Source: Rhodobiaceae bacterium (lineage in GTDB: Bacteria > Pseudomonadota > Alphaproteobacteria > Rhizobiales > Aestuariivirgaceae). From it: DNA of 64,000 bases. Under the pieces are notes generated by a model. It was not told where the DNA came from. It saw only the letters and a program-made list of their open reading frames with translations, and searched no databases. Location: contig JANNXN010000028.1 in assembly GCA_031409595.1 (NCBI GenBank), positions 948-64,947 of the forward strand, read 5' to 3'. Below are positions 1 through 64,000 of the stretch, piece after piece (position 1 is the first letter of the stretch; each line of letters starts with the position of its first letter). Position numbers and translations under genes: made by a program.

Positions 1-761
1 AAAGGGTTCATGATGGCGCTCGTCATGCCGTGGGATGCCGCCATGGCGAGGAAATAACCCGTCAGCGCCCGGCGGTTCGGCATGCCGAAGGACACATTCG
101 ATGCACCGCATGTAGTGTTCACCTTCAATTCTTCGCGCAAGCGGCGAACGAGGCGGAACACCTGCTGACCGGCCGTTCCCATGGCGCCAATCGGCATCAC
201 CAGAGGGTCCACCACAATGTCATGCGGCTTGATTCCGAAATCCGCCGCGCGTTCGACGATTTTTTTGGCCACCAAAAAACGCACGTCCGGATCTTCCGAA
301 ATGCCCGTCTCGTCATTCGAGATGGCGACGACGGGCACATTGTATTTGGCAATGAGCGGCAAAATGGCTTCGAGCTTTTCCTCTTCGCCAGTTACGGAAT
401 TGACAAGGGGCCGACCCTTGGCAGTTTCAAGCCCAACTTTCAAAGCCGATGTCACCGATGAGTCAATGCAGAGCGGCAGATCAACCAGCGACTGTACGAT
501 CTCGAGCGTCTGGCGCATCAGCGGCGGTTCAGTCTCGTTGGGGTTCACAGCGGTGACGCCGGCATTGATGTCGAGAATATGGGCACCCGCCGCCACCTGC
601 GCCAAGGCATCCTTGATCACGGTTTCAAAATTTCCAGCCTGCATTTCGGCGGCAAGCTTCTTGCGGCCAGTCGGGTTGATGCGCTCGCCGATCACCGTGA
701 ACGGGCGGTCAAAGCCGATGATATGGGTGCGTGTGGCTGAGGATATGATGGTGTGCGTCAT
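1..761 (-). CDS. Pterin-binding methyltetrahydrofolate methyltransferase (MetH-domain / MtrH / AcsE-like), partial; the C-terminus lies left of the window
   Basis: Absent from the ORF track because it runs off the edge. My minus-strand translation from ATG 761 reads MTHTIISSATRTHIIGFDRPFTVIGERINPTGRKKLAAEMQAGNFETVIKDALAQVAAGAHILDINAGV... VIGERINPTG and LDINAG are hallmark pterin-binding-domain motifs. The + strand ORFs 30..461 and 181..768 are its antisense shadows. Confidence 0.7.
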   Translation of the reverse strand, partial: MTHTIISSATRTHIIGFDRPFTVIGERINPTGRKKLAAEMQAGNFETVIKDALAQVAAGAHILDINAGVTAVNPNETEPPLMRQTLEIVQSLVDLPLCIDSSVTSALKVGLETAKGRPLVNSVTGEEEKLEAILPLIAKYNVPVVAISNDETGISEDPDVRFLVAKKIVERAADFGIKPHDIVVDPLVMPIGAMGTAGQQVFRLVRRLREELKVNTTCGASNVSFGMPNRRALTGYFLAMAASHGMTSAIMNP

Positions 762-1111
762 GACGTAAGTTTGCCTCCATTGGCAATCAGGGTTTTGAGC
801 CGCTCTTTATCATAAGCGGATTCGATTTCAGATTTGGCTTTTTCAACTTCGGTAACCAGGTCATCGCTCACCAGGATGGGATCAGCGCGCCGCCAATCAG
901 CGAGGTAAGCGTCCGTATCCGTTGCCCCACCCCGCATGGCCGCCATGTCGATAGCCTCCATAAAGCGGTTGTCCAGCATGCGTTTTTCTTCCTTGCGGCC
1001 AAGTTTTACAGCCACTTGCGAAGGAATATCGCGCCAATAGGTGATGATGAGATTAGCCATGGACAGCCTTATGCACGGGTTCGAAACCGGCATGTAGCCC
1101 AAAAACGACAC
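758..1111 (-). CDS. Small conserved hypothetical protein, translationally coupled to the downstream methyltransferase
   Basis: 117-aa ORF. Its TGA stop (758-760) overlaps the ATG (759-761) of the next gene (ATGA). An internal start at 1060 (MANLIITYWRDIPSQV..., preceded by AAGG) is equally plausible. I cannot name a diagnostic motif with certainty. Confidence 0.5.
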   Translation of the reverse strand: MSFLGYMPVSNPCIRLSMANLIITYWRDIPSQVAVKLGRKEEKRMLDNRFMEAIDMAAMRGGATDTDAYLADWRRADPILVSDDLVTEVEKAKSEIESAYDKERLKTLIANGGKLTS

Positions 1112-2323
1112 CTAGCCAATAGCGCCCGAAATCTTCAGATTGGCAATCTGAATTTCAGTCAAACCAAGCACATCAGCCAGCACCCGCTCCGTCCCATCCC
1201 CCAGTTTCGGCGGTGCTCTTTCGTATTCCACAGGGGTTTCCGAAAAGCGGATGGGGTTGGCGACGCCTGGTATTTGCACTCCGTCGCCCCGCGTGAGGCC
1301 GATTTGCAGGCCCCTGGCCAGAACCTGGGGGTCTTCGAACATCTGGGCGATGGTGTTGATGGGGCCGCAAGGGACTGCTGCGGCTTCAAAGGCTTCAACC
1401 CACCGGCTGGTGGTGCGGGTTTTCATGGGGCGCTTGAGAAGTGTTTCAAGTTGTGCGCGGTTTTCGACGCGGGCCCGATTGGTTTTGAAGCGTTCGTCAC
1501 CCGCAAGTTCCGGCACGCCGATGATGGTGCAGAATTCGGTGAACTGCCGGTCATTGCCAACCGCCATGATGATGTGGCCATCGACGGTTTCAAAAGTCTG
1601 ATAGGGCACAATATTGGGATGCGCGTTGCCAAGTCGGCCCGGAACCTTGCCACCGACAAGATAATTCGAGGCTTGGTTGGCGAGAACTGCAACTTGTGAA
1701 TCTAGCAATGCCAAATCAAGAAACTGCCCAACGCCCGTGCGCTCGCGGTGGAAGAGGGCGGCGGTTATGCCTATCACCGCATGAAGGCCCGTGAATATAT
1801 CGGCATAGGCCACACCGCTTTTCATGGGCGGGCCATCTGGCTCGCCCGTGATCGACATAGAACCTGCCATGCCCTGGATCATGAAATCATAGCCAGCGCG
1901 GCTGGCGTAAGGTCCATCCTGGCCAAAGCCCGTGATGGAGCAATAGATGAGCTTGGGGTTCACGGTTTTCAGGCTCGCGTAGTCCAGACTGTATTTCTTC
2001 AGGCCGCCAACCTTGAAATTTTCGATCACCACGTCAGATTTGACTGCCAGATCGCGGATGAGTTTCTGTCCCCCGGGAGAAGCCATATCTAAGCACACGG
2101 AGGTTTTGCCGCGATTGGCGGAAAGGAAATAGGCTGCGTCGCCTTCGCTGCCATCGCCATTCTTGATAAATGGCGGCCCCCAGCCACGCGTATCATCGCC
2201 TTCGCCGGGTTTTTCGATTTTGATCACTTCGGCGCCGAAATCCGCCAGCATTTGCGTGGCCCAGGGCCCGGCCAACACCCGCGTAAGGTCCAAAACACGA
2301 ATATTTGACAATGGTCCGGCCAT
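1112..2323 (-). CDS. Family III CoA-transferase (CaiB/BaiF family)
   Basis: 403-aa ORF. The N-terminus MAGPLSNIRVLDLTRVLAGPWATQMLADFGAEVIKIEKPGEGDDTRGWGPP is the canonical opening of CaiB/BaiF-type CoA-transferases. The length is typical. Confidence 0.85.
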   Translation of the reverse strand: MAGPLSNIRVLDLTRVLAGPWATQMLADFGAEVIKIEKPGEGDDTRGWGPPFIKNGDGSEGDAAYFLSANRGKTSVCLDMASPGGQKLIRDLAVKSDVVIENFKVGGLKKYSLDYASLKTVNPKLIYCSITGFGQDGPYASRAGYDFMIQGMAGSMSITGEPDGPPMKSGVAYADIFTGLHAVIGITAALFHRERTGVGQFLDLALLDSQVAVLANQASNYLVGGKVPGRLGNAHPNIVPYQTFETVDGHIIMAVGNDRQFTEFCTIIGVPELAGDERFKTNRARVENRAQLETLLKRPMKTRTTSRWVEAFEAAAVPCGPINTIAQMFEDPQVLARGLQIGLTRGDGVQIPGVANPIRFSETPVEYERAPPKLGDGTERVLADVLGLTEIQIANLKISGAIG

Positions 2324-2538
2324 GCGAAACTCTCCTGATATTTCGCCAGTCCTACACCACTTGCAAGCATGGAGCCAACAGCAACAAGCTAACCGGACCA
2401 GCCAACAAGGCCTTGCCAGAATGTCGCGCCATTGTCATACTAGGTTGAAATTAGATAAGAGCCAGCCTTACTGGCCGATAAAAAATTTCGAGGAAATTAC
2501 AGGGGCATTCCGCCCCTAGTGCCAGAGGAAAGTCAAAC

Positions 2539-3696
2539 ATGAAAAAACTTACACCTACACAGGAAACCATGCGTTCGGCCATGATCTCGCGCCGTTCACT
2601 CCTCAAAGCCAGCGCCGCCCTGGGCGCCGTCGGTTTCGCCAGCCCGATCTACGTAAAGAACGCTTTCTCATCTTCGGGCGAGCTGAATTACATGGGCTGG
2701 GCCGGTTATGACTACAAGCCTTTCATTGAGCCGTTCACCGCGAAGACCGGCATCAAGGTGAACTTCACCGAACAGCCAGACAACGACACAATTTTTGCCC
2801 AAGCCAAGCTTTCTCTGCAGACTGGCGCATTCGACGTGATTGAGCCCACGGTTGATCGCACCCAGTCGTATGTCGAGAACGGACTTGTGCAGCCATGGGA
2901 TACAGCCAAGGTTGCTCTGGACAATTACCTTCCGGGCATGGCCGATGGTCTGGCCGGTGAGATGGCGCAGATCGATGGCAAGCGTTACTTCTTGCCGGGC
3001 GTTTGGGGCACCGAAGCCCTTGTTTACCACAAGGAGCTGTTCCCGCTTGAGTATGGCAAGGCCAGCTTGGCCGATCTATGGGGTCCAAACCTTGAAGGCA
3101 AGGTCACGGTTCGCGCTCACTCGGCACTCGCTGCCCTTGGCCGCGTGCTGGATGCCGAAGGCAAACTGCCGAAGCCATTCATGGAAGGCTACAAGAACGA
3201 CGACGCCATGAAGGAAATCTGGGATGTTATCCTGGTTGAAGCTGTGAAGCACAAGGGCAACATCGTCCAGTTCTGGAAGGGCGAAAACGAAGCCCAGGCT
3301 GCGTTCCGCACCAATGGCGCCGTGCTTGGCCATTGCTGGGATTCGACAGGTTACAATATGGGCAAGGAAGGCCCCTATGGCTACATTGCACCCAAGGAAG
3401 GCGCTTTTGCGTGGAACCAGGGCTACATGCTCATGGTCAACGCCAAGAACACCGAGCAGGGCCTCGCCTGGGCGAATTTCGTTCTCACCCCTGAAGGCGC
3501 TGCTGCGATGGCGAAGGTCTATTCAGCAAATCCAGTTGCCAAGGGCAGTGTCGAGCTGCTGGACCCGGCAGTGGCAACTTTCTATGCCAACGCCTTCCCA
3601 GGTGATGCTTCTTCGAAACTGTGGTGGTGGCCCGTTCAGACCAGCTCATTCTTGAAGCTGCGTGCTGAATACGCGGACAAGTTCATCGCAGCATAA
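2539..3696 (+). CDS. ABC transporter periplasmic substrate-binding protein, PotD/PotF/PhnS family, with a Tat-type signal
   Basis: 385-aa ORF with RBS AGAGGAAAG upstream. It has a twin-arginine signal (ISRRSLLKASAALGAVGFA). It is followed by ATPase and two permease genes in PotD-family transporter order. Confidence 0.85.
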   Translation: MKKLTPTQETMRSAMISRRSLLKASAALGAVGFASPIYVKNAFSSSGELNYMGWAGYDYKPFIEPFTAKTGIKVNFTEQPDNDTIFAQAKLSLQTGAFDVIEPTVDRTQSYVENGLVQPWDTAKVALDNYLPGMADGLAGEMAQIDGKRYFLPGVWGTEALVYHKELFPLEYGKASLADLWGPNLEGKVTVRAHSALAALGRVLDAEGKLPKPFMEGYKNDDAMKEIWDVILVEAVKHKGNIVQFWKGENEAQAAFRTNGAVLGHCWDSTGYNMGKEGPYGYIAPKEGAFAWNQGYMLMVNAKNTEQGLAWANFVLTPEGAAAMAKVYSANPVAKGSVELLDPAVATFYANAFPGDASSKLWWWPVQTSSFLKLRAEYADKFIAA

Positions 3697-3710
3697 TCAC
3701 GCTACGCGAG

Positions 3711-3743
3711 AAACGACGGGTGACTGGCGCCCGTCGTTTTTTT
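3711..3743 (+). terminator. Rho-independent terminator/attenuator between the binding-protein and ATPase genes
   Basis: AAACGACGGG (3711-3720), 9-nt loop, CCCGTCGTTT (3730-3739), running into a 7-T tract (3737-3743). Confidence 0.6.
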
Positions 3744-3785
3744 GTTACATAGTCGGTCATCAGCTAAGGGTGGGTAGCGGGGAAG

Positions 3786-4880
3786 ATGAGCGAAGACGTC
3801 GAACTATCAAAAGTTTCCATGGATTTTGGCGCCTTTCGGGCCGTCAACAGGGTTGACGTAACGATCAAGGCTGGCGAGTTCTTTTCATTTCTGGGGCCGT
3901 CGGGGTGTGGGAAAACTACCATTCTCCGCCTGATTTCAGGCTTCATGGATCCAACCGAAGGCGCCGTAAAAATTGGTGGCGTCGACATGATGGGCATAAG
4001 GCCCAACGCGCGGCCAACGGCCCTCATATTTCAGAACCTTGCGCTTTTTCCATTGATGCCTGTCTGGGAGAATATCTCCTTTGGCCTTGAAGTTCGGGGT
4101 GTCGACAAAGCAACGCGACGCGCCAAGGCCGAAGAACTTCTGAACTTGGTTGAACTCTATGACTCCGCTGACAAAAAAATAAGTCAGCTCAGCGGCGGCC
4201 AGAAACAACGGGTGGCGATTGCCCGCGCACTGGCGGTCGAGCCGAAAGTGATGCTTCTGGATGAACCGCTGTCAGCGCTCGACTTGAAACTCCGGCAACA
4301 TATGCGAGCTGAACTGCGCGCCATCCAGAAGCGCACCGGCGTCACTTTCATTTATATCACCCACGATCAGGGCGAGGCCCTGGCCATGTCGGACCGTGTC
4401 GGCGTCATGTCGCAGGGCATTCTCCAGCAGGTTGGAACGCCGATGGAGATTTACAACAATCCTGCCAATGGATTTGTGGCCTCGTTCGTTGGCGAGAACA
4501 ATATATTCGAAGGCACGGTAAAATCAGCCAAGGATGGTGTGGCGAGTTTTGAAACCGCGCATGGCAAATTCGAAACCAAACTTGGAAAAGGTGTTGCAGT
4601 AGGCGCCAAATCCAAGATTTATGTGCGCCCCGAGCACACGACATTGCAGAAATCGGCACCCGCCAAGGCCAACAGCATTCCAGTGGAAGTGGGCGATGTC
4701 GCGTTTGAGGGCAATTTTGTCAACATTTTCGTGCGCGACAAGCTGGGCAGCACCCACATGATCCAGACGCATAATGACCCCAACATAGCGCTCCCCAAGA
4801 ATGGCTCAAAGTTGCACATGGTGTTTTCAGCAGAGCACGCGGTTGTTTTGGCCGCTGCTGCAACCTCAAGCCAGAGCTAG
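3786..4880 (+). CDS. ABC transporter ATP-binding protein (PotA/PhnT-like)
   Basis: Walker A GPSGCGKTT, signature LSGGQKQR, Walker B MLLDEPLSALD, plus a C-terminal TOBE-like extension. 364 aa. Confidence 0.9.
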   Translation: MSEDVELSKVSMDFGAFRAVNRVDVTIKAGEFFSFLGPSGCGKTTILRLISGFMDPTEGAVKIGGVDMMGIRPNARPTALIFQNLALFPLMPVWENISFGLEVRGVDKATRRAKAEELLNLVELYDSADKKISQLSGGQKQRVAIARALAVEPKVMLLDEPLSALDLKLRQHMRAELRAIQKRTGVTFIYITHDQGEALAMSDRVGVMSQGILQQVGTPMEIYNNPANGFVASFVGENNIFEGTVKSAKDGVASFETAHGKFETKLGKGVAVGAKSKIYVRPEHTTLQKSAPAKANSIPVEVGDVAFEGNFVNIFVRDKLGSTHMIQTHNDPNIALPKNGSKLHMVFSAEHAVVLAAAATSSQS

Positions 4881-4883
4881 GTC

Positions 4884-5768
4884 ATGAGTGAACTTTACCG
4901 CAGATACGGCAAGGTGCTCACGCTGATTATGATCCTGTTGACGGCTTTCTGGCTGTTGGCTCTGGTAATCATACCCAACATCGTGTTGTTCGAATTTTCT
5001 TTCAAACCTTACCTGCCGGTTGATCAGCTGGGCGGACCGCTCGATTTCTATTCACTGAAAAACTACGAAACATTTGTGTACAGTCCCATCCACATCAGAA
5101 TATTTTTTCAAACAGTTCTGTACAGCAGCATTGTCACTTTGCTGTGCCTGATGATGAGTTATCCGGTCGCATTTTATCTGGCAAAGGTCATCCGCGTTGA
5201 AAATGCGCCGACAATTTTCCTCATGCTGCTCATTCCCCTTTGGGTGAGTGAAATCCTGCGGTCGTTTGCATGGTTCATCATCCTGTCTTTCCAGGGTCCC
5301 TTGAACGCCCTGCTGCTGGGCATTGGCATCATCGGCAAGCCTATCCGCTGGATATCAGGATTTAATGGCGTGATGGTGGGCCTGATTTACTCCTACGTTC
5401 TGTTCATGCTGTTTCCGGTTTACAACGCGATTTCATCGTTGGACTCCAACCAGATAGAGGCCTCCGAGGACCTCGGCGCGCCGCTTTGGCGCACGCACTG
5501 GCGCGTTGTCATTCCCCACGCAAAACCCGGCATCGCTTCGGGCTGCGTGATGGTATTCATGCTGTGCGCAGGCTCGGTGATCGTGCCCAGCACATTGGCT
5601 GCGCCCAATTCGCGCTGGTTCACGGAAATTATCCAGCAGTGGATGTTTGAGGGTCTGGATTGGAACGTGGGCTCGGCCTATGCATTCCTGCTACTGGTGC
5701 TTTGCATCCTGTTCGTCAGCATTGTCATGCGCGTGCTGAACGTGCGCCTCGTGGATATTGCGAAGTGA
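4884..5768 (+). CDS. ABC transporter permease (PotB/PhnU-like)
   Basis: 294-aa multi-TM ORF starting 3 nt after the ATPase stop. It has a binding-protein-dependent permease EAA-like loop (IEASEDLGAPLWRTHWRVVIP). Confidence 0.85.
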   Translation: MSELYRRYGKVLTLIMILLTAFWLLALVIIPNIVLFEFSFKPYLPVDQLGGPLDFYSLKNYETFVYSPIHIRIFFQTVLYSSIVTLLCLMMSYPVAFYLAKVIRVENAPTIFLMLLIPLWVSEILRSFAWFIILSFQGPLNALLLGIGIIGKPIRWISGFNGVMVGLIYSYVLFMLFPVYNAISSLDSNQIEASEDLGAPLWRTHWRVVIPHAKPGIASGCVMVFMLCAGSVIVPSTLAAPNSRWFTEIIQQWMFEGLDWNVGSAYAFLLLVLCILFVSIVMRVLNVRLVDIAK

Positions 5769-5775
5769 GGGCGTT

Positions 5776-6600
5776 ATGACTTCCAAAGCATTCGGCGCAT
5801 TCCTTATCCGAGCGTATCTTTTCATTTTTCTGGCATTCATGCTGCTGCCGCTGGTCATCATGGGCGGCGCTGCGTTCAATGACACAAGATTCCCATCGAT
5901 CTATCCTTGGATGGGGTTGACGGATCGCTGGTTTATCGACCTCTGGACCGATGAGCGCATGTGGGGATCAGCGCGCAATACGATACTTGTTGGCCTGGCC
6001 GTTGTCGGAATTTCGGTTCCCATTGGCACAGCTGCGGCAATTCTTATCAACAGCGTGCAGGCCAGAACCCGCTCGTTTCTCTATGGTTTCATGGTAGCGC
6101 CCATTCTGACGCCGGGCGCCGTTATCGGCATTTCAACGCTTCTGTTCTGGAACGAATTCAGTGTGCCTGCGGGCCTTCATCTTTCCATTCTCGGTCAGGT
6201 TTCCTTCATCGCCGCCTATGTCATGCTGCTTGTGCTGGCGAGATTGCAAAGCTTCGACTTCGGGCTTGAGGAAGCAGCCATGGATCTGGGCGCTTCCCAT
6301 GCGCAAGTGATGCGCCGCATTCTCATTCCCCATCTTTATCCGGCCATTGGGGCAGGGGCCTTGATCGCTTTTTTCCAATCCGCCGAGAATTTCAACGTGA
6401 CGCTGTTTACGCGCGGCAATTCCGATACGCTGACTGTTTATGTGGGCTCAAAAATACGTTCCGGCATCACGCCAACCATCAATGCGCTCGCGCTTATCCT
6501 GATTCTGGTCACTATCGTCGCGGCCATCGCATATGAAATCATGCGCCGCCGCGAACAAATGCGCCAAATGGCGCTTGATGCCGCCGCCACGCGGCAATGA
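5776..6600 (+). CDS. ABC transporter permease (PotC/PhnV-like)
   Basis: The track ORF starts at TTG 5758. ATG 5776 (MTSKAFGAF...) has GAGGG 7 nt upstream and avoids overlap with the upstream permease. EAA-like loop EEAAMDLGASHAQVMRRILIP. Confidence 0.85.
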   Translation: MTSKAFGAFLIRAYLFIFLAFMLLPLVIMGGAAFNDTRFPSIYPWMGLTDRWFIDLWTDERMWGSARNTILVGLAVVGISVPIGTAAAILINSVQARTRSFLYGFMVAPILTPGAVIGISTLLFWNEFSVPAGLHLSILGQVSFIAAYVMLLVLARLQSFDFGLEEAAMDLGASHAQVMRRILIPHLYPAIGAGALIAFFQSAENFNVTLFTRGNSDTLTVYVGSKIRSGITPTINALALILILVTIVAAIAYEIMRRREQMRQMALDAAATRQ

Positions 6601-7697
6601 AAATCAAAACCCTCGAAACCTTCTGCACGCCCTTCGTTGGATTTGTGCGCGCAACTGCCGATGATGGATCCCACGGCTGGGGCCAGGTTTCAACCTACAA
6701 CGCCGACATCACCTGCGACATTTTCCATCGCCAAGTTGCGCGCTGGAGCCTGGGCGCTGATGCGCTCGACATTGAGGCGCTGGTGACATTAATCCCCGAG
6801 CGCGAACACAAGTTCCCCGGTTCCTATCTCATGCGCGCCATAACCGGGCTGGATACGGCATTATGGGACATGCGCGGCAAGATTGAAGGCAAAAGTGTTT
6901 GCGAATTGCTGGGAGGAAAGCCACGCCCATTTCCGGCCTATGCCTCCAGCATGAAGCGCGGTGAAATTACGCCAGAAGATGAAGCTGTCCGCCTCAAACG
7001 CCTTCAAGACACGCATGGCTACAAGGCCTTCAAGTTCCGTGTGGGCAAAGAATGCGGGCACGACGAGGACGAATGGCCGGGGCGCACCGAAAAGATTGTG
7101 CCGGCGGTGCGCAAAGCCCTCGGCGATGAGGCCATATTGCTGGTTGACGCCAACAGCGGTTACACGCCCAGGAAAGCCATCGAAGTTGGCCGCATGCTTG
7201 AGCAAAATGGCGTGGCCCATTTTGAAGAGCCATGCCCCTATTGGGAATACGACTGGACCAAAGAAGTCACCGATACGCTGTCGCTCGACGTGACTGGCGG
7301 CGAACAGGATTGCGATTTGGCGCTGTGGAAATTCGCCATGGCAATGCGCGCCGTCGATGTGGCCCAACCCGACATCTGCTATCTCGGCGGCATCTGCCGC
7401 ACATTGAAAGTGGTTGAGATGGCAAGGCAAGCCCGCCTGCCGATAACGCCCCATGCGGCCAATCTCTCAATGGTAACAGTTTTCACGCTGCATCTCCTGG
7501 GCGCGATCCCCAACGCCGGCCCCTATCTCGAATTTTCCATCGAAGGCGAAGACTATTACCCATGGCAGAAAGGGTTATTCCTGCAGGACATCTTGGCCAA
7601 AGACGGTCACGTCCAAATCCCCGAAGGGCCGGGATGGGGGATCGACATCAATCCGAAGTGGTTGGACGCCGCGAAGTATCAGAAGTCAGAGCTGTAG
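6597..7697 (+). CDS. Enolase-superfamily enzyme (mandelate racemase / muconate lactonizing family; acid-sugar dehydratase-like or epimerase-like)
   Basis: 366 aa. Metal-ligand pattern LVDANSG ... HFEEP ... TGGEQ, and a late His (ITPHAAN) after DVAQPD. Its ATG overlaps the permease TGA (ATGA at 6597-6600). Confidence 0.85.
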   Translation: MKIKTLETFCTPFVGFVRATADDGSHGWGQVSTYNADITCDIFHRQVARWSLGADALDIEALVTLIPEREHKFPGSYLMRAITGLDTALWDMRGKIEGKSVCELLGGKPRPFPAYASSMKRGEITPEDEAVRLKRLQDTHGYKAFKFRVGKECGHDEDEWPGRTEKIVPAVRKALGDEAILLVDANSGYTPRKAIEVGRMLEQNGVAHFEEPCPYWEYDWTKEVTDTLSLDVTGGEQDCDLALWKFAMAMRAVDVAQPDICYLGGICRTLKVVEMARQARLPITPHAANLSMVTVFTLHLLGAIPNAGPYLEFSIEGEDYYPWQKGLFLQDILAKDGHVQIPEGPGWGIDINPKWLDAAKYQKSEL

Positions 7698-7709
7698 CTT
7701 GCGGGGCCC

Positions 7710-8495
7710 TCAGCCCCAATTCCCCCGTTCGGCATCTTGCGGCATCTGGGCCGGCTGCCGATGCATGAACGCATCTGAATGCACTGTTATCTGCCCGCCA
7801 TTCAAATGCACAATCGAATACATCGGCGGCTCGTCACTATAGACAGTGGACACTGATCCCCCCACCAATGGCAGCTGGTGATTAAGGCTAGGAAGTGCGG
7901 AGAAAGAAATCCCCCGCCACTGTCCGGAAATCATGCGGTGCGCATGGCCGAAAAACAGGTGGCGCACATTGTATCCGGCAAGCAAGTCGCCAAAGCCTTC
8001 GCCATCTTCCAGTTTGATGGCGTCCATCAACACATGATGAATATCAAAAGGCGGATGGTGCATGAAAATGAGGACAGGCCTATCACCAGCTTCAGCCAGC
8101 TGCGCCCTCAACCATTCACGCCGTGGCTCATCATAGCGGCCAGCGGAAGAGGGGCCAACTTTGAGCGTGTCCAAAAACAAGAAACAATAGTCGTCCCGGA
8201 CAAAACGCCCCTGCGTAACGCCGCCAAATACTTTTAGATAATTCGCACGGTCATCGTGATTGCCGAGCATCAGGTGCGTAGGGATGGAAAATTTTGTCAG
8301 CCGCTCCTTCAAGGCTACATAGGCCGCGATGTCTCCCAGATCAGTCAGGTCACCCGAAATTGCGCAGAAGGCCGCATCTCCGTGATTGCGTTCAATATCT
8401 CCGAGGCAAATGTCGAAGCGCTCAAACGGATCAAGTCCCCAGAGCTTTTCAGGCGGAGGCAAGAGATGAAGGTCAGTAAGATGGATAAATTTCAT
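7710..8495 (-). CDS. Calcineurin-like metallophosphoesterase (CpdA/GpdQ-like phosphodiesterase)
   Basis: All five metallophosphoesterase motifs are visible: LTDLHL, ISGDLTD, LGNHDD, FMHHPP, FFGHAH. Its ATG overlaps the upstream gene's TGA (ATGA at 8492-8495). Confidence 0.8.
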   Translation of the reverse strand: MKFIHLTDLHLLPPPEKLWGLDPFERFDICLGDIERNHGDAAFCAISGDLTDLGDIAAYVALKERLTKFSIPTHLMLGNHDDRANYLKVFGGVTQGRFVRDDYCFLFLDTLKVGPSSAGRYDEPRREWLRAQLAEAGDRPVLIFMHHPPFDIHHVLMDAIKLEDGEGFGDLLAGYNVRHLFFGHAHRMISGQWRGISFSALPSLNHQLPLVGGSVSTVYSDEPPMYSIVHLNGGQITVHSDAFMHRQPAQMPQDAERGNWG

Positions 8496-10171
8496 CGTGG
8501 GGTTTTCGCCTCATTTCTCAATCGTGAACCGCGCAGCAAGCCCGCCGCCTCAACGATGGGGTAGCCCGCTGACACGATATGCGAATTGATGCGGTGCAGA
8601 TCCCTGATCATGTCTACATAAAGCGCACTCCGCCGCAGGGCCCCGCGCTTTGCCTGATTGTCGCTCCGGAAATGCTGATCCAACACTTCATTCTCAAGCT
8701 TGCGAAAAGCATCTTTTTGCGCAATCAGTCTTTTGGCTCCCTCAACATCACCCGAACTGAGAACACCAGTGGCAAGCCTGATGTTGTCATGAATGATCAG
8801 GCACAGATTATCGAACGCAGCCTGTTCCTCAATGTTGAATTCAATGCCTTCCTTGGCCTTCGCCTTGATCCGGTCGGACAGGTTGAGGTGAATGATGTCT
8901 CCCGCATGCTCAAGATTGCTGACGTAAAGTGTTACCTCCAGCGCGCGCCTGGCCTCCACAGACGTGAGTTGTGTCTGGGTCAACTCCACCAGATAGGATT
9001 GGATTGCAGTTTGAAATGCATTCAACCGCTCATCAAGAGCCTTGAGCTGCTTGAGCGTTTCCGTGCTCTTGCTGCGCAACGCGGAAAGGGCTGTATCAAA
9101 CATGCGGTTCAACACCTCGCTCATGCGCACAGTTTCAAGAAGTGCGTTGGAGAGCGCAATTGACGGCGACTCGAGCGACTTCACATCAAGATAGCGCGGA
9201 GCCGCAAGCTGATCCGCTTCAAGCTTCTGATCGGGCACAATTTGCGAGGCAAGCTTTCCAATCCAGGTGGTCACCGGCAGAAAAACCAACCCGATGACGC
9301 CATTGAATGCGGCGTGAAAGGCCAGCGCAACACTCACAGCGTCCAAAGGAACCAGCAATGCCAGGCCCGATATGCGTTGCGCGAAGGCCAGGGCAACAAT
9401 TGCTGCCAGGCCGCGGCAGATCAAATTCGCCACCGGCAACCGCCGCCCGGCAGGCGGCAGCGTGAGGGTTGAGCTGATGGCTGGCAAGCCGCCGCCAAAG
9501 TTCAGCCCAAGAATAAATCCAATCGCACCAGCAAGCTCCAGGCTGCCGTTGGCGACAAACGAGGCAATCAGCAGGATGACGGCCAGCGTGGAGTGAAACG
9601 CCCACGCAAGAGCAGCCCCCACGATAAATGCCAGCATGGGCTCGCGCCCCACGGCTGCCAGAACGCTGTGAAAAAGCGTTGCCTCGCGCAAAGGCGCTGT
9701 TGCAACAGTGATGAGCTGCAGCGCCATCAACATGAGGCCAATGCCAATCATGATGCGCCCTATGTTGTGGGGCCTGAATTCGCGGCTCGCACTAAATGTC
9801 ACATAGCCCACAAAGATCAGGATAGGCGATGCCCATAGCGCAAACGAACTGCCTGACGCGAAAATCGCTGAAACAATCGCTGAACCCACATCGGCCCCCA
9901 GCAATACGGCCAGACCCAACGCGGTTCCGATGGCGCCGCTTGCCGCAATGCCGGCAACAATCAGCGTCGTCGCTGTGCCGCTTCCAAGAATGGCCGTAGC
10001 TGTAGCGCCTGCCAAAAATGCCGAGACGCGGTTGCTCAGGCGCTGTTCTATGAAAAGCTTGAGCCTGTCGCCCCAGGCGCGCAAAACGCCGGTGCGCACC
10101 ATCCGCACACCCCAGAGGAGGAGGGCAACACCCCCCAAAAGATTGATGATGACAAGCGTCCCAGGATTCAA
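8492..10171 (-). CDS. Na+/phosphate cotransporter family protein (NptA/YjbB-like, with a C-terminal PhoU-like domain)
   Basis: 559 aa. N-terminus MNPGTLVIINLLGGVALLLWGVRMVRTGVLRAWGDRLK is typical of Na/Pi-cotransporter II-related proteins. The N-terminal half is polytopic; the C-terminal half is soluble and helical. Confidence 0.8.
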   Translation of the reverse strand: MNPGTLVIINLLGGVALLLWGVRMVRTGVLRAWGDRLKLFIEQRLSNRVSAFLAGATATAILGSGTATTLIVAGIAASGAIGTALGLAVLLGADVGSAIVSAIFASGSSFALWASPILIFVGYVTFSASREFRPHNIGRIMIGIGLMLMALQLITVATAPLREATLFHSVLAAVGREPMLAFIVGAALAWAFHSTLAVILLIASFVANGSLELAGAIGFILGLNFGGGLPAISSTLTLPPAGRRLPVANLICRGLAAIVALAFAQRISGLALLVPLDAVSVALAFHAAFNGVIGLVFLPVTTWIGKLASQIVPDQKLEADQLAAPRYLDVKSLESPSIALSNALLETVRMSEVLNRMFDTALSALRSKSTETLKQLKALDERLNAFQTAIQSYLVELTQTQLTSVEARRALEVTLYVSNLEHAGDIIHLNLSDRIKAKAKEGIEFNIEEQAAFDNLCLIIHDNIRLATGVLSSGDVEGAKRLIAQKDAFRKLENEVLDQHFRSDNQAKRGALRRSALYVDMIRDLHRINSHIVSAGYPIVEAAGLLRGSRLRNEAKTPR

Positions 10172-10177
10172 ATTAGT

Positions 10178-11614
10178 TCACTGCGGCCATGGCAATGACC
10201 ACGTTTTCACGTTGGTGAAAAACTTCATGGCTTCCATGACACCCTCTTTTACACCATTACCTGAGTCCTTGATTCCCCCAAAGGGCGACATTTCGATGCG
10301 GTAACCCGGCACCTCCCAAATGTTCACGGTGCCTACGTTGAGGCCCTCAATGAACCGCGTGATGCGAGACAAGTTGTTGGTGCAAACGCCCGACGACAAT
10401 CCGAAGGGCGTTGAATTCGAAATGCGGATAACTTCGCCGTCTTCGTCGGGCACCCGAACGATGGGGATGATCGGGCCAAAGGTTTCCTCAAAAACCAGTT
10501 CTGAGTGATGCGGCACAAAATCAACGGTGATCGGCGGCAACACCGCGCCCTTCCGGCCCGGATTATAAAGTATCTTGGCCCCTTGCTCTGCCGCCTTGTG
10601 AACACGGGCCTCAAACACCTTCGCGGCTTCTTCATGCACCACGCAACCCAGATCAGTGTCCGGATCTTCCGGATCGCCAAACTTTATCTTCTTGGCCTTC
10701 TCCAAAACCAGTGCCACAAATCTGTCTGCCACCCGGTTCTGCACCAGAATGCGCTTCACCGCCGTGCACCGCTGGCCTGAATTCCTGGTGGCGCCAGCAA
10801 CTGCCAAGTCAGCAGCCCTGTCCAAATCATCGTCACTGAGATCATTGAGAATGATCAGCGGATCGTTGCCGCCCAATTCCAACGCAGCCCGCCGGTATCC
10901 AGCCTTGGCCGCAATGATCTTTCCCACGCGCACCCCGCCTGTAAACGTGATGATGCCGATGTTGCTGTTGGTCACCATCTCATCGCCAATGTCATCGGGC
11001 CAACCCGTCACCACTTGAAACATTTCAGGCGGCAAACCTGCATCGTAAAGAATATCAGCCAGCGCCAAAGCCGTGAGCGGTGTCAGTTCCGTAGGCTTGC
11101 ACACCACGCAATTATTTGTGGCAATGGCAGGGGCCACTTTGTGAGACACCATGTTGAGCGGATGATTGAACGGCGTAATCGCTGAAATCACCCCCACAGG
11201 CTCGCGCTTGGTAAAAATCTTTCGGGCCTTGCCTTGCGGAGTGAGATCGCATGAGAAAATCTGTCCGTCATCCAGAATGCAGAGTTGCCCCGCTAGCATG
11301 AACACGTCATAGGCACGCCCACATTCGTAAACCGAGTCCTTCATGGAAAGGCCGAGTTCAAGCGTAATCAATTTTGCAAGATTGTCCTTGCGCTGGCGAA
11401 TAAGTTCAGCCGCCTTGAACAATATCTGCTGGCGCTCATAGCGCGTGAGTTTCGGCTTGAAGCCCGCCGCAATATCAAATGCGCGTGCCGCATGTTCAGC
11501 GCGACCGGCTGGAACCGTGCCGATGATTTCATTGGTGTAGGGATAATGCACCGGCACCACGCCATCAGCATCCACCAACTTGCCGCCAATGCGCATGCTC
11601 TCTTTGATTGTCAT
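10178..11614 (-). CDS. phnY: Phosphonoacetaldehyde dehydrogenase (NAD-dependent aldehyde dehydrogenase family)
   Basis: ALDH motifs LELGGNDP and GQRCTAVKR (catalytic Cys). It sits immediately downstream of phnA. I prefer ATG 11614 ([11 protein letters not shown]), 1 nt after the phnA stop, over the track's TTG 11629. The symbol is assigned by context with phnW/phnA. Confidence 0.75.
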
Positions 11615-11615
11615 G

Positions 11616-12854
11616 TCAGGTCTCACCAATGCAGTTGCAGCCTATGAAGAAGGCATCGAAATTTCGAAGCGGTTGCGGCAAATCTTTCAGCTTGCGGTTG
11701 GCGATGACTGGAACAGTTTGTTCCGTCAAACCGCCATGCGAGCGCAAAGGTTCCGTCAACCCTGTAAGATCATGCCTGGAGCGGCTTGTGCCAATGACTT
11801 TTGAACCACTGGGTCCACCAGATAACACAATGAGATCACCCATCCGGTCCGGCGGAAGTTCAAATCGCGCGCAACCCTCAGCCCGGCCATAAACCTCGTC
11901 AATTCCCTCTATCGCTGAAATCACCGACGCAACCCGATCAGGGTGCAGGCCCTTGACATAGACAGTGGCAAACGAACCCAGCGCCCCGTGATGCACCACA
12001 TAAGGATCAGTGATCGGCAATATGACCCGCGTTGTGCCTGTGCCAAACTCAAGGTCGAGCCTATCCTGCAGGTAAACCACGTCAGGTTCACCAATGCTCA
12101 AGTGCTTATCTTTCATGCCGTGATCGGCAACGATAATTATGGTGGCCCCCAGGCCATCAAGCTGGCCGAGATAGCCATCCATCATCCTGTAAAAACTGTT
12201 GGCCCCGGCGGAACCCGGCGCAAACTTGTGTTGCACATAATCCGTTGTCGAAAGATACATGAGATCGGGCCGCATCGAACCCAGCAGTTTCACACCCGCG
12301 GCAAAAACAAATTCCGAAAGTTCAGCAGAATAGACAGGGGGCACCGGCATTCCAACCAGGCCGCAAACATCTTCAATGCCATTCTCCGCAACCGAGACCT
12401 GGTCTGCCCGCTCGGATGAAAAGGCGACTGCCGTGCCATCAAACTTCAGTCCTTTGCCCAATAATAATCGGAGCTTGTCCTTGGCCGTCACCACCGCAAT
12501 TTTAGCCCCCGCCTGTTGGAACTTTTCAAAGATCGTGGGCGCCCGCAGCCAAGCCGGGTCATTCATCATGGTTTCTTTGCCCGTGGCGGGATCAATCAGG
12601 TAATTCCCGCAAATCCCGTGCACGGCAGGCGGCGTTCCGGTCACAATCGAGAGATTGTTGGGATTGGTGAAACTTGGAATGACCGACAGCCCGCGCAGGT
12701 TTTCGCCTTTGGCAATGATTTTCTTGAGGTTTGGCATCAGCCCTTCGGCCATGGCAATTTCCATGTAGTCAGGCTCGCTGCCATCGCAGCAAATAACCAC
12801 CAGCGGCGCTCGCGGCCACTTGTAATTCCTGCCATTTGCCTCGACAGTTTTCAT
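11616..12854 (-). CDS. phnA: Phosphonoacetate hydrolase (alkaline-phosphatase superfamily)
   Basis: 412 aa. The stretch [13 protein letters not shown]...[28 protein letters not shown] closely matches my recollection of the conserved N-terminal block of characterised phosphonoacetate hydrolase. Confidence 0.85.
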
Positions 12855-12857
12855 GGT

Positions 12858-14009
12858 TCAGCTTTCAAGCGGCGCGACGTCAGTTACATTCATTTCGTTC
12901 AGCACGTCACGAATGGCCGCAAGCGCTGCGTCCATGACGGCTTCATCAATCTGCCCGATCGTGCCAATGCGAAAGCTTGGCCGCTTGGTGAGCTTGCCCG
13001 GATAAATTGCAAAGCCGCGCTTGCGGAGCGCCTCGTAGAATGCTTCGAAATGAAAGTTGGGGTCGCGCGGTGTCAGGAATGTTTGAATGATGGGCCCCGC
13101 CATATCATCCCCAAGCAGCGTCGAAAACCCCATCCTGCGCATGCCATCGATGAGGACATCGGCATTGCGGGCATAGCGGAGGCCACGCCCAGCCACGCCG
13201 CCGTGAATCTCGTGTTCCTTGAGCGCTTGATGAAAAGCCACCAGTGCATGGGTGGGTGGCGTAAACCGGAATTGGCCATTGGCCTGAAGCCCGCGCCACT
13301 GCTCGTAAAGGTCAAGCACCACCGAATGCGAAACGCCCGCACTTGCCTCCAGCATATGGCGCTTCACCAGCACATAGGAAAATCCCGGAACGCCTTCGAT
13401 GCATTTGTTGGAGGATGACACCATCACGTCCATATCCAGCCCCGCCATGTCGATGGGAATGGCGCCGAATGACGACATGGCATCCACCATGAACACCAAT
13501 CCGCGGCGCTTCACTTCCTGGCCTATTTCGGCGATGGGATTGACTATTCCAGACGTGGTTTCGCAGTGGATCATCCACACGTGACTGATTGACCCGTCGG
13601 CATCGAGTGCAGAAGTCACGTCCTCAACACTTGGAGCCGCACTATCGCCTCTGTTGATCTTGACGTGCGGGCGATTCAATTGTTTCAGGATTTTGGCGGC
13701 CCGATCGCCATAAGCGCCATTGGCAATCACCAGCGTCTTGCGGCTCAGAGGTGGGCACAGGCTGCCCAAGGCCGCCTCAATGGCAAAGGTGCCGGACCCT
13801 TGCATGATCACGCATTCATAGCGCCCGTCGCAATTGGCCAACTCCAGCAGGCGCTTGCGAATATCAGCCACCACCTGCCGGAATTCAACATCGCGCGAAC
13901 CCCAGTCAGCCAGCATGGCAAGCTTTACGCCGCGTGAAGTTGTCAGGGGGCCGGGCGTCAGCAAATAGGGCATATCCTCTTGGCCGACCGGACCCTTGAA
14001 TGATGTCAT
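12858..14009 (-). CDS. phnW: 2-aminoethylphosphonate--pyruvate transaminase (class V aminotransferase)
   Basis: YLLTPGPLTTS opening and class-V fold length. ATG 14009 has GGAGG 5-9 nt upstream (the track starts at TTG 14021). It is followed by phnA after a 3-nt gap. Confidence 0.85.
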   Translation of the reverse strand: MTSFKGPVGQEDMPYLLTPGPLTTSRGVKLAMLADWGSRDVEFRQVVADIRKRLLELANCDGRYECVIMQGSGTFAIEAALGSLCPPLSRKTLVIANGAYGDRAAKILKQLNRPHVKINRGDSAAPSVEDVTSALDADGSISHVWMIHCETTSGIVNPIAEIGQEVKRRGLVFMVDAMSSFGAIPIDMAGLDMDVMVSSSNKCIEGVPGFSYVLVKRHMLEASAGVSHSVVLDLYEQWRGLQANGQFRFTPPTHALVAFHQALKEHEIHGGVAGRGLRYARNADVLIDGMRRMGFSTLLGDDMAGPIIQTFLTPRDPNFHFEAFYEALRKRGFAIYPGKLTKRPSFRIGTIGQIDEAVMDAALAAIRDVLNEMNVTDVAPLES

Positions 14010-14023
14010 TGTCGCCTCCAAAC

Positions 14024-14911
14024 CTAGTTCAACTTCGCCGCAAGAACGGCTTCGATGTTGGCCTTGTGGACAGCCTCATAGGGCTCAAACAAATTCACCC
14101 AGCCCGCATCAAGCGGCCCCCTGATGATTTCGTTCAGCGGCATTGACCTGAGCTCCGGCTCGTTCGCCATGCGCTTCAGCATGCGAATATATTGCTGCGT
14201 GGCACGGATAAGGGTTTTTTCATATCCACCCAGCGCAATAATTTCCGGGTCGCCATGATTAGGCAAAATCCGTTCCGGTTGCAGCGCCCACATCCTGTCC
14301 AAATCCTTCAAGTGTACGTCAAATTCAAGCAGCTCGCCCACATAGGTAATCGTGTCTTCCATCGTATCGCCGGCAAGCAGTATTCTTTCAGCGGCAATCC
14401 AGATGACAGTTGCGTCGTCGCTATGAATATTCGCCTCGATCAAATGCAGCCGCAATGAGCCAACTTGCAGGAACATTTCGCCTCCAAAAACTTGCGTCGG
14501 CATGACCAGCGGGTTGATTGCGGGCAGGCCATGATGGCTGCCATCTTCAATCGCAGCCTTGCATTCCTTCATATGGTTTTCTGTGCGCAAGTTCGAAATG
14601 ACCTGGCAATCCGCAAAAGCGGAGGTTCCTGCAAGATGATCGAGGTGCCAATGGCTCAAGACCACGGTAATTTTGCCAACGCCCAAAGCCTCAAGATGCG
14701 CGCGAATGAATTTCCCGTGTTCAACTGAGACATGCGTGTCGTAGACAATTGCCTCGCCCGAATCGACTATCGCATAACTCGCAATGCCCAGAGCAATGGC
14801 GCCGTCATCAACCCAGTTATCGGCTTCTGAAAACCGGTAGCCGTCCACGCGACCATCATAATAGGCATAGATAGTCTTGCTCGGTTGGAGAACCCGCATA
14901 TGTTTTGTCAT
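14024..14911 (-). CDS. MBL-fold metallo-hydrolase; first gene of the phn operon
   Basis: HxHxDH motif (SHWHLDHLAGT). The track ORF starts at GTG 14983. ATG 14911 (MTKHMRVLQ...) is more likely, because the Cys-rich 24-aa extension looks non-native. Its stop is 2 nt before the phnW TTG and 14 nt before the phnW ATG. Confidence 0.75.
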   Translation of the reverse strand: MTKHMRVLQPSKTIYAYYDGRVDGYRFSEADNWVDDGAIALGIASYAIVDSGEAIVYDTHVSVEHGKFIRAHLEALGVGKITVVLSHWHLDHLAGTSAFADCQVISNLRTENHMKECKAAIEDGSHHGLPAINPLVMPTQVFGGEMFLQVGSLRLHLIEANIHSDDATVIWIAAERILLAGDTMEDTITYVGELLEFDVHLKDLDRMWALQPERILPNHGDPEIIALGGYEKTLIRATQQYIRMLKRMANEPELRSMPLNEIIRGPLDAGWVNLFEPYEAVHKANIEAVLAAKLN

Positions 14912-14998
14912 AATCAGGTTATGGCAGAAAAAACCACACTGGCAAACTCCACCGAATACTGCGATACTGCAAAGGTCGGCCACTCGGGAGAATGAATT

Positions 14999-15562
14999 AT
15001 GACGTTCGGCTATGGTCTTCTCGGTCTCATTGTCGCAATCGCCGCCTACTTGATTTACGTTTATAATTCATTGGTAAATAACAAGAACTTTGTAGCCGAG
15101 GGGTGGAGCGGCATTGATGTTCAATTGCGCCGCCGGGCCGATCTTATCCCGAATCTCATTGAAACCGTGAAGGGCTATGCATCCCACGAGGACAGGCTGT
15201 TCCGTGACATCGCCGAACTTCGAGCCAAGAGCATCTCTGGCGGAACTGTGGGTGAGCAGTCCGCAATTGGCCAGGCCATGAGCGGGGCGCTTGGAAAGCT
15301 GTTTGCTGTGGCCGAAGCCTATCCGGAACTGAAAGCTGACGCCAATTTTCGCGACCTGCAGGACAAGCTTTCCGCCATCGAAGAAGAAATTCAGTTGTCG
15401 CGCCGCTACTACAATGGCGCCGTGCGCAACCTTAACAACATGATCCAATCCTTTCCCAGCAATTTCGTCGCCAATTATTTCAAATTCACAGCGGCCGAAT
15501 TTTTCGAGATTGGCGATGCCGCGGCGCGCGAGGTTCCCAAGGTAGATTTCAAAACCAGGTAG
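14999..15562 (+). CDS. LemA family protein
   Basis: 187 aa with an N-terminal TM helix. The block NKNFVAEGWSGIDVQLRRRADLIPNLIETVKGYASHE is a typical LemA signature. Confidence 0.85.
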   Translation: MTFGYGLLGLIVAIAAYLIYVYNSLVNNKNFVAEGWSGIDVQLRRRADLIPNLIETVKGYASHEDRLFRDIAELRAKSISGGTVGEQSAIGQAMSGALGKLFAVAEAYPELKADANFRDLQDKLSAIEEEIQLSRRYYNGAVRNLNNMIQSFPSNFVANYFKFTAAEFFEIGDAAAREVPKVDFKTR

Positions 15563-15568
15563 CCTCTG

Positions 15569-17485
15569 ATGCGCTACATCTTCAGCATTTTGGCGGCGCT
15601 GGTTCTCCTGTTTTCGCCTGCTTGCGCCGCCGAGCGCATAATTAAGTTTACCAGTGACGCGCAAATAGATGTTGATGGCTCCCTTGATGTCACTGAATCA
15701 ATAGACATCATCTCCGAAGGCAACCAGATCAAGCGCGGAATTCTGCGTGATTTTCCGACAATCTATAATGACCGAAATGGCCTGCGGGTAGTCGTTGGCT
15801 TTGATGTCATATCGGTGAAGCGCAATGGCGTGAATGAAAATTACGCGGTGGAAAGCATTTCAAATGGCAAGCGCATCCGCATTGGAAGTGCCGATTCTCT
15901 TCTCGAACCCGGCCTTCATCTCTACGAAATAAAATACAAAACCACGCGCCAGATCGGTTTCTTCAAGGACTATGACGAACTCTACTGGAACGCCACTGGC
16001 AACGGCTGGTCATTCCCGATCTTGAAATCCATCGCCATCGTGCGCCTGCCGCCCGGCGCCACAATAATCCAGCATCAAGCCTACACCGGCCGCCAAGATG
16101 AGAGCGGCAAGGATTTCCAGGTTATCAGCGGATCAGGCAATGAGTACCGCGTAGCTGCAACACGCGAGTTTTCGCCCGGCGAAGGCCTGACGGTGGCCGT
16201 CGCCTGGCAAAAGGGAATAGTGGCCGCACCTTCATCAACCGACAAAGGCCTTTGGTTCTTGAGCGACAATGCAGGAATTGCTGGCTTGGCAATAACGCTG
16301 ATCCTCGTCGGCCTTTACTATGCATATGCCTGGACAAAAGTGGGCCGCGATCCACAGAAGGGAACTATCATCCCGCTGTTTTCTCCCCCGCAGGCGCTGG
16401 GTCCGGCAGCAACCAGATTTGTCTGGAAACAGAATTTCGATGACAAGGGGTTTGCCGCTGCCCTTGTGGGGTTGGCCGTCAAAGGGTACTTGAAAATCAA
16501 GGACGACGGTGGCGATTTTGAAATCACCAAGCTCGCAGCAAAGGGTCAGCCCCTCACAATAACCGAATCGGCCCTGCTGCAATCAACGCCTTCCGGCACC
16601 ACCAGCCTTGAAACCACCAACCACGCCAAGATAGCCGCGATGAAGGACAAGCTGGAAGCCCAACTTGTCAATGAATATGAGGGGTCAGTTTTTGTCCGCA
16701 ACATTGGATGGTTTTGGATGGGCGCCTTGCTATCGATTGGCGGCCTGCTCCTGTCCGCCCTGTTGCTGCCGATCGAGGACAGTGTAACGGCCCTGTTTAC
16801 AACCGGCACGTCTGGCGTTTGGTGGGCGGTGGTAATTTACGCAATATGGAGCTCACTGAACGGATTCATCAATCAGCGAGGATTCTTGAGAAAAATAGGC
16901 TCGGTTCTTTCGCTGTTGTTTCTAATACCGTTTGTCATTGTGGGCGTTGCAGTTCCTGTCGCTCTGCTGTTTTCGGATCAGATTACCTTTGGAATTGCGG
17001 CAGTCACGGTCACGGCGGTAATTCTCGGTCTCATGAATTTCCTGTTTCACATGCTGCTGCGGGCCCCAACACTTTCGGGCCGGAAGCTCATGGACCAGAT
17101 CGAAGGTTTCCGCATGTACATGAAAACCGCTGAAGAGGATCGGTTGAAGATTTTGAACCCGCCGGAAAAAACGCCAGAACTGTTCGAAAAATATTTGCCC
17201 TACGCTCTGGCTCTGGATTGCGAGAATGAGTGGAATGAAAAATTCGCCGCCGTGCTGGCGGCTGCTGCGGTGGCAGGAGCAACGGCTCCCGCCTGGTATT
17301 CCGGCAATAGTTGGAACACGGGAAGCATGGGTGGTTTTACAGACAGTCTGGGATCAGGCCTTGCAACACGCGCTGCATCAGCATCAGTTGCACCAGGTTC
17401 AAGTTCAAGTTCCGGCGGCGGCTTCTCCGGTGGCGGAGGCTCTTCCGGCGGCGGCGGCGGCGGTGGAGGCGGTTCCGGCTGGTAG
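15569..17485 (+). CDS. DUF2207-type membrane protein with a Gly/Ser-rich C-terminal tail
   Basis: 638 aa: signal peptide, extracytoplasmic N-domain, several central TM helices, and tail GSSSSSGGGFSGGGGSSGGGGGGGGGSGW. It is the usual partner immediately downstream of lemA. Confidence 0.75.
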   Translation: MRYIFSILAALVLLFSPACAAERIIKFTSDAQIDVDGSLDVTESIDIISEGNQIKRGILRDFPTIYNDRNGLRVVVGFDVISVKRNGVNENYAVESISNGKRIRIGSADSLLEPGLHLYEIKYKTTRQIGFFKDYDELYWNATGNGWSFPILKSIAIVRLPPGATIIQHQAYTGRQDESGKDFQVISGSGNEYRVAATREFSPGEGLTVAVAWQKGIVAAPSSTDKGLWFLSDNAGIAGLAITLILVGLYYAYAWTKVGRDPQKGTIIPLFSPPQALGPAATRFVWKQNFDDKGFAAALVGLAVKGYLKIKDDGGDFEITKLAAKGQPLTITESALLQSTPSGTTSLETTNHAKIAAMKDKLEAQLVNEYEGSVFVRNIGWFWMGALLSIGGLLLSALLLPIEDSVTALFTTGTSGVWWAVVIYAIWSSLNGFINQRGFLRKIGSVLSLLFLIPFVIVGVAVPVALLFSDQITFGIAAVTVTAVILGLMNFLFHMLLRAPTLSGRKLMDQIEGFRMYMKTAEEDRLKILNPPEKTPELFEKYLPYALALDCENEWNEKFAAVLAAAAVAGATAPAWYSGNSWNTGSMGGFTDSLGSGLATRAASASVAPGSSSSSGGGFSGGGGSSGGGGGGGGGSGW

Positions 17486-17529
17486 TTTGGAGCATGATCA
17501 ATTTAGATCGACACAAAAATACAACCGCC

Positions 17530-17770
17530 ATTCCGGCGTAAGCCGGAATTCAGTCTCTACTTGCTCCGTCATTCCCGCGAAAGCGGGAATCCATTCGCTA
17601 TTTCAACAAGATAGATGGATTTCCGCGTGCGCGGGCATGACGGTAACAGGGTGTCTGTTTGAGTTCAATTGATCGACTGTCGCGCCAAAATACTACCGTC
17701 ATTCCGGCGCAAGCCGGAATCTGATTGCAGCATTGATTTTTTAAAAGATTCCGGCTTTCGCCGGAATGAC
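17530..17770. repeat. Cluster of five REP-like palindromic units (GTCATTCCGGCG-N3-GCCGGAAT family)
   Basis: Units at 17530-17549, 17568-17590, 17621-17645 (CCGCGTGCGCGG variant, reverse orientation), 17698-17720 and 17748-17770 (reverse). They lie between two convergent genes. ORFs across them give VIPAKAGI / SFRRKPES-type pseudo-peptides. Confidence 0.75.
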
Positions 17771-17808
17771 GTGAAAGAGCATTCGAGCTATTCAAAACGG
17801 ATCACGCG

Positions 17809-19611
17809 CTAACTCTCCAGCTCCTCCCGCATCATCTCAAGCTCCAGCCATTTCTCCTCGGCTTCTGCCTTTTCCCTTTGCACAGCAGCAAGCCGCGTCA
17901 TGATTTTGTCAAATCCCTTAGGGTCTCTCCCAAACAGATTGGCATCAGATAGTTTCTGTTCCAATACCGATAACTCCTCCGTCAAGGCCATCATTTTTGC
18001 TGGCAATGATTCAAGCGCAAATTTCTCCTTGAAGGAAAGCTTGCGCTTGCTCTGGGGCTTTGATGCCTGAGTTACTAAAGTCCGCTCCCGCTCAACAACT
18101 TTCATATCGCGGGCATCAACACCAGCGCCCCGCTGGGCCACCATGTCGGAATAGCCGCCCGCATATTCGGTCCACTTGCCATCACCCTCATACATCAGGA
18201 TCGATGTGGCAACCCGATCCAGAAAATCACGGTCATGGCTCACCAACAGAATTGTTCCGGGGTATTCACCAAGCATTTCCTGCAACAGGTCCAGGGTTTC
18301 GAGATCAAGGTCGTTGGTGGGCTCGTCCAGAATCAAAAAATTCGATGGCTTGGCCAGTTCGCGGGCCAGAATAAGCCGCGCCCGCTCGCCACCTGACAGA
18401 ACTGAAACGGGCGTGCGCGCCTGTTCAGGCTTGAACAGAAAATCCTTCATGTAGCCAACAACATGTTTAGTTTCGCCATTGATGGTCACCGACTGGCCGC
18501 GCCTGTCCGTAATTACATCGGCAAGCAAGGCGTCAGGGTCAAGGCTCTGCCTGCTCTGGTCAAGCGCCACCATTTGTAAATTTGTGCCGAGGCGAATGGA
18601 ACCACTGTCAGGCTGCAATGCGCCGGTGAGCAACTTGATCAACGTCGTCTTGCCCGCCCCGTTGGGCCCGACGATTCCAAGCCGATCACCCCGCAGTACC
18701 AGAAGATCGAGGTTCGAAACCATCGGGCGCTCGCCAAATGATTTTGAAATCTTCTTGGCTTCCGCAACCAGGCGCCCGGACGCATCGCCTGTAGAGGCAG
18801 TGAGCTTCACGCCGCCCAAACTGCCCATATGTTCGCGCCGCTCTAAACGCAATGTGGAAAGCAGCCCGACACGTCGAACATTGCGTTTGCGCCGCGCCGT
18901 AACGCCGTAGCGCATCCAGTGTTCTTCCGTGGCAATCCGCTGGGCCAGCTTGTGCCGCTCAATCTGCTCTTCTTCCAAAACCTGGTCGCGCCATTCCTCA
19001 AACTGTGAAAATCCGCGATCCATGCGTTTTGCAGACCCGCGATCAAGCCAAACAGTGCGGTTCGAAAGGTTTTCCAAAAACCGACGGTCATGGCTGATCA
19101 GAATGAATGCCGAGCGCAGCGCCTTGAGCTCATTTTCGAGCCACTCGATGGCGGGCAAATCCAGATGGTTGGTAGGTTCATCCAGCAGCAAGATATCAGG
19201 CGCCGGCGCCAAAGTGCGAGCCAGCGCAACGCGCCGCATTTCTCCGCCCGAAAGATTTGCCGGATTTTCTTCGCCGCTCAGGCCCAGTTCATTCAGGTAG
19301 TGTCGGCAGCGATAGGGATTATCCGTAGGCCCGAGGCCCGCCTCGACATAATCCAGCACAGTCGAAAATCCGCTGAAATCCGGCTCCTGCGGCAGATAGC
19401 GAACGGTGGTGCCGGGCTGCAGCCAAACCTCGCCATCATCGGGTTGAATGAGCCCCGCTGCAATCTTGAGAAGCGTGGATTTGCCCGAACCGTTGCGCCC
19501 CACCAGGCACATGCGTTCGTCATCGGCCAGCATCAATTCTGTGCCGTCAAGCACAGGTTTGCCGCCAAAAGTCAGCCGGATATTTTGCAGATTCAGGAGA
19601 AGTTTTGCCAT
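17809..19611 (-). CDS. uup: ABC-F family ATPase (Uup-like)
   Basis: Two ABC cassettes (GRNGSGKST/LSGGEMRR and GPNGAGKTT/LSGGERAR), no TM domain, and a C-terminal coiled coil (KAEAEEKWLELEMMREELES). The N-terminus resembles E. coli Uup. Confidence 0.8.
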   Translation of the reverse strand: MAKLLLNLQNIRLTFGGKPVLDGTELMLADDERMCLVGRNGSGKSTLLKIAAGLIQPDDGEVWLQPGTTVRYLPQEPDFSGFSTVLDYVEAGLGPTDNPYRCRHYLNELGLSGEENPANLSGGEMRRVALARTLAPAPDILLLDEPTNHLDLPAIEWLENELKALRSAFILISHDRRFLENLSNRTVWLDRGSAKRMDRGFSQFEEWRDQVLEEEQIERHKLAQRIATEEHWMRYGVTARRKRNVRRVGLLSTLRLERREHMGSLGGVKLTASTGDASGRLVAEAKKISKSFGERPMVSNLDLLVLRGDRLGIVGPNGAGKTTLIKLLTGALQPDSGSIRLGTNLQMVALDQSRQSLDPDALLADVITDRRGQSVTINGETKHVVGYMKDFLFKPEQARTPVSVLSGGERARLILARELAKPSNFLILDEPTNDLDLETLDLLQEMLGEYPGTILLVSHDRDFLDRVATSILMYEGDGKWTEYAGGYSDMVAQRGAGVDARDMKVVERERTLVTQASKPQSKRKLSFKEKFALESLPAKMMALTEELSVLEQKLSDANLFGRDPKGFDKIMTRLAAVQREKAEAEEKWLELEMMREELES

Positions 19612-19674
19612 ATTGGCCCGTGGTTAGCTGATTGTGGTCTGGTTCTCCAGCCCCCTTTGTTGTAAGGCAAAGCC

Positions 19675-20655
19675 ATGGAATATGTGAAACTTGCAACCAC
19701 CGGACTTGATGTGTCGCGCCTGTGTCTGGGCTGCATGAGTTATGGCGAGCCCAATCGCGGCAGCCATGAATGGACATTGGGCGAGGATGCCGCGCGCCCC
19801 TTCATCAAGCGCGCCCTCGAACAGGGCATCAATTTTTTCGACACCGCAAACATATATTCCGATGGCAGCAGCGAAGAGATCGTCGGCAAAGCGCTGAAAG
19901 ATTTTGCCAGGCGCGAGGAAGTGGTGATCGCCACCAAAGTGCATGGCCGTATGCGTGCGGGCCCCAACGGCGCTGGCCTGTCACGCCGCGCCATCATGTC
20001 TGAAATCGACAATAGCTTGCGACGCCTCGGAACTGACCACGTTGATCTCTACCAGATTCACCGGTGGGATCACGAAACACCCATCGGCGAAACCATGGAA
20101 GCGCTGCATGATGTGGTGAAGGCCGGAAAGGCCCGTTACATCGGAGCATCATCCATGTTCGCCTGGCAATTTTCCAAAGCCAATCATGTAGCCGAGGAAA
20201 ACTGTTGGACCCGTTTCGTCAGCATGCAAAACATGGTGAACCTCATTTACCGCGAAGAAGAACGCGAAATGCTGCCGCTGTGCAAGGCGGAAGGGATCGC
20301 CGTTTTGCCATGGAGCCCGCTGGCCCGCGGCAAACTTGCCCGCAGTGGCGATACCGCCACCAACCGCTCGACAACTGACGCCTATTCGAAAACTCTCTTC
20401 GCCAAAACCGGGGATGCCGACCGGAAAGTGGTCGAAACCGTTGAAACCGTGGCCAGGAAGCGCGCCATTCCAATGGCGCAAGTGGCGCTTGCATGGGTAT
20501 TGTCAAAACCCGGCATCACATCACCCATCATCGGTGCAACCAAACCCCAACATCTCGACGATGCCATCGCTGCCCTGGCGCTGAAGCTAACCGCCGAAGA
20601 AGTGAGCGCATTGGAAGCGCCATACATTCCGCACGCAGTTGTCGGGTTTTCTTAA
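19675..20655 (+). CDS. Aldo/keto reductase
   Basis: 326 aa. Blocks GINFFDTANIYSDGSSEEIVGKAL and IGASSMFAWQF are typical of the AKR family. Confidence 0.85.
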   Translation: MEYVKLATTGLDVSRLCLGCMSYGEPNRGSHEWTLGEDAARPFIKRALEQGINFFDTANIYSDGSSEEIVGKALKDFARREEVVIATKVHGRMRAGPNGAGLSRRAIMSEIDNSLRRLGTDHVDLYQIHRWDHETPIGETMEALHDVVKAGKARYIGASSMFAWQFSKANHVAEENCWTRFVSMQNMVNLIYREEEREMLPLCKAEGIAVLPWSPLARGKLARSGDTATNRSTTDAYSKTLFAKTGDADRKVVETVETVARKRAIPMAQVALAWVLSKPGITSPIIGATKPQHLDDAIAALALKLTAEEVSALEAPYIPHAVVGFS

Positions 20656-20670
20656 CACAACTAGCCCCCA

Positions 20671-20702
20671 ACCGTTATTTCCGCGCACGCGGGACTGACG
20701 GT
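20671..20702. repeat. Single REP-like unit (TTCCGCGCACGCGGG variant), probably also a bidirectional terminator
   Basis: ACCGTTATTTCCGCGCACGCGGGACTGACGGT has outer ACCGT/ACGGT arms and an inner CCGCG-N2-CGCGG stem. It resembles the 17621-17645 unit and lies between convergent genes. Confidence 0.5.
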
Positions 20703-20735
20703 TGTATTCTAGTGTCAATCTAACTTGATCGCCAT

Positions 20736-21701
20736 CTAGCCCATCTTCCGCAAGTATTCTTCACATAGCCCGATTGTTCCCTCGGTGTAGGGAAGGCCCA
20801 TGGATTTGGCGAGGTCGGTTTCGGCGTGTGAGCCGATCCATGCCACCAGCAACAGGCGGCGGAACATGACGAAGGTTGGAATTTCGTCTTCGTCGGCTTT
20901 CGGCAAATTTCCGGCTTTGCGGTAACCAGTTTTCCAGGCCTCGATCAAGTCTGGAACCTGGGGTTCGTGTTCATAGAACGAAACGGGTGTTGCTGCGTCA
21001 TACATGTACCAGCCGAAGCCGCAATCATCGAAGTCGATGACCTTTACCTGGTCACCATCGATCAGCAGATTGGCGAGGCGGAGATCGCAATGGATGAGGC
21101 CGAAGCGTTCGTTGGCCTGCCCGTACGCGTTCAATCTCGTGCCGATGAGATCCACCGTGCGCTGGAACAGTTTGGACTTTTCTGCATCCACACCCATGCC
21201 ATCACGCCAGCGGCCCCAGTGGGGTTTGGTGTCACCCAGAGCGGTTTCAAAATTCCAGGTGAAGCGCTCGAAATAGGAGGGGCGCTGCCAGCCCCGCGCG
21301 TGGGCATGCATGCGGGCGGTGACTTCGCCGAGAATTTCAAATGGTTTGATGAGGTCATGGTCAATGCCGGGTTCGGAGCCTGTCTCCCAGTCTGACAGCA
21401 CAATGTAGCGGCCAGAGACCTCCTGAATGATTTCACCGTTTAAGCCTTTGACTGGCTCAGGGGTCACAACAACACCGCTTTTGCGCAAATCCATGAGCCA
21501 AGCGAGTTCTGAAGCAATTGCCGCTTTGGTGTGATAGCCGGCGCGGTGAATGCGAAGTGCCCGGCGTTGACCGTCGGGCGCTTCAACCTTGTAGGTGGCA
21601 TTCTCGGAAAGGTTGATCATCTGGACATCAAGGTGATCTGGCAGCGCGTAATTTCCCGTGGCACTTTTAGCCAGCGCCAACAATTCATCCAGGTCTGTCA
21701 C
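20736..21701 (-). CDS. APH-fold kinase (aminoglycoside/choline/ethanolamine kinase superfamily); candidate amino-alcohol kinase of the BMC operon
   Basis: Catalytic loop HCDLRLANLL and metal-binding VIDFDDCGFGW. It is the last gene of the BMC operon, 12 nt after the upstream shell gene. Confidence 0.8.
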   Translation of the reverse strand: MTDLDELLALAKSATGNYALPDHLDVQMINLSENATYKVEAPDGQRRALRIHRAGYHTKAAIASELAWLMDLRKSGVVVTPEPVKGLNGEIIQEVSGRYIVLSDWETGSEPGIDHDLIKPFEILGEVTARMHAHARGWQRPSYFERFTWNFETALGDTKPHWGRWRDGMGVDAEKSKLFQRTVDLIGTRLNAYGQANERFGLIHCDLRLANLLIDGDQVKVIDFDDCGFGWYMYDAATPVSFYEHEPQVPDLIEAWKTGYRKAGNLPKADEDEIPTFVMFRRLLLVAWIGSHAETDLAKSMGLPYTEGTIGLCEEYLRKMG

Positions 21702-21713
21702 GCTCTCTGTCCC

Positions 21714-22367
21714 CTAGTTGTCCCGCCCGGTGATTGATGCCAGAACAGCTTCGATCCTCGCAAGGCCTTGGCGAACATTATCTGTGGCGCCAGACATGTA
21801 AAGCCTGCCCGCCGCACCAATCATTTGAACATCCACAAGGGTGAGGCCAGGTGCTGCCTTTTCGGCCTCATTGGCGGCAATGGCTGCATAAAGGGCAGGG
21901 ACCATTTCGCAGATCAACAAGGTTTCACCTGGCAGGATCATGGACGCCTGGCGGTTGCGATTGATGATCACGGCGTGCTGGTCTGCCACGTCCTCAATGA
22001 CATCAGTATAGAGGATTTTTGGTTTGAGCTGATCGCCCGCACTGAGGCCCAGCCCGTTCAGCATCGCCTCGCCGGCTGCCAACAATTTTTCCTTGTCGCT
22101 GCCGTGAATTTCGAGAATGCCGAACTGCCGTTCGACGAACAGGATGCCGGGTTCCAGATCGGGGTCTGCCTTGAGGGCCAAGTCAATCACCCGCTCAATC
22201 ATCAGGCCGGGTGCGACCTCGATGATAAGGGCGTGCTGCCCCGCGTAGGGGGGATACCCCCGCGCGCGGGTTGGTGTGCCGAGATAGGCGGCAAATTGCG
22301 GTTGCAGAGTCTCCAATGTCAGGTAGACCCGCAAGTCGCCCTTTGCGAACTTCCGTTCAGAAACCAC
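21714..22367 (-). CDS. Tandem-domain BMC shell protein (BMC-T, CsoS1D/CcmP-like)
   Basis: 217 aa, GTG start. Two BMC-domain-like halves (IIEVAPGLMIERVIDLALKAD... and LICEMVPALYAAIAANEAEKAAPG...). The N-terminal LRVYLTLETLQPQFAAYLGT block is shared with its 199-aa paralogue. Confidence 0.8.
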   Translation of the reverse strand: MVSERKFAKGDLRVYLTLETLQPQFAAYLGTPTRARGYPPYAGQHALIIEVAPGLMIERVIDLALKADPDLEPGILFVERQFGILEIHGSDKEKLLAAGEAMLNGLGLSAGDQLKPKILYTDVIEDVADQHAVIINRNRQASMILPGETLLICEMVPALYAAIAANEAEKAAPGLTLVDVQMIGAAGRLYMSGATDNVRQGLARIEAVLASITGRDN

Positions 22368-22377
22368 GTTTCAGGCT

Positions 22378-22662
22378 TTACTTGGATGAGCCGGAGGTAA
22401 AGTGTTTGGAAACGTCGGCGTGGGGGCGAGGGATGACGTGAACTGAAACCAGCGTGCCAACCTGGCCTGCCACTTCAGCGCCTGCTTCGGTTGCGGCTTT
22501 GACCGCTCCTACGTCGCCGTTGATGATCACGGCTACCAGGCCGTCGCCAACTTCTTCGCGGCCAATAATTGTGACGTTGGCTGCCTTCACCATGGCATCA
22601 GCGGCGGCGAGGGCTGCCACGTAACCTCTGGTTTCGACCATTCCAATTGCATTGCTCGACAT
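22378..22662 (-). CDS. BMC-H hexamer shell protein (PduA/EutM/CcmK family)
   Basis: [26 protein letters not shown]...[15 protein letters not shown]...VHVIPRPH is the textbook Pfam BMC-domain sequence. 94 aa. Confidence 0.95.
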
Positions 22663-22685
22663 TTTAGTTTCTCCTTTGTTGAAAG

Positions 22686-22937
22686 TTACTTTCCGGAAGC
22701 TTCGTCGATTGAGCCGATAATCAGGGCATCAATCGGGGGAGCCTTGCCTGGAAACCATGAGGCGGCAACGGAGCCCGTTGCCACAATTACTTTTTCGCCA
22801 TCGCCGCAACCCAGCGGATCGAAGGCCAGCATGCGGGCGCTGGTTTCATCAACCTGCACTTCAAGAATTGTGCCGGTTGGAACTTCGCCCAGTTTTTTGG
22901 TGGACCAGATGCGGCCTGTGACAGTTGCTTTCAGCAT
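22686..22937 (-). CDS. BMC-P pentamer vertex protein (EutN/CcmL/PduN family)
   Basis: 83 aa. [15 protein letters not shown]...[19 protein letters not shown]...[10 protein letters not shown] matches the EutN/CcmL pattern. Confidence 0.9.
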
Positions 22938-23302
22938 CAGCTTTTCCTTTCAATCTTGAGACCGAGCTTGCGGGCCTTATCGCGCGCCAGCGGGGTCAAT
23001 ACGGCGGTGGGGCCTAAAAGAAGTATTCCCTTGGGCGCCATGGTGGAAATTTTTTGTTCGGTGATGACACCTTCGAGAATTTCGCCTGTGGACTGGTGGC
23101 TCGCCTGCCCAAGCGTGAAGCGGAGTTTTCCAGCGCGAACGGATTCGATGACGCCGGGTGCTGCCAGGCGGTTGACGAAGGCTTGCAGCTCTGCATCGTT
23201 GCCAACCCTGACGCTTTCCGTGCCTGTGGAGCGTGATGCCAAGGCTTCCCGCAACACCTCGCGCACGAGGCCACGGAGTTCGGTTGAGGTTTCGGGTTTC
23301 AT
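22937..23302 (-). CDS. BMC-operon protein of unknown function with an N-terminal encapsulation-peptide-like helix
   Basis: 121 aa. It overlaps both neighbours (by 4 nt at its start and 1 nt at its stop). The N-terminal amphipathic helix TELRGLVREVLREALA is followed by a Ser/Thr/Gly linker and a ~90-aa domain ending LLLGPTAVLTPLARDKARKLGLKIE. Confidence 0.6.
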   Translation of the reverse strand: MKPETSTELRGLVREVLREALASRSTGTESVRVGNDAELQAFVNRLAAPGVIESVRAGKLRFTLGQASHQSTGEILEGVITEQKISTMAPKGILLLGPTAVLTPLARDKARKLGLKIERKS

Positions 23303-23898
23303 TGTCCAAGAGCCTGTTCTGCTGCACCGGCGGCGGCTTTTACTTCTGATTCAGAGCCGGAGAGGTAGAGCCTGCCCGTGGCGCCGATCATGCGGTAATC
23401 AACGATCTTTATGTTTGCGGCTTTTTCCGCCGCGTTGGAAGCAAGGATAGCGTAGGCGGCGGGCTCGGTTTCGAGAACGAACAGCGTTTCGCCGGCGAGG
23501 ATCATGGAGCCGCCCTTGTTACGATTGATCAGGAACGCGTGGTTGGGATCAATGCGGGTGATGATTTTCGATGCCAGAATCTTTGGCGGCATGGCATCGC
23601 CGGAAGACTTTCCGAGCGCGTTCAAGACGGCTTCAGCGGACGCCTTGACGGCAGCAATGTCACGTGAATGGATTTCGAGATATCCGAACTGGCGCTCCAC
23701 CACGAGTATGCCACCCTGAACATCGGCCTCCTTCAAAGCGATATCAGTGAGCGCTTCGATATCGAGGCCCGGGGCCACTTCAATGATTTGTGCGGCCATG
23801 TTGCGGCGGGGCAGCGAACCTTTGATCCATGAACCCAGATAGCACATGGTCTGCGGTTGCAGCTGGTCGAGGAATATGAATGAGCGAAGAGTTGCCAT
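23299..23898 (-). CDS. Tandem-domain BMC shell protein (BMC-T, CsoS1D/CcmP-like), paralogue of 21714..22367
   Basis: 199 aa with two BMC-domain halves (IIEVAPGLDIEALTDIALKEAD... and LFVLETEPAAYAILASNAAEKAAN...). N-terminal LRSFIFLDQLQPQTMCYLGS block. Confidence 0.8.
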   Translation of the reverse strand: MATLRSFIFLDQLQPQTMCYLGSWIKGSLPRRNMAAQIIEVAPGLDIEALTDIALKEADVQGGILVVERQFGYLEIHSRDIAAVKASAEAVLNALGKSSGDAMPPKILASKIITRIDPNHAFLINRNKGGSMILAGETLFVLETEPAAYAILASNAAEKAANIKIVDYRMIGATGRLYLSGSESEVKAAAGAAEQALGQ

Positions 23899-23901
23899 GG
23901 T

Positions 23902-25407
23902 TTATGCCGCGAGGACCGCGTTCAACTCCTCAAGAATTATTTTGCGGAGTTCGCGGCGGAGTTCATCAGCGTCGGAATTGCTGACGGCGAGTGCCACCGG
24001 CGATTTCGCGACTTTGGGCAGGTTCAATGGATCAAGGCCGGCAAAATTACCGAAGGCTTCTTCCCTGTTGTAGGCAATGCGGGAAAATTGAACGAGGTGG
24101 TGCGGTGTCAAATTTTCACTGAGCGAAGATCCGCCCACGAAACCTGTGCCAATTGTCATTGACGGACCCAAATGCGTTTCATAGCCAGAAGCGCCCAGCG
24201 AGCAACCGGCATTCACAGCCACGCGCAAAGCGGGGAGGGCGGCGGCAAAGGCCATGATGTTGGACTCGTTCCTGGAGTGAATTGCCGCCGAATGACCGCG
24301 ACCGGAATTCCGCATCATGGAGCGGGCCGAGGAAATGGCCTGATCGATATTGCTGACGCGCGCGAACGCCAGCACGGGCGCAAGCTTTTCGCGCACCAGT
24401 TTTTCCTCAGGCTGGACGAGATCAACCGGCGTCACCAGTATTTTGGCGTTGCCAGCGCTGAAGCCTGCTGCCTTGGCAATAACTGCGGCATCCTTGCCGA
24501 TCATGGAAATGTTGAAGCCTGTTCCCGTGAACAGAAGATCGCGAAGTTTGCCGGTTTCTTCGGAACTGCAGATATGGGCGCCTTCCGATTTCAGTGCCGA
24601 GAGGAGTGTGTCCGCGATGTTGGCGAAGGCCAGCACTACCGACTCATTGGTGCACAGAATGGAGTTATCGAAGGCCTTCGAGGCAACAATGCGTTTTGCT
24701 GCCAATTTCGTGTCAGCCGTGTCATCAACCAGCACCGGTGCATTGCCGGGGCCAACGCCGAAGGCTGGATTGCCAGAGCGGTAGGCGGCTTTGACAACTG
24801 ATGGCCCCCCTGTTGCAATCACCAGATCAATGCGCTCATCGGCGATGAGTTTTTCGATGAGTGGAATATTGGGTTCATCCAGCACCTGGATGATGCCATC
24901 AGGAGCGCCGGCTGCTTTTGCAGCTTCCGCCAGCATGCGTGCAGCATCAGCGCAACAGGCTTTGGCGCCAGGGTGGGGCGAGAGGATGATGGCGTTTCTG
25001 GTCATCAAGGCGAGAATGGTTTTGAAATAAACCGTGGCGACCGGATTGGTGACCGGAATGAGAGCGAATATCACGCCCGCGGGGCGGGGCAATTCAACGA
25101 TCTTCTTGGCGGCATCAATATGGGGGCCGACGAAATCTTCGGTGGCATAGGTTTCGGCCAGGCCCTTTGAGCAGGCCTCATTCTTCAGTTTCTTGTGTGT
25201 CACAACGCCCATGCCAGTTTCGCGCACGGCCCATTCGGCATAGTGCTGGGCTTTGGCGTGGGCCGCGGCTGCCACTGCATTTACAATGCGCTGTGTTGCC
25301 GTGCGGTCGAGCTTCTGAAATTTACTGGCGCCCCAGCGGGCGCGCTCCAGCATCATGCGAGCTTGTTCGAGGGCGGCGTCTGGAATTTTAAGAAGAACAT
25401 CACTCAT
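23902..25407 (-). CDS. CoA-acylating aldehyde dehydrogenase (PduP/EutE-like) with a C-terminal encapsulation-peptide-like helix
   Basis: 501 aa. Blocks PVTNPVATVYFKTILALMTRNAIILSPHP, ATGGPSVVKAAYRSGNPAFGVGPGNAP and catalytic ILCTNES match the EutE/PduP/AdhE-N family. The C-terminus is DADELRRELRKIILEELNAVLAA. Confidence 0.9.
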   Translation of the reverse strand: MSDVLLKIPDAALEQARMMLERARWGASKFQKLDRTATQRIVNAVAAAAHAKAQHYAEWAVRETGMGVVTHKKLKNEACSKGLAETYATEDFVGPHIDAAKKIVELPRPAGVIFALIPVTNPVATVYFKTILALMTRNAIILSPHPGAKACCADAARMLAEAAKAAGAPDGIIQVLDEPNIPLIEKLIADERIDLVIATGGPSVVKAAYRSGNPAFGVGPGNAPVLVDDTADTKLAAKRIVASKAFDNSILCTNESVVLAFANIADTLLSALKSEGAHICSSEETGKLRDLLFTGTGFNISMIGKDAAVIAKAAGFSAGNAKILVTPVDLVQPEEKLVREKLAPVLAFARVSNIDQAISSARSMMRNSGRGHSAAIHSRNESNIMAFAAALPALRVAVNAGCSLGASGYETHLGPSMTIGTGFVGGSSLSENLTPHHLVQFSRIAYNREEAFGNFAGLDPLNLPKVAKSPVALAVSNSDADELRRELRKIILEELNAVLAA

Positions 25408-25408
25408 G

Positions 25409-26689
25409 TCAGTTCACCTTGCCGAGGTTATGCAGCAGTTCGCGGGCACGCGGCATAGAGGCGTCGAAGCGATCAAGAATTTCATGACACATGCCAGCAC
25501 TCAGCAGAACGCCGGGCTTCCATTGCAGCACACGCTTGTCGAGAGATGAGAATATGGCCCAAACGCCATTTTCATAAAGGGCGCGGGAAACTGATACAGC
25601 ACCTTCGGGATGATTGAATTCAAGACCGAGGATCACGCCTTTCTGGCGCACGCCGGTGAAGATGTCGCCATGGCGGTCCATCATGTCTTTCATGCCGTCG
25701 CGGAAAAATTCGGTGACGCTGTGAACATTGGCGATGGTTTCTGGCCGCAACAGCATTTCGATCACTTTATGCGCCACGATGCAGCCGAGTTCGGCGCCGC
25801 CTGAGGTGCTGATGTGGGCAGCGCCATCCTCATTCAGCCATTCCCCCGCTTTATCATTCACCAGGCAGGCGCTGATGGGATAGAGGCCGCCGGACAGGCC
25901 CTTCGCCGTCACCATGATGTCGGGTTGAATGCCGTAGGCCTGCCAGCCCCACATGGAGCCCGTGCGCATCAAGCCGGTTTGCACTTCATCGGCGATGTAC
26001 ATGGCGCCATGTTTTTCGCACAGCGCCTTGCAGGCATTGAGGTAGCCCTCTTTTGGCATGGGAAAGCCATAAGTTGCCGGAATGGTTTCCATGATGAGAG
26101 CGGCCACATCATTTCCCCTGAGTGCCGCTTCCATGGCAGTGATATCATTGAAAGGCACCTGTATAAATGTTTCAGGCTGGTCACTCAGGAATATCTTGGT
26201 GAAGCGGTCATCACCTGTAGCAACGGCCAAGCCCGAATGGCCATGATAGCCCTTGATGATGGAGACGATCTTGCGGCGCTTGGTGGCGTAGCGTGCACTT
26301 TTGATGGCGATATCGACGGCTTCCGCACCACCTGGGGCAAACACCGCATATTTCATGCCGGGCGAAATATTAATCAGGGATTCGGCCAAAGCGGAACGGG
26401 CGACAGATGGGAACCAGTGGTTACCCATATCGAAATAGTCGAGGGCGCCTTTGAGGGTTTCCACCAGTTCCGGGTGGCGATGGCCAAAATTATAGGTGCC
26501 GCCGTTGAGATGGAGGTCGATGAGCCTGCGGCCGCTCATGTCATAGAGGTTGTAACCCTCGCGCCGGTCGATGACGAGATCAATGCCGGCCTTTTGCCAG
26601 AACTTGGTCTTATCCGGATTCCAATAGCGGATGGCCTTGTCAAAGAGATCCTGTTTCGAGTCAAACCGGAAATGACCGTAATCAAACAT
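25409..26689 (-). CDS. Class-III aminotransferase-fold PLP enzyme; candidate O-phospho-amino-alcohol phospho-lyase, first gene of the BMC operon
   Basis: Blocks YNFGHRHPELV, ADEVQTGLMRTG and PLP-lysine context DIMVTAKGLSGG. ATG 26689 (MFDYGHF...) has GGAG 8 nt upstream (the track starts at TTG 26695). Its stop is 1 nt from the AldDH start. Confidence 0.85.
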   Translation of the reverse strand: MFDYGHFRFDSKQDLFDKAIRYWNPDKTKFWQKAGIDLVIDRREGYNLYDMSGRRLIDLHLNGGTYNFGHRHPELVETLKGALDYFDMGNHWFPSVARSALAESLINISPGMKYAVFAPGGAEAVDIAIKSARYATKRRKIVSIIKGYHGHSGLAVATGDDRFTKIFLSDQPETFIQVPFNDITAMEAALRGNDVAALIMETIPATYGFPMPKEGYLNACKALCEKHGAMYIADEVQTGLMRTGSMWGWQAYGIQPDIMVTAKGLSGGLYPISACLVNDKAGEWLNEDGAAHISTSGGAELGCIVAHKVIEMLLRPETIANVHSVTEFFRDGMKDMMDRHGDIFTGVRQKGVILGLEFNHPEGAVSVSRALYENGVWAIFSSLDKRVLQWKPGVLLSAGMCHEILDRFDASMPRARELLHNLGKVN

Positions 26690-26711
26690 TAACAACTCCT
26701 GCAGACCAGAA

Positions 26712-26815
26712 TATGCCCGACTTAAAACATTTTATGATGGAAGCACAGCATTTTACTGTTGTCAAGTGGGCAATTATTGACTAATTAACACAAATTATGT
26801 ATGAAGTCGGGCATA
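26712..26815. promoter_or_regulatory. Divergent BMC/deoR control region bounded by a perfect 12-bp inverted repeat (TATGCCCGACTT ... AAGTCGGGCATA)
   Basis: The arms lie at 26712-26723 and 26804-26815. Between them are sigma70-like candidates: TTGACT-N17-TATGAA on the + strand (26778-26806) and TTGACA-N17-TTCCAT on the - strand. Each arm sits just upstream of a start codon, so both mRNAs would begin with AAGTCGGGCATA. Confidence 0.45.
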
Positions 26816-27595
26816 ATGGAAAAACTTGATCCCAAGTTGAACAAAAGTGACCGCCAGGCGCGCATCGTGACGGAATTGCGTGGTGCACCCACGTTGCGGG
26901 TGAATGAACTGGGTTTGAGGCTCAATGTGTCAACTGAAACTGTTCGGCGGGATCTGGCGGAATTATCAGAGCGGGGCCTCATCAACCGGACATATGGCGG
27001 GGCCATGCGGCCCCTCAGTTTTGAGCCCGCACTGATCGAGCGCGAGGCCCTGATGGTGGTTGAGCGCGAGCTGATTGCCGGGGTTGCGGTCAAGCTGGTT
27101 GAGGACAATGACATTCTGATGATCGGTGGCGGCGCCACAACCCTGCATTTCGCCCGGAGGCTGGCTGCGGAACGCAATCATATCACGGTCATAACCCACG
27201 CGTTTTCGATTGCCATGGCGCTGGCTACAAATCCTTTGCATAAAGTATTGATGCTGCCTGGGCAGTATGACGGTCGCGAAGGGTTGATTCATGGGCCGGA
27301 CACTATCGACGCGCTGCAGCGGTTTCATGCCAGCAAGGCGTTTCTCGGCGCCAGCGGACTTACCCCTGAAGGCCCCAATGATGCGGGCATTGGCCCCGGC
27401 CTCATTTATGGGGCGATGATGCGGCGTTCGGCGCAAACCATTGTTTTGGCGGATCGCAGCAAGTTTGATCGGCCTTCTCTTTCTGTCTATGGCCAGTGGT
27501 CATCTGCAACAACGTTGGTTTCAGATGCGCAGCCTAAGGGCGAACTTGCAGCAGCACTCGAGGCAAGTGATGCCAAATTTTTATTGGCCGACTAA
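26801..27595 (+). CDS. DeoR-family transcriptional regulator, divergent from the BMC operon
   Basis: N-terminal wHTH (RQARIVTELRGAPTLRVNELGLRLNVSTETVRRDLAELSERGLINRTYGGA) plus a DeoR C-terminal sugar-phosphate-sensor-like domain. The start may be ATG 26816 (MEKLDPK) if the TATGAA -10 candidate is real. Confidence 0.85.
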   Translation: MKSGIMEKLDPKLNKSDRQARIVTELRGAPTLRVNELGLRLNVSTETVRRDLAELSERGLINRTYGGAMRPLSFEPALIEREALMVVERELIAGVAVKLVEDNDILMIGGGATTLHFARRLAAERNHITVITHAFSIAMALATNPLHKVLMLPGQYDGREGLIHGPDTIDALQRFHASKAFLGASGLTPEGPNDAGIGPGLIYGAMMRRSAQTIVLADRSKFDRPSLSVYGQWSSATTLVSDAQPKGELAAALEASDAKFLLAD

Positions 27596-27657
27596 TCCTT
27601 GAATCCCAGGGCACCTTTCTTATTTGTAGTGCTGTTGGACATTTCAGGAGGACATTC

Positions 27658-28101
27658 ATGTCACACGCCGAGGCAGGTACGTTTGAAGAGAAGAAGTGGA
27701 AATCATGCAGGGCCGGGAAGTCACGGTGGTCAGCTTATGAAGTGGGCGCCATGGTTCTTGGGTTTGTCATATTTTGGCCGCTTGGCTTGATCGCATTGTT
27801 CCTGAAGTGGAAGAATGGCGAAATGTGGCGTGGTGCGGCCGAGGGCAATGCGCCTTGGGCAAGCTGGAAGATGCCGTCATTTGGCGACTGGCAACCAAGC
27901 GCACACGGTTATTCACACACGGGCAATGCCGCCTTTGACGAATACAAGCGCACCCAGTTGGAGCGCCTCGAAGCTGAACGGCGCAAGCTGGATGAAGAGC
28001 AGAAAGCATTCCGCGAGCATCTCGCGAAATTGCGCAAGGCGAAGGATCAGGACGAGTTTGATCGCTTCATGGCGGAGCGCGGAGCAGGCGCGCAAACCTA
28101 A
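27658..28101 (+). CDS. DUF2852-like small membrane protein
   Basis: 147 aa with RBS AGGAGG. It has one TM helix (VGAMVLGFVIFWPLGLIALFLKW) and a C-terminal charged coiled coil. The family call is from memory of alphaproteobacterial DUF2852 proteins. Confidence 0.55.
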   Translation: MSHAEAGTFEEKKWKSCRAGKSRWSAYEVGAMVLGFVIFWPLGLIALFLKWKNGEMWRGAAEGNAPWASWKMPSFGDWQPSAHGYSHTGNAAFDEYKRTQLERLEAERRKLDEEQKAFREHLAKLRKAKDQDEFDRFMAERGAGAQT

Positions 28102-28108
28102 TCAATGC

Positions 28109-28139
28109 AAAAGGCCAGATCGTTAAAGTCTGGCCTTTT
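28109..28139. terminator. Bidirectional hairpin terminator between convergent genes
   Basis: AAAAGGCCAGA, 9-nt loop, TCTGGCCTTTT. A/T tracts on both sides. Confidence 0.55.
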
Positions 28140-28549
28140 CAGTTTTCCTGGCGTTCCAAATTGTATGACGCCATCATATGTGGTTCCACCGGGCGCAATG
28201 CAGGCTGGCGATCAGCGAACACGGGTGCCCGTGGCGCCATGCGAATGGGAGTGACCGCTCGAACGGGTTCGCGCTCCACGGCTTCCACTGAATTCAAATT
28301 GATGCCACTCTCGACAACCAGATCCTGTGCGCCGCCGATGAGCAGGAGGTGCTCAACTTCATCCCTGCGAATTAACACAAGCCGGCGCGTTTCATCGATT
28401 TCGTGATATTCACTGATTGCAAGCCGCTGGCCCTTTCGCCCGCGTACACGGCGATTGAGCATTTTAACAATTGCAATGCCCAGCAGCAAAACAGCTATCG
28501 CTGCGGCTGCTGCAACCAGGTAACTCCAGTAATTTGTAAAAAAATCCAT
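28139..28549 (-). CDS. FliO-like single-TM protein
   Basis: Start at ATG 28549 (MDFFTNYWSYLVAAAAAIAVLLLGIAIVKML...). A TM helix is followed by RLVLIRRDEVEHLLLIGG, resembling FliO-family proteins. Family call has low certainty. Confidence 0.5.
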   Translation of the reverse strand: MDFFTNYWSYLVAAAAAIAVLLLGIAIVKMLNRRVRGRKGQRLAISEYHEIDETRRLVLIRRDEVEHLLLIGGAQDLVVESGINLNSVEAVEREPVRAVTPIRMAPRAPVFADRQPALRPVEPHMMASYNLERQEN

Positions 28550-28702
28550 TGATCTAACCCCTGCCCAAATCAATCCCCTGCCATTAATACCACAAATTTT
28601 CGCGCGAAGGGCAATGTTTTGTTTGCCAGCAATATTGTTGATGGCAAAAATTCCGCGTCGTCAAGAATCGCCTATACTGCGTTGATTCGGGATGGGAACT
28701 TA

Positions 28703-31219
28703 ATGGCTGAACGTGGTCCTACTGAGAGGCTTGGGGCGGCCGCAAAGGCCTCGGCTTCAGGGCATGGCTATGCGGTGTTGTCTTTGGCTGTCTCGGTTCT
28801 GCTTGCTGGGGCGGTTATTGCCGCTGTCTGGGTATTGAAATCACAGCTTTCCCTGTTTCTTTTAGTCATCGGCGGGCCGCTGGCGTTTGCCGGATTGTTT
28901 GCGATCTTTGGATACATGGCGGGTTTCCTGCGAATTGAAAGACGAAACCAAACACGCACTTTCTTTGACGGGCTGACCGATGCGATTGGCGATGCCTGTG
29001 TGGTGACAGACAGCAAGTCTCGCGCTGTCTATGGCAATGCCGCCTACTTGAAGCTGGCGAAGGCGGCTGGAGTTGGGCGGCTGGTTGGTCTGGATTTGAT
29101 GTATGCGGGGCAAACCACATTTGTTGAGCCAATTTATCAATTGGCCCAGGCGGCGATGGACGGCAAGAGTGACTACCGCGAAATTCGCGTGCCTGCGGGA
29201 TCTTCGGCTCCAGGTGCTGGCCCCGATACGCCGAGATGGCTCAAAATCAGTGTGGCGCCAGTTGTCGATCTGTCCAAGCGTGGTTATGTGCTTTGGCGAT
29301 TGCAAGACGTCAGCGTTGATCGCGCCAAGCAGGAACAGGCGTTTGGCCGGCTGCAATTCATCATCACCTACCTTGATCATGCGCCGGCCGGATTTTTTTC
29401 GACTTTGCCAAACAAGAAGGTGGATTATCTCAATGCGACGCTGGCTGAGTGGCTGGGCCTTGATGTTGCCGAAAGTCAGGGCGGTGAGCTGCAGTTGAGC
29501 GATGTTCTGGGGGAGGAGGGCGCCAAGTTGTTGAGCGCTGTCCAGCCCATTGCCAGCGGCGGGCGCACAGAGTTGTTCAGTCTCGATTTGAAGAGCAAAG
29601 CAGGCGTTGTCTTGCCGGTTGAGATTATTCACCGCGTGGACTTCGATGAACAGGCGAAAATGCTTCCGGCACGAACTTTGGTTGTGCCGCGGCGGGACAA
29701 GAAATCCAACCGGGATGATGGCGACGCCCTGGCTCGATTTGTTGGCGTTGCACCCATTGGTGTTGCTGAAATTGATGCAAAGGGTGTCATTCAATCAGCG
29801 AATGCAGTTTTCATATCCTACTCGCCCAAAGCCAAGCGGGGCGCCAACCTTGATGCCATGGTGGTTGAGGGTGATCGGATCGAGCTGGCGAAGGGCCTTG
29901 AGAAAATTCAGGCTCACAATGATTCAGTCGTTGTCGTTGATGCAACTGTTCATGATGACAAACCCCGGCTGGTGCAGTTTTCGTTTGCGCGATTGCGTGG
30001 GGGTTCGCCGAACTTCACGGTGTTTGCCATCGACAAGACAGAGAGCAAGGCGCTTGAAGTGCAACTGGCGCAGAGCCAGAAGATGCAGGCTGTAGGTCAG
30101 CTCGCGAGCGGCATTGCGCATGACTTCAACAATGTCTTGACTCCCATTATCGGCTTTGCGGATCTTTTGTTGGCAAAGATGCGGCCCACTGATCCGGCCT
30201 TTGCCGATATCATGAATATAAAGCAGAACGCCAATCGGGCGGCCAATCTTGTGCGGCAACTGTTGGCGTTTTCGCGCAAGCAAACCTTGCAGCCGAAAGT
30301 GCATTCACTGACTGATGCCATGTCGGAGCTTGGCAACCTGCTGGGACGGGTTCTCGGCGAAAAGGTTGAACTGAAGATCAGTCATGCCCGCGACCTTGGT
30401 TTGGTGATGGTTGACATTCATCAATTTGAACAGGTGATCATCAATCTCGCGGTGAATGCGCGCGATGCCATGCCAAAGGGCGGTGTGCTCTATGTCACCA
30501 CCAAAAACATAAGTGAGGAAGAGTCCAAATCCATTGTGCGCGAGCCGATGCCGGTTGGTGAATACGTATTGTGTGAAGTGACTGACACGGGTTCGGGGAT
30601 TCCGGCGGATATTGTGCAAAAAATCTGGGAGCCGTTCTTTTCCACCAAAGATGTTGGCAAGGGAACCGGTCTGGGGCTTTCAACTGTTTATGGCATTGTC
30701 AAACAAACCGGCGGGTTTATTTTCTGCGACAGTGTTGTTGGCAAGGGAACGACATTCAGCATTTATCTGCCGCGTCACTATCCAAAGGAAATCGAAATTT
30801 CGGCAGCGGTGGCCAAGGACGAGGCGAAAGAAAAGCGCTCAGACCTTACGGGCAAGGGGCGCATTCTGCTGGTTGAGGATGAGGACGCTGTTCGGGCGTT
30901 TGCCATTCGGGCCCTTTCGTCACGTGGTTATACGGTGATCGAGGCCGATTCCGGTGAACGGGCATTGGAAATAATGGCCGGCCAAACGACTGGATTTGAT
31001 CTTATTCTTTCCGATGTCGTGATGCCGGAAATGGATGGCCCCACCATGCTCCGCGAGCTTCGTAGACGCGGGGTGAAGACCAAAGTCATCTTTGTATCAG
31101 GCTACGCCGAAGATGCTTTTGAGAAGAACCTTGAGGGCCAGACGGACTTCGCATTCCTACCCAAGCCTTTCTCACTGAAGCAATTGGTGGAAAAGGTCAA
31201 AGAAGTCATGGACAGCTAA
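28703..31219 (+). CDS. cckA: Hybrid sensor histidine kinase / response regulator, CckA-type
   Basis: Two N-terminal TM helices, PAS-like region, H-box [21 protein letters not shown], HATPase_c (DTGSGIP, GTGLGLS), and a C-terminal receiver ([11 protein letters not shown]...[10 protein letters not shown]...KPF). ATG 28703 is preferred over the track's TTG 28619. Confidence 0.8.
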
Positions 31220-31343
31220 TCACTCGCCAAATTGTCCCTTCAACTAAAAAGTGTATTGTTTAATTATGCAATTTTTATTGGTATAAACTTAATAATTCAA
31301 CTTCGTGTTCTCAATAATTGCCCAAAAATAGTTCTTGCATTCA

Positions 31344-31358
31344 GAACAAAATTAGAAC
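31344..31358 (+). promoter_or_regulatory. Alphaproteobacterial LexA (SOS) box GAAC-N7-GAAC upstream of recA
   Basis: GAACAAAATTAGAAC lies 74-88 nt upstream of the recA ATG. Additional GTTC tetramers sit at 31307 and 31331. Confidence 0.6.
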
Positions 31359-31431
31359 ATAACAAAAACATCGCTGGTACACAGTAAATATATTGCACCG
31401 GGCGAGGCATCTGAATAAAGGAGTATGGGTG

Positions 31432-32505
31432 ATGGGGCAGACTAACCTTAAGGTTGTTGAGAACACTTCTGACATGGATAAGAACAAAGCGCTTGATGCA
31501 GCTTTAAGCCAGATAGAACGGGCTTTTGGCAAGGGTTCGATCATGAAGCTCGGGGCTAATACAGCGCTTGAGATCGAATCAATTTCCACGGGTTCGCTGG
31601 GGCTTGATATTGCTCTGGGTATCGGCGGACTGCCGCGTGGCCGTGTTATTGAGATTTATGGCCCTGAATCTTCTGGCAAGACAACATTGGCGCTGCAAAC
31701 GATTGCCGAGTCGCAGAAGCGTGGCGGCATTTGTGCGTTCGTTGATGCTGAACACGCGATGGATCCGGGCTATGCCAAGAAACTGGGCGTCAATATCGAG
31801 GATCTCCTGATTTCGCAGCCGGATACGGGTGAGCAGGCTCTGGAGATTGCTGATACCTTGGTGCGTTCCGGCGCCATCGAAATTCTGGTTATCGATTCGG
31901 TTGCTGCCCTTACGCCCAAGGCCGAACTTGAGGGCGAAATGGGCGACTCACTGCCTGGTTTGCAGGCGCGTTTGATGAGCCAGGCCTTGCGCAAGCTTAC
32001 GGCCTCGATTTCAAAATCCAATTGCATGGTTATTTTTATCAACCAGATCCGCATGAAAATTGGCGTGATGTTTGGCAGTCCGGAAACCACGACGGGTGGT
32101 AATGCGCTGAAGTTCTATGCTTCGGTTCGACTGGATATTCGCCGGATTGGCGCGATCAAGGACCGGGAAGAGGTTGTCGGCAACCAAACTCGTGTCAAGG
32201 TTGTTAAAAATAAGGTCGCGCCACCGTTCAAGATGGTTGAATTTGACATCATGTATGGCGAAGGCATTTCCAAGGTTGGTGAGTTGGTTGATCTTGGCGT
32301 AACGGCTGGCGTGGTTGAAAAATCTGGTTCGTGGTACTCCTATAACGGAGAGCGCATCGGGCAGGGCCGCGATAAGGCCAAGGAGTTCCTGCGGCAAAAT
32401 CAGGATATGGCCAATGCAATTGAGGCGGCAATTCGCGCGAATGCGGGATTGATTGCAGCCAAGATTACGATTGGCGCGTCTGCTGCCGAAGATTCTGACG
32501 AGTAA
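31432..32505 (+). CDS. recA: Recombinase A
   Basis: [22 protein letters not shown]...[15 protein letters not shown]...; AAAGGAG RBS 8 nt upstream of ATG 31432. The track ORF starts earlier, at 31393. Confidence 0.97.
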
Positions 32506-32583
32506 ATTTCCGGAAATTTGATTTCCTGCTGTCCTTTTTAAGTGTGGCAGGTATTGCTGGTGTTTCCCCACACCCGCAGGCGA

Positions 32584-32620
32584 AGCGTCCTCCGTTGCCC
32601 CCGGGGGACGCTGTTTTTTT
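32584..32620 (+). terminator. recA rho-independent terminator
   Basis: AGCGTCC (32584-32590), loop, GGACGCT (32606-32612), followed by T7 (32614-32620). Confidence 0.65.
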
Positions 32621-32740
32621 GACATAGCTGCGCATTTACAGAGGCACTATTAGTAATTCTGGACAGCGGGCCACCTTGCCCCTTAAAGAGCATCTCATTC
32701 AATGAAATTGGAACTTTCTGAAAGAGACGTTGGAAATCAT

Positions 32741-35398
32741 ATGACTGGCCTTGCACAAATCCGCTCTACTTTTCTTGATTTCTTCAAAAAACAGGGCCAC
32801 GAGGTTGTGGCCTCGTCATCGCTGGTGCCACGCAATGATCCAACCCTGATGTTTGCCAATTCAGGCATGGTGCAATTCAAGAACGTGTTTACGGGGGCGG
32901 AACGCCGTCCCTACAGCCGCGCCACCACAGCGCAGAAATGCGTCCGGGCTGGCGGCAAACACAATGATCTCGACAATGTGGGATATACGGCCCGGCACCA
33001 CACGTTTTTTGAAATGCTGGGCAATTTTTCGTTTGGGGATTATTTCAAACCTGATGCCATTGAATGGGCCTGGTCGCTCGTTACGAAGGAATATGGATTG
33101 TCGGCTGACAAATTGACAGTCACGGTGTTTTCCGAGGACGATGAAGCATTCGGTTTGTGGAAAAAAATTGCGGGGTTGCCAGACAGCCGCATCATCCGCA
33201 TTCCCACTTCTGACAATTTCTGGTCGATGGGTGACACGGGTCCGTGCGGCCCCTGTTCTGAAATATTTTATGATCATGGTGATAAGATTGCGGGCGGCCC
33301 GCCAGGCAGTCCTGAGGCGGATGGCGATCGCTTCATCGAAATCTGGAACCTGGTGTTCATGCAATTTGAGCAGGTCAGCAAGCAAGAGCGGATCAGTCTC
33401 CCCAAACCCTCGATTGACACAGGCATGGGGCTCGAGCGCATTGCGGCAGTGCTTCAGGGGACGCACGACAATTATGAGACGGACCTGTTCCAGGCTCTTA
33501 TTTCATCCATTGTTGAAAGAACGGGCGTTGCGGCTGAAGGCAAGAACAAGGCCTCCAACCGTGTCATTGCTGATCACTTGAGGGCGTCTTCGTTCCTCAT
33601 TGCCGATGGCGTTTTGCCATCCAATGAAGGCCGGGGTTATGTCTTGCGCCGCATCATGCGCCGTGCCATGCGGCATGGCGAGTTGCTGGGGCAACGCGAA
33701 CCCCTGATGTGGAAGCTGGTGCCAACACTGGTTCGGGAGATGGGTGGCGCTTATCCCGAACTGATACAAAATCAGGACATGATCACTGAAACACTCCGCC
33801 TGGAAGAAACACGATTTCGCAAAACGCTTGAGCGCGGCCTTCGCATTCTCGATGACGAGTCGCAGAACCTCAACAAGGGTGATGTGTTCAAAGGCGAGAC
33901 GGCTTTCAAACTCTATGACACTTATGGTTTCCCGCTTGATCTCACCCAGGATGCGCTGCGTTCACGCGGCATTGTGGTCGATACGGAAGCCTTCAACACG
34001 GCCATGAACGTGCAACGCTCTGAGGCGCGCCGGGCCTGGAAAGGATCGGGCGACACCAAGACCGACACAATCTGGTTCGAAATTCGTGACGCGGTGGGGG
34101 CCACGGAATTCCTTGGCTACGACACCGAAAGCGCTGAGGGTGTCATCAAGGCCATCGTCGTTGACTGCAAAAAAGTTGATCATTTGCAAACGGGTAAAAG
34201 GGCCGCAATCGTTGTCAACCAGACGACTTTCTATGCAGAATCGGGTGGCCAGACTGGCGATCATGGTGTGGTCAAGACTGCGGGCGGCGCCGTCTTTCGA
34301 GTCTCCGGAACTGAAAAGCGGGTTGGTGATCTCATCGTGCATGAAGGTGTGGCCGAAAGCGGAACGCTCGCTGTCGGTGAACCGGTCGAACTGAAAGTGG
34401 ATCACAGCCGCCGTTCGGGCAACCGCCAGCATCATTCGGCTACCCATCTGTTGCATGAAGCGCTCCGCAGAACGCTTGGAACCCATGTGGCGCAAAAGGG
34501 TTCGCTGGTTGAGCCCAATCGCTTGCGCTTTGACTTTTCACACAACAAGGCCATGAATGCCGGCGAAATATCTGCCGTTGAAAAACTGGCCAATGAAATT
34601 GTTTTGCAAAATTCAGCCGTCAACACCAGACTGATGTCGGTTGACGCAGCTGTGGCCGAAGGTGCGATGGCATTGTTCGGTGAAAAATATGGAGATGAAG
34701 TGCGGGTCGTTTCCATGGGGCGGAATGAAGAAGGAGCTGAGCGGCCGATCTATTCGCTTGAACTTTGTGGCGGCACTCATGTTTCGCGCACCGGTGACAT
34801 CGGCATGATCAAGATTGTTGCGGAAAGCGGTTCAGCCGCCGGGGTTCGCCGGATGGAAGCCCTTGCAGGTCCTGCGGCATATGATTATCTCGAATTGCAG
34901 AACTCGCGCGTAAGTGCAGCAGCGGCAGCGCTTAAAACATCTCCCGCAGACCTGATAAGCCGCATAGAAAGCCTGATCGATGAGCGCAAAAAACTTGAGC
35001 GCGAATTGGCCGAAGCCAAAAAGGCAATGGCATTGGGCGCCGGCGGATCGGGTGCTGCGTCGGATATGCAGGTCGTGAATGGCATCAATTTTGTGACGCG
35101 CATTCTCGCCGATATGGATGCCAGCGCCATGAAAGGCCTGGTTGACGAAAGCAAAGCCAAGCTCGGGTCGGGCGTGGTCGCACTTCTCAGCAAGGGTGTT
35201 GATGGCAAGGCCAGTCTCTATGTGGGCATCACCAATGATCTCACAGCCAGGATTAGCGCTGTTGACCTGGTTCGGGCGGGCTCTGCCGTGCTGGGCGGCA
35301 AAGGCGGCGGCGGACGCGCCGACCTGGCACAGGCGGGTGGACCCAATGCTGACAAGGCGGAGGAAGCCTTTGCCGCTATCCGCGACATGGTGAAATAA
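32741..35398 (+). CDS. alaS: Alanine--tRNA ligase
   Basis: [24 protein letters not shown]...[10 protein letters not shown]...[17 protein letters not shown], the editing-domain HSATHLLH motif and a C-terminal DHHA1 domain. ATG 32741 is preferred over 32702. Confidence 0.97.
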
Positions 35399-35399
35399 T

Positions 35400-35876
35400 T
35401 CAGGGCCAGTCGTCCGTGTCGTGATCTGGATGTTGCAGGCTTTTTAGTTTGACCAGATCTTCTGCCGAACGGTAGTCGGAGGTCATCACTTCTGGAAGCT
35501 TGTGCAAATCCCTGAACCATTGAACACGACTTTCAACTCCCGCTTGCTCCTTCAGGGGGCCAATGCGGTTCGGTTCATCAAGTGCGCCGATTGAGACTTC
35601 TATGTTTGTGTCGCCATCTTCGCGCATGTAAAGCGGCGTTCCGCAATTGCTGCAGAACCCCCGTGCCACGATCGCCGACGATCTGAACTCGCCCGGCTTG
35701 CCGCGTGTCCAGGTGAGCTGACTGATGGGAACAGACACGAGCGCTGCGCCCCAGGAGCCATAGGCCTTCTGGCACATGCGACAATGGCAAATTCCGGCTT
35801 TTCCAAGGGCCCCGGAAATTCGAAACCGCACTGCGCCGCACTGACATCCGCCCGAATAATTACTGATATTTGTCAA
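35400..35876 (-). CDS. GFA-family protein (glutathione-dependent formaldehyde-activating / CENP-V fold)
   Basis: GGCQCGAVRF...ICHCRMCQKA...FCSNCGTPL zinc-cysteine pattern. 158 aa. Confidence 0.8.
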   Translation of the reverse strand: MTNISNYSGGCQCGAVRFRISGALGKAGICHCRMCQKAYGSWGAALVSVPISQLTWTRGKPGEFRSSAIVARGFCSNCGTPLYMREDGDTNIEVSIGALDEPNRIGPLKEQAGVESRVQWFRDLHKLPEVMTSDYRSAEDLVKLKSLQHPDHDTDDWP

Positions 35877-35964
35877 TATCTTATCCTCCGCAATTCGGCC
35901 TCAACTGTTTATTTACCATAAGGGCCGCAGTGTAGCCGTTCAACTGTCGGGGGAAACGCAGTAA

Positions 35965-37539
35965 ATGTCGAGGAAGGCAACTTCTGGTATTGGGCAACGG
36001 CCTTGGACCACAATGTGGCTCGCCTATTTTTTCATTGCAGCGTTCAATCTTGGGGCCATTCTATTTGGCCTGTATCTCAATCAGCAAGTGATGGCCTTGC
36101 ATCATCTCGGTGATCTCGCTGAGGCTGAGCATGATGCTCAACTGAATGCCTCGTTGTCCATTGCAAATCTCGCAATCGAAGCACAAACAGAATATGTTGG
36201 ATTATTCGATGCGGCTTCGTTGGACAACGCTGGCGTCATGTTCGCATCGAGAGTTGATGAATTTGCGGAGCAGACAGAGCTGCTGCGGCGCAGATTTGCA
36301 GGCAACGCCGACAAGCTTTCAGCGCAGAAGGCCAATTCCATACTTCAGGGCATGGACGCCAAAATGGCCGAAGTGAGAAAATCCGCGGCGGATGTTTCGG
36401 GCGCAATAAAAAACGGAAATACGGCTTTCGCCCAATCTGGCATTTCAAAGATGCAAGGCATCTATTCTGCATTGCGGATAGACACGACTGAACTCAACCG
36501 CTTGATTGGGCGCATCAAATCGAACGCAGTGCGGGAGTTGGAATTGCAAGCCTCCAGGCTGCAAAGACTTGAATATTTTGTCAGTATTACAATTATTTTG
36601 GTAACTTGCTGTTTTGTTGGATTTGGGTTTCTGACGGGCAGATGGCTGAAACGCAAATTTGCCGAGTTCGCAAAGATCAATGCCGAACTGGCAGAATCGA
36701 ATGAACAAGCGCTGGCATTTTCAAAGGAAATTCAGTTCATTAACAGTGATATGGACGCTCTTAACAAGCAACTCAACGAAAACATTGTGAAATTGCGTGA
36801 GGCCCAGGATGAGGCGCTTCGCAAGGGCAAGATGGCCCAACTTGGAAACCTCACGGCAACCGTCGCGCATGAATTGCGAAATCCGCTCAGCACCGTTCGA
36901 ACGTCAGCATATCTTCTCGCCCGCAAGATAAAGGATAAGGGGCTTGGCATTGAACCACAACTGCAACGCATCGATAGCGGCGTCATCAGATGTGACAATA
37001 TCATTACGCAGCTGCTGGATTTTTCGCGCTCCAAGCCAGTGAAGCCGGAGCCCATTGTTCTGGATGTCTGGCTTGAAAAGTTGATATCTGTGGAAGCGCA
37101 AAGACTGCCCGAGAGTGTGTCCATTGAGTGCTACTTCGGGCTTGGCAGCAGAATAGTGGAACTTGAGCCTGGCCGTTTTGAGCGGGCTATCATCAACTTG
37201 CTTTCAAATGCTTCCGAAGCGATGGTTGGCAAGGGAGATGATCCCAGAACCCGCGTTACCGCCAATCCGGTGATCACTATCAAAACTCTGCTGACGGCGC
37301 GTGGGGCAGAGATCATTGTGGCTGACAATGGCCCCGGCATTTCAAGTGAAAATATGCTCAAGGTCAGGGAGCCGCTGTTCACCACGAAGAACTTTGGCAC
37401 AGGCTTGGGAATTTCGGCTGTCGAGCAAATTCTTGAACAGCATAGCGGCGGATTTGACATCAGTTCCACCGAAGGCCATGGGGCGACCTTTGCTCTGTGG
37501 CTACCGCTGAAGTCAAATGTTGAAGAAGAAGCAGCGTGA
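35965..37539 (+). CDS. Sensor histidine kinase
   Basis: TM helix, helical-bundle sensor, second TM helix, coiled coil, H-box TATVAHELRNPLSTV, N-box LLSNASEAM, G-boxes DNGPGIS and GTGLGIS. Confidence 0.85.
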   Translation: MSRKATSGIGQRPWTTMWLAYFFIAAFNLGAILFGLYLNQQVMALHHLGDLAEAEHDAQLNASLSIANLAIEAQTEYVGLFDAASLDNAGVMFASRVDEFAEQTELLRRRFAGNADKLSAQKANSILQGMDAKMAEVRKSAADVSGAIKNGNTAFAQSGISKMQGIYSALRIDTTELNRLIGRIKSNAVRELELQASRLQRLEYFVSITIILVTCCFVGFGFLTGRWLKRKFAEFAKINAELAESNEQALAFSKEIQFINSDMDALNKQLNENIVKLREAQDEALRKGKMAQLGNLTATVAHELRNPLSTVRTSAYLLARKIKDKGLGIEPQLQRIDSGVIRCDNIITQLLDFSRSKPVKPEPIVLDVWLEKLISVEAQRLPESVSIECYFGLGSRIVELEPGRFERAIINLLSNASEAMVGKGDDPRTRVTANPVITIKTLLTARGAEIIVADNGPGISSENMLKVREPLFTTKNFGTGLGISAVEQILEQHSGGFDISSTEGHGATFALWLPLKSNVEEEAA

Positions 37540-38261
37540 CGAATTCCCTGCGGATACTCATTGTCGATGATGATGTCGCCAATGCCAATTCTTTGGGTGA
37601 ACTGTTTGAGTTGGAGGGGCATCGACCACTGGTTGTCTACGACGGTGAAAGCGCTATTGCGGCCTATGAAGCGGAGGATTTCGATATCGCATTCATGGAT
37701 GTCATGATGCCGGGAAAGAATGGCGTTGAAAGCTTCTTTGAAATCAGAAGTCTCAAGCCAACTGCCAAGATTTACATGATGACCGGCTATAGTGTTGAAC
37801 AGCTTTTGCAACAGGCCATTGATGGTGGCGCCATGGGGGTGCTTTCAAAGCCCGTGAATCTCTACCGGGTCCTGGAGGCTGTTGCGAATATCGGAGAGAC
37901 AGGCATCGTCGTTGTCTCTGATGATGATCCTGATTTTGGGGCGGGACTCAACCAGTTGAACAATCGCCAGGGATTTCGCTGCGAACTTGCTCAAACCGGG
38001 CAAGAAGCTGTGGCGCGCGCCAAGTCCGGCACTCTTGATGTACTCCTGCTTGATCTGAAACTGCCGCTCATTTACGGCATGGATGTCTACAGTACGTTGA
38101 GAAAACTCGGCGTGGATATCCCAACGATTATTGTTACGGGAAATGCCTTTGAAAACGACAGCAAGTCGTCGGCATTTGGTGACATTACCGTGACGGGAAT
38201 TTTGAACAAGCCATTTGATCCGATTCGATTACTGGAGCAGCTGGGTAGATTGGTGGCTTAG
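37536..38261 (+). CDS. Response regulator with two receiver domains and no output domain
   Basis: The GTG start overlaps the kinase TGA (GTGA). REC1: ILIVDDDV...FMDVMMPGKNG...SKPV. REC2: VVVSDDDP...LLLDLKLPLIYGMD...NKPF. Confidence 0.85.
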   Translation: MTNSLRILIVDDDVANANSLGELFELEGHRPLVVYDGESAIAAYEAEDFDIAFMDVMMPGKNGVESFFEIRSLKPTAKIYMMTGYSVEQLLQQAIDGGAMGVLSKPVNLYRVLEAVANIGETGIVVVSDDDPDFGAGLNQLNNRQGFRCELAQTGQEAVARAKSGTLDVLLLDLKLPLIYGMDVYSTLRKLGVDIPTIIVTGNAFENDSKSSAFGDITVTGILNKPFDPIRLLEQLGRLVA

Positions 38262-38347
38262 GCATTTTTGATTCTGTTGGCACTTGAAAATGTGAGCGCA
38301 GGCTCAATGGAAACTGAATAGTTGATCTGACAAGGTAGTGGGGGAAT

Positions 38348-38710
38348 ATGGGACGCAAACTTTCGATACTGGTTCTGGATGACAATGCGGAAAATGCCGA
38401 GGCATTGGCGGAGCTCCTGTCCATGGATGATCACAAAGTCAGCGTGGCTTACAGCGGCCAGGATGCGATCGACGCCTATCGGATGCGCAGTTTTGATCTG
38501 GGATTTTTTGATGTGATGATGCCGGGCAAAAATGGTGTCGACAGTTTTCTCGAAATTCGCGCCGAAAGGCCGGACGCCAAAATTTATTTCATGACCGGCT
38601 ATAGCGCTGATGAGCTTCTGAAAAAGGCCATGGCAGCGGGCGCCATGGGCGTTTTCGGCAAGCCGATTGACTTGCCGGGTGTTCTTGATGCCGTGGAGCG
38701 GGCTGCCTAG
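38348..38710 (+). CDS. Single-domain (CheY-like) response regulator
   Basis: ILVLDDNAE...FFDVMMPGKNGVDSFLEIRAERPDAKIYFMTGYSADELLKKAMAAGAMGVFGKPI. Clearly paralogous to REC1 of the preceding gene. Confidence 0.85.
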   Translation: MGRKLSILVLDDNAENAEALAELLSMDDHKVSVAYSGQDAIDAYRMRSFDLGFFDVMMPGKNGVDSFLEIRAERPDAKIYFMTGYSADELLKKAMAAGAMGVFGKPIDLPGVLDAVERAA

Positions 38711-38715
38711 TTTTT

Positions 38716-39927
38716 TCAGCCCGCAGCTTTTTGAAGGTTTTGATCGATTGCGTCGATGAAGCCTTCGGTTGAAAGCCAGGTTTGCTCCGGGCCCACCAGC
38801 ACCGCCAAATCTTTGGTCATGCCGCCTGCTTCAATGGTTGCAATTGTAACGGCCTCAAGGGTTGTTGCAAATTTTGCCAGGGCTGTATTGTCATCCAGCT
38901 TGGCGCGATGTTTCAGGCCGCCGGTCCAGGCAAAAATTGATGCGGCGGAATTGGTTGATGTCTGTTTGCCTTGCTGGTGCAGGCGGTAGTGACGCGTAAC
39001 GGTTCCGTGGGCCGCTTCGGCTTCAACCGTCTTGCCATCGGGGGTCATTAACACGGATGTCATGAGGCCCAGCGAGCCATATCCCTGCGCTACGAGATCT
39101 GACTGGACATCGCCATCATAGTTCTTGCAGGCCCAGACGTATCCGCCGGTCCATTTCATGGCAGAGGCCACCATGTCGTCAATCAGGCGATGCTCATAGG
39201 TGATGCCTGCCTTGTCGAAATCGGTTTTGAATTCGGCGTCAAAAATGGCCTGGAATATATCCTTGAAGCGGCCATCATAGGCTTTGAGGATGGTGTTCTT
39301 GGTTGAGAGGTACACCGGGTATTTGCGCAACAAGCCGTAGTTCAGGCTGGCGCGGGCGAACTCCTTGATCGAGTCGTCGAGATTATACATGGCCATGGCG
39401 ACGCCTTCGCCAGGTGATTTGAACACTTCCTTTTCGATCACGACGCCATCATCGCCCACGAATTTGATGGTGAGGGTGCCTTTGCCGGGGAAGGTAAAAT
39501 CTGTGGCGCGATATTGATCGCCAAATGCGTGGCGGCCGATGATGATGGGCTTGGTCCAGCCCGGCACAAGGCGCGGCACGTTTTTGCAGATGATGGGCTC
39601 GCGAAAAATGACGCCGCCCAGAATGTTCCGAATGGTGCCGTTGGGCGATTTCCACATCTGCTTGAGGGTGAATTCTTTGACGCGCGCTTCATCAGGCGTG
39701 ATGGTGGCGCATTTTATGCCAACGCCATGCTTCTTGATGGCGTTGGCTGAATCGATCGTCACCTGGTCATTGGTGGCGTCGCGGTTTTCAATTGAGAGGT
39801 CGTAGTAATGCAAATCAACGTCAAGATAGGGGTGGATGAGTTTCTTCTTGATCAAATCCCAAATGATGCGCGTCATTTCATCGCCATCGAGTTCGACAAC
39901 AGGATTAGCGACTTTTATTTTAGCCAT
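38716..39927 (-). CDS. icd: NADP-dependent isocitrate dehydrogenase (eukaryote-like IDH1/2 type)
   Basis: [23 protein letters not shown]...GTIRNILGG...; about 403 aa from ATG 39927. The 42-aa N-terminal extension in the track ORF is rejected. Confidence 0.95.
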
Positions 39928-40036
39928 TTGGGAAACCTCATGATTTGCGCGGGAATTTGGGGTTGCTATAGCAGGCGTATTTGCATCTAGAAAGAGAGTT
40001 TTTGACAAACACGTCTGCCCCGTGGCACGAGGGGGC

Positions 40037-41254
40037 ATGGCGGCTTCTTCCAATGCTTTTCATCATAGACCTTACGTATTTTACATGCTGGCCCTGGGTG
40101 CGGCTGGATTTGCTGTGCAGATCGTGTCGGTTTCTGTGGGGTGGCAGGTCTATGACCTGACGCGCGATCCGCTTGACCTCGGTTTTGTGGGATTGGCGCA
40201 GTTCCTGCCGGCGTTGCTGATGGTTCTCGTTACCGGGTTGGTGGCTGACAAATTCAATCGCCGCATGATCATTGCAATTTGCTTGGCCATTGAAGTGCTG
40301 TGCGCTGCTGGTTTTCTGTACATTGCGATTGAGGCAGGGCTGGGTGTCTTGCCGATATTCGGCATATTGGTGCTCTTGGGTTTTGCGCGGGCCTTCTTGA
40401 ATCCGGCCGCCGATGCCTTGGCTCCCAACCTTTTGCCGCCAGAAGCCATTGCGCACGGCATATCGCTGAACAGCATGATCTGGCAGGTGACCAGCATTAC
40501 GGGGCCGGTGGCGGGTGGATTGTTGTATGGTGTTTCTGGTTCAACGGCCTATGGCAGCGCCATTGTGCTCTTGTCACTTGCTGCGGTGTTTGTGTTTTTT
40601 ATTGGCTCTGTTCCGCAGGAGAACCATGCGCAGGAAACCAATCTTGCAACGCTGCTAGCCGGGTTCAAGTTCATCCGGCATGAGAAAGTTGTGCTGGGCG
40701 CCATCTCGCTGGATTTGTTTGCCGTGTTGTTGGGAGGTGCAGTGGCGCTCATGCCGGTTTATGCGCGCGATATTCTGGACGTGGGGCCATGGGGGCTTGG
40801 CCTCCTTCGCTCATCGCCCGGCATAGGAGCGGTTGCTGTTGCGCTTTACCTGGCGAGTTTTCCGATCAAGGACAGGGCGGGGGCCATCCTGTTTGTCTGC
40901 GTCGGGTTGTTTGGGTTTTTCACGCTGGTGTTTGGCCTTTCGACCTATGTGCCCCTGTCGATTGCCGCCCTCATGCTGATGGGCGGGTTTGACATGGTGA
41001 GCGTTTATGTGCGCGAAACACTGATGCAGCTTTGGACGCCAGACAATGTCAGGGGCAGGGTGAACGCGGTGAACCGGGTTTTCATCGGGGCGTCAAACGA
41101 ACTGGGCGAATTTCGCGCTGGTGTCATGGCAGCCATTATTGGCACCGTGGCAGCGGTTGCCGTTGGTGGCGCTGGAACCATGGCGGTTGCCGGGTTGTGG
41201 GCCCGGTGGTTCCCGCAATTGCGGGTGATAAAGAAGTTGAGCGGGCGTTCGTAA
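40037..41254 (+). CDS. MFS transporter
   Basis: About 12 predicted TM helices with loop motif [15 protein letters not shown] 40037 has GAGGGGG upstream (the track starts at GTG 40022). Confidence 0.8.
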
Positions 41255-41262
41255 ACGCCTCA

Positions 41263-42093
41263 TCAGGTTGCCATCGAAGGAGTGGGTGAGCGTGGCCTTC
41301 CCGCCAGTTTGGTGAGCAGGAAAATTGCCGCAAGTGTTGCGACATAAACTAGCAACTGGAGTGCTGATGGCTGGTCGCTATAGCCCACCAATGTGTGCAG
41401 GACGAGACCGAGGATGCTCTTCTCCGAAATGATTGATGATGCATCCCAGACGGTGTTTCCGAGCACTTCGACGAGGCCGGCTTTTTCCAGAAATGCGGCT
41501 GACTGGGCGGCCATGCCGGCGGCCAGAAAGGCAATGAGCCAGCTTGTGAAAGAGAAGAGAAGGCGCGTGGGGATGCGCAACAGGCCGAAATAGGTGAGGC
41601 CGGAAATCAGGCCACCGAGCGCCAGCCCGGCCACACCACCTGCAACAAAATTTGCCGCTGATCCATCGCCGCTGATTGCGACGCCATAGAGAAACAACAC
41701 CACTTCGGAACCTTCGCGCAGAACTGCGGCGCCAACCACAATGGCCAAGGCAAACAGCGGCTTCTTGCCTTCGAGAACTTCGCGTCCTGCCTGTTTCAAT
41801 TCGCTGACCAGGGAGCGGCCATGTTGCGCCATCCAGATATTGTGCCAGGTGAGCATGACGACGGCGGTTGCCAGGATTGCGGCATTGGAGATTTCCTGGC
41901 CGAAGCCCTCGAAAGCCTGGGCGATGGTTCCGGTGAAAACCGCCACGATGCAGCTTCCCAGAATTCCAGCGAGTGCCCCGCCAAAGATCCACCGGCGGCT
42001 GCCGTGTATGCTTTGTGTTGCGGCGAGTACGATGCCGATGATGAGGCCCGCTTCAATGACCTCGCGAAATACAATGATGAGTGCGCCAATCAC
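41263..42093 (-). CDS. FTR1-family high-affinity iron permease (EfeU/FtrC-like)
   Basis: Two REXXE motifs (FREVIEAG and LREGSEVV) in a 7-TM protein of 276 aa. Confidence 0.85.
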   Translation of the reverse strand: MIGALIIVFREVIEAGLIIGIVLAATQSIHGSRRWIFGGALAGILGSCIVAVFTGTIAQAFEGFGQEISNAAILATAVVMLTWHNIWMAQHGRSLVSELKQAGREVLEGKKPLFALAIVVGAAVLREGSEVVLFLYGVAISGDGSAANFVAGGVAGLALGGLISGLTYFGLLRIPTRLLFSFTSWLIAFLAAGMAAQSAAFLEKAGLVEVLGNTVWDASSIISEKSILGLVLHTLVGYSDQPSALQLLVYVATLAAIFLLTKLAGRPRSPTPSMAT

Positions 42094-42104
42094 GGAATTG
42101 TTCC

Positions 42105-42449
42105 TTATTCTGCTATGACGTAGCCTTTGGCCACGTCTTCCTGATACTCATCGACAAAAAGATATTTGCCGGGCGCCAGCGCCTTTACACGCACGACAAT
42201 CGACGAATTTCCGGCTGCGACCTTTTCGATTTTCAACTCTTTTGCCTCCAGCTCGACGGGCGCTGCGTTGGCATTGGTCATCTTGATCATGAAGGGCTTG
42301 TTGGCAGGCACTTTTATCTCTGCCGGGGTGAAGGACTTGTCTTTTAGTGTTGTTTCGTATGTGACAATGTCTTCAGCCCGCAAGGGCGAGGCTGTGGCGA
42401 CTGCAAGGGTGAGGCCAAAGAGGACGGGGGCAATGCTGCGCGACAACAT
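42105..42449 (-). CDS. Periplasmic cupredoxin-like protein (FtrB / EfeO-N-domain-like)
   Basis: 114 aa, signal peptide ...ATASPLRA, beta-rich. Located 11 nt upstream of the FTR1 permease, as in cupredoxin-FTR1 iron uptake modules. Confidence 0.6.
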   Translation of the reverse strand: MLSRSIAPVLFGLTLAVATASPLRAEDIVTYETTLKDKSFTPAEIKVPANKPFMIKMTNANAAPVELEAKELKIEKVAAGNSSIVVRVKALAPGKYLFVDEYQEDVAKGYVIAE

Positions 42450-42481
42450 TAAGTTTGCTCCTATGGGGCGAGGTTATTAAT

Positions 42482-42498
42482 CCGACTAATTTAGTCGG
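42482..42498. promoter_or_regulatory. Perfect 8-1-8 palindrome CCGACTAA-T-TTAGTCGG upstream of the iron-uptake genes (candidate operator)
   Basis: Read directly from the sequence. It lies 33-49 nt upstream of the cupredoxin ATG (42449), flanked by TTAAT on both sides. Confidence 0.35.
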
Positions 42499-42649
42499 TT
42501 AATTTGCTGGCGACGGAATGTCAAGTCAGATTTTCTGAAAACCCAATAAAAACCACATATTAGAATGATTATAATTTGAAACTGGGAAAGGCGGCGGGGT
42601 TTGCAAATGCACTTTCGAAACGGAACCATTCCCGCTATCCCTCCGCTTG

Positions 42650-43465
42650 ATGGCAGGCACTGACAAGACGCAGAAACAGGTTTTGGGGCCCGCACCCCTT
42701 GTGGTGCTGGCGCATCCGCAACTTGGCGAGAATATCGGCACGGCGGCGCGCGCCATGGCGAATTTTGGCCTGCATGAAATGCGGCTGGTGGCGCCCAGGG
42801 ATGGCTGGCCCAATGAAAAAGCGCTGAACGCATCATCGGGCGCCCATTGGATTGTTGAGGGGGCCAAGGTTTACGATGATGTGGCGGCCTCCCTCGGGGA
42901 CGTGAATTATGTCTACGCTACCACGGCGCGCCCGCGCGACATGATCAAGGGCGTGATCACGCCGGAGCAGGCGGGCCATGATATGCGGGCGCGCATCGGG
43001 CGGGGCGAAAAAATTGCGATGCTCTTCGGGCGTGAACGCTTTGGCTTGAGCAATGAGGAGATTTCTTTAGCGGATGTTATTGTCACCGCACCTGTGAACC
43101 CGGCTTTTGCTTCGATCAATATTGCGCAGGCCGTTTTGCTGATGGGTTATGAGTGGTACAAGAATCAGGCGGAAACGCTAGGCCAACAAACCCACGAACT
43201 TGCGGCCCTTGATGGACCCGGACTGCAAATGCCCGATACGCGGCCAGCCACCAAGGATGAACTCTACGGTTTTTTTGACCATCTTGAGCGCGAGCTGGAT
43301 GAGGCCGGGTTTTTCAAGACAGACAAAAAGAAGCCAACGATGCTGCGCAATATTCGCAACCTGTTCATGCGGGCTGAATTGGCGGAGCAGGAGATAAAAA
43401 CATTGCGTGGCTTGGTATCTTCGCTCACGCGCACGCATCTCAGACGGAAGGAACCAAAGGAGTGA
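42650..43465 (+). CDS. SpoU/TrmH-family RNA 2'-O-methyltransferase (TrmJ-like)
   Basis: LVVLAHPQLGENIGTAARAMANFGLHEMRLVAP...LFGRERFGLSNEE...N(I)AQAV pattern. ATG 42650 (the track starts at TTG 42647). Confidence 0.8.
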   Translation: MAGTDKTQKQVLGPAPLVVLAHPQLGENIGTAARAMANFGLHEMRLVAPRDGWPNEKALNASSGAHWIVEGAKVYDDVAASLGDVNYVYATTARPRDMIKGVITPEQAGHDMRARIGRGEKIAMLFGRERFGLSNEEISLADVIVTAPVNPAFASINIAQAVLLMGYEWYKNQAETLGQQTHELAALDGPGLQMPDTRPATKDELYGFFDHLERELDEAGFFKTDKKKPTMLRNIRNLFMRAELAEQEIKTLRGLVSSLTRTHLRRKEPKE

Positions 43466-44280
43466 CCGTCCCACGCATCTTGATCTTTGATTCCGGCACG
43501 GGCGGATTGACCGTTGCATCCTGCGTTCGCACACAACTGCCAAACGCTGATTTGATTTATGCGGCCGACAACGCAGGTTTTCCCTATGGCGTATGGAAGG
43601 AAGATGCACTGGTTGCCCGGATATTGCATGTGATGGGCGCACTCATCGAAAGAACCAGACCCGATATTGTGGTCATCGCTTGCAATACAGCCTCAACGTT
43701 GGCCATGGTGGCTTTGCGGGAGAAGTTTCAAGTTCCATTTGTGGGAACCGTGCCTGCCATCAAGCCTGCGGCAGCGCAAACCAAGTCCAACGTGATTGGT
43801 GTTTTGGCAACCCCTGGAACAGTGAGCCGCGAATACACCCATGCACTCATTCACACTTATGCACTCCACTGCGAAGTCATTCTGCATGGTGCGAAGCGGC
43901 TAGCTGAAATTGCCGAGCGCAAACTCCTGGGGCAGGCGCCTGATCTTGAAGAGCTGCGCCAGGAGGTCACCCCAGTGTTTCGGACACGCGGCGGCAAGAG
44001 AACCGATGTTGTGGTTTTGGGGTGCACGCATTATCCGCTGCTGCTTGAGGAAATGAAACTGGTTGCACCCTGGGAGGTTGACTATCTCGATCCAGCACCT
44101 GCCATTGCGCGGCGGGTGGCCGATGTCTTGTCGACTATCAGGCTGGCAGGACCTGACGAAGCCGTTCCAAAGGCCAATACGCTGCTGCTTACCGCGCCCA
44201 ATGACGGCGCAAGAAAATCGCTAACAGCTTATGCCAACAAGGGTTTTTCGGTCCATGAATTCATCGATCTGCCGGTTTGA
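43462..44280 (+). CDS. murI: Glutamate racemase
   Basis: ILIFDSGTGGLTV, IACNTAST and LGCTHYPLL (the two catalytic Cys motifs). The GTG start overlaps the upstream TGA, with AAAGGAG RBS. Confidence 0.9.
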   Translation: MTVPRILIFDSGTGGLTVASCVRTQLPNADLIYAADNAGFPYGVWKEDALVARILHVMGALIERTRPDIVVIACNTASTLAMVALREKFQVPFVGTVPAIKPAAAQTKSNVIGVLATPGTVSREYTHALIHTYALHCEVILHGAKRLAEIAERKLLGQAPDLEELRQEVTPVFRTRGGKRTDVVVLGCTHYPLLLEEMKLVAPWEVDYLDPAPAIARRVADVLSTIRLAGPDEAVPKANTLLLTAPNDGARKSLTAYANKGFSVHEFIDLPV

Positions 44281-44403
44281 CATCCAGGGATTGCTCCGCT
44301 AGAAGCCCACCCTCGCTTGCCCGTGAGCTTTTCGGAGTTCTGTCGACTGGGAGACCAGAGGAGGAGGGTAGGTTCCAACTTAAATGGTTATGGAGAACCG
44401 TAA

Positions 44404-45021
44404 ATGACAAAGCGTCAACCCGCTAAGCACAAAATTGATCGCCGCATGGGCGAAAATATCTGGGGTCGTCCAAAGAGCCCGGTCAACAAGCGTGAATATG
44501 GCCCCGGCCAGCACGGCCAGCGCCGCAAGGGCAAAATGTCGGACTTCGGCATTCAGCTCAAGGCCAAGCAGAAGCTGAAAGGCTATTACGCCAATATTTC
44601 CGAACGCCAGTTCTCGAAGGTTTATGAGGAAGCCTCGCGCATGAAGGGCGATACGTCAGAGAACCTGATTGGTTTGCTGGAGCGCCGTCTGGATGCAATC
44701 ATCTACCGCGCCAAATTTGTTCCAACCATGTTTGCCGCCCGCCAGTTCGTCAGCCACGGCCATGTGAAGGTCAACGGTCGCCGCGTGACCATCGCTTCCA
44801 TGCGCATCAAGCCGGGCGATGCACTTGAGTTGACCGCCAAGTCCAAGGAACTTGTCATCGTTCTGGAAGCCGTTCAATTGGCCGAGCGTGATGTGCCGGA
44901 TTACGTGGAAGTTGATCACAAGGCGATGACGGCGAAACTGGTCCGCGTGCCTGCTTTGACCGACGTTCCTTACCCGGTTCAGATGGAGCCAAACTACGTG
45001 GTGGAATACTACTCACGTTAA
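44404..45021 (+). CDS. rpsD: 30S ribosomal protein S4
   Basis: 205 aa. ...[20 protein letters not shown]...ERQF... and the S4 RNA-binding domain [14 protein letters not shown]. Confidence 0.97.
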
Positions 45022-45043
45022 TCTGCCTCAGATTTCGAGTTCC

Positions 45044-45072
45044 AAACGGCGGGGATTTTCTCCGCCGTTTGC
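45044..45072 (+). terminator. rpsD terminator hairpin (copy 1 of a duplicated hairpin)
   Basis: AAACGGCGGGGA-TTT-TCTCCGCCGTTT. Confidence 0.55.
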
Positions 45073-45126
45073 CTTTGGGCGCATTCTATGTTCAGATATT
45101 TGAGCTGGGGACCAAGGGGTAGGAAA

Positions 45127-45975
45127 ATGGACAAGATCAAAGCATTTTTTGGAATTCTGGCATTTTTTGTTTTTTGCTCGTCGGCTGTTGCGCAAGATCG
45201 ATGGATGACGATACCTGAACAGCCCGCCATGCCCGCGGCTGCTCAAAGTGGCTATGCACCTGTGAACGGCATTGAAATGTATTATGCGGCTTATGGCGTG
45301 GGCGAACCCATACTGCTGATCCACGGCGGACTTGGGCATGCCGACATATGGGCCAATCAGGTTATAGAGCTTTCGAAAACCAACCAGGTGATAGTTGCTG
45401 ATAGCCGTGGCCACGGGCGCTCATCGCGCGATGCGCAGGCTTTTGGTTACAGCCTGATGGCCTCCGATTTTGTTGCGTTGCTGGACTATCTCAAGATTGG
45501 CAAGGTTTCAATCGTCGGCTGGAGCGATGGTGGCATTATCGGCCTTGAAATTGCGATGAAACATCCCGAGCGCCTGAACAAGCTTTATGCGCAAGCCGCC
45601 AACGTGACGGTGGATGGTGTTGATCCAGCTGTTGCCAACAATGTTACCTTCAATGCCTATATTGAGCGCATGGGCAAGGACTATGCGAAGATGTCCAAGA
45701 CACCTGATCAATACGCAGCGTTCCTTGAGCAGATCAGCAAGATGTGGGCTTCGGAACCTGCGTGGACAAAGGAGCAGTTGGGCAAGATCACTGTGCCGAC
45801 GGCGATCGTTCTTGGCGATCACGACGAGGCGATCACGCGTGTCCATACGGATTACATGGCCAGCGTTATCCCGGGCGCCAAGCTCATCATTCTTCCGGAA
45901 GCAAGCCACTTCGCCATGTTGCAGGATCCGGCTGGTTACACCAAGTCTGTCGTGGATTTCTTCAAGGGGATGTGA
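45127..45975 (+). CDS. Secreted alpha/beta-fold hydrolase
   Basis: Signal peptide MDKIKAFFGILAFFVFCSSAVAQD, HGGLGH oxyanion region, nucleophile elbow VGWSDGG, late Asp/His (GDHDE, ASHFAM). ATG 45127 is preferred over 45088. Confidence 0.8.
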   Translation: MDKIKAFFGILAFFVFCSSAVAQDRWMTIPEQPAMPAAAQSGYAPVNGIEMYYAAYGVGEPILLIHGGLGHADIWANQVIELSKTNQVIVADSRGHGRSSRDAQAFGYSLMASDFVALLDYLKIGKVSIVGWSDGGIIGLEIAMKHPERLNKLYAQAANVTVDGVDPAVANNVTFNAYIERMGKDYAKMSKTPDQYAAFLEQISKMWASEPAWTKEQLGKITVPTAIVLGDHDEAITRVHTDYMASVIPGAKLIILPEASHFAMLQDPAGYTKSVVDFFKGM

Positions 45976-45981
45976 AAAATT

Positions 45982-46006
45982 CGGCGGAGTTTTCTCCGCC
46001 GTTTGC
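45982..46006. terminator. Bidirectional terminator hairpin (copy 2 of the duplicated hairpin)
   Basis: CGGCGGAG-TTTT-CTCCGCCG followed by TTTGC. It lies between the convergent hydrolase and Rieske genes. Confidence 0.5.
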
Positions 46007-46007
46007 T

Positions 46008-47117
46008 TTAAAGCTGCCCCGCCAAATAGGTTGCGAAGTCATAATTTGGCCTTTCCAGGTGCGAGAGGTGGCCGGGTTTGGCCATTTCTGAGCAGAGGCC
46101 GCGATAGACGCGCTCGGTGCAGCCGCGGTCTTCGATGTTGACTTCATCCAGCAAAGTTTTGAGTTGTTTGAAATGGGCTTGCGAATCGGTGTCGTTGGCA
46201 TAGTCAGGCGACATGCCGCCGCCGAATATGATGCGCACCTGGCCGGGGCCTTGTGGATGCAAAGACAGATACCAGAAGTAGCCGGGGGTGAGCGTAATGA
46301 GCAGGCTGGGATAGATGGCCAGCAGGAATGTGGTGCGCCGCCTGTCGCCCTGCATGCGGGTGTTTGATGGGTGCGCCAGCGCTATCTTGAGGCGGTCGTC
46401 TTTCAGGATGGTGTGATAGTTGAACGTCGGCAGGCCGGGCGGGCACACCATTTCATCGAGCTTTGACAGGCCGCCGATTGTTCCCGCATGGCAGACGGGC
46501 AGGTGGTAGCTCTCCATAAAATTCTCGGCGAGCACTTTCCAATTCGTATCCCAGACATGATGCTCCTGAAAACTTTCGACATAGCTTTCCATGCCGTAGT
46601 CAGCGATCAGATCTTCAACAGCCGCGAATTTTTCCTGCGGCAGAACAGCGTTCGGATTGAGCGAAATCATGATCCAGCCGAGCCACACTTCGCAGCGGAT
46701 CTGCGGCAGGCTGTAACTGTCCCTGCAGAAACCATCGTTCAGCTTCATCGCAGCGGCAGCGCGCAGATTGCCGTTGAGATTGTAACTCCAGCCATGATAG
46801 GGGCAGACAATGCCTTTGGTGTTGCCAGAGCCTTTGAGCAAAATTGACATGCGGTGCAGGCAGACGTTGGATTGGGCGCGCAAGGTTCCATCGTGATCGC
46901 GGATGACCATGATCGGCTGGTGGCTCAGTTCGAGCGTTACGTAATCACCGGGATTTGCCAGTGAACTGGCGCGGCCGACGCAGAACCATTCCTTGCGGAA
47001 GATATTTTCTTCCTCAGCCGCCACAAATTCCTGCGAGGTGTAGACGGCCTTCGGCATGGCGCGCGCTTCGTTGAAAGGAACGGCTACATTGGCTTTAAGC
47101 TGTTCGATGGCATTCAT
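46008..47117 (-). CDS. Rieske [2Fe-2S] non-heme-iron oxygenase, alpha-subunit-like
   Basis: CLHRMS...CPYHGWSY Rieske motif and a C-terminal catalytic domain. 369 aa. Confidence 0.85.
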   Translation of the reverse strand: MNAIEQLKANVAVPFNEARAMPKAVYTSQEFVAAEEENIFRKEWFCVGRASSLANPGDYVTLELSHQPIMVIRDHDGTLRAQSNVCLHRMSILLKGSGNTKGIVCPYHGWSYNLNGNLRAAAAMKLNDGFCRDSYSLPQIRCEVWLGWIMISLNPNAVLPQEKFAAVEDLIADYGMESYVESFQEHHVWDTNWKVLAENFMESYHLPVCHAGTIGGLSKLDEMVCPPGLPTFNYHTILKDDRLKIALAHPSNTRMQGDRRRTTFLLAIYPSLLITLTPGYFWYLSLHPQGPGQVRIIFGGGMSPDYANDTDSQAHFKQLKTLLDEVNIEDRGCTERVYRGLCSEMAKPGHLSHLERPNYDFATYLAGQL

Positions 47118-47488
47118 TGCAGGCCAGTGTATGACGCAATTTTTGCGTCAGCAAGGGCAAAGCAGCCGGCGATGGAGGGATTAAGGGGGAGTTCGCGATA
47201 GGCGCCGATTGCACCCTGTTGGGCAAGCCGCCCGGCAAGTCCCGGTTCATCGCCTGCCACAACCCAGATGAATCCGAATGCCGTTTCGCGAACGGGTTTG
47301 GCGCCAGCGTTCACCAGCTTGGCGAATATGTCATCAGGTGTGGTGCCCGGTTCAAACACGGCAAGCATGGGGCCGGAGGCTTCAGCTGGCAGCGAGCCTT
47401 GCCGCATGAGCACGGCCATGACGATGATCCATAGCCCGATCACACTTAGAAAAAATGTTATCGCGAGGCGGTGGCCAGACCAGCGCAT
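47114..47488 (-). CDS. Hypothetical membrane-anchored protein
   Basis: Start at ATG 47488 (MRWSGHRLAITFFLSVIGLWIIVMAVL...), just after the upstream MFS stop. Its stop overlaps the Rieske ATG (ATGA). No recognisable motif. Confidence 0.4.
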   Translation of the reverse strand: MRWSGHRLAITFFLSVIGLWIIVMAVLMRQGSLPAEASGPMLAVFEPGTTPDDIFAKLVNAGAKPVRETAFGFIWVVAGDEPGLAGRLAQQGAIGAYRELPLNPSIAGCFALADAKIASYTGLQ

Positions 47489-47492
47489 TGAT

Positions 47493-48722
47493 TTACGCAG
47501 CCGCGAATCTGGGGGCACGACCTTCCGTGATCGGCAAATGGATGAGCGCTGCAAACACGCCAAGCCCAACGCCCATCCACCAAACCGGATCATAGGAGCC
47601 AAATTGATCATAGAGCCTGCCGCCCAGCCAGACGCCGAAGAAAGAACCGATCTGGTGGCTCAAGAAAACAAAACCATAGAGCGTCGCCATATAGCGGGTG
47701 CCGAACATAACGGTGACGAGGCCCATGGTGAGCGGAATGGTCGAGAGCCACAGAAGCCCCATTGTCGATGTGAACACCAGCGTGGATGTTGGCGTAATCG
47801 GCAGGGATATGAATGCCACAACGGTTATCGATCTCAGAATATAGATGAGGCTGAGGGGAATTTTTTTCTGGAACTTGCCGCCGATCATTCCCGAAATGTA
47901 AGAGCCAACCACATTGAACAATCCGATGGCAGCCATTGCAAAGCCCGCTGACTCCACGCTGATGCCGTGTTCGCTGAGATATGGAGGCAGATGCACTGTA
48001 ATAAAGGCCAACTGGAATCCGCAGACAAAGAAGCCGGAGACAAGCATCACGTAAGACCTGTGGCCAAAGGCGCCCATGATCGCTTGTTGCATGGTGATGT
48101 CGGCTTCGCCTGCGTCTGCCTTGCTGCCGGATGTATTGTGAGCCATCAGGGGCAGGGCAAATACCAGGATCAGCAGCGTCGATGCGGCGAGAACGATGAG
48201 GGCATTTTGCCAGCCGTAGGCAGCAATCAAGGCGCCGCCGATGGGGGCAAATACGAATTGGCCGAGTGAGCCGGAAGCGGTGGCAATGCCGAATGCCCAG
48301 GAGCGCTTTTCGGGCGGCACGATGCGACCGAGAGCTGCCATGACAATTCCAAAGGATGACATGGCAACACCAATGCCAGTCAGGATTCCAGCACCCATGT
48401 GGAAAACGAGTGGAGCTTCAGCGATGGCCATGGTGAAAGTTCCAACCGCGTAAAAAATGGCGCCAACCATCAGCACGCGGGCCGAACCGTAGCGATCCGC
48501 CATGGCGCCTGCCATCGGTGTTGCAATGCCCCAGAGGAGGTTTTGCAGGGCGAGGCCAAAAGAGAAAATTTCGCGGGGCCACAGATGGGCTTCAGAAATT
48601 GGGGCGGTGAAAAGGCCGAAACTGGAGCGCACGCCAAAGTTCACCATGGCCACAAGGCAACCTGAGATGATGATTACAGCGGGAGTGAAATACCAGGGGA
48701 GCGGTTTGCTCAAATCTTCCAT
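47493..48722 (-). CDS. MFS transporter
   Basis: 409 aa, about 12 TM helices, loop GAMADRYGSARVL. Confidence 0.85.
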   Translation of the reverse strand: MEDLSKPLPWYFTPAVIIISGCLVAMVNFGVRSSFGLFTAPISEAHLWPREIFSFGLALQNLLWGIATPMAGAMADRYGSARVLMVGAIFYAVGTFTMAIAEAPLVFHMGAGILTGIGVAMSSFGIVMAALGRIVPPEKRSWAFGIATASGSLGQFVFAPIGGALIAAYGWQNALIVLAASTLLILVFALPLMAHNTSGSKADAGEADITMQQAIMGAFGHRSYVMLVSGFFVCGFQLAFITVHLPPYLSEHGISVESAGFAMAAIGLFNVVGSYISGMIGGKFQKKIPLSLIYILRSITVVAFISLPITPTSTLVFTSTMGLLWLSTIPLTMGLVTVMFGTRYMATLYGFVFLSHQIGSFFGVWLGGRLYDQFGSYDPVWWMGVGLGVFAALIHLPITEGRAPRFAAA

Positions 48723-48745
48723 GTCAGGCAGAGTAGCGGGTAAGA

Positions 48746-50563
48746 CTATTTGAACAAGTCACTTTTGTGCATGGGACGTTTGAAAAAATGGGGGCCAAAC
48801 TGGGCAATCGCCACGCCAGCTATAATCAAGGCCCCTCCGGTGATCAATGTAAAGCTCAGACTTTCGCCAAGCAGGAATATTCCGCCAATTGCGGCTACCA
48901 GTGGTTGAACGTACAGGAACATTCCAGCCAGTGAACTTGACATGTGGCCGAGGGCGAAATTCCATGCGACGGTTCCGCCAAACGTGCAGAAAGTCACAAC
49001 AAATGCCACGACGCCCCATTGTTGCAGGTTCAGGACTTGGACGGCTTGGGGGAATTCTGGCGTAAAAAGCAAAAACATGGGGAATGCGGAGATGCCCAGC
49101 GTGAGGCAGGCGACTTGGGTTGAGCCATATTCTGCAGACACGGGCCGAATGAGAACGGTGTAAATGCCCCAGCCCATGGAACCGAGCGTTACCAGAATGA
49201 TGCCCAATATGCCCACATCTTCGGCTGGCGCTATAACATTGCCAAGCATGAGGGCCGCCGTTCCGATCAGGGCCAGACTCATTCCTGCAACGAGAGACGT
49301 TGTAATCCTGTCGCCTGCCAGGATTACGGCGAACAGGGCTACGAAGACCGGCTCGAGGCCGAACAACATGCCCGTCCAACTTGCGGGTATGTATTGCGCG
49401 CCGAAAATTGACAGCACCTGATAGCCGACGTTGCCGATGACTGCTGCTGCGATAATTCTCGTCCAGGCGGTCCATGGCATGGGTCTGACGCCCATATGGA
49501 TAACGACCAGCAACCCGATTATGCCAGCCGGAAATACCCGGAGGATCATCACGGTCTGCGGCTGCACATCGAGCACCAGAAAGCGCGTGGCAACGGGAAC
49601 GAGGCCCCAAACTGAAACGGCAAAAAGCAGGGCCGCAACTCCGGCAATCTTGCCACGCATTTTCAATGATGGTCCGAACTGCGCCACGGCGACACCTGCC
49701 ATGATGATGGCTCCGGCGATGAGCGTGTTTCTGGTGACTGCTTCATCGAGCAAAAAATATCCGGAAATTACCGCGAGAATTGGCACGAGATAGAGGGAAG
49801 CGCCAATAGCCGTTGGGCGCAAAATTCCGGTGGCGTAATTCCACGTCATCAGCGCCATGAAGGTTGCGATGACAACCAGAAAGAACAGGGTGCGCAGCGC
49901 GCTGCCATCAAGGTTCAGCGCCACGTTCAAGGTTTCCGGCGAAGCAAGGATGAGGAGCGGTGGGGCAGCGATCGCAAGGGTGAGGGCGCTGATCTTGTAG
50001 GAGCCATAGATCTGAATGAGCGGCTTGCTGAACACCACATAGATCGACCATGCCAGGCCTGACAGAAATATGAGACTGCTGCCGATGAGAATTTCGCTGC
50101 GGGGCAGCACTGAGGAACCATCGTCTTGAAACAGGAAGATCGAACCGATGAATGAAATGATGAGGCCAAGGATTGCCGCCGCAGTGAGCTTTTCGCTGCC
50201 CGCAATTGCCGCCAACACGGCAATGAGCAGCGGCTGCGTTGCTATGATCAGGCCGCCAATTCCGGCTGGCGCATAGAAAAATCCGAATACTGATCCCAGA
50301 TTATAGCCGAGCATTCCCACAAGTGAAACAAGCGCCAGTCGCGGCAAGTCTTGCCAGGCAATGCGGAATCCTCCAAAAAATGGCAGGAAAATCAGGAACA
50401 ATACGGAGACCAGCACATTGCGAATGATGAGGGAGTCAGCGGCGCCCGCAACCAGTGCGAAGGAACGGATGTAAACTGGTGTCAGTCCCCAAATCGCGAT
50501 GGTGAAGGCGAGGGCTGCTGTGGCAAGCATAGTGTTGCGAGGTGTAGCGTCGGTAAGTGCCAT
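48746..50563 (-). CDS. Tandem-fused double DMT (EamA) transporter
   Basis: One uninterrupted frame. ATG 50563 (MALTDATPRN...) is the first start not overlapping the upstream GST gene. The two ~300-aa halves are paralogous (details in findings). Confidence 0.75.
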   Translation of the reverse strand: MALTDATPRNTMLATAALAFTIAIWGLTPVYIRSFALVAGAADSLIIRNVLVSVLFLIFLPFFGGFRIAWQDLPRLALVSLVGMLGYNLGSVFGFFYAPAGIGGLIIATQPLLIAVLAAIAGSEKLTAAAILGLIISFIGSIFLFQDDGSSVLPRSEILIGSSLIFLSGLAWSIYVVFSKPLIQIYGSYKISALTLAIAAPPLLILASPETLNVALNLDGSALRTLFFLVVIATFMALMTWNYATGILRPTAIGASLYLVPILAVISGYFLLDEAVTRNTLIAGAIIMAGVAVAQFGPSLKMRGKIAGVAALLFAVSVWGLVPVATRFLVLDVQPQTVMILRVFPAGIIGLLVVIHMGVRPMPWTAWTRIIAAAVIGNVGYQVLSIFGAQYIPASWTGMLFGLEPVFVALFAVILAGDRITTSLVAGMSLALIGTAALMLGNVIAPAEDVGILGIILVTLGSMGWGIYTVLIRPVSAEYGSTQVACLTLGISAFPMFLLFTPEFPQAVQVLNLQQWGVVAFVVTFCTFGGTVAWNFALGHMSSSLAGMFLYVQPLVAAIGGIFLLGESLSFTLITGGALIIAGVAIAQFGPHFFKRPMHKSDLFK

Positions 50564-50613
50564 CTTGGCTATCACATGACAGGGGATATGGTCCCCGTCA
50601 ATTGGTGGTGGCC

Positions 50614-51234
50614 CTAAACTTTCTCGCGGCTCAAAGCTTTCTTCACAGCAGCGCGCTCCGCCATGCGGTTGCGGTGGTCGAGCACTTTTGGAAAGCGGGC
50701 GGGATCCACGCCATCGCCTTCCAGCCACGCTGCGACGGTGTACAGGTAGGGATCGCAGATCGAGTAGTTTTCACCCATCACCCACGGGCCCTTGAAGTAG
50801 TCCCGCTCGATGATTTCAAAACAGTCGCCCATGTTTTGCGGAACTTTTTTCTTCATGGATTCAATTGCCGCTGCATCGTCGGACCAGCGGCTCCCACGCG
50901 GGCGGTGGGCGTGCGCCACATGGACGGTGGAACACAGGTAACTGTTGAAGGCCTGCATCTGCGCGAATTTGAAGGGATCGTTCAGCGATGCCAGATTGGC
51001 TTGTGGGTAGGTTTGCGCGATGTAAACCAGGATGGCCGGCGTTTCGGTCAGAATGCCCTGGTCAGTTACTAGGGCTGGAACACGGCCCTTGGGATTTATC
51101 TTGAGATATTCAGATTTGCGCTGCTCGCCCTCGGCAAAGTTCAAACGCTTGGCTTCAAAAGCGGCGCCTGCCTCTTCGAGCGCGATGTGTGAGGCGAGGG
51201 CGCAGGTGTTGGGGGCGTAGAAAAGCGTGAGCAT
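50614..51234 (-). CDS. Glutathione S-transferase
   Basis: MLTLFYAPNTCALASHIALEEAGAAFE... thioredoxin-like N-domain plus a helical C-domain. ATG 51234 is preferred over 51306. Confidence 0.85.
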   Translation of the reverse strand: MLTLFYAPNTCALASHIALEEAGAAFEAKRLNFAEGEQRKSEYLKINPKGRVPALVTDQGILTETPAILVYIAQTYPQANLASLNDPFKFAQMQAFNSYLCSTVHVAHAHRPRGSRWSDDAAAIESMKKKVPQNMGDCFEIIERDYFKGPWVMGENYSICDPYLYTVAAWLEGDGVDPARFPKVLDHRNRMAERAAVKKALSREKV

Positions 51235-51325
51235 GGCGGAAGAATGCTTGAAGAAACGCCGGACGTCAATTGACGTCGGCGCATTGCTCCAGTGTTTTCC
51301 ATTCATTCCTCAGCATGAGGAAATG

Positions 51326-51646
51326 CTAGGCGATCGCTTTTTCCTCCAGCAACTGCTTCAATTCACCGGACTGGAACATTTCCACCATGATGTCGCTGCC
51401 GCCCACGAATTCGCCCTTGACATAGAGTTGCGGCACGGTGGGCCAGTTGGTGTATTCCTTGATGCCCTGGCGAACTTCGTCGCTATCCAACACGTTGATG
51501 CCCTTGAAGGGCACGCCCATGTGGGTGAGAATTTGCGTCGCCTTGTTGGAAAACCCGCACGCTGGCGCATCAGGCGTTCCCTTCATGAAGAGAACCACGT
51601 CATTGGCTTTAACTTCATTTTCGATCCAGGTTTTAATGTCAGTCAT
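51326..51646 (-). CDS. grxD: Monothiol glutaredoxin (Grx4 family)
   Basis: CGFS active site (PACGFSNKA) and WPTVPQLYVKGEFVGGSDI. Confidence 0.9.
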   Translation of the reverse strand: MTDIKTWIENEVKANDVVLFMKGTPDAPACGFSNKATQILTHMGVPFKGINVLDSDEVRQGIKEYTNWPTVPQLYVKGEFVGGSDIMVEMFQSGELKQLLEEKAIA

Positions 51647-51649
51647 TTT

Positions 51650-51886
51650 TCAATTCTCCGGAATACTGGTTGTTAGAGCGAGTGCGTGTAGTTCTCCGCC
51701 CATGCGGCCTTTCAGGGAAGCATACACCATTTGGTGCTGCTGGACGCGGGATTTGCCTTTGAAGGCGGCGGACTGGATAGTGGCGGCGTAGTGGTCGCCG
51801 TCGCCTGCGAGATCGCGGATTTCGACAACGGCGTCGGGCATTGCTTCCTTGATGAAGCGTTCGATGTCTGCGGCGGCCATGGCCAT
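51650..51886 (-). CDS. BolA-family protein
   Basis: DGDHYAATIQSAAFKGKSRVQQHQMVYASL...HALAL BolA pattern, 3 nt upstream of grxD. ATG 51886 has AAAGG upstream. ATG 51916 is the alternative. Confidence 0.8.
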   Translation of the reverse strand: MAMAAADIERFIKEAMPDAVVEIRDLAGDGDHYAATIQSAAFKGKSRVQQHQMVYASLKGRMGGELHALALTTSIPEN

Positions 51887-51940
51887 GGGTCTTGCCTTTC
51901 TATTTGCCCCAGACATAGTGCGGGGAGAGACAAATTACCA

Positions 51941-52285
51941 GCGGCGAGTTGGAATGGCAAAGGCGCCAAGGCATGGACGGGCGAGGTCATCATAAAAATG
52001 GTGAAATGGTCGACATGGACGCCAGCGCCCTATCATTTGGAAATCAAACCTGAACCGGCAAAATGGAAAAACGGCATGCCGTGCGGTCCCGATAATCCAA
52101 TGGGTGCCCGCGCCATGTATCTTTACAAAGGTGAGGTGGACACGATCAACCGCATCCATGGAGCCGCCAAGCGTTCAGACATCGGGCGCAAAGCCACGGA
52201 AGGATGCATTGGAATGCTCAACGTAGACGTCGTCCACCTCTACGCCAATGTGCAGGTGGGGACGCGGGTGGTGATGTTGGGTTAG
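51941..52285 (+). pseudogene. N-terminally truncated L,D-transpeptidase (YkuD domain) remnant
   Basis: Only the C-terminal part of a YkuD domain is present (GPDNPMGARAMYLY...RIHGAAKRSDIGRKATEGCIGM). There is no signal peptide. No in-frame ATG/GTG/TTG lies between bolA and Met at 51998. The upstream part of the 184-aa track ORF is antisense to bolA. Confidence 0.45.
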
Positions 52286-52335
52286 GTCCGTCATCCTCAG
52301 TCTGCGAAGGAGACACACACAGTTCAAGACTCAAT

Positions 52336-53061
52336 TTATGGAGGCAATGTTCGATCAATTGCATTTGCAACATAGTTTGCATCGATTACATGAACAAATC
52401 CGTTCCCGCCTCTCGTGATTATGCCGGATAAAAAGACTTGTGGGCCATCTGATGTTTCGTAGCCAGAGAACATTGCCCCGCCACTAAAGCCATCCAAATT
52501 GATGGCTTTCTTGGGGTCATAAGAATATCTATTGAAGTGTTTTTCTTGCAAAACTGCTTCGGCATCGTGAGCGCAAACATAAACAACAGTTCTGAAAAGA
52601 ACGTTCAGTGGTTCATAGGAGATTTCAAGCAATTCCGAAGGGCAGCCGATAAAAAATGAACCAAGCCGATTGCCAGTCGGCAATTCGACGAGTGGATAAA
52701 ACCAAAGACTGTCTAAATGCTCTTCCGCTACTTTGAAAATCAGAATGTCATGCAGTTCCTGTCTTTCTGGGTCGGTTGCAAATACGCAGCTTTCCACGGG
52801 GATGCTGCGGAGTTCCCCACTATCCGTGTGACTAATGAACAAAGGTGAAGAAGAATCGTTGAGTTTGTTTTCAGTGCCCACTGATAAAGTGAGTTGGTGT
52901 CTGGTGCATACAACGTAATTTTTTGCGTTTCGCCTTATCATCGTGGAGGAACCGACAACTCCTATGTAATCGGGATGATTTTTGTCTTGCAAAACTACAG
53001 GGCGGATAGAATTTGCCTGTGGGCAAAGTTCAGTAATATTAGTTTTATCGATTTCCAGCAA
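52336..53061 (-). CDS. Signal-less trypsin-like (chymotrypsin-fold) serine peptidase-like protein in a low-GC islet
   Basis: 241 aa, TTG start with GAGG about 10 nt upstream. Candidate triad in the order His (VVCTRHQL), Asp (LHDILIF), Ser (LDGFSGGAMF). The sequence is visibly more AT-rich than its flanks. Confidence 0.5.
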   Translation of the reverse strand: MLEIDKTNITELCPQANSIRPVVLQDKNHPDYIGVVGSSTMIRRNAKNYVVCTRHQLTLSVGTENKLNDSSSPLFISHTDSGELRSIPVESCVFATDPERQELHDILIFKVAEEHLDSLWFYPLVELPTGNRLGSFFIGCPSELLEISYEPLNVLFRTVVYVCAHDAEAVLQEKHFNRYSYDPKKAINLDGFSGGAMFSGYETSDGPQVFLSGIITRGGNGFVHVIDANYVANAIDRTLPP

Positions 53062-53090
53062 AACACATTACCTCATTTGAGGAACAGGCC

Positions 53091-55274
53091 TCAACCCGCC
53101 ATATAATTAGGGAACCAGCCTTCATGCGCTGATTTTAGTTCTGCGATTTCGATTTCAGTTTCGCCGATCTTTAAAGCCGCCTCCGCCGTTACAATTCCAA
53201 TGCGGATGACATCAACGCCTTTGACATGGGCCTGGGTGATGATCTTGGCGGCTTCTTTGGCGGGGCAGGTGAGGACGTAACGGGCCTGATCTTCGCCGAA
53301 GAGGGCTTCATGATTCATGGAGTCGAGATTTGCGCCGAGGCCCGATGCCATGGCCATTTCGACGACCGCTGCGAGCAAGCCGCCGTCGGAAATGTCATGC
53401 ACTGCGGTGACTTGGGACTGGTTGATGAGATTTCGCACGAAGTTTCCGTGGCGTTTTTCTTTTTCCAGATCAACGGGCGGCGGTGCGCCTTCTTCGCGGC
53501 CCAGCACTTCCCTGAGATAGATGGACTGGCCGAGATGGGAGCCATGGCCACCTACCAGCAAGATCGCATCGCCAGCCGTTTTGAAAGCCAGCGTTGTCAT
53601 TTTACTCAGGTCGGCGAGCAGGCCAACGCCGCCGATTGCCGGTGTTGGCAAAATCGCCTGGCCGTTGGTTTCATTGTAGAGCGAGACGTTGCCGGAAACG
53701 ACCGGGTATTCCAGCGCGCGACAAGCCGCGTCGATGCCTTTGATGGCAAGCACGAGCTGGCCCATGATTTCGGGTTTTTCCGGGTTGCCGAAATTGAGGT
53801 TATCGGTGATGGCGATGGGTTCGGCTCCGACGCATATGAGGTTGCGCCAACTTTCAGCCACCGCCTGCTTGCCGCCTTCGAAGGGATCAGCTTCCACATA
53901 ACGGGGCGTTACGTCAGTTGTCAGCGCAATGGCCTTGTTGGGCCCCACGCGTACCACGCCGGCATCACCGCCGGGTATTTGCGCGGTGTTGGAGCCGATC
54001 AAGTGATCATATTGTTCCCACACCCAGCGCCTTGAGCACATATCGGGCGAACCCATGATTTTCAGGATCGCGGCTTTCAGATCATTGGGGGGCGGCACAT
54101 CGCGGAGGACGGGCAATTTTTTTGGCTCGACCCATGGCCTGTCATATTCCGGGGCCTCATCGCCCATCTGCTTAATGGGCAGATCAGCTTTCACTTCGCC
54201 TTCGTGTTTGATCACAAAGCGCAGCGTGTCAGTGGTCTGGCCCACGATTGCAAAATCCAGGCCCCATTTATGGAAAATGGCTTCGGCCTGCTTCTCCAGT
54301 TCCGGGCGGAGCACCATGAGCATGCGCTCTTGGGATTCAGACAGCATCATTTCGTAAGCTGTCATGTGGGTTTCGCGGCAGGGCACGGAATCGAGATTGA
54401 GTTCAATCCCAAGGTCGCCTTTGGCTCCCATTTCAACCGCTGATGATGTGAGGCCCGCGGCCCCCATGTCCTGAATTGCGATGACAGCGCCTGAGGCCAT
54501 CAGCTCAAGGCAGGCTTCCAGCAGGCATTTTTCGGTGAAGGGATCGCCCACCTGAACTGTCGGGCGTTTCTCGTCGGCATCGTCATCGAATTCGGCGGAT
54601 GCCATGGTGGCTCCGTGGATGCCGTCGCGGCCGGTTTTGGCGCCGAGATAGACCACGGGGAGGCCTACACCTTTGGCCTTGGAGTAAAAAATCTTGTTAG
54701 CGTCGGCGAGGCCCACGGCCATGGCGTTGACCAGAATGTTGCCATTGTAACGGCTGTGGAAATTTACTTCGCCACCGACTGTCGGCACGCCGAAGGAATT
54801 GCCATAGCCGCCAATGCCAGCGACGACGCCGGAAACGAGATGGCGGGTTTTGGGATGATCGGGTGAACCGAAACGCAATGCATTGAGGGCAGCGATGGGG
54901 CGGGCGCCCATGGTGAACACGTCGCGCAAGATGCCGCCCACGCCGGTGGCTGAGCCTTGATACGGTTCGATGAAGGAGGGGTGGTTGTGGCTTTCCATTT
55001 TGAACACCACGGCCTGGCCATCGCCGATATCAATGACGCCAGCATTTTCGCCCGGCCCCTGGATGACACGCGGGCCCTTGGTGGGGAGGGTTTTCAACCA
55101 TTTCTTGGAAGACTTGTAAGAGCAGTGCTCGTTCCACATGGCCGAACAGATGCCAAGCTCGGTGATGGTGGGTTCGCGCCCCAGCAACTTGATGAAGCGT
55201 TCGTACTCATCGGGCTTGAGACCATGTTGCTTGACGAGTTCGGGGGTGATTTTGACAGAGTTTGAATGAGGCAT
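53091..55274 (-). CDS. purL: Phosphoribosylformylglycinamidine synthase subunit PurL
   Basis: 727 aa. [24 protein letters not shown] and two AIR-synthase-like repeats. Confidence 0.95.
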
Positions 55275-55335
55275 GTTGCGGGGCGGTTTAGCGACAGTGG
55301 CGGGGATTCACAAGCCGCAGAAAACACCACACACC

Positions 55336-55400
55336 GTCATTCCGGCGAAAGCCGGAATCTTTGCCAGTATTCAACAGATTCCGGCTTCTGCCGGAATGAC
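55336..55400. repeat. Inverted pair of REP-like units (same family as 17530-17770)
   Basis: GTCATTCCGGCGAAAGCCGGAAT (55336-55358) and ATTCCGGCTTCTGCCGGAATGAC (55378-55400), separated by 19 nt. Confidence 0.7.
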
Positions 55401-55426
55401 CAACCATTGTTGGGGAGTCGGGATGA

Positions 55427-57076
55427 TTACGCCGCGCTCATCCGGCAGAAGCAGGATGATTTTATCGGGATGTCGGCGCGGGCGATTGCCAGATCCAGGC
55501 GTTGTTTGATCATTGTGGCTTCGACGTTTTTGCCCAGCCGCACGAGGCACTCGTGGTAGCCGTGCAGGCTCCAGATGTTGTCGGGGTGTTGGCAGGCGCG
55601 GGCCAGTGTATTGTCAAGGCCCAGATCGGCGCGGTAGACGGCTTCGGCTTCTTCGACATGGCCTTGCTCCAGCAGCAATGCGCCGAGTGCGTGGCGGGTG
55701 GGTTGCATCCAGCCCCAGGGTTCGTCGTAGCGCATGTTGTCGTAGATATCGACGGAGTTTCGGAGGTGCATGAACGCCTGCTTGAAATTGCCTTTGCGGT
55801 ATTCGATTTCTCCGCGCAGCATTTCGGCGGGAACTTTGAGGATGTCGAGGCTGGTGTTGTTGAAAAGTGTGCGCGATTCTGGAACCCGGGCGACTGCGAC
55901 TTCGAACAGTCTTGCCTGCTCTTCGGCGGCGGGCAGGTTTGCAGTGGCGGCGTGGGCTACGGCCTTGGCGTAATGCAGCATCGCAGTCGTTACGCAATAG
56001 AGTTTTTGATCGGAGGGCAGGGGTTCTGCGATAATCTCCCGCCATTTTCCAAAGCGGATGAGCACGTGGAACTTTGTGGGCACGAAGGCTTCGAGCCAAT
56101 CGGCCATGGTGGGAGACTCAAGCCGCAGTAGTTCTTCGGGGATGGTTGCGATCATTTGATTGGCGGCGGCGATTGCCGGTGCATACTGGCCTGAGAACAT
56201 TGCGCCATAGATTATGAAATGAATGTTGTGGCAGCGATAGAGCGTGTAGAAATTGATTGCGCCCTCGCTCGCCAGATATTTCTGGTCGGCGATCGCTGCT
56301 TCGGTATTGCGCTCGATCACATCCTTGTAGTGCCCACACAGCACGTCAATGTGGGTTGGCATGTGAATGAGATGGCCTGCATCAGGCACGAGATTTTTCA
56401 AGGCGTCACCGGCGCGGAGGGCGCGTTCGGGGTGCGGCGACATTTCCATGAGGTGTAAATACATGTGGAGCACGCCGGGATGGCGCATGCCTGCCTCCGT
56501 TCGCATGGCGCGCTCCAATACTGCGATGGCTTCAGCAGTGTCGGCGCCGGCGGCGGGCTTTCCGGTTTTGATATCCCATAGTTGCCACGGTGTGCGGTTC
56601 ATGATGGCTTCAGCAAAGAGGGCGGTGATGTCGAGATCATCTTTGTAGCTTGCGTAAACTTCACGCATTGCAGCGGCATAGTCATCGTTCCAGATTGGCG
56701 TTACGACGCCCGGATCGTTGACCGGATAGCGCTTGGCGAGCGGGCGGATGAGGGCCTGTTCAGTGGGGGTGGCGTTCGCCAACAGGGCAGTTGCGCGTTC
56801 GGTCGCTGCACACGCGAGGCCCAATGAACTTTGCAGATCAGTTGCATCGAAGGCTGCCCATTGCTTGTTGTAGTTAGGGCCCGCCGCATAGGCGATGCCC
56901 CACTGGGCCATGGCGCAATTGGGATCGGATGCGGCAGCCTTCTGAAAGCAGCGCACAGCTTCTTCGTGGTTGTAGCCATAACACCAGAGAAGCCCGCGAT
57001 CGAACCAGGTTTGTGCTTCTTTGGACGCGGTTGTTATGGCACGGGTGTGCTGACCCAGATCATAATAGCCTGACAT
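55427..57076 (-). CDS. Tetratricopeptide-repeat protein
   Basis: 549 aa, all-helical. TPR-like units include EEAVRCFQKAAASDPNCAMAQWGIAYA and GHVEEAEAVYRADLGLD. Function unknown. Confidence 0.6.
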   Translation of the reverse strand: MSGYYDLGQHTRAITTASKEAQTWFDRGLLWCYGYNHEEAVRCFQKAAASDPNCAMAQWGIAYAAGPNYNKQWAAFDATDLQSSLGLACAATERATALLANATPTEQALIRPLAKRYPVNDPGVVTPIWNDDYAAAMREVYASYKDDLDITALFAEAIMNRTPWQLWDIKTGKPAAGADTAEAIAVLERAMRTEAGMRHPGVLHMYLHLMEMSPHPERALRAGDALKNLVPDAGHLIHMPTHIDVLCGHYKDVIERNTEAAIADQKYLASEGAINFYTLYRCHNIHFIIYGAMFSGQYAPAIAAANQMIATIPEELLRLESPTMADWLEAFVPTKFHVLIRFGKWREIIAEPLPSDQKLYCVTTAMLHYAKAVAHAATANLPAAEEQARLFEVAVARVPESRTLFNNTSLDILKVPAEMLRGEIEYRKGNFKQAFMHLRNSVDIYDNMRYDEPWGWMQPTRHALGALLLEQGHVEEAEAVYRADLGLDNTLARACQHPDNIWSLHGYHECLVRLGKNVEATMIKQRLDLAIARADIPIKSSCFCRMSAA

Positions 57077-57204
57077 AGCGTCTGTCTCCGGTGTGGTGGG
57101 GTGCTGGATGGAAGGCTAACATAAGGCATCTTAAAAGCAACAGGCTCCGGATGAGGGGACCTGTCGCTTGCCTTGGAGAGTTTGAAGGTGCTTGTTATGG
57201 TCAG

Positions 57205-57390
57205 CTAAGCTGCGCTGGCCTCTGACCAATCGTCTCGCTCAACTTTGCGGAGTTTGGTAAGGCCAAGGTGGTTTTTGATATCCGGATTCATCATCTGGTA
57301 TATACGTCCGCGCAGGGCCCGGTTTGCCTGTTCCAAGGCAAGAATTTGCTCCGGCGTTGGCGGTTTCGGCTTGAACATTGACTTGAACAT
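57205..57390 (-). CDS. Small hypothetical protein (61 aa)
   Basis: ORF only. The N-terminus carries a duplicated MFKS/MFKP (direct DNA repeat TTGAACAT x2). No motif recognised. Confidence 0.3.
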   Translation of the reverse strand: MFKSMFKPKPPTPEQILALEQANRALRGRIYQMMNPDIKNHLGLTKLRKVERDDWSEASAA

Positions 57391-57469
57391 TTTTTGGTCC
57401 CACTTCTAGTTGTTCATTCTGTGCCGTACCCCCAGTGCGTGCAGTTCCTGTAGAGCAAGAAATTCGATG

Positions 57470-57484
57470 TTAAACCATCATTAA
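57470..57484. promoter_or_regulatory. CtrA-like box TTAA-N7-TTAA
   Basis: TTAAACCATCATTAA lies in the divergent intergenic region, 80-94 nt from ATG 57390 and 93-107 nt from ATG 57577. Confidence 0.3.
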
Positions 57485-57576
57485 AAGATGCCAATACCAA
57501 CAGGCGGTTACCATGTTCGTCACCAATTTAGGCAAATGTTGTTTGAGTTTATCAGAAGTGTTATGCCAAATTTTAG

Positions 57577-57735
57577 ATGAATTTCCAGCCGCATAGCTAC
57601 CGCACGGATGTAACCGTCCCGTGGTTTCCTGATGATCGACCAATTTTCTTCTTTGATGGTGTTTGTGTTCTCTGTTCGGGCTTTGCCAGGTTCATTGTTC
57701 CCGCGGTCGACGAACGAGATCGGTTTCTTGAATGA
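57577..57735 (+). pseudogene. Truncated DUF393 / DCC-family thiol-disulfide oxidoreductase-like ORF (52 aa)
   Basis: Below the track's size cut-off. My translation: MNFQPHSYRTDVTVPWFPDDRPIFFFDGVCVLCSGFARFIVPAVDERDRFLE*. The FDGxCxLC motif is present, but the protein ends about 70-90 aa short of typical family length. Its TGA overlaps the next ATG (ATGA). Confidence 0.45.
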
Positions 57736-58849
57736 AGGTTCTCATCATTGGTGGTTACGGTATCTTTGGAGGGAGGCTTGCCGAGTTGCTGCTGGATGAG
57801 GGGCGGCTGACACTATTTATTGCGGGGCGAAACCTGAGGTCTGCTGAAGAGTTTTGCGCTGCGCATGTGGGGGTAGCCAAGCTTGTGGCAGTTCGTATGG
57901 ACCGCATGGATGGTGCCGACGTTTTGAACAGGTTGAAACCGGATTTGGTGGTTGATGCGTCAGGACCGTTTCAAGCCTATGGCGAAGACCCCTACCGATT
58001 GGTGTGCGAGGCACTTGCTGCGGGGGCCAATTACGTTGATCTTGCTGATGGCGCAGATTTTGTTGCCCAAATTTCAACACTGAATGAATTAGCCCAGAAA
58101 TCTGGGTGTTTTGCACTATCTGGCATGAGCAGCTTTCCGGTGCTGACTGCCGCAGTTGTTCGAAAGCTGGCATTGGAACTTGATAGTTTTGACGAGATTG
58201 TTGCGGGTATAGCGCCTTCCCCATATGCTGTTGCGGGCCTTAACTGATCCGTGCAGTTGCAAGCTATGCTGGGCGGCCCGTCAAGATATTGCGCGGTGGA
58301 AAGTGGGGTCTTGGCACCGGGTTTTTCGACAGCAAGTATCTGATGGTGCATGTGCCGGGCGAGAGGCCGCTGCCGCGCATTCGATTTGCCCTGACCGACG
58401 TGCCTGACCTTCAGGTGCTCAGTTGGGATTGGCCAGATGTGAAATCGATTTGGGTGGGGGCGGGTCCGACGCCAGCGGTTTTGCACCGCCTGCTGTGGTT
58501 GGCTGCCGGGCTGGTCAAGCTCGGCTTGTTTCGATCATTGGCGCCGCTGGCGCCTGCGATGAACTGGATGGTGAATACGGTTCGTTGGGGTGAACATCGG
58601 GGCGGCATGATTGTTGAAATCACAGGTCTCCGCGCTTCCAAGAAAGTTACGCGCAGTTGGAACTTGCTGGCGGAAGGCGATGGCGGACCTTGCATTCCGT
58701 CGATGGCGGCGGAAGCCATCATCCGGCATTGCCTCGAAGGGCGGTTGCCGAAGCCAGGAGCCCGCTCCGGCCACCGTGATCTGGAGTTGGAGGACTACGC
58801 ACCATCCCTGGCGCGGCACGGCATCAAAACCGGCATTCGCGAATATTAG
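57732..58849 (+). pseudogene. Saccharopine-dehydrogenase-like NAD(P)-binding protein, split by a frameshift near 58240-58247
   Basis: ORF 57732..58247 (MKVLIIGGYGIFGGRLA..., Rossmann fold) ends ...SPYAVAGLN*. The protein continues in the frame of ORF 58289..58849 as IRAVASYAGRPVKILRGGKW... from 58247. Together they give about 370 aa, the normal length. Confidence 0.6.
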
Positions 58850-59037
58850 GCCGCGTTGTTCAGGTGCGGCGCTCGCGAAGGGGGGCGGGTTTGAGCGGGC
58901 TCGGCTACGAAGTTGTAATGATTCGCTGCCTCGCCGCGCAACACTTTCTGGGCGCGAAATTGCAGTTCCAAACTCGTCTGTTCGAGGGAGTTGTTGTTTT
59001 TGTAGGAATTGCTCCGGCTGAATAATGAATTGAACAT
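58846..59037 (-). CDS. Small hypothetical protein (63 aa)
   Basis: ATG 59037 has GAGG about 8 nt upstream. MFNSLFSRSNSYKNNNSLEQ... is low-complexity with no motif. The 3' end overlaps the convergent pseudogene by 4 nt. Confidence 0.25.
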   Translation of the reverse strand: MFNSLFSRSNSYKNNNSLEQTSLELQFRAQKVLRGEAANHYNFVAEPAQTRPPSRAPHLNNAA

Positions 59038-59060
59038 GATTGCCTCACTCAATATCTTTA

Positions 59061-59119
59061 GCGGCGTTAGCGTTACCATTTAACGACAAACATCGTCGTT
59101 AATCTATGATTAACGCCGC
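59061..59119. promoter_or_regulatory. Nested inverted repeats containing a consensus CtrA box TTAA-N7-TTAAC
   Basis: Outer arms GCGGCGTTA (59061-59069) / TAACGCCGC (59111-59119). Inner arms TTAACGAC (59080-59087) / GTCGTTAA (59095-59102). TTAATCTATGATTAAC at 59099-59114. Confidence 0.35.
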
Positions 59120-59175
59120 GTGAGGTGAATGAGGCCTTAGGTAATGGCGGCAGAGTTTACGAAAATTTGCGTTGA

Positions 59176-59838
59176 TTAAGCTGCCAGCAGGCTTTCAAAC
59201 AGCGGCCTGCAATCGGTCTTTCCGTGCAAGGATTCGATCATGTTTTCGGGGTGGGGCATCATGCCGATGACGTTGCCTTGCTGGTTGATGATTCCGGCAA
59301 TGTCGTTCATGGCGCCGTTGGGGTTGGTGCCTTCGGCGTAGCGGAACACGACACGGTTTTCGGCTTCGATGGCTTTGAGGGTTTCTGCGTCGCAGATGTA
59401 GTTGCCTTCCCCATGGGCCACGGGGCAGGATACGACAGCACCTTTGGCCATTTTGTTGGTGAAGAAGGTCTGATTGTTTTCGACGCTGAGTTTCACTTCG
59501 CGGCAGACGAAATGGAGATGGGAATTACGCACCAGGGCGCCCGGCAGCAAGCCTGCCTCAGTGATGATCTGAAAGCCGTTGCAGATGCCAAGAACTCTGA
59601 GTCCCTTCAATGCCTTGGCGCGGATATCTGTCATGATGGGTGAGCGGGCCGCAATGGCTCCGCAACGGAGATAATCGCCGTAGGAGAACCCGCCGGGGAC
59701 GACGATGAGATCAACTTTTGGAAGTTCAGTCTCCGTGTTCCAGACGGCCACAGGTTTGTGGCCCGTGGTGGCTTCAAGCGCCAGCATCATGTCGCGCTCG
59801 CGATTGATGCCGGGGAATACGACGACGGCTGATTTCAT
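59176..59838 (-). CDS. purQ: Phosphoribosylformylglycinamidine synthase subunit PurQ (glutaminase)
   Basis: [12 protein letters not shown]...[12 protein letters not shown]...GICNGFQ...MMPHPE. Confidence 0.95.
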
Positions 59839-60074
59839 GCGAGCTCTATATCGTAATTCTCAATCACCGTATTCGCGATGAGTTTTTCGCACATGGCTTT
59901 GACTTCGGACATGGCTTTTGCCTTGTCCGTTTCCGCCACATCGATTTCGAAGTATTTGCCTTGGCGAACGCTTTCGATGCCGGCGAATCCGAGATGGCCC
60001 AATGCGCCTTCGATGGCTTTGCCTTGGGGGTCGAGGACGCCTTTCTTGAGCGTGACCTTTACGTGTGCCTTCAT
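59835..60074 (-). CDS. purS: Phosphoribosylformylglycinamidine synthase subunit PurS
   Basis: 79 aa from ATG 60074 ([25 protein letters not shown]...). The start overlaps the purC TAA by 1 nt and the stop overlaps the purQ ATG. The upstream part of the 136-aa track ORF is rejected. Confidence 0.9.
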
Positions 60075-60850
60075 TATTTGTCGCTTTTCACGAGTTTGGG
60101 TTTGGTGCGCTCGGGTTTTTCGTTTTCGGTGATGATGCCTAAACGCCTGGCCACTTCCTGATAGGCTTCGACGAGGCCTCCCATGTCGCGGCGGAAGCGA
60201 TCCTTGTCCATCTTGTCGTTGGTCTTGATGTCCCAGAGCCTGCACGAGTCGGGGCTGATTTCGTCGGCGAGCACAATGCGCATCATGTCATTTTCATAGA
60301 GCCTGCCAAACTCGATTTTGAAATCAACAAGCTTGATGCCGATTCCCAGGAACAGTCCGGTGAGGAAATCATTGATGCGGATCGACATGTGCATGATGTC
60401 GTCAATCTCCTGGGGCGCTGCCCAGCCAAAGGCGGTGATGTGCTCCTCTGAAACCATTGGATCGCCCAGCGTGTCGTTTTTGTAGCAAAACTCAATGATG
60501 GAGCGGGGCAGGGTTTGGCCTTCTTCGAGGCCCAGGCGGGTGGCGAGAGAGCCCGCGGCCACGTTCCTCACAATGACTTCGAGGGGAATGATTTCAACTT
60601 CGCGCACCAGCTGTTCGCGGAGGTTCAGCGAGCGGATGAAATGGGTTGGCAGGCCAAGCTCATTGAGCCTTGTAAAAATATATTCAGATATCCGCTGGTT
60701 GAGAACACCCTTGCCAGCGATTACCGCTTTTTTCCGGGCGTTGAAAGCGGTGGCGTCATCCTTGAAGTGAACAATGACGGTGCCGGGCTCGGGACCCTCA
60801 TATAGAATCTTGGCCTTGCCTTCGTAAATTCGGGTTCTTCTGGTGGTCAT
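60074..60850 (-). CDS. purC: Phosphoribosylaminoimidazole-succinocarboxamide (SAICAR) synthase
   Basis: [16 protein letters not shown]...[12 protein letters not shown]...[15 protein letters not shown] 60850 is preferred over 60880. Confidence 0.95.
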
Positions 60851-61063
60851 ATGAATCATCCTCATCAAACCCTTAATCACTCCCTTAGCACAAAGTCAGC
60901 AGGGGGTTACGCATAGTTCACATGTTTCGACAATATGGCTAGGATTGCCATGAAATGCCATGGGCTTGTAGTCGAACTTATTGCAGCGCACAATGGGTTT
61001 GAGTGGTTGATTTGCGGCAGGTGACTGGCTATTTCAACTGGGTATGCGGAAAAGGAGTTCGTC

Positions 61064-61381
61064 ATGAATATGGATAAGCGCGAAAAAGGCTTCGAATCGA
61101 AATTTGCCCATGACGAAGAGGTGTTGTTCAGGGCCACTGCGCGGCGCGCCAAGCTGGTAGGCCTTTGGGCGGCCGAGAAAATGGGCCTTTCGGGCGAGGA
61201 GGCGGCTGCCTATGCCAAGACAGTTGTCGCTGCCGATTTGGAAGAGGCTGGCGACCAGGATTTGTTCCGCAAGATCCGGGCGGATTTTGATGCCAAGAAG
61301 GTGGCGCAGTCAGACCACCAGATTCAACGCCAGATGGAAGAGCTGATGGCGACCGCGATCGAGCAGATCAAGGCTGGATAA
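61064..61381 (+). CDS. DUF1476 protein (zeta-type F1-ATPase inhibitor family of alphaproteobacteria)
   Basis: 105 aa. REKGFESKFAHDEEVLFRATARRAKLVGLWAAEKMGL... matches the DUF1476 pattern. Its position next to purC is common in alphaproteobacteria (from memory). Confidence 0.7.
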   Translation: MNMDKREKGFESKFAHDEEVLFRATARRAKLVGLWAAEKMGLSGEEAAAYAKTVVAADLEEAGDQDLFRKIRADFDAKKVAQSDHQIQRQMEELMATAIEQIKAG

Positions 61382-62161
61382 GTGACTGAACAAAGTTTTG
61401 ACTTGCGGACGCGGCTGGCGAATTCAGCCGAGCCGTTTTTGTTTTCGTGGATGTCCATGGCAGGAGCTCAGCTTGCCGGGCAGCTGGCGCGGCTTCCCAT
61501 TGAGGGCGTTTGCCTTGACATGCAGCATGGCATGATCGGCTTTGGCGATGCCGTGGGCATGATTGCGGCAATCAATGCGGCAAACCGGCCAGCCATTGTT
61601 CGAATTTTATGGAATGAACCAGGGCTCGTTGGGCAATCGCTGGATGCGGGCGCATCGGCGGTGATAGCACCGATGATCAACAGCAAGTCTGAGGCTGAAG
61701 CGCTGGTGAGATATGCCAAATATCCGCCCGTGGGTGGGCGGAGCTGGGGCGGTTATACCGCGTTTCAAGCCTTTGGGTTGGAGGCTTCGCAATATTTGAA
61801 GCACGCCAATTCGAAGACCATGATATTTGCAATGATAGAAACCCAGGCCGCACTGGATGCTGTGGAAGATATTGCCGCGGTGCCGGGGCTTGACGGATTA
61901 TTCGTGGGGCCGAGCGATCTTTCAATTGCTCTCTCAAAAGGTGCAGGCATCGACAAGACAAGCAAAGCGACGCTTGAAGCCATGAAGCGCATTGCTGCCG
62001 CTGCGAAAAAATGCGGCCTGATCGCTGGCGCTTTTGCGGGCTCCGCCGACATCATCAAGACTTACAGCGCCATGGGGTATAGTTTTATGGCTGCCGCCGT
62101 TGATGCCGACTTGTTGCAGTGGGGATCAGCCAGTTTGATGAAGGCGCTGAAGGACAACTGA
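61382..62161 (+). CDS. HpcH/HpaI-family aldolase
   Basis: 259 aa, GTG start directly after the upstream TAA. Blocks IVRILWNEPGLVGQSLDAGA..VIAPMI and MIETQAALD...IAAVPGLDGLFVGPSDLS. Confidence 0.8.
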   Translation: MTEQSFDLRTRLANSAEPFLFSWMSMAGAQLAGQLARLPIEGVCLDMQHGMIGFGDAVGMIAAINAANRPAIVRILWNEPGLVGQSLDAGASAVIAPMINSKSEAEALVRYAKYPPVGGRSWGGYTAFQAFGLEASQYLKHANSKTMIFAMIETQAALDAVEDIAAVPGLDGLFVGPSDLSIALSKGAGIDKTSKATLEAMKRIAAAAKKCGLIAGAFAGSADIIKTYSAMGYSFMAAAVDADLLQWGSASLMKALKDN

Positions 62162-62162
62162 T

Positions 62163-63401
62163 GTGGACAAGCGTGCACCACTCATACCGGGCTACGAGAA
62201 GATCATCGACAAATTGATCGATATTGCGCTGGCGGCCGGGCCGGTTGCCAGCCAGACGGACAAGTACTTCACCAATACCAGCCGCATCGTGGCGGCGCAT
62301 GGCGACATGGATGTGACGTTTGCGGTGTTCATGCGAACGCGCGTTGTGGCGGCGCTTGAGCCCACGATCCGGATGATCCAGCGATTGGTGCCTGCGGCGC
62401 GGGTGAAGCGGTTTTTTGAGGAAGGTGATGTTGTCCCCTCAGAAAGCAAGATGCTTGAAATCACCGGATCGATGGCCAAGCTTTCGGAAGTTGAAACGCT
62501 GCTGTTGCAGAAAATTGGTTTTCCATGTGTGTCGGCCAACAATGCCTATGAAATGTGCCGGGCCATTCCCAATGCTGCGTTCATGGATATGCATGCGCGC
62601 CATGGCAGCGGGGCGGAAATGAATATTCTGGCAGCCTATGGCGCTGCTGTTGGCAGCGCTGCAGCAAAACGGGCTGATCCAAGCGTCAAGGGATTTGTCG
62701 GTTCATCGCAGGATTTGACGGCGCCCCTGTTTGGCGCCGATGGCGGCATGGGCACAATGCCCCATGCACTTGTGGGTTACACGGGCGGCGATGTGCTGGC
62801 TGCAATGAAGTTGTTTGCCGCGACCATTCCGGAAGCAAAAACGCTTGTCGCCCTGGTTGACTATACGGGCGAGGAAATCACGGACTCGCTGCGCTGCGCC
62901 AGGTGGTTTTATGAAGAGGCAAAACTTCAGAACGCCGGCAAGGAATTTGGGGTTCGACTTGATACGCATGGCGGGCGTTTTGCCGAGGGCCTCGACTATG
63001 AAAAATCCGTTGAGACGGTTGGCCACTGGCTGGGCGTCTCTGGCGAATATAATATTGTCGAACAGGTACTGGGCGGCCGGGCCTTTCAGTTGGACCCCAA
63101 CAACATTCTCGTCGACAAGGTGCGGCGTATTCTTTTTGGCAAGGGGGTTTCGGTTGCGGCCGTCATTCACACGCGGCGGGCATTGGATAATGCGGGCTAT
63201 AAACAAGCGAAAATTGTGGCTTCATCAGGCTTTGACCCGCAAAAATGCCAGGTTATGGGAGCGGCCAAAGCGCCGCTTAACATGGTTGGCACGGGAAGCT
63301 TCCTGCCTGCAACTTTAACGGAAACTTATGCAACCGCTGATATTATCGCCTACAATGGGGTGCGGAGAGTGAAGGTGGGGCGCGAATTTTTATTCGATTG
63401 A
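62163..63401 (+). CDS. Nicotinate/quinolinate phosphoribosyltransferase-family protein
   Basis: 412 aa, GTG start 1 nt after the upstream stop. TDKYFTNT opening and a central barrel region (GSSQDL...GTMPHAL) are reminiscent of archaeal-type NAPRTases. Family call only. Confidence 0.6.
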   Translation: MDKRAPLIPGYEKIIDKLIDIALAAGPVASQTDKYFTNTSRIVAAHGDMDVTFAVFMRTRVVAALEPTIRMIQRLVPAARVKRFFEEGDVVPSESKMLEITGSMAKLSEVETLLLQKIGFPCVSANNAYEMCRAIPNAAFMDMHARHGSGAEMNILAAYGAAVGSAAAKRADPSVKGFVGSSQDLTAPLFGADGGMGTMPHALVGYTGGDVLAAMKLFAATIPEAKTLVALVDYTGEEITDSLRCARWFYEEAKLQNAGKEFGVRLDTHGGRFAEGLDYEKSVETVGHWLGVSGEYNIVEQVLGGRAFQLDPNNILVDKVRRILFGKGVSVAAVIHTRRALDNAGYKQAKIVASSGFDPQKCQVMGAAKAPLNMVGTGSFLPATLTETYATADIIAYNGVRRVKVGREFLFD

Positions 63402-63450
63402 CCCGGCGACATTGAGCTGCAGCCTTGTTCAATGCAGAAATGGGGCATTA

Positions 63451-63921
63451 ATGGTGGCTAGGTTCAATTCAAATTGTTTCGCCAAACTGGCTGCGTTTGC
63501 CGCAGCGATTCTCCTGTCGGTGGTGGCTCCTGCGAACGCCACGACGCCGCCCAAAATTCAGCCGACCTTGTATGTGGTGATCGACGTTTCATCCCAATCC
63601 ATGCAGGTTGAAGTGAACGGCAGATATTATTCAAAATGGAAAATTTCCACAGCAGCCGAAGGATATCATACGCCGCGCGGCACTTACCGGGTTCAGCGCG
63701 TGGCCAAGGAATATTATTCCCGCAAGTATGACATGGCGCCGATGCCTTACTCCGTGTTTTTCAATGGCGGTTATGCCGTGCATGGCACCGACCACATCAA
63801 GTCATTGGGCAGGCCTGCATCGCACGGCTGCGTCAGGTTGCATCCCAGAAATGCTGCCAAACTTTTTGACCTGGTTCAGAAATATGGTGCGAAATCCACG
63901 AAAATCTCTATCGTCGACTAA
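63451..63921 (+). CDS. L,D-transpeptidase (YkuD domain), secreted
   Basis: Signal peptide MVARFNSNCFAKLAAFAAAILLSVVAPANA. TPRGTYRV...HGTDHIKSLGRPASHGCVRLHPRNAAKLFDLV (catalytic His/Cys). Confidence 0.85.
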   Translation: MVARFNSNCFAKLAAFAAAILLSVVAPANATTPPKIQPTLYVVIDVSSQSMQVEVNGRYYSKWKISTAAEGYHTPRGTYRVQRVAKEYYSRKYDMAPMPYSVFFNGGYAVHGTDHIKSLGRPASHGCVRLHPRNAAKLFDLVQKYGAKSTKISIVD

Positions 63922-64000
63922 CCAGACGTTGGCCAACCAGTTCATCTCACCTCGGCTAGCGCCGGGGTGATTTTTTTTGCGTGAAGTCACATGCGGTTGT

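Follow-up and report, generated by a model that had tools for sequence, protein, structure and literature searches.

What does the microcompartment encoded in this alphaproteobacterial DNA metabolize, and does it belong to a known type? In the window (the whole 64,000-nt stretch that was analysed), the ORF list and profile searches placed eight tightly packed genes on the minus strand from 26689 down to 20736, encoding, in order, a PLP enzyme, an aldehyde dehydrogenase (AldDH), a first tandem shell protein (T1), a 121-aa protein (U121), BMC-P, BMC-H, a second tandem shell protein (T2) and a kinase, with a DeoR gene divergent from them (Table 1). The successive junctions measure +1, +3, -4, -1, +23, +10 and +12 nt, in agreement with the initial annotation, which had described eight same-strand genes with junctions from a 4-nt overlap to a 23-nt gap and a divergent DeoR gene. 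The motifs it had quoted, ILCTNES in AldDH, VHVIPRPH in BMC-H (with the PRPH interface motif) and HCDLRLANLL...IDFDD in the kinase, were all present in the translations, and the cckA-recA-alaS genes it had placed nearby were found from 28619 onward, the first as a CckA-like hybrid kinase. Its expected Pfam families were likewise recovered (PF00202, PF00171, PF00936, PF03319 and PF01636), but T2 missed the Pfam BMC profile and was recognized by an NCBIfam model instead.

Table 1. Positions, strands and supporting matches of the operon, its regulator and their parts
Feature	Position	Strand	Support
APH-fold small-molecule kinase	20736..21701	-	PF01636 2e-26; PDB 6EF6 E 8e-82
Second BMC-T (T2), double-stacking type	21714..22367	-	NCBIfam CcmP 1.6e-56
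BMC-H hexamer	22378..22662	-	PF00936 3e-27
BMC-P vertex pentamer	22686..22937	-	PF03319 8e-16
U121, 121-aa RMM-specific protein without family assignment	22937..23302	-	position expected for MSMEG_0274
U121 N-terminal EP-like helix, residues ~7-24	23231-23284	-	alignment
First BMC-T (T1), double-stacking CcmP/CsoS1D-like tandem BMC	23299..23898	-	PF00936; NCBIfam CcmP 8.8e-65
CoA-acylating aldehyde dehydrogenase (AldDH), 501 aa	23902..25407	-	PF00171; NCBIfam acylating-type matches
AldDH C-terminal encapsulation-peptide (EP)-like amphipathic helix DELRRELRKIILEELNAVLAA, ~residues 481-501	23905..23967	-	motif comparison
Class-III aminotransferase-fold PLP enzyme, 426 aa	25409..26689	-	PF00202 7e-71
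Divergent regulatory region	26690..26800	.	one inverted-repeat arm + conserved operon-proximal block
DeoR-family transcriptional regulator	26801..27595	+	PF08220 HTH_DeoR 1.2e-15; PF00455 DeoRC 3.7e-37

These assignments identify the locus as a genuine bacterial microcompartment operon, carried by a soil or water alphaproteobacterium (Hyphomicrobiales) whose best named matches are to Aestuariivirga. When the remaining large ORFs of the 64 kb were scanned with Pfam, none proved to be a B12 lyase or dehydratase, a glycyl-radical enzyme, RuBisCO or a carbonic anhydrase, as the initial annotation had also concluded, and none was a PTAC, Fe-ADH, short-chain dehydrogenase (SDR) or APC permease, nor an enzyme that recycles NAD+ or CoA. 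The operon probably encodes an amino-alcohol metabolosome of the RMM/AAUM family (the Rhodococcus-Mycobacterium microcompartment, alias aminoacetone-utilisation microcompartment, first described in Mycobacterium), in which a kinase, a phospho-lyase and AldDH would act in sequence under DeoR control, without the SDR and transporter.

The best PDB matches of five of the eight proteins, the kinase and the four shell proteins, fall one-to-one on RMM proteins of M. smegmatis, which for the shell proteins shows orthology to solved structures of the RMM shell. T1 matched 5L39, 'RMM microcompartment shell protein MSM0275' (E 7.5e-84), T2 matched 5SUH, MSM0271 (E 7.2e-88), BMC-P had 5L37, MSM0273, as its only PDB match (E 3.2e-29), and the best natural match of BMC-H was 5L38, MSM0272 (E 7e-41); each is assigned on these matches as the ortholog of the respective protein. 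A protein identical to T2 additionally carries a precomputed PF27545 CsoS1D_N match. The kinase aligned with 6EF6 over residues 8-319, including the catalytic HxDLRxxN and IDFDD motifs, and is identified by this alignment as the ortholog of MSMEG_0269, reported to be the M. smegmatis (S)-1-amino-2-propanol kinase, 6EF6 being the aminopropanol kinase structure. Mallette and Kimber (2018) is the key paper on that enzyme.

AldDH, the ortholog of MSMEG_0276, resembles acylating enzymes, matching the NCBIfam AdhE N-terminal domain (3.7e-123) and EutE-type (2e-112) models, and the acylating acetaldehyde dehydrogenase 5J78 in the PDB (3e-90 over residues 4-450). Beyond this catalytic-domain match, which stops at residue 450, a low-complexity linker leads to the C-terminal EP-like helix, and in 17 of the 17 BMC loci compared a variable Pro/Ala-rich linker precedes a (D/E)xLRxE(I/L)RxhhhEEL helix; C-terminal EPs are known from type I BMC AldDHs (PMC8217296). 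A similar helix was found at the N-terminus of U121, which in alignment consists of this helix, a variable linker and a conserved C-terminal motif, AVLTPLARDxARxLGLKIER. Profile searches of U121 gave neither a Pfam nor an NCBIfam match, and its AF2 model (pLDDT 73.5) gave no fold match against the PDB (best E 0.035, TM 0.33). A homolog search yielded 503 candidates, 463 of them with E <= 0.001, and among the best 120 of the 503 nearly all source-named ones are labelled 'hypothetical protein'. The U121 homolog lies between T1 and BMC-P in 20 mapped BMC loci and is undetectable in two, L020 and L023.

On sequence grounds the PLP enzyme is the signature enzyme of RMM loci and orthologous to MSMEG_0277, sharing 62% identity with its positional counterpart in Mycobacterium loci; the ORF list starts it at an upstream TTG (26695), and public gene calls give 426 aa. 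We presume that it is an O-phospho-amino-alcohol phospho-lyase. Its kinase partnership is family-wide: the two genes lie side by side in non-BMC loci of Mesorhizobium, Rhodobiaceae, Bacillota and Actinoplanes, and a natural fusion joins both domains in one polypeptide (P0123). In a rough NJ tree the kinase- and BMC-associated enzymes group apart from three distant unassociated aminotransferases, with several unassociated sequences also placed among them; the clade to which the PLP enzyme itself belongs is entirely BMC- or kinase-associated. The literature search documented phospho-lyase activity for no member of this PLP-enzyme family.

A different role has been published for the same RMM locus type by Axen 2014 and Ravcheev 2019 (PMC4207490, PMC6620236), whose 'Aut' model has a true aminotransferase convert 1-amino-2-propanol to lactaldehyde, or aminoacetone to methylglyoxal, with AldDH then yielding lactyl-CoA or pyruvyl-CoA and the kinase serving elsewhere, e.g. 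on the acyl product or a different substrate. The nearest solved relatives of the PLP enzyme are indeed real transaminases (PigE, putrescine aminotransferase and acetylornithine aminotransferase), as are its best NCBIfam similarities, and it keeps their catalytic Lys, PLP-binding Asp and C-terminal Arg, so that the sequence alone leaves room for transamination. However, its scores stay under the thresholds of all NCBIfam transaminase equivalogs, and the class-III loop EPIQGEGG, whose QGEGG holds the glutamate found in dual-substrate transaminases, is replaced by ETIPATYGF (ETIPATxGF throughout the family). Moreover, the locus encodes no amino-acceptor regeneration, the title of the 6EF6 paper names the orthologous kinase an aminopropanol kinase, and the pairing of kinase and PLP enzyme persists far outside BMC loci. 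Altogether, we consider the transaminase route unlikely.

The phospho-lyase route, which the initial annotation had put forward, remains the best current model, well supported by gene association and the natural fusion, and biochemically unproven. In this route, DeoR would keep the operon repressed in the absence of an amino alcohol or its phosphate; the APH-fold kinase, judging by its M. smegmatis ortholog, would use ATP to phosphorylate 1-amino-2-propanol, and possibly ethanolamine; the PLP enzyme would release phosphate, ammonia and propionaldehyde (or acetaldehyde) from the O-phospho amino alcohol; and AldDH, with NAD+ and CoA, would produce propionyl-CoA (or acetyl-CoA). The shell, which combines a single BMC-H and a single BMC-P with two distinct double-stacking BMC-T proteins, would enclose the aldehyde step, with the AldDH C-terminal helix, and probably also U121, recruiting cargo. 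Relative to 86%-identical non-BMC Mesorhizobium proteins, the PLP enzyme and the kinase show no terminal extension specific to BMC loci, which leaves the shell entry of the aldehyde-producing enzyme unexplained. This counts against the model, as does the absence of NAD+ and CoA recycling enzymes.

The divergent DeoR gene has counterparts at the equivalent position in two close relatives, L086 (80% identity) and L085. A 19-nt inverted repeat, 89% complementary, has its arms at 26712-26730 and 26797-26815, the second overlapping the DeoR start, and an operon-proximal block, TTGACA..GCTGTGCTT..CATCATA..GTCGGGCA..GGAG, is common to the DeoR-type relatives L085 and L086. A consensus promoter scan found 3 candidates against 3.1 expected, not above chance, so the operator and promoter roles of these elements are only inferred.

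As the initial annotation had noted, the usual accessory dehydrogenase and permease are missing: no SDR or permease is linked to the operon within the 64-kb window. An aldo-keto reductase neighbour is native to the flank and no replacement. The same DeoR and eight-gene unit occurs together with an orthologous SDR (55-57% identity with the mycobacterial RMM SDR) and a transporter in L085 and L086, whose PLP enzymes are 92% and 88% identical to the one here, so the missing genes do not define the metabolosome variant that had been suggested; their absence is a lineage-specific trim. Since the SDR-keeping sister loci are 72-92% identical in kinase, PLP enzyme and shell, the SDR loss is recent and need not alter specificity. 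With no SDR at hand to reduce aminoacetone, this organism most likely takes the amino alcohol itself as its entry substrate, provided that the rest of its genome does not encode such an SDR.

The same absence could instead point to a B12-independent ethanolamine metabolosome in an SDR-less lineage, an alternative offered by the initial annotation, running from ethanolamine through phosphoethanolamine and acetaldehyde to acetyl-CoA. Such a C2 substrate would take identical chemistry, AldDH is nearest to acetaldehyde-type acylating enzymes, and the R. jostii RHA1 RMM locus adjoins a gene annotated as an ethanolamine permease; nevertheless, the window holds no linked ethanolamine transporter and the sister loci keep the aminopropanol-dehydrogenase ortholog, making this reading rather improbable. 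That the locus is a decaying remnant, its pathway no longer working after SDR and transporter loss, is barely credible: the operon island does lie at a synteny breakpoint, and the nearest relatives' accessory genes are missing, as are 9 residues in the N-terminal region of the kinase and a 6-residue loop, both present in its closest orthologs, but the eight ORFs show tight operon spacing and, like the regulator, are intact, catalytic motifs and the promoter-proximal block are conserved, the architecture is the same in two independent assemblies, and a 100% identical PLP enzyme occurs on 17 independent public contigs, each with an identical operon.

Amino-alcohol use remains our preferred reading, and the RMM type recognized by the initial annotation from its kinase, aminotransferase-fold enzyme and AldDH agrees with both PDB matches and gene order, which place the locus in the RMM/AAUM family with the mycobacterial (RMM1-type) core order. 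RMM/AAUM loci are assigned to amino-alcohol use (PMC11346464, PMC6787980), and the Rhodococcus cluster is induced by 1-amino-2-propanol according to work cited in PMC4207490 and PMC6620236. The initial annotation had found no match to a characterised system, yet the operon is collinear, protein for protein and order for order, with the M. smegmatis MSMEG_0269-0277 core, in which msmeg_0269, msmeg_0276 and msmeg_0277 are keyed as APH, AldDH and class-III aminotransferase (PMC8217296). The identical order recurs in Mycobacterium, Mycolicibacterium and seven other actinobacterial loci, and L020, one more from this group, differs only in lacking U121, whereas a GntR/UTRA regulator, as in Mycobacterium locus L003, occupies the place in actinobacterial RMM loci that DeoR fills here. 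Nor is such a locus new to Alphaproteobacteria, contrary to what the initial annotation had implied: Sutter et al. 2021 catalogued 140 RMM1 and 32 RMM2 loci (PMC8217296, Supplementary Data 2 and 4), assigning RMM1/AAUM1 to 'Actinobacteria and Proteobacteria' and placing RMM2/AAUM2 in Proteobacteria, with members including Bradyrhizobium, Pelagicola, Roseovarius and unclassified Alphaproteobacteria. The operon described here is a trimmed version, two accessory genes shorter, of a locus type already known in Alphaproteobacteria as well.

The operon was found exactly as the initial annotation had described it, as eight same-strand genes with junctions ranging from a 4-nt overlap to a 23-nt gap in the ORF listing, and profile searches assigned every family it had named for confirmation, i.e., BMC, EutN_CcmL, APH, Aminotran_3 and Aldedh. 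It had also seen no alternative signature enzyme, and a scan of the window's other large ORFs agreed, with no short-chain dehydrogenase or APC permease among them either. PTAC and alcohol dehydrogenase were sought as PF06130, PF01515 and PF00465, none of which occurred in any large ORF of the window, and no PF06751 or PF05985-type match to EutBC ethanolamine ammonia-lyase was found in any large ORF scanned, so that the locus does not qualify as a B12-dependent EUT locus. Beyond the divergent DeoR gene lie a CckA-like hybrid kinase, recA and alaS, and 17 public contigs carry the operon too, their PLP enzyme being 100% identical.

Genes of the operon and its regulator, with profile assignments and M. 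smegmatis matches in the PDB
Feature	Position	Strand	Profile assignment and remarks	M. smegmatis match (PDB; E-value)
PLP enzyme (class-III aminotransferase fold; 426 aa in public gene calls)	25409-26689	minus	Aminotran_3 PF00202, 7e-71; mechanical ORF reaches TTG at 26695	
AldDH (CoA-acylating aldehyde dehydrogenase)	23902-25407	minus	Aldedh pfam00171 and strong acylating AdhE/EutE-type NCBIfam matches	
First BMC-T	23299-23898	minus	BMC profile	MSM0275 (5L39; 7.5e-84)
121-aa protein	22937-23302	minus	no family in profile search	
BMC-P	22686-22937	minus	EutN_CcmL profile	MSM0273, sole PDB match (5L37; 3e-29)
BMC-H	22378-22662	minus	BMC profile	MSM0272 (5L38; 7e-41)
Second BMC-T	21714-22367	minus	CcmP-like, NCBIfam only	MSM0271 (5SUH; 7.2e-88)
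Kinase	20736-21701	minus	APH profile	aminopropanol kinase MSMEG_0269 (6EF6; 8e-82, full-length phmmer alignment)
DeoR regulator	26801-27595	divergent from operon		

The operon is a member of the known Rhodococcus-Mycobacterium or aminoacetone-utilisation microcompartment (RMM/AAUM) type; its gene order is RMM1-like, its regulator is a DeoR, and accessory genes have been trimmed in its lineage. The recognisable proteins each have their own counterpart in the M. smegmatis RMM/AAUM microcompartment, and every shell protein finds its best natural PDB match in its M. smegmatis RMM equivalent. The catalogue of Sutter et al. 2021 equates msmeg_0269 with the APH kinase, msmeg_0276 with the AldDH and msmeg_0277 with the class-III aminotransferase, and its Supplementary Data 2 gives a shell set made up of a single BMC-H, a single BMC-P and two different BMC-T(dp) (PMC8217296). 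This shell set is present in the window, together with an APH-family kinase orthologous to MSMEG_0269, an acylating AldDH of the msmeg_0276 type (recognised by family profiles and by a conserved C-terminal amphipathic helix of the encapsulation peptide, EP, kind), and a class-III aminotransferase-fold signature enzyme of the msmeg_0277 type, which groups with BMC-associated enzymes in a neighbor-joining (NJ) tree. The metabolosome core is incomplete, without PTAC or alcohol dehydrogenase, as expected of RMM/AAUM, and the locus has neither a linked amino-acid/GabP-type permease nor a GntR regulator, its regulator being DeoR.

RMM1 and RMM2 were defined by Axen et al. 2014 (PMC4207490). An 'Aut' pathway for aminopropanol/aminoacetone was reconstructed for the same cluster, as found in Actinobacteria, Firmicutes and Proteobacteria, by Ravcheev et al. 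2019 (PMC6620236). Sutter et al. 2021 list 140 RMM1/AAUM1 loci from various Actinobacteria and Proteobacteria and 32 RMM2/AAUM2 loci from a range of Proteobacteria, with Bradyrhizobium, Pelagicola, Roseovarius and unclassified Alphaproteobacteria among the names in their tree files (PMC8217296). The novelty initially claimed for the locus is thus largely lost, the type being already catalogued in Alphaproteobacteria (PMC8217296), though the part concerning characterisation stands, this being restricted to M. smegmatis and Rhodococcus. To a catalogue the locus adds little: its type dates back to 2014, has been characterised in part in M. smegmatis, and entered the proteobacterial listings in 2021. 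A plasmid collection searched for annotated proteobacterial RMM loci yielded just Rhodococcus jostii RHA1 pRHL2, whose RMM locus (L089, 5874-12804) contains a tandem duplicate of a BMC-T / hypothetical / BMC-P / BMC-H module with identical protein accessions and has an 'ethanolamine permease' gene nearby.

To place the locus within this type, the window proteins were mapped onto 80 related loci, a sample in which gene-order counts do not represent frequencies. Among the loci sampled, the window order (PLP enzyme, AldDH, first BMC-T, 121-aa protein, BMC-P, BMC-H, second BMC-T, kinase) was identical in Mycobacterium, Mycolicibacterium and seven further actinobacterial loci (L003, L004, L007, L013, L015, L017, L024, L025 and L040), and the actinobacterial L020 shared it without the 121-aa gene; this is the mycobacterial RMM1 core order. 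In L002, L009-L012 and L022, the kinase lies upstream of the PLP enzyme and the remaining genes follow in the same succession. Most of the alphaproteobacterial loci sampled (Paracoccaceae, Rhodospirillales, Dongia) have the kinase first, whereas in the window it comes last. RMM2 is described as having a 'different gene order' (Sutter 2021, PMC8217296), and from this phrase and the taxonomy we infer that the kinase-first order is the catalogue's RMM2, which is probably represented in the sample by these six loci and from which the window's order differs. In Cytobacillus sp. (L021, 10001-15400) the arrangement differs: BMC-H and BMC-P genes are found near a PLP enzyme of 58% identity, but the RMM AldDH, the BMC-T set and an adjacent kinase are missing. 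Here another BMC type may have borrowed the PLP enzyme, and EUT2x loci with an RMM1-type dehydrogenase have been listed in Bacillales (Sutter 2021, PMC8217296).

The accessory dehydrogenase and permease had been reported missing, and tblastn of the window bore this out at E <= 1e-10, both with aminopropanol/aminoacetone short-chain dehydrogenases (SDRs) from Mycobacterium (L003), Mesorhizobium (L081) and the two nearest DeoR-type relatives (L085 and L086), which left the window without a linked SDR, and with permeases from Mycobacterium, Mesorhizobium and the two nearest relatives. The absence had been read as marking a variant, but this reading does not hold, for both nearest relatives keep an SDR and a transporter: in L085 (PLP enzyme 92% identical), DeoR and the same eight genes are accompanied by a convergent SDR and an ABC transporter, and in L086 (88% identical) by an SDR and an APC permease. 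The SDRs of these two loci share 55-57% identity with the mycobacterial RMM dehydrogenase. Because L085 and L086 carry all of these genes, the absence is, judging by gene content, a lineage-specific trim and not a feature of the class, and the linked SDR is an ancillary RMM/AAUM gene outside the core.

The window, L085 and L086 present the operon in three different genomic contexts, and therefore the unit of DeoR and operon behaves as a movable island. The left flank (Na/Pi transporter ... LemA-DUF2207-ABCF-AKR, window 8.5-20.7 kb) is fully syntenic in two further loci, L087 and L088. Its last gene, an aldo-keto reductase (AKR, 19675-20655), fills the convergent slot held by the SDR in L085 and L086; we rejected it as an SDR replacement, as it belongs to a generic, widely conserved family (74-75% identity to Bacillaceae and Inquilinus proteins) and as L087 and L088 share the AKR flank with no BMC locus after it, which likewise marks the AKR as a native flank gene. 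The breakpoint of synteny between this flank and the island coincides with a switch in the sign of GC skew and a cumulative-skew minimum (window ~20500-21500), which could mark the origin or terminus of replication, or else the edge of an inversion or insertion. Within the flank, the minus strand of 8492-14983 carries clustered aldehyde dehydrogenase, PF01663 phosphodiesterase-type, class-V aminotransferase and metallo-beta-lactamase-fold genes, adjoining a Na/Pi cotransporter-PhoU fusion and a metallophosphoesterase and fully syntenic in L087 and L088; this cluster looks like a PhnW/PhnA/PhnY-type 2-aminoethylphosphonate degradation unit. At the other end of the operon, the intergenic region shared with DeoR is bracketed by a 19-nt inverted repeat (arms 26712-26730 and 26797-26815, 89% complementary), whose operon-proximal arm is conserved in L085 and L086 along with a TTGACA-containing block, and the repeat and block are a candidate DeoR operator and promoter. 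A scan of consensus promoters and terminators gave counts no higher than the shuffled expectation.

The PLP enzyme scored under the cut-off of each curated transaminase model (NCBIfam equivalogs), and the class-III EPIQGEGG loop is swapped in it for a family-conserved ETIPATxGF, with the Lys, Asp and C-terminal Arg kept, a change that is suggestive, not decisive, of a lyase over a transaminase. Its closest solved relatives are PigE, putrescine aminotransferase and acetylornithine aminotransferase, and none of its best 60 PDB matches is a phospho-lyase by name. The enzyme is 86% identical to a Mesorhizobium protein encoded in an SDR / PLP enzyme-kinase / SDR / permease arrangement (L081), with neither shell nor AldDH genes within 10 kb, and the pair is likewise adjacent in a Rhodobiaceae locus, L001 (PLP enzyme 82%, kinase 77% identity). 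Compared with its closest orthologs (L085, Mesorhizobium), the window kinase is shorter by about 9 residues close to the N-terminus and by a 6-residue loop. In a rough NJ tree without bootstrap, indicative only, shell-less members nested within BMC-associated clades and kinase adjacency reached distant Bacillota and Actinomycetota members; several sequences without nearby kinase or shell genes also fell among the kinase- or BMC-associated ones, and only three distant outgroup aminotransferases separated cleanly. This topology, which carries no support values, is consistent with secondary loss of the AldDH and shell module in some lineages. A natural fusion of the two enzymes also exists (P0123, AT-III and APH kinase, 795 aa), and adjacency, fusion and tree together support a functional coupling of kinase and PLP enzyme. 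Further fusions were seen among the P0123, P0124 and P0139 set, namely AT-III with DUF6206 (738 aa) and a NAD-binding/reductive-aminase-like domain with AT-III (830 aa). The shell-less Mesorhizobium cluster (L081, 1-21284, GCA_004016445.2) adjoins catechol-type dioxygenase genes and a B12-type diol/glycerol dehydratase (PF02286/PF02288/PF02287), recalling the diol dehydratase neighbours behind RMM2's old name 'RMM2/PDU2'.

A model running from kinase to PLP enzyme to AldDH was reportedly put forward by Mallette and Kimber in 2018, and this route is the best model for the window. The kinase would phosphorylate the amino alcohol, the PLP enzyme would turn the phosphate ester into aldehyde, ammonia and phosphate, and the AldDH would oxidise the aldehyde to acyl-CoA, with the shell confining the aldehyde; the pathway requires four different cofactors, and their recycling enzymes are not encoded. 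A role of the PLP enzyme as an O-phospho-amino-alcohol phospho-lyase is suggested by kinase adjacency and fusion, loss of QGEGG and the sub-cut-off transaminase scores. A true aminotransferase, as in the 'Aut' model, is conceivable from the sequence, but accounts poorly for the association with the kinase. An ethanolamine-specific pathway is compatible with the loss of the SDR from the window, but loses weight because the locus is so closely related to others that still have the SDR. That the operon is a decaying remnant is unlikely, given its intact ORFs, conserved motifs and identical copies in independent assemblies.

Two helices bear on how enzymes of this kinase-to-AldDH route might enter the shell. 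The AldDH catalytic domain ends near residue 450; beyond it come a linker and an amphipathic helix (DELRRELRKIILEELNAVLAA) that is conserved, being present in all 17 BMC loci compared. C-terminal EPs are found on type I BMC AldDHs (PMC8217296), and the helix fits such a peptide. The 121-aa protein, which has a homolog at the same position in 20 mapped BMC loci (exceptions L020 and L023), begins with a helix (ELRGLVREVLREALA) resembling the AldDH peptide, and continues with a variable linker and, in the alignment, an invariant AVLTPLARD..R.LGLKIER tail; a Foldseek search of the PDB with its AF2 model (pLDDT 73.5) gave nothing below E 0.035, with TM <= 0.33, and no fold was assigned. The PLP enzyme and kinase carry no extension over shell-less orthologs, encapsulation-type helices being restricted to the AldDH and this small protein. 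It is a reasonable guess that the 121-aa protein is a putative adaptor for encapsulation of the aldehyde-producing step, which, if true, would explain how the signature enzyme enters the shell without an EP. We regard as improbable the fuller proposal that the unit, lacking SDR and transporter, is a naturally minimal metabolosome that uses the amino alcohol directly, with the 121-aa protein as a hitherto unrecognised EP-bearing adaptor recruiting an extension-less phospho-lyase; if it were true, the substrate could be ethanolamine, and the route hence B12-independent.

The locus is useful as compact material for the biochemistry of the RMM/AAUM family, and its eight genes would make a handy minimal construct for shell and cargo experiments in heterologous hosts. 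Moreover, one narrow clade, with PLP enzymes at least 82% identical, contains the same pair of kinase and putative lyase with a shell (window, L085, L086) and without one (Mesorhizobium, Rhodobiaceae), a natural setting in which to compare a compartmentalised pathway with its free form.

Compared with known systems, the window shares with M. smegmatis MSMEG_0269-0277 (RMM1/AAUM1; Axen et al. 2014; Mallette and Kimber 2017, 2018; Sutter et al. 2021) the eight core genes and their order, a shell set with a single BMC-H, a single BMC-P and two distinct BMC-T(dp), an EP-like helix at the AldDH C-terminus, and the lack of both PTAC and alcohol dehydrogenase. Identities to the Mycobacterium locus L003 are 62% for the PLP enzyme, 54% for AldDH, 69% and 67% for the first and second BMC-T, 42% for the small unknown protein, 56% for BMC-P, 80% for BMC-H and 42% for the kinase. 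Unlike M. smegmatis RMM1, it has an alphaproteobacterial host, a DeoR in place of a GntR/UTRA regulator, no linked SDR, APC permease or alpha/beta hydrolases, and an unknown protein of 121 instead of about 170 aa, most of the Pro/Ala linker being missing. With RMM2/AAUM2 of Proteobacteria (Pelagicola, Roseovarius, Bradyrhizobium and others) it shares gene set and host class, and its shell proteins are slightly nearer to the presumed RMM2 loci than to actinobacterial ones (L009: first BMC-T 76%, second BMC-T 70%, BMC-H 81%, BMC-P 63%).

The non-compartmentalised clusters of Mesorhizobium and Rhodobiaceae, whose PLP enzymes are 82-86% identical to that of the window, differ from it in having no AldDH or shell genes and in having the PLP enzyme and kinase genes directly adjacent, exactly as if a six-gene module of AldDH and shell genes had been cut out of the window arrangement or added to produce it. 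The Mesorhizobium cluster keeps the same SDR ortholog and an APC permease, and its kinase aligns end to end with the window kinase, with no additional extension; a second M. smegmatis paralog pair is a further non-compartmentalised cluster of aminopropanol kinase and candidate phospho-lyase. Finally, in ETNPPL-type enzymes the class-III aminotransferase fold serves as a lyase acting on O-phospho amino alcohols by 1,2-elimination, with an APH-fold kinase as partner. Such AGXT2L/ETNPPL ethanolamine-phosphate phospho-lyases, both eukaryotic and bacterial, are said to have been described by Veiga-da-Cunha et al. in 2012 and by Schiroli et al. They resemble the proposed window enzyme in fold and kinase partner, but the window enzyme lies on a different class-III branch, and its lyase function, if real, probably evolved independently of theirs.
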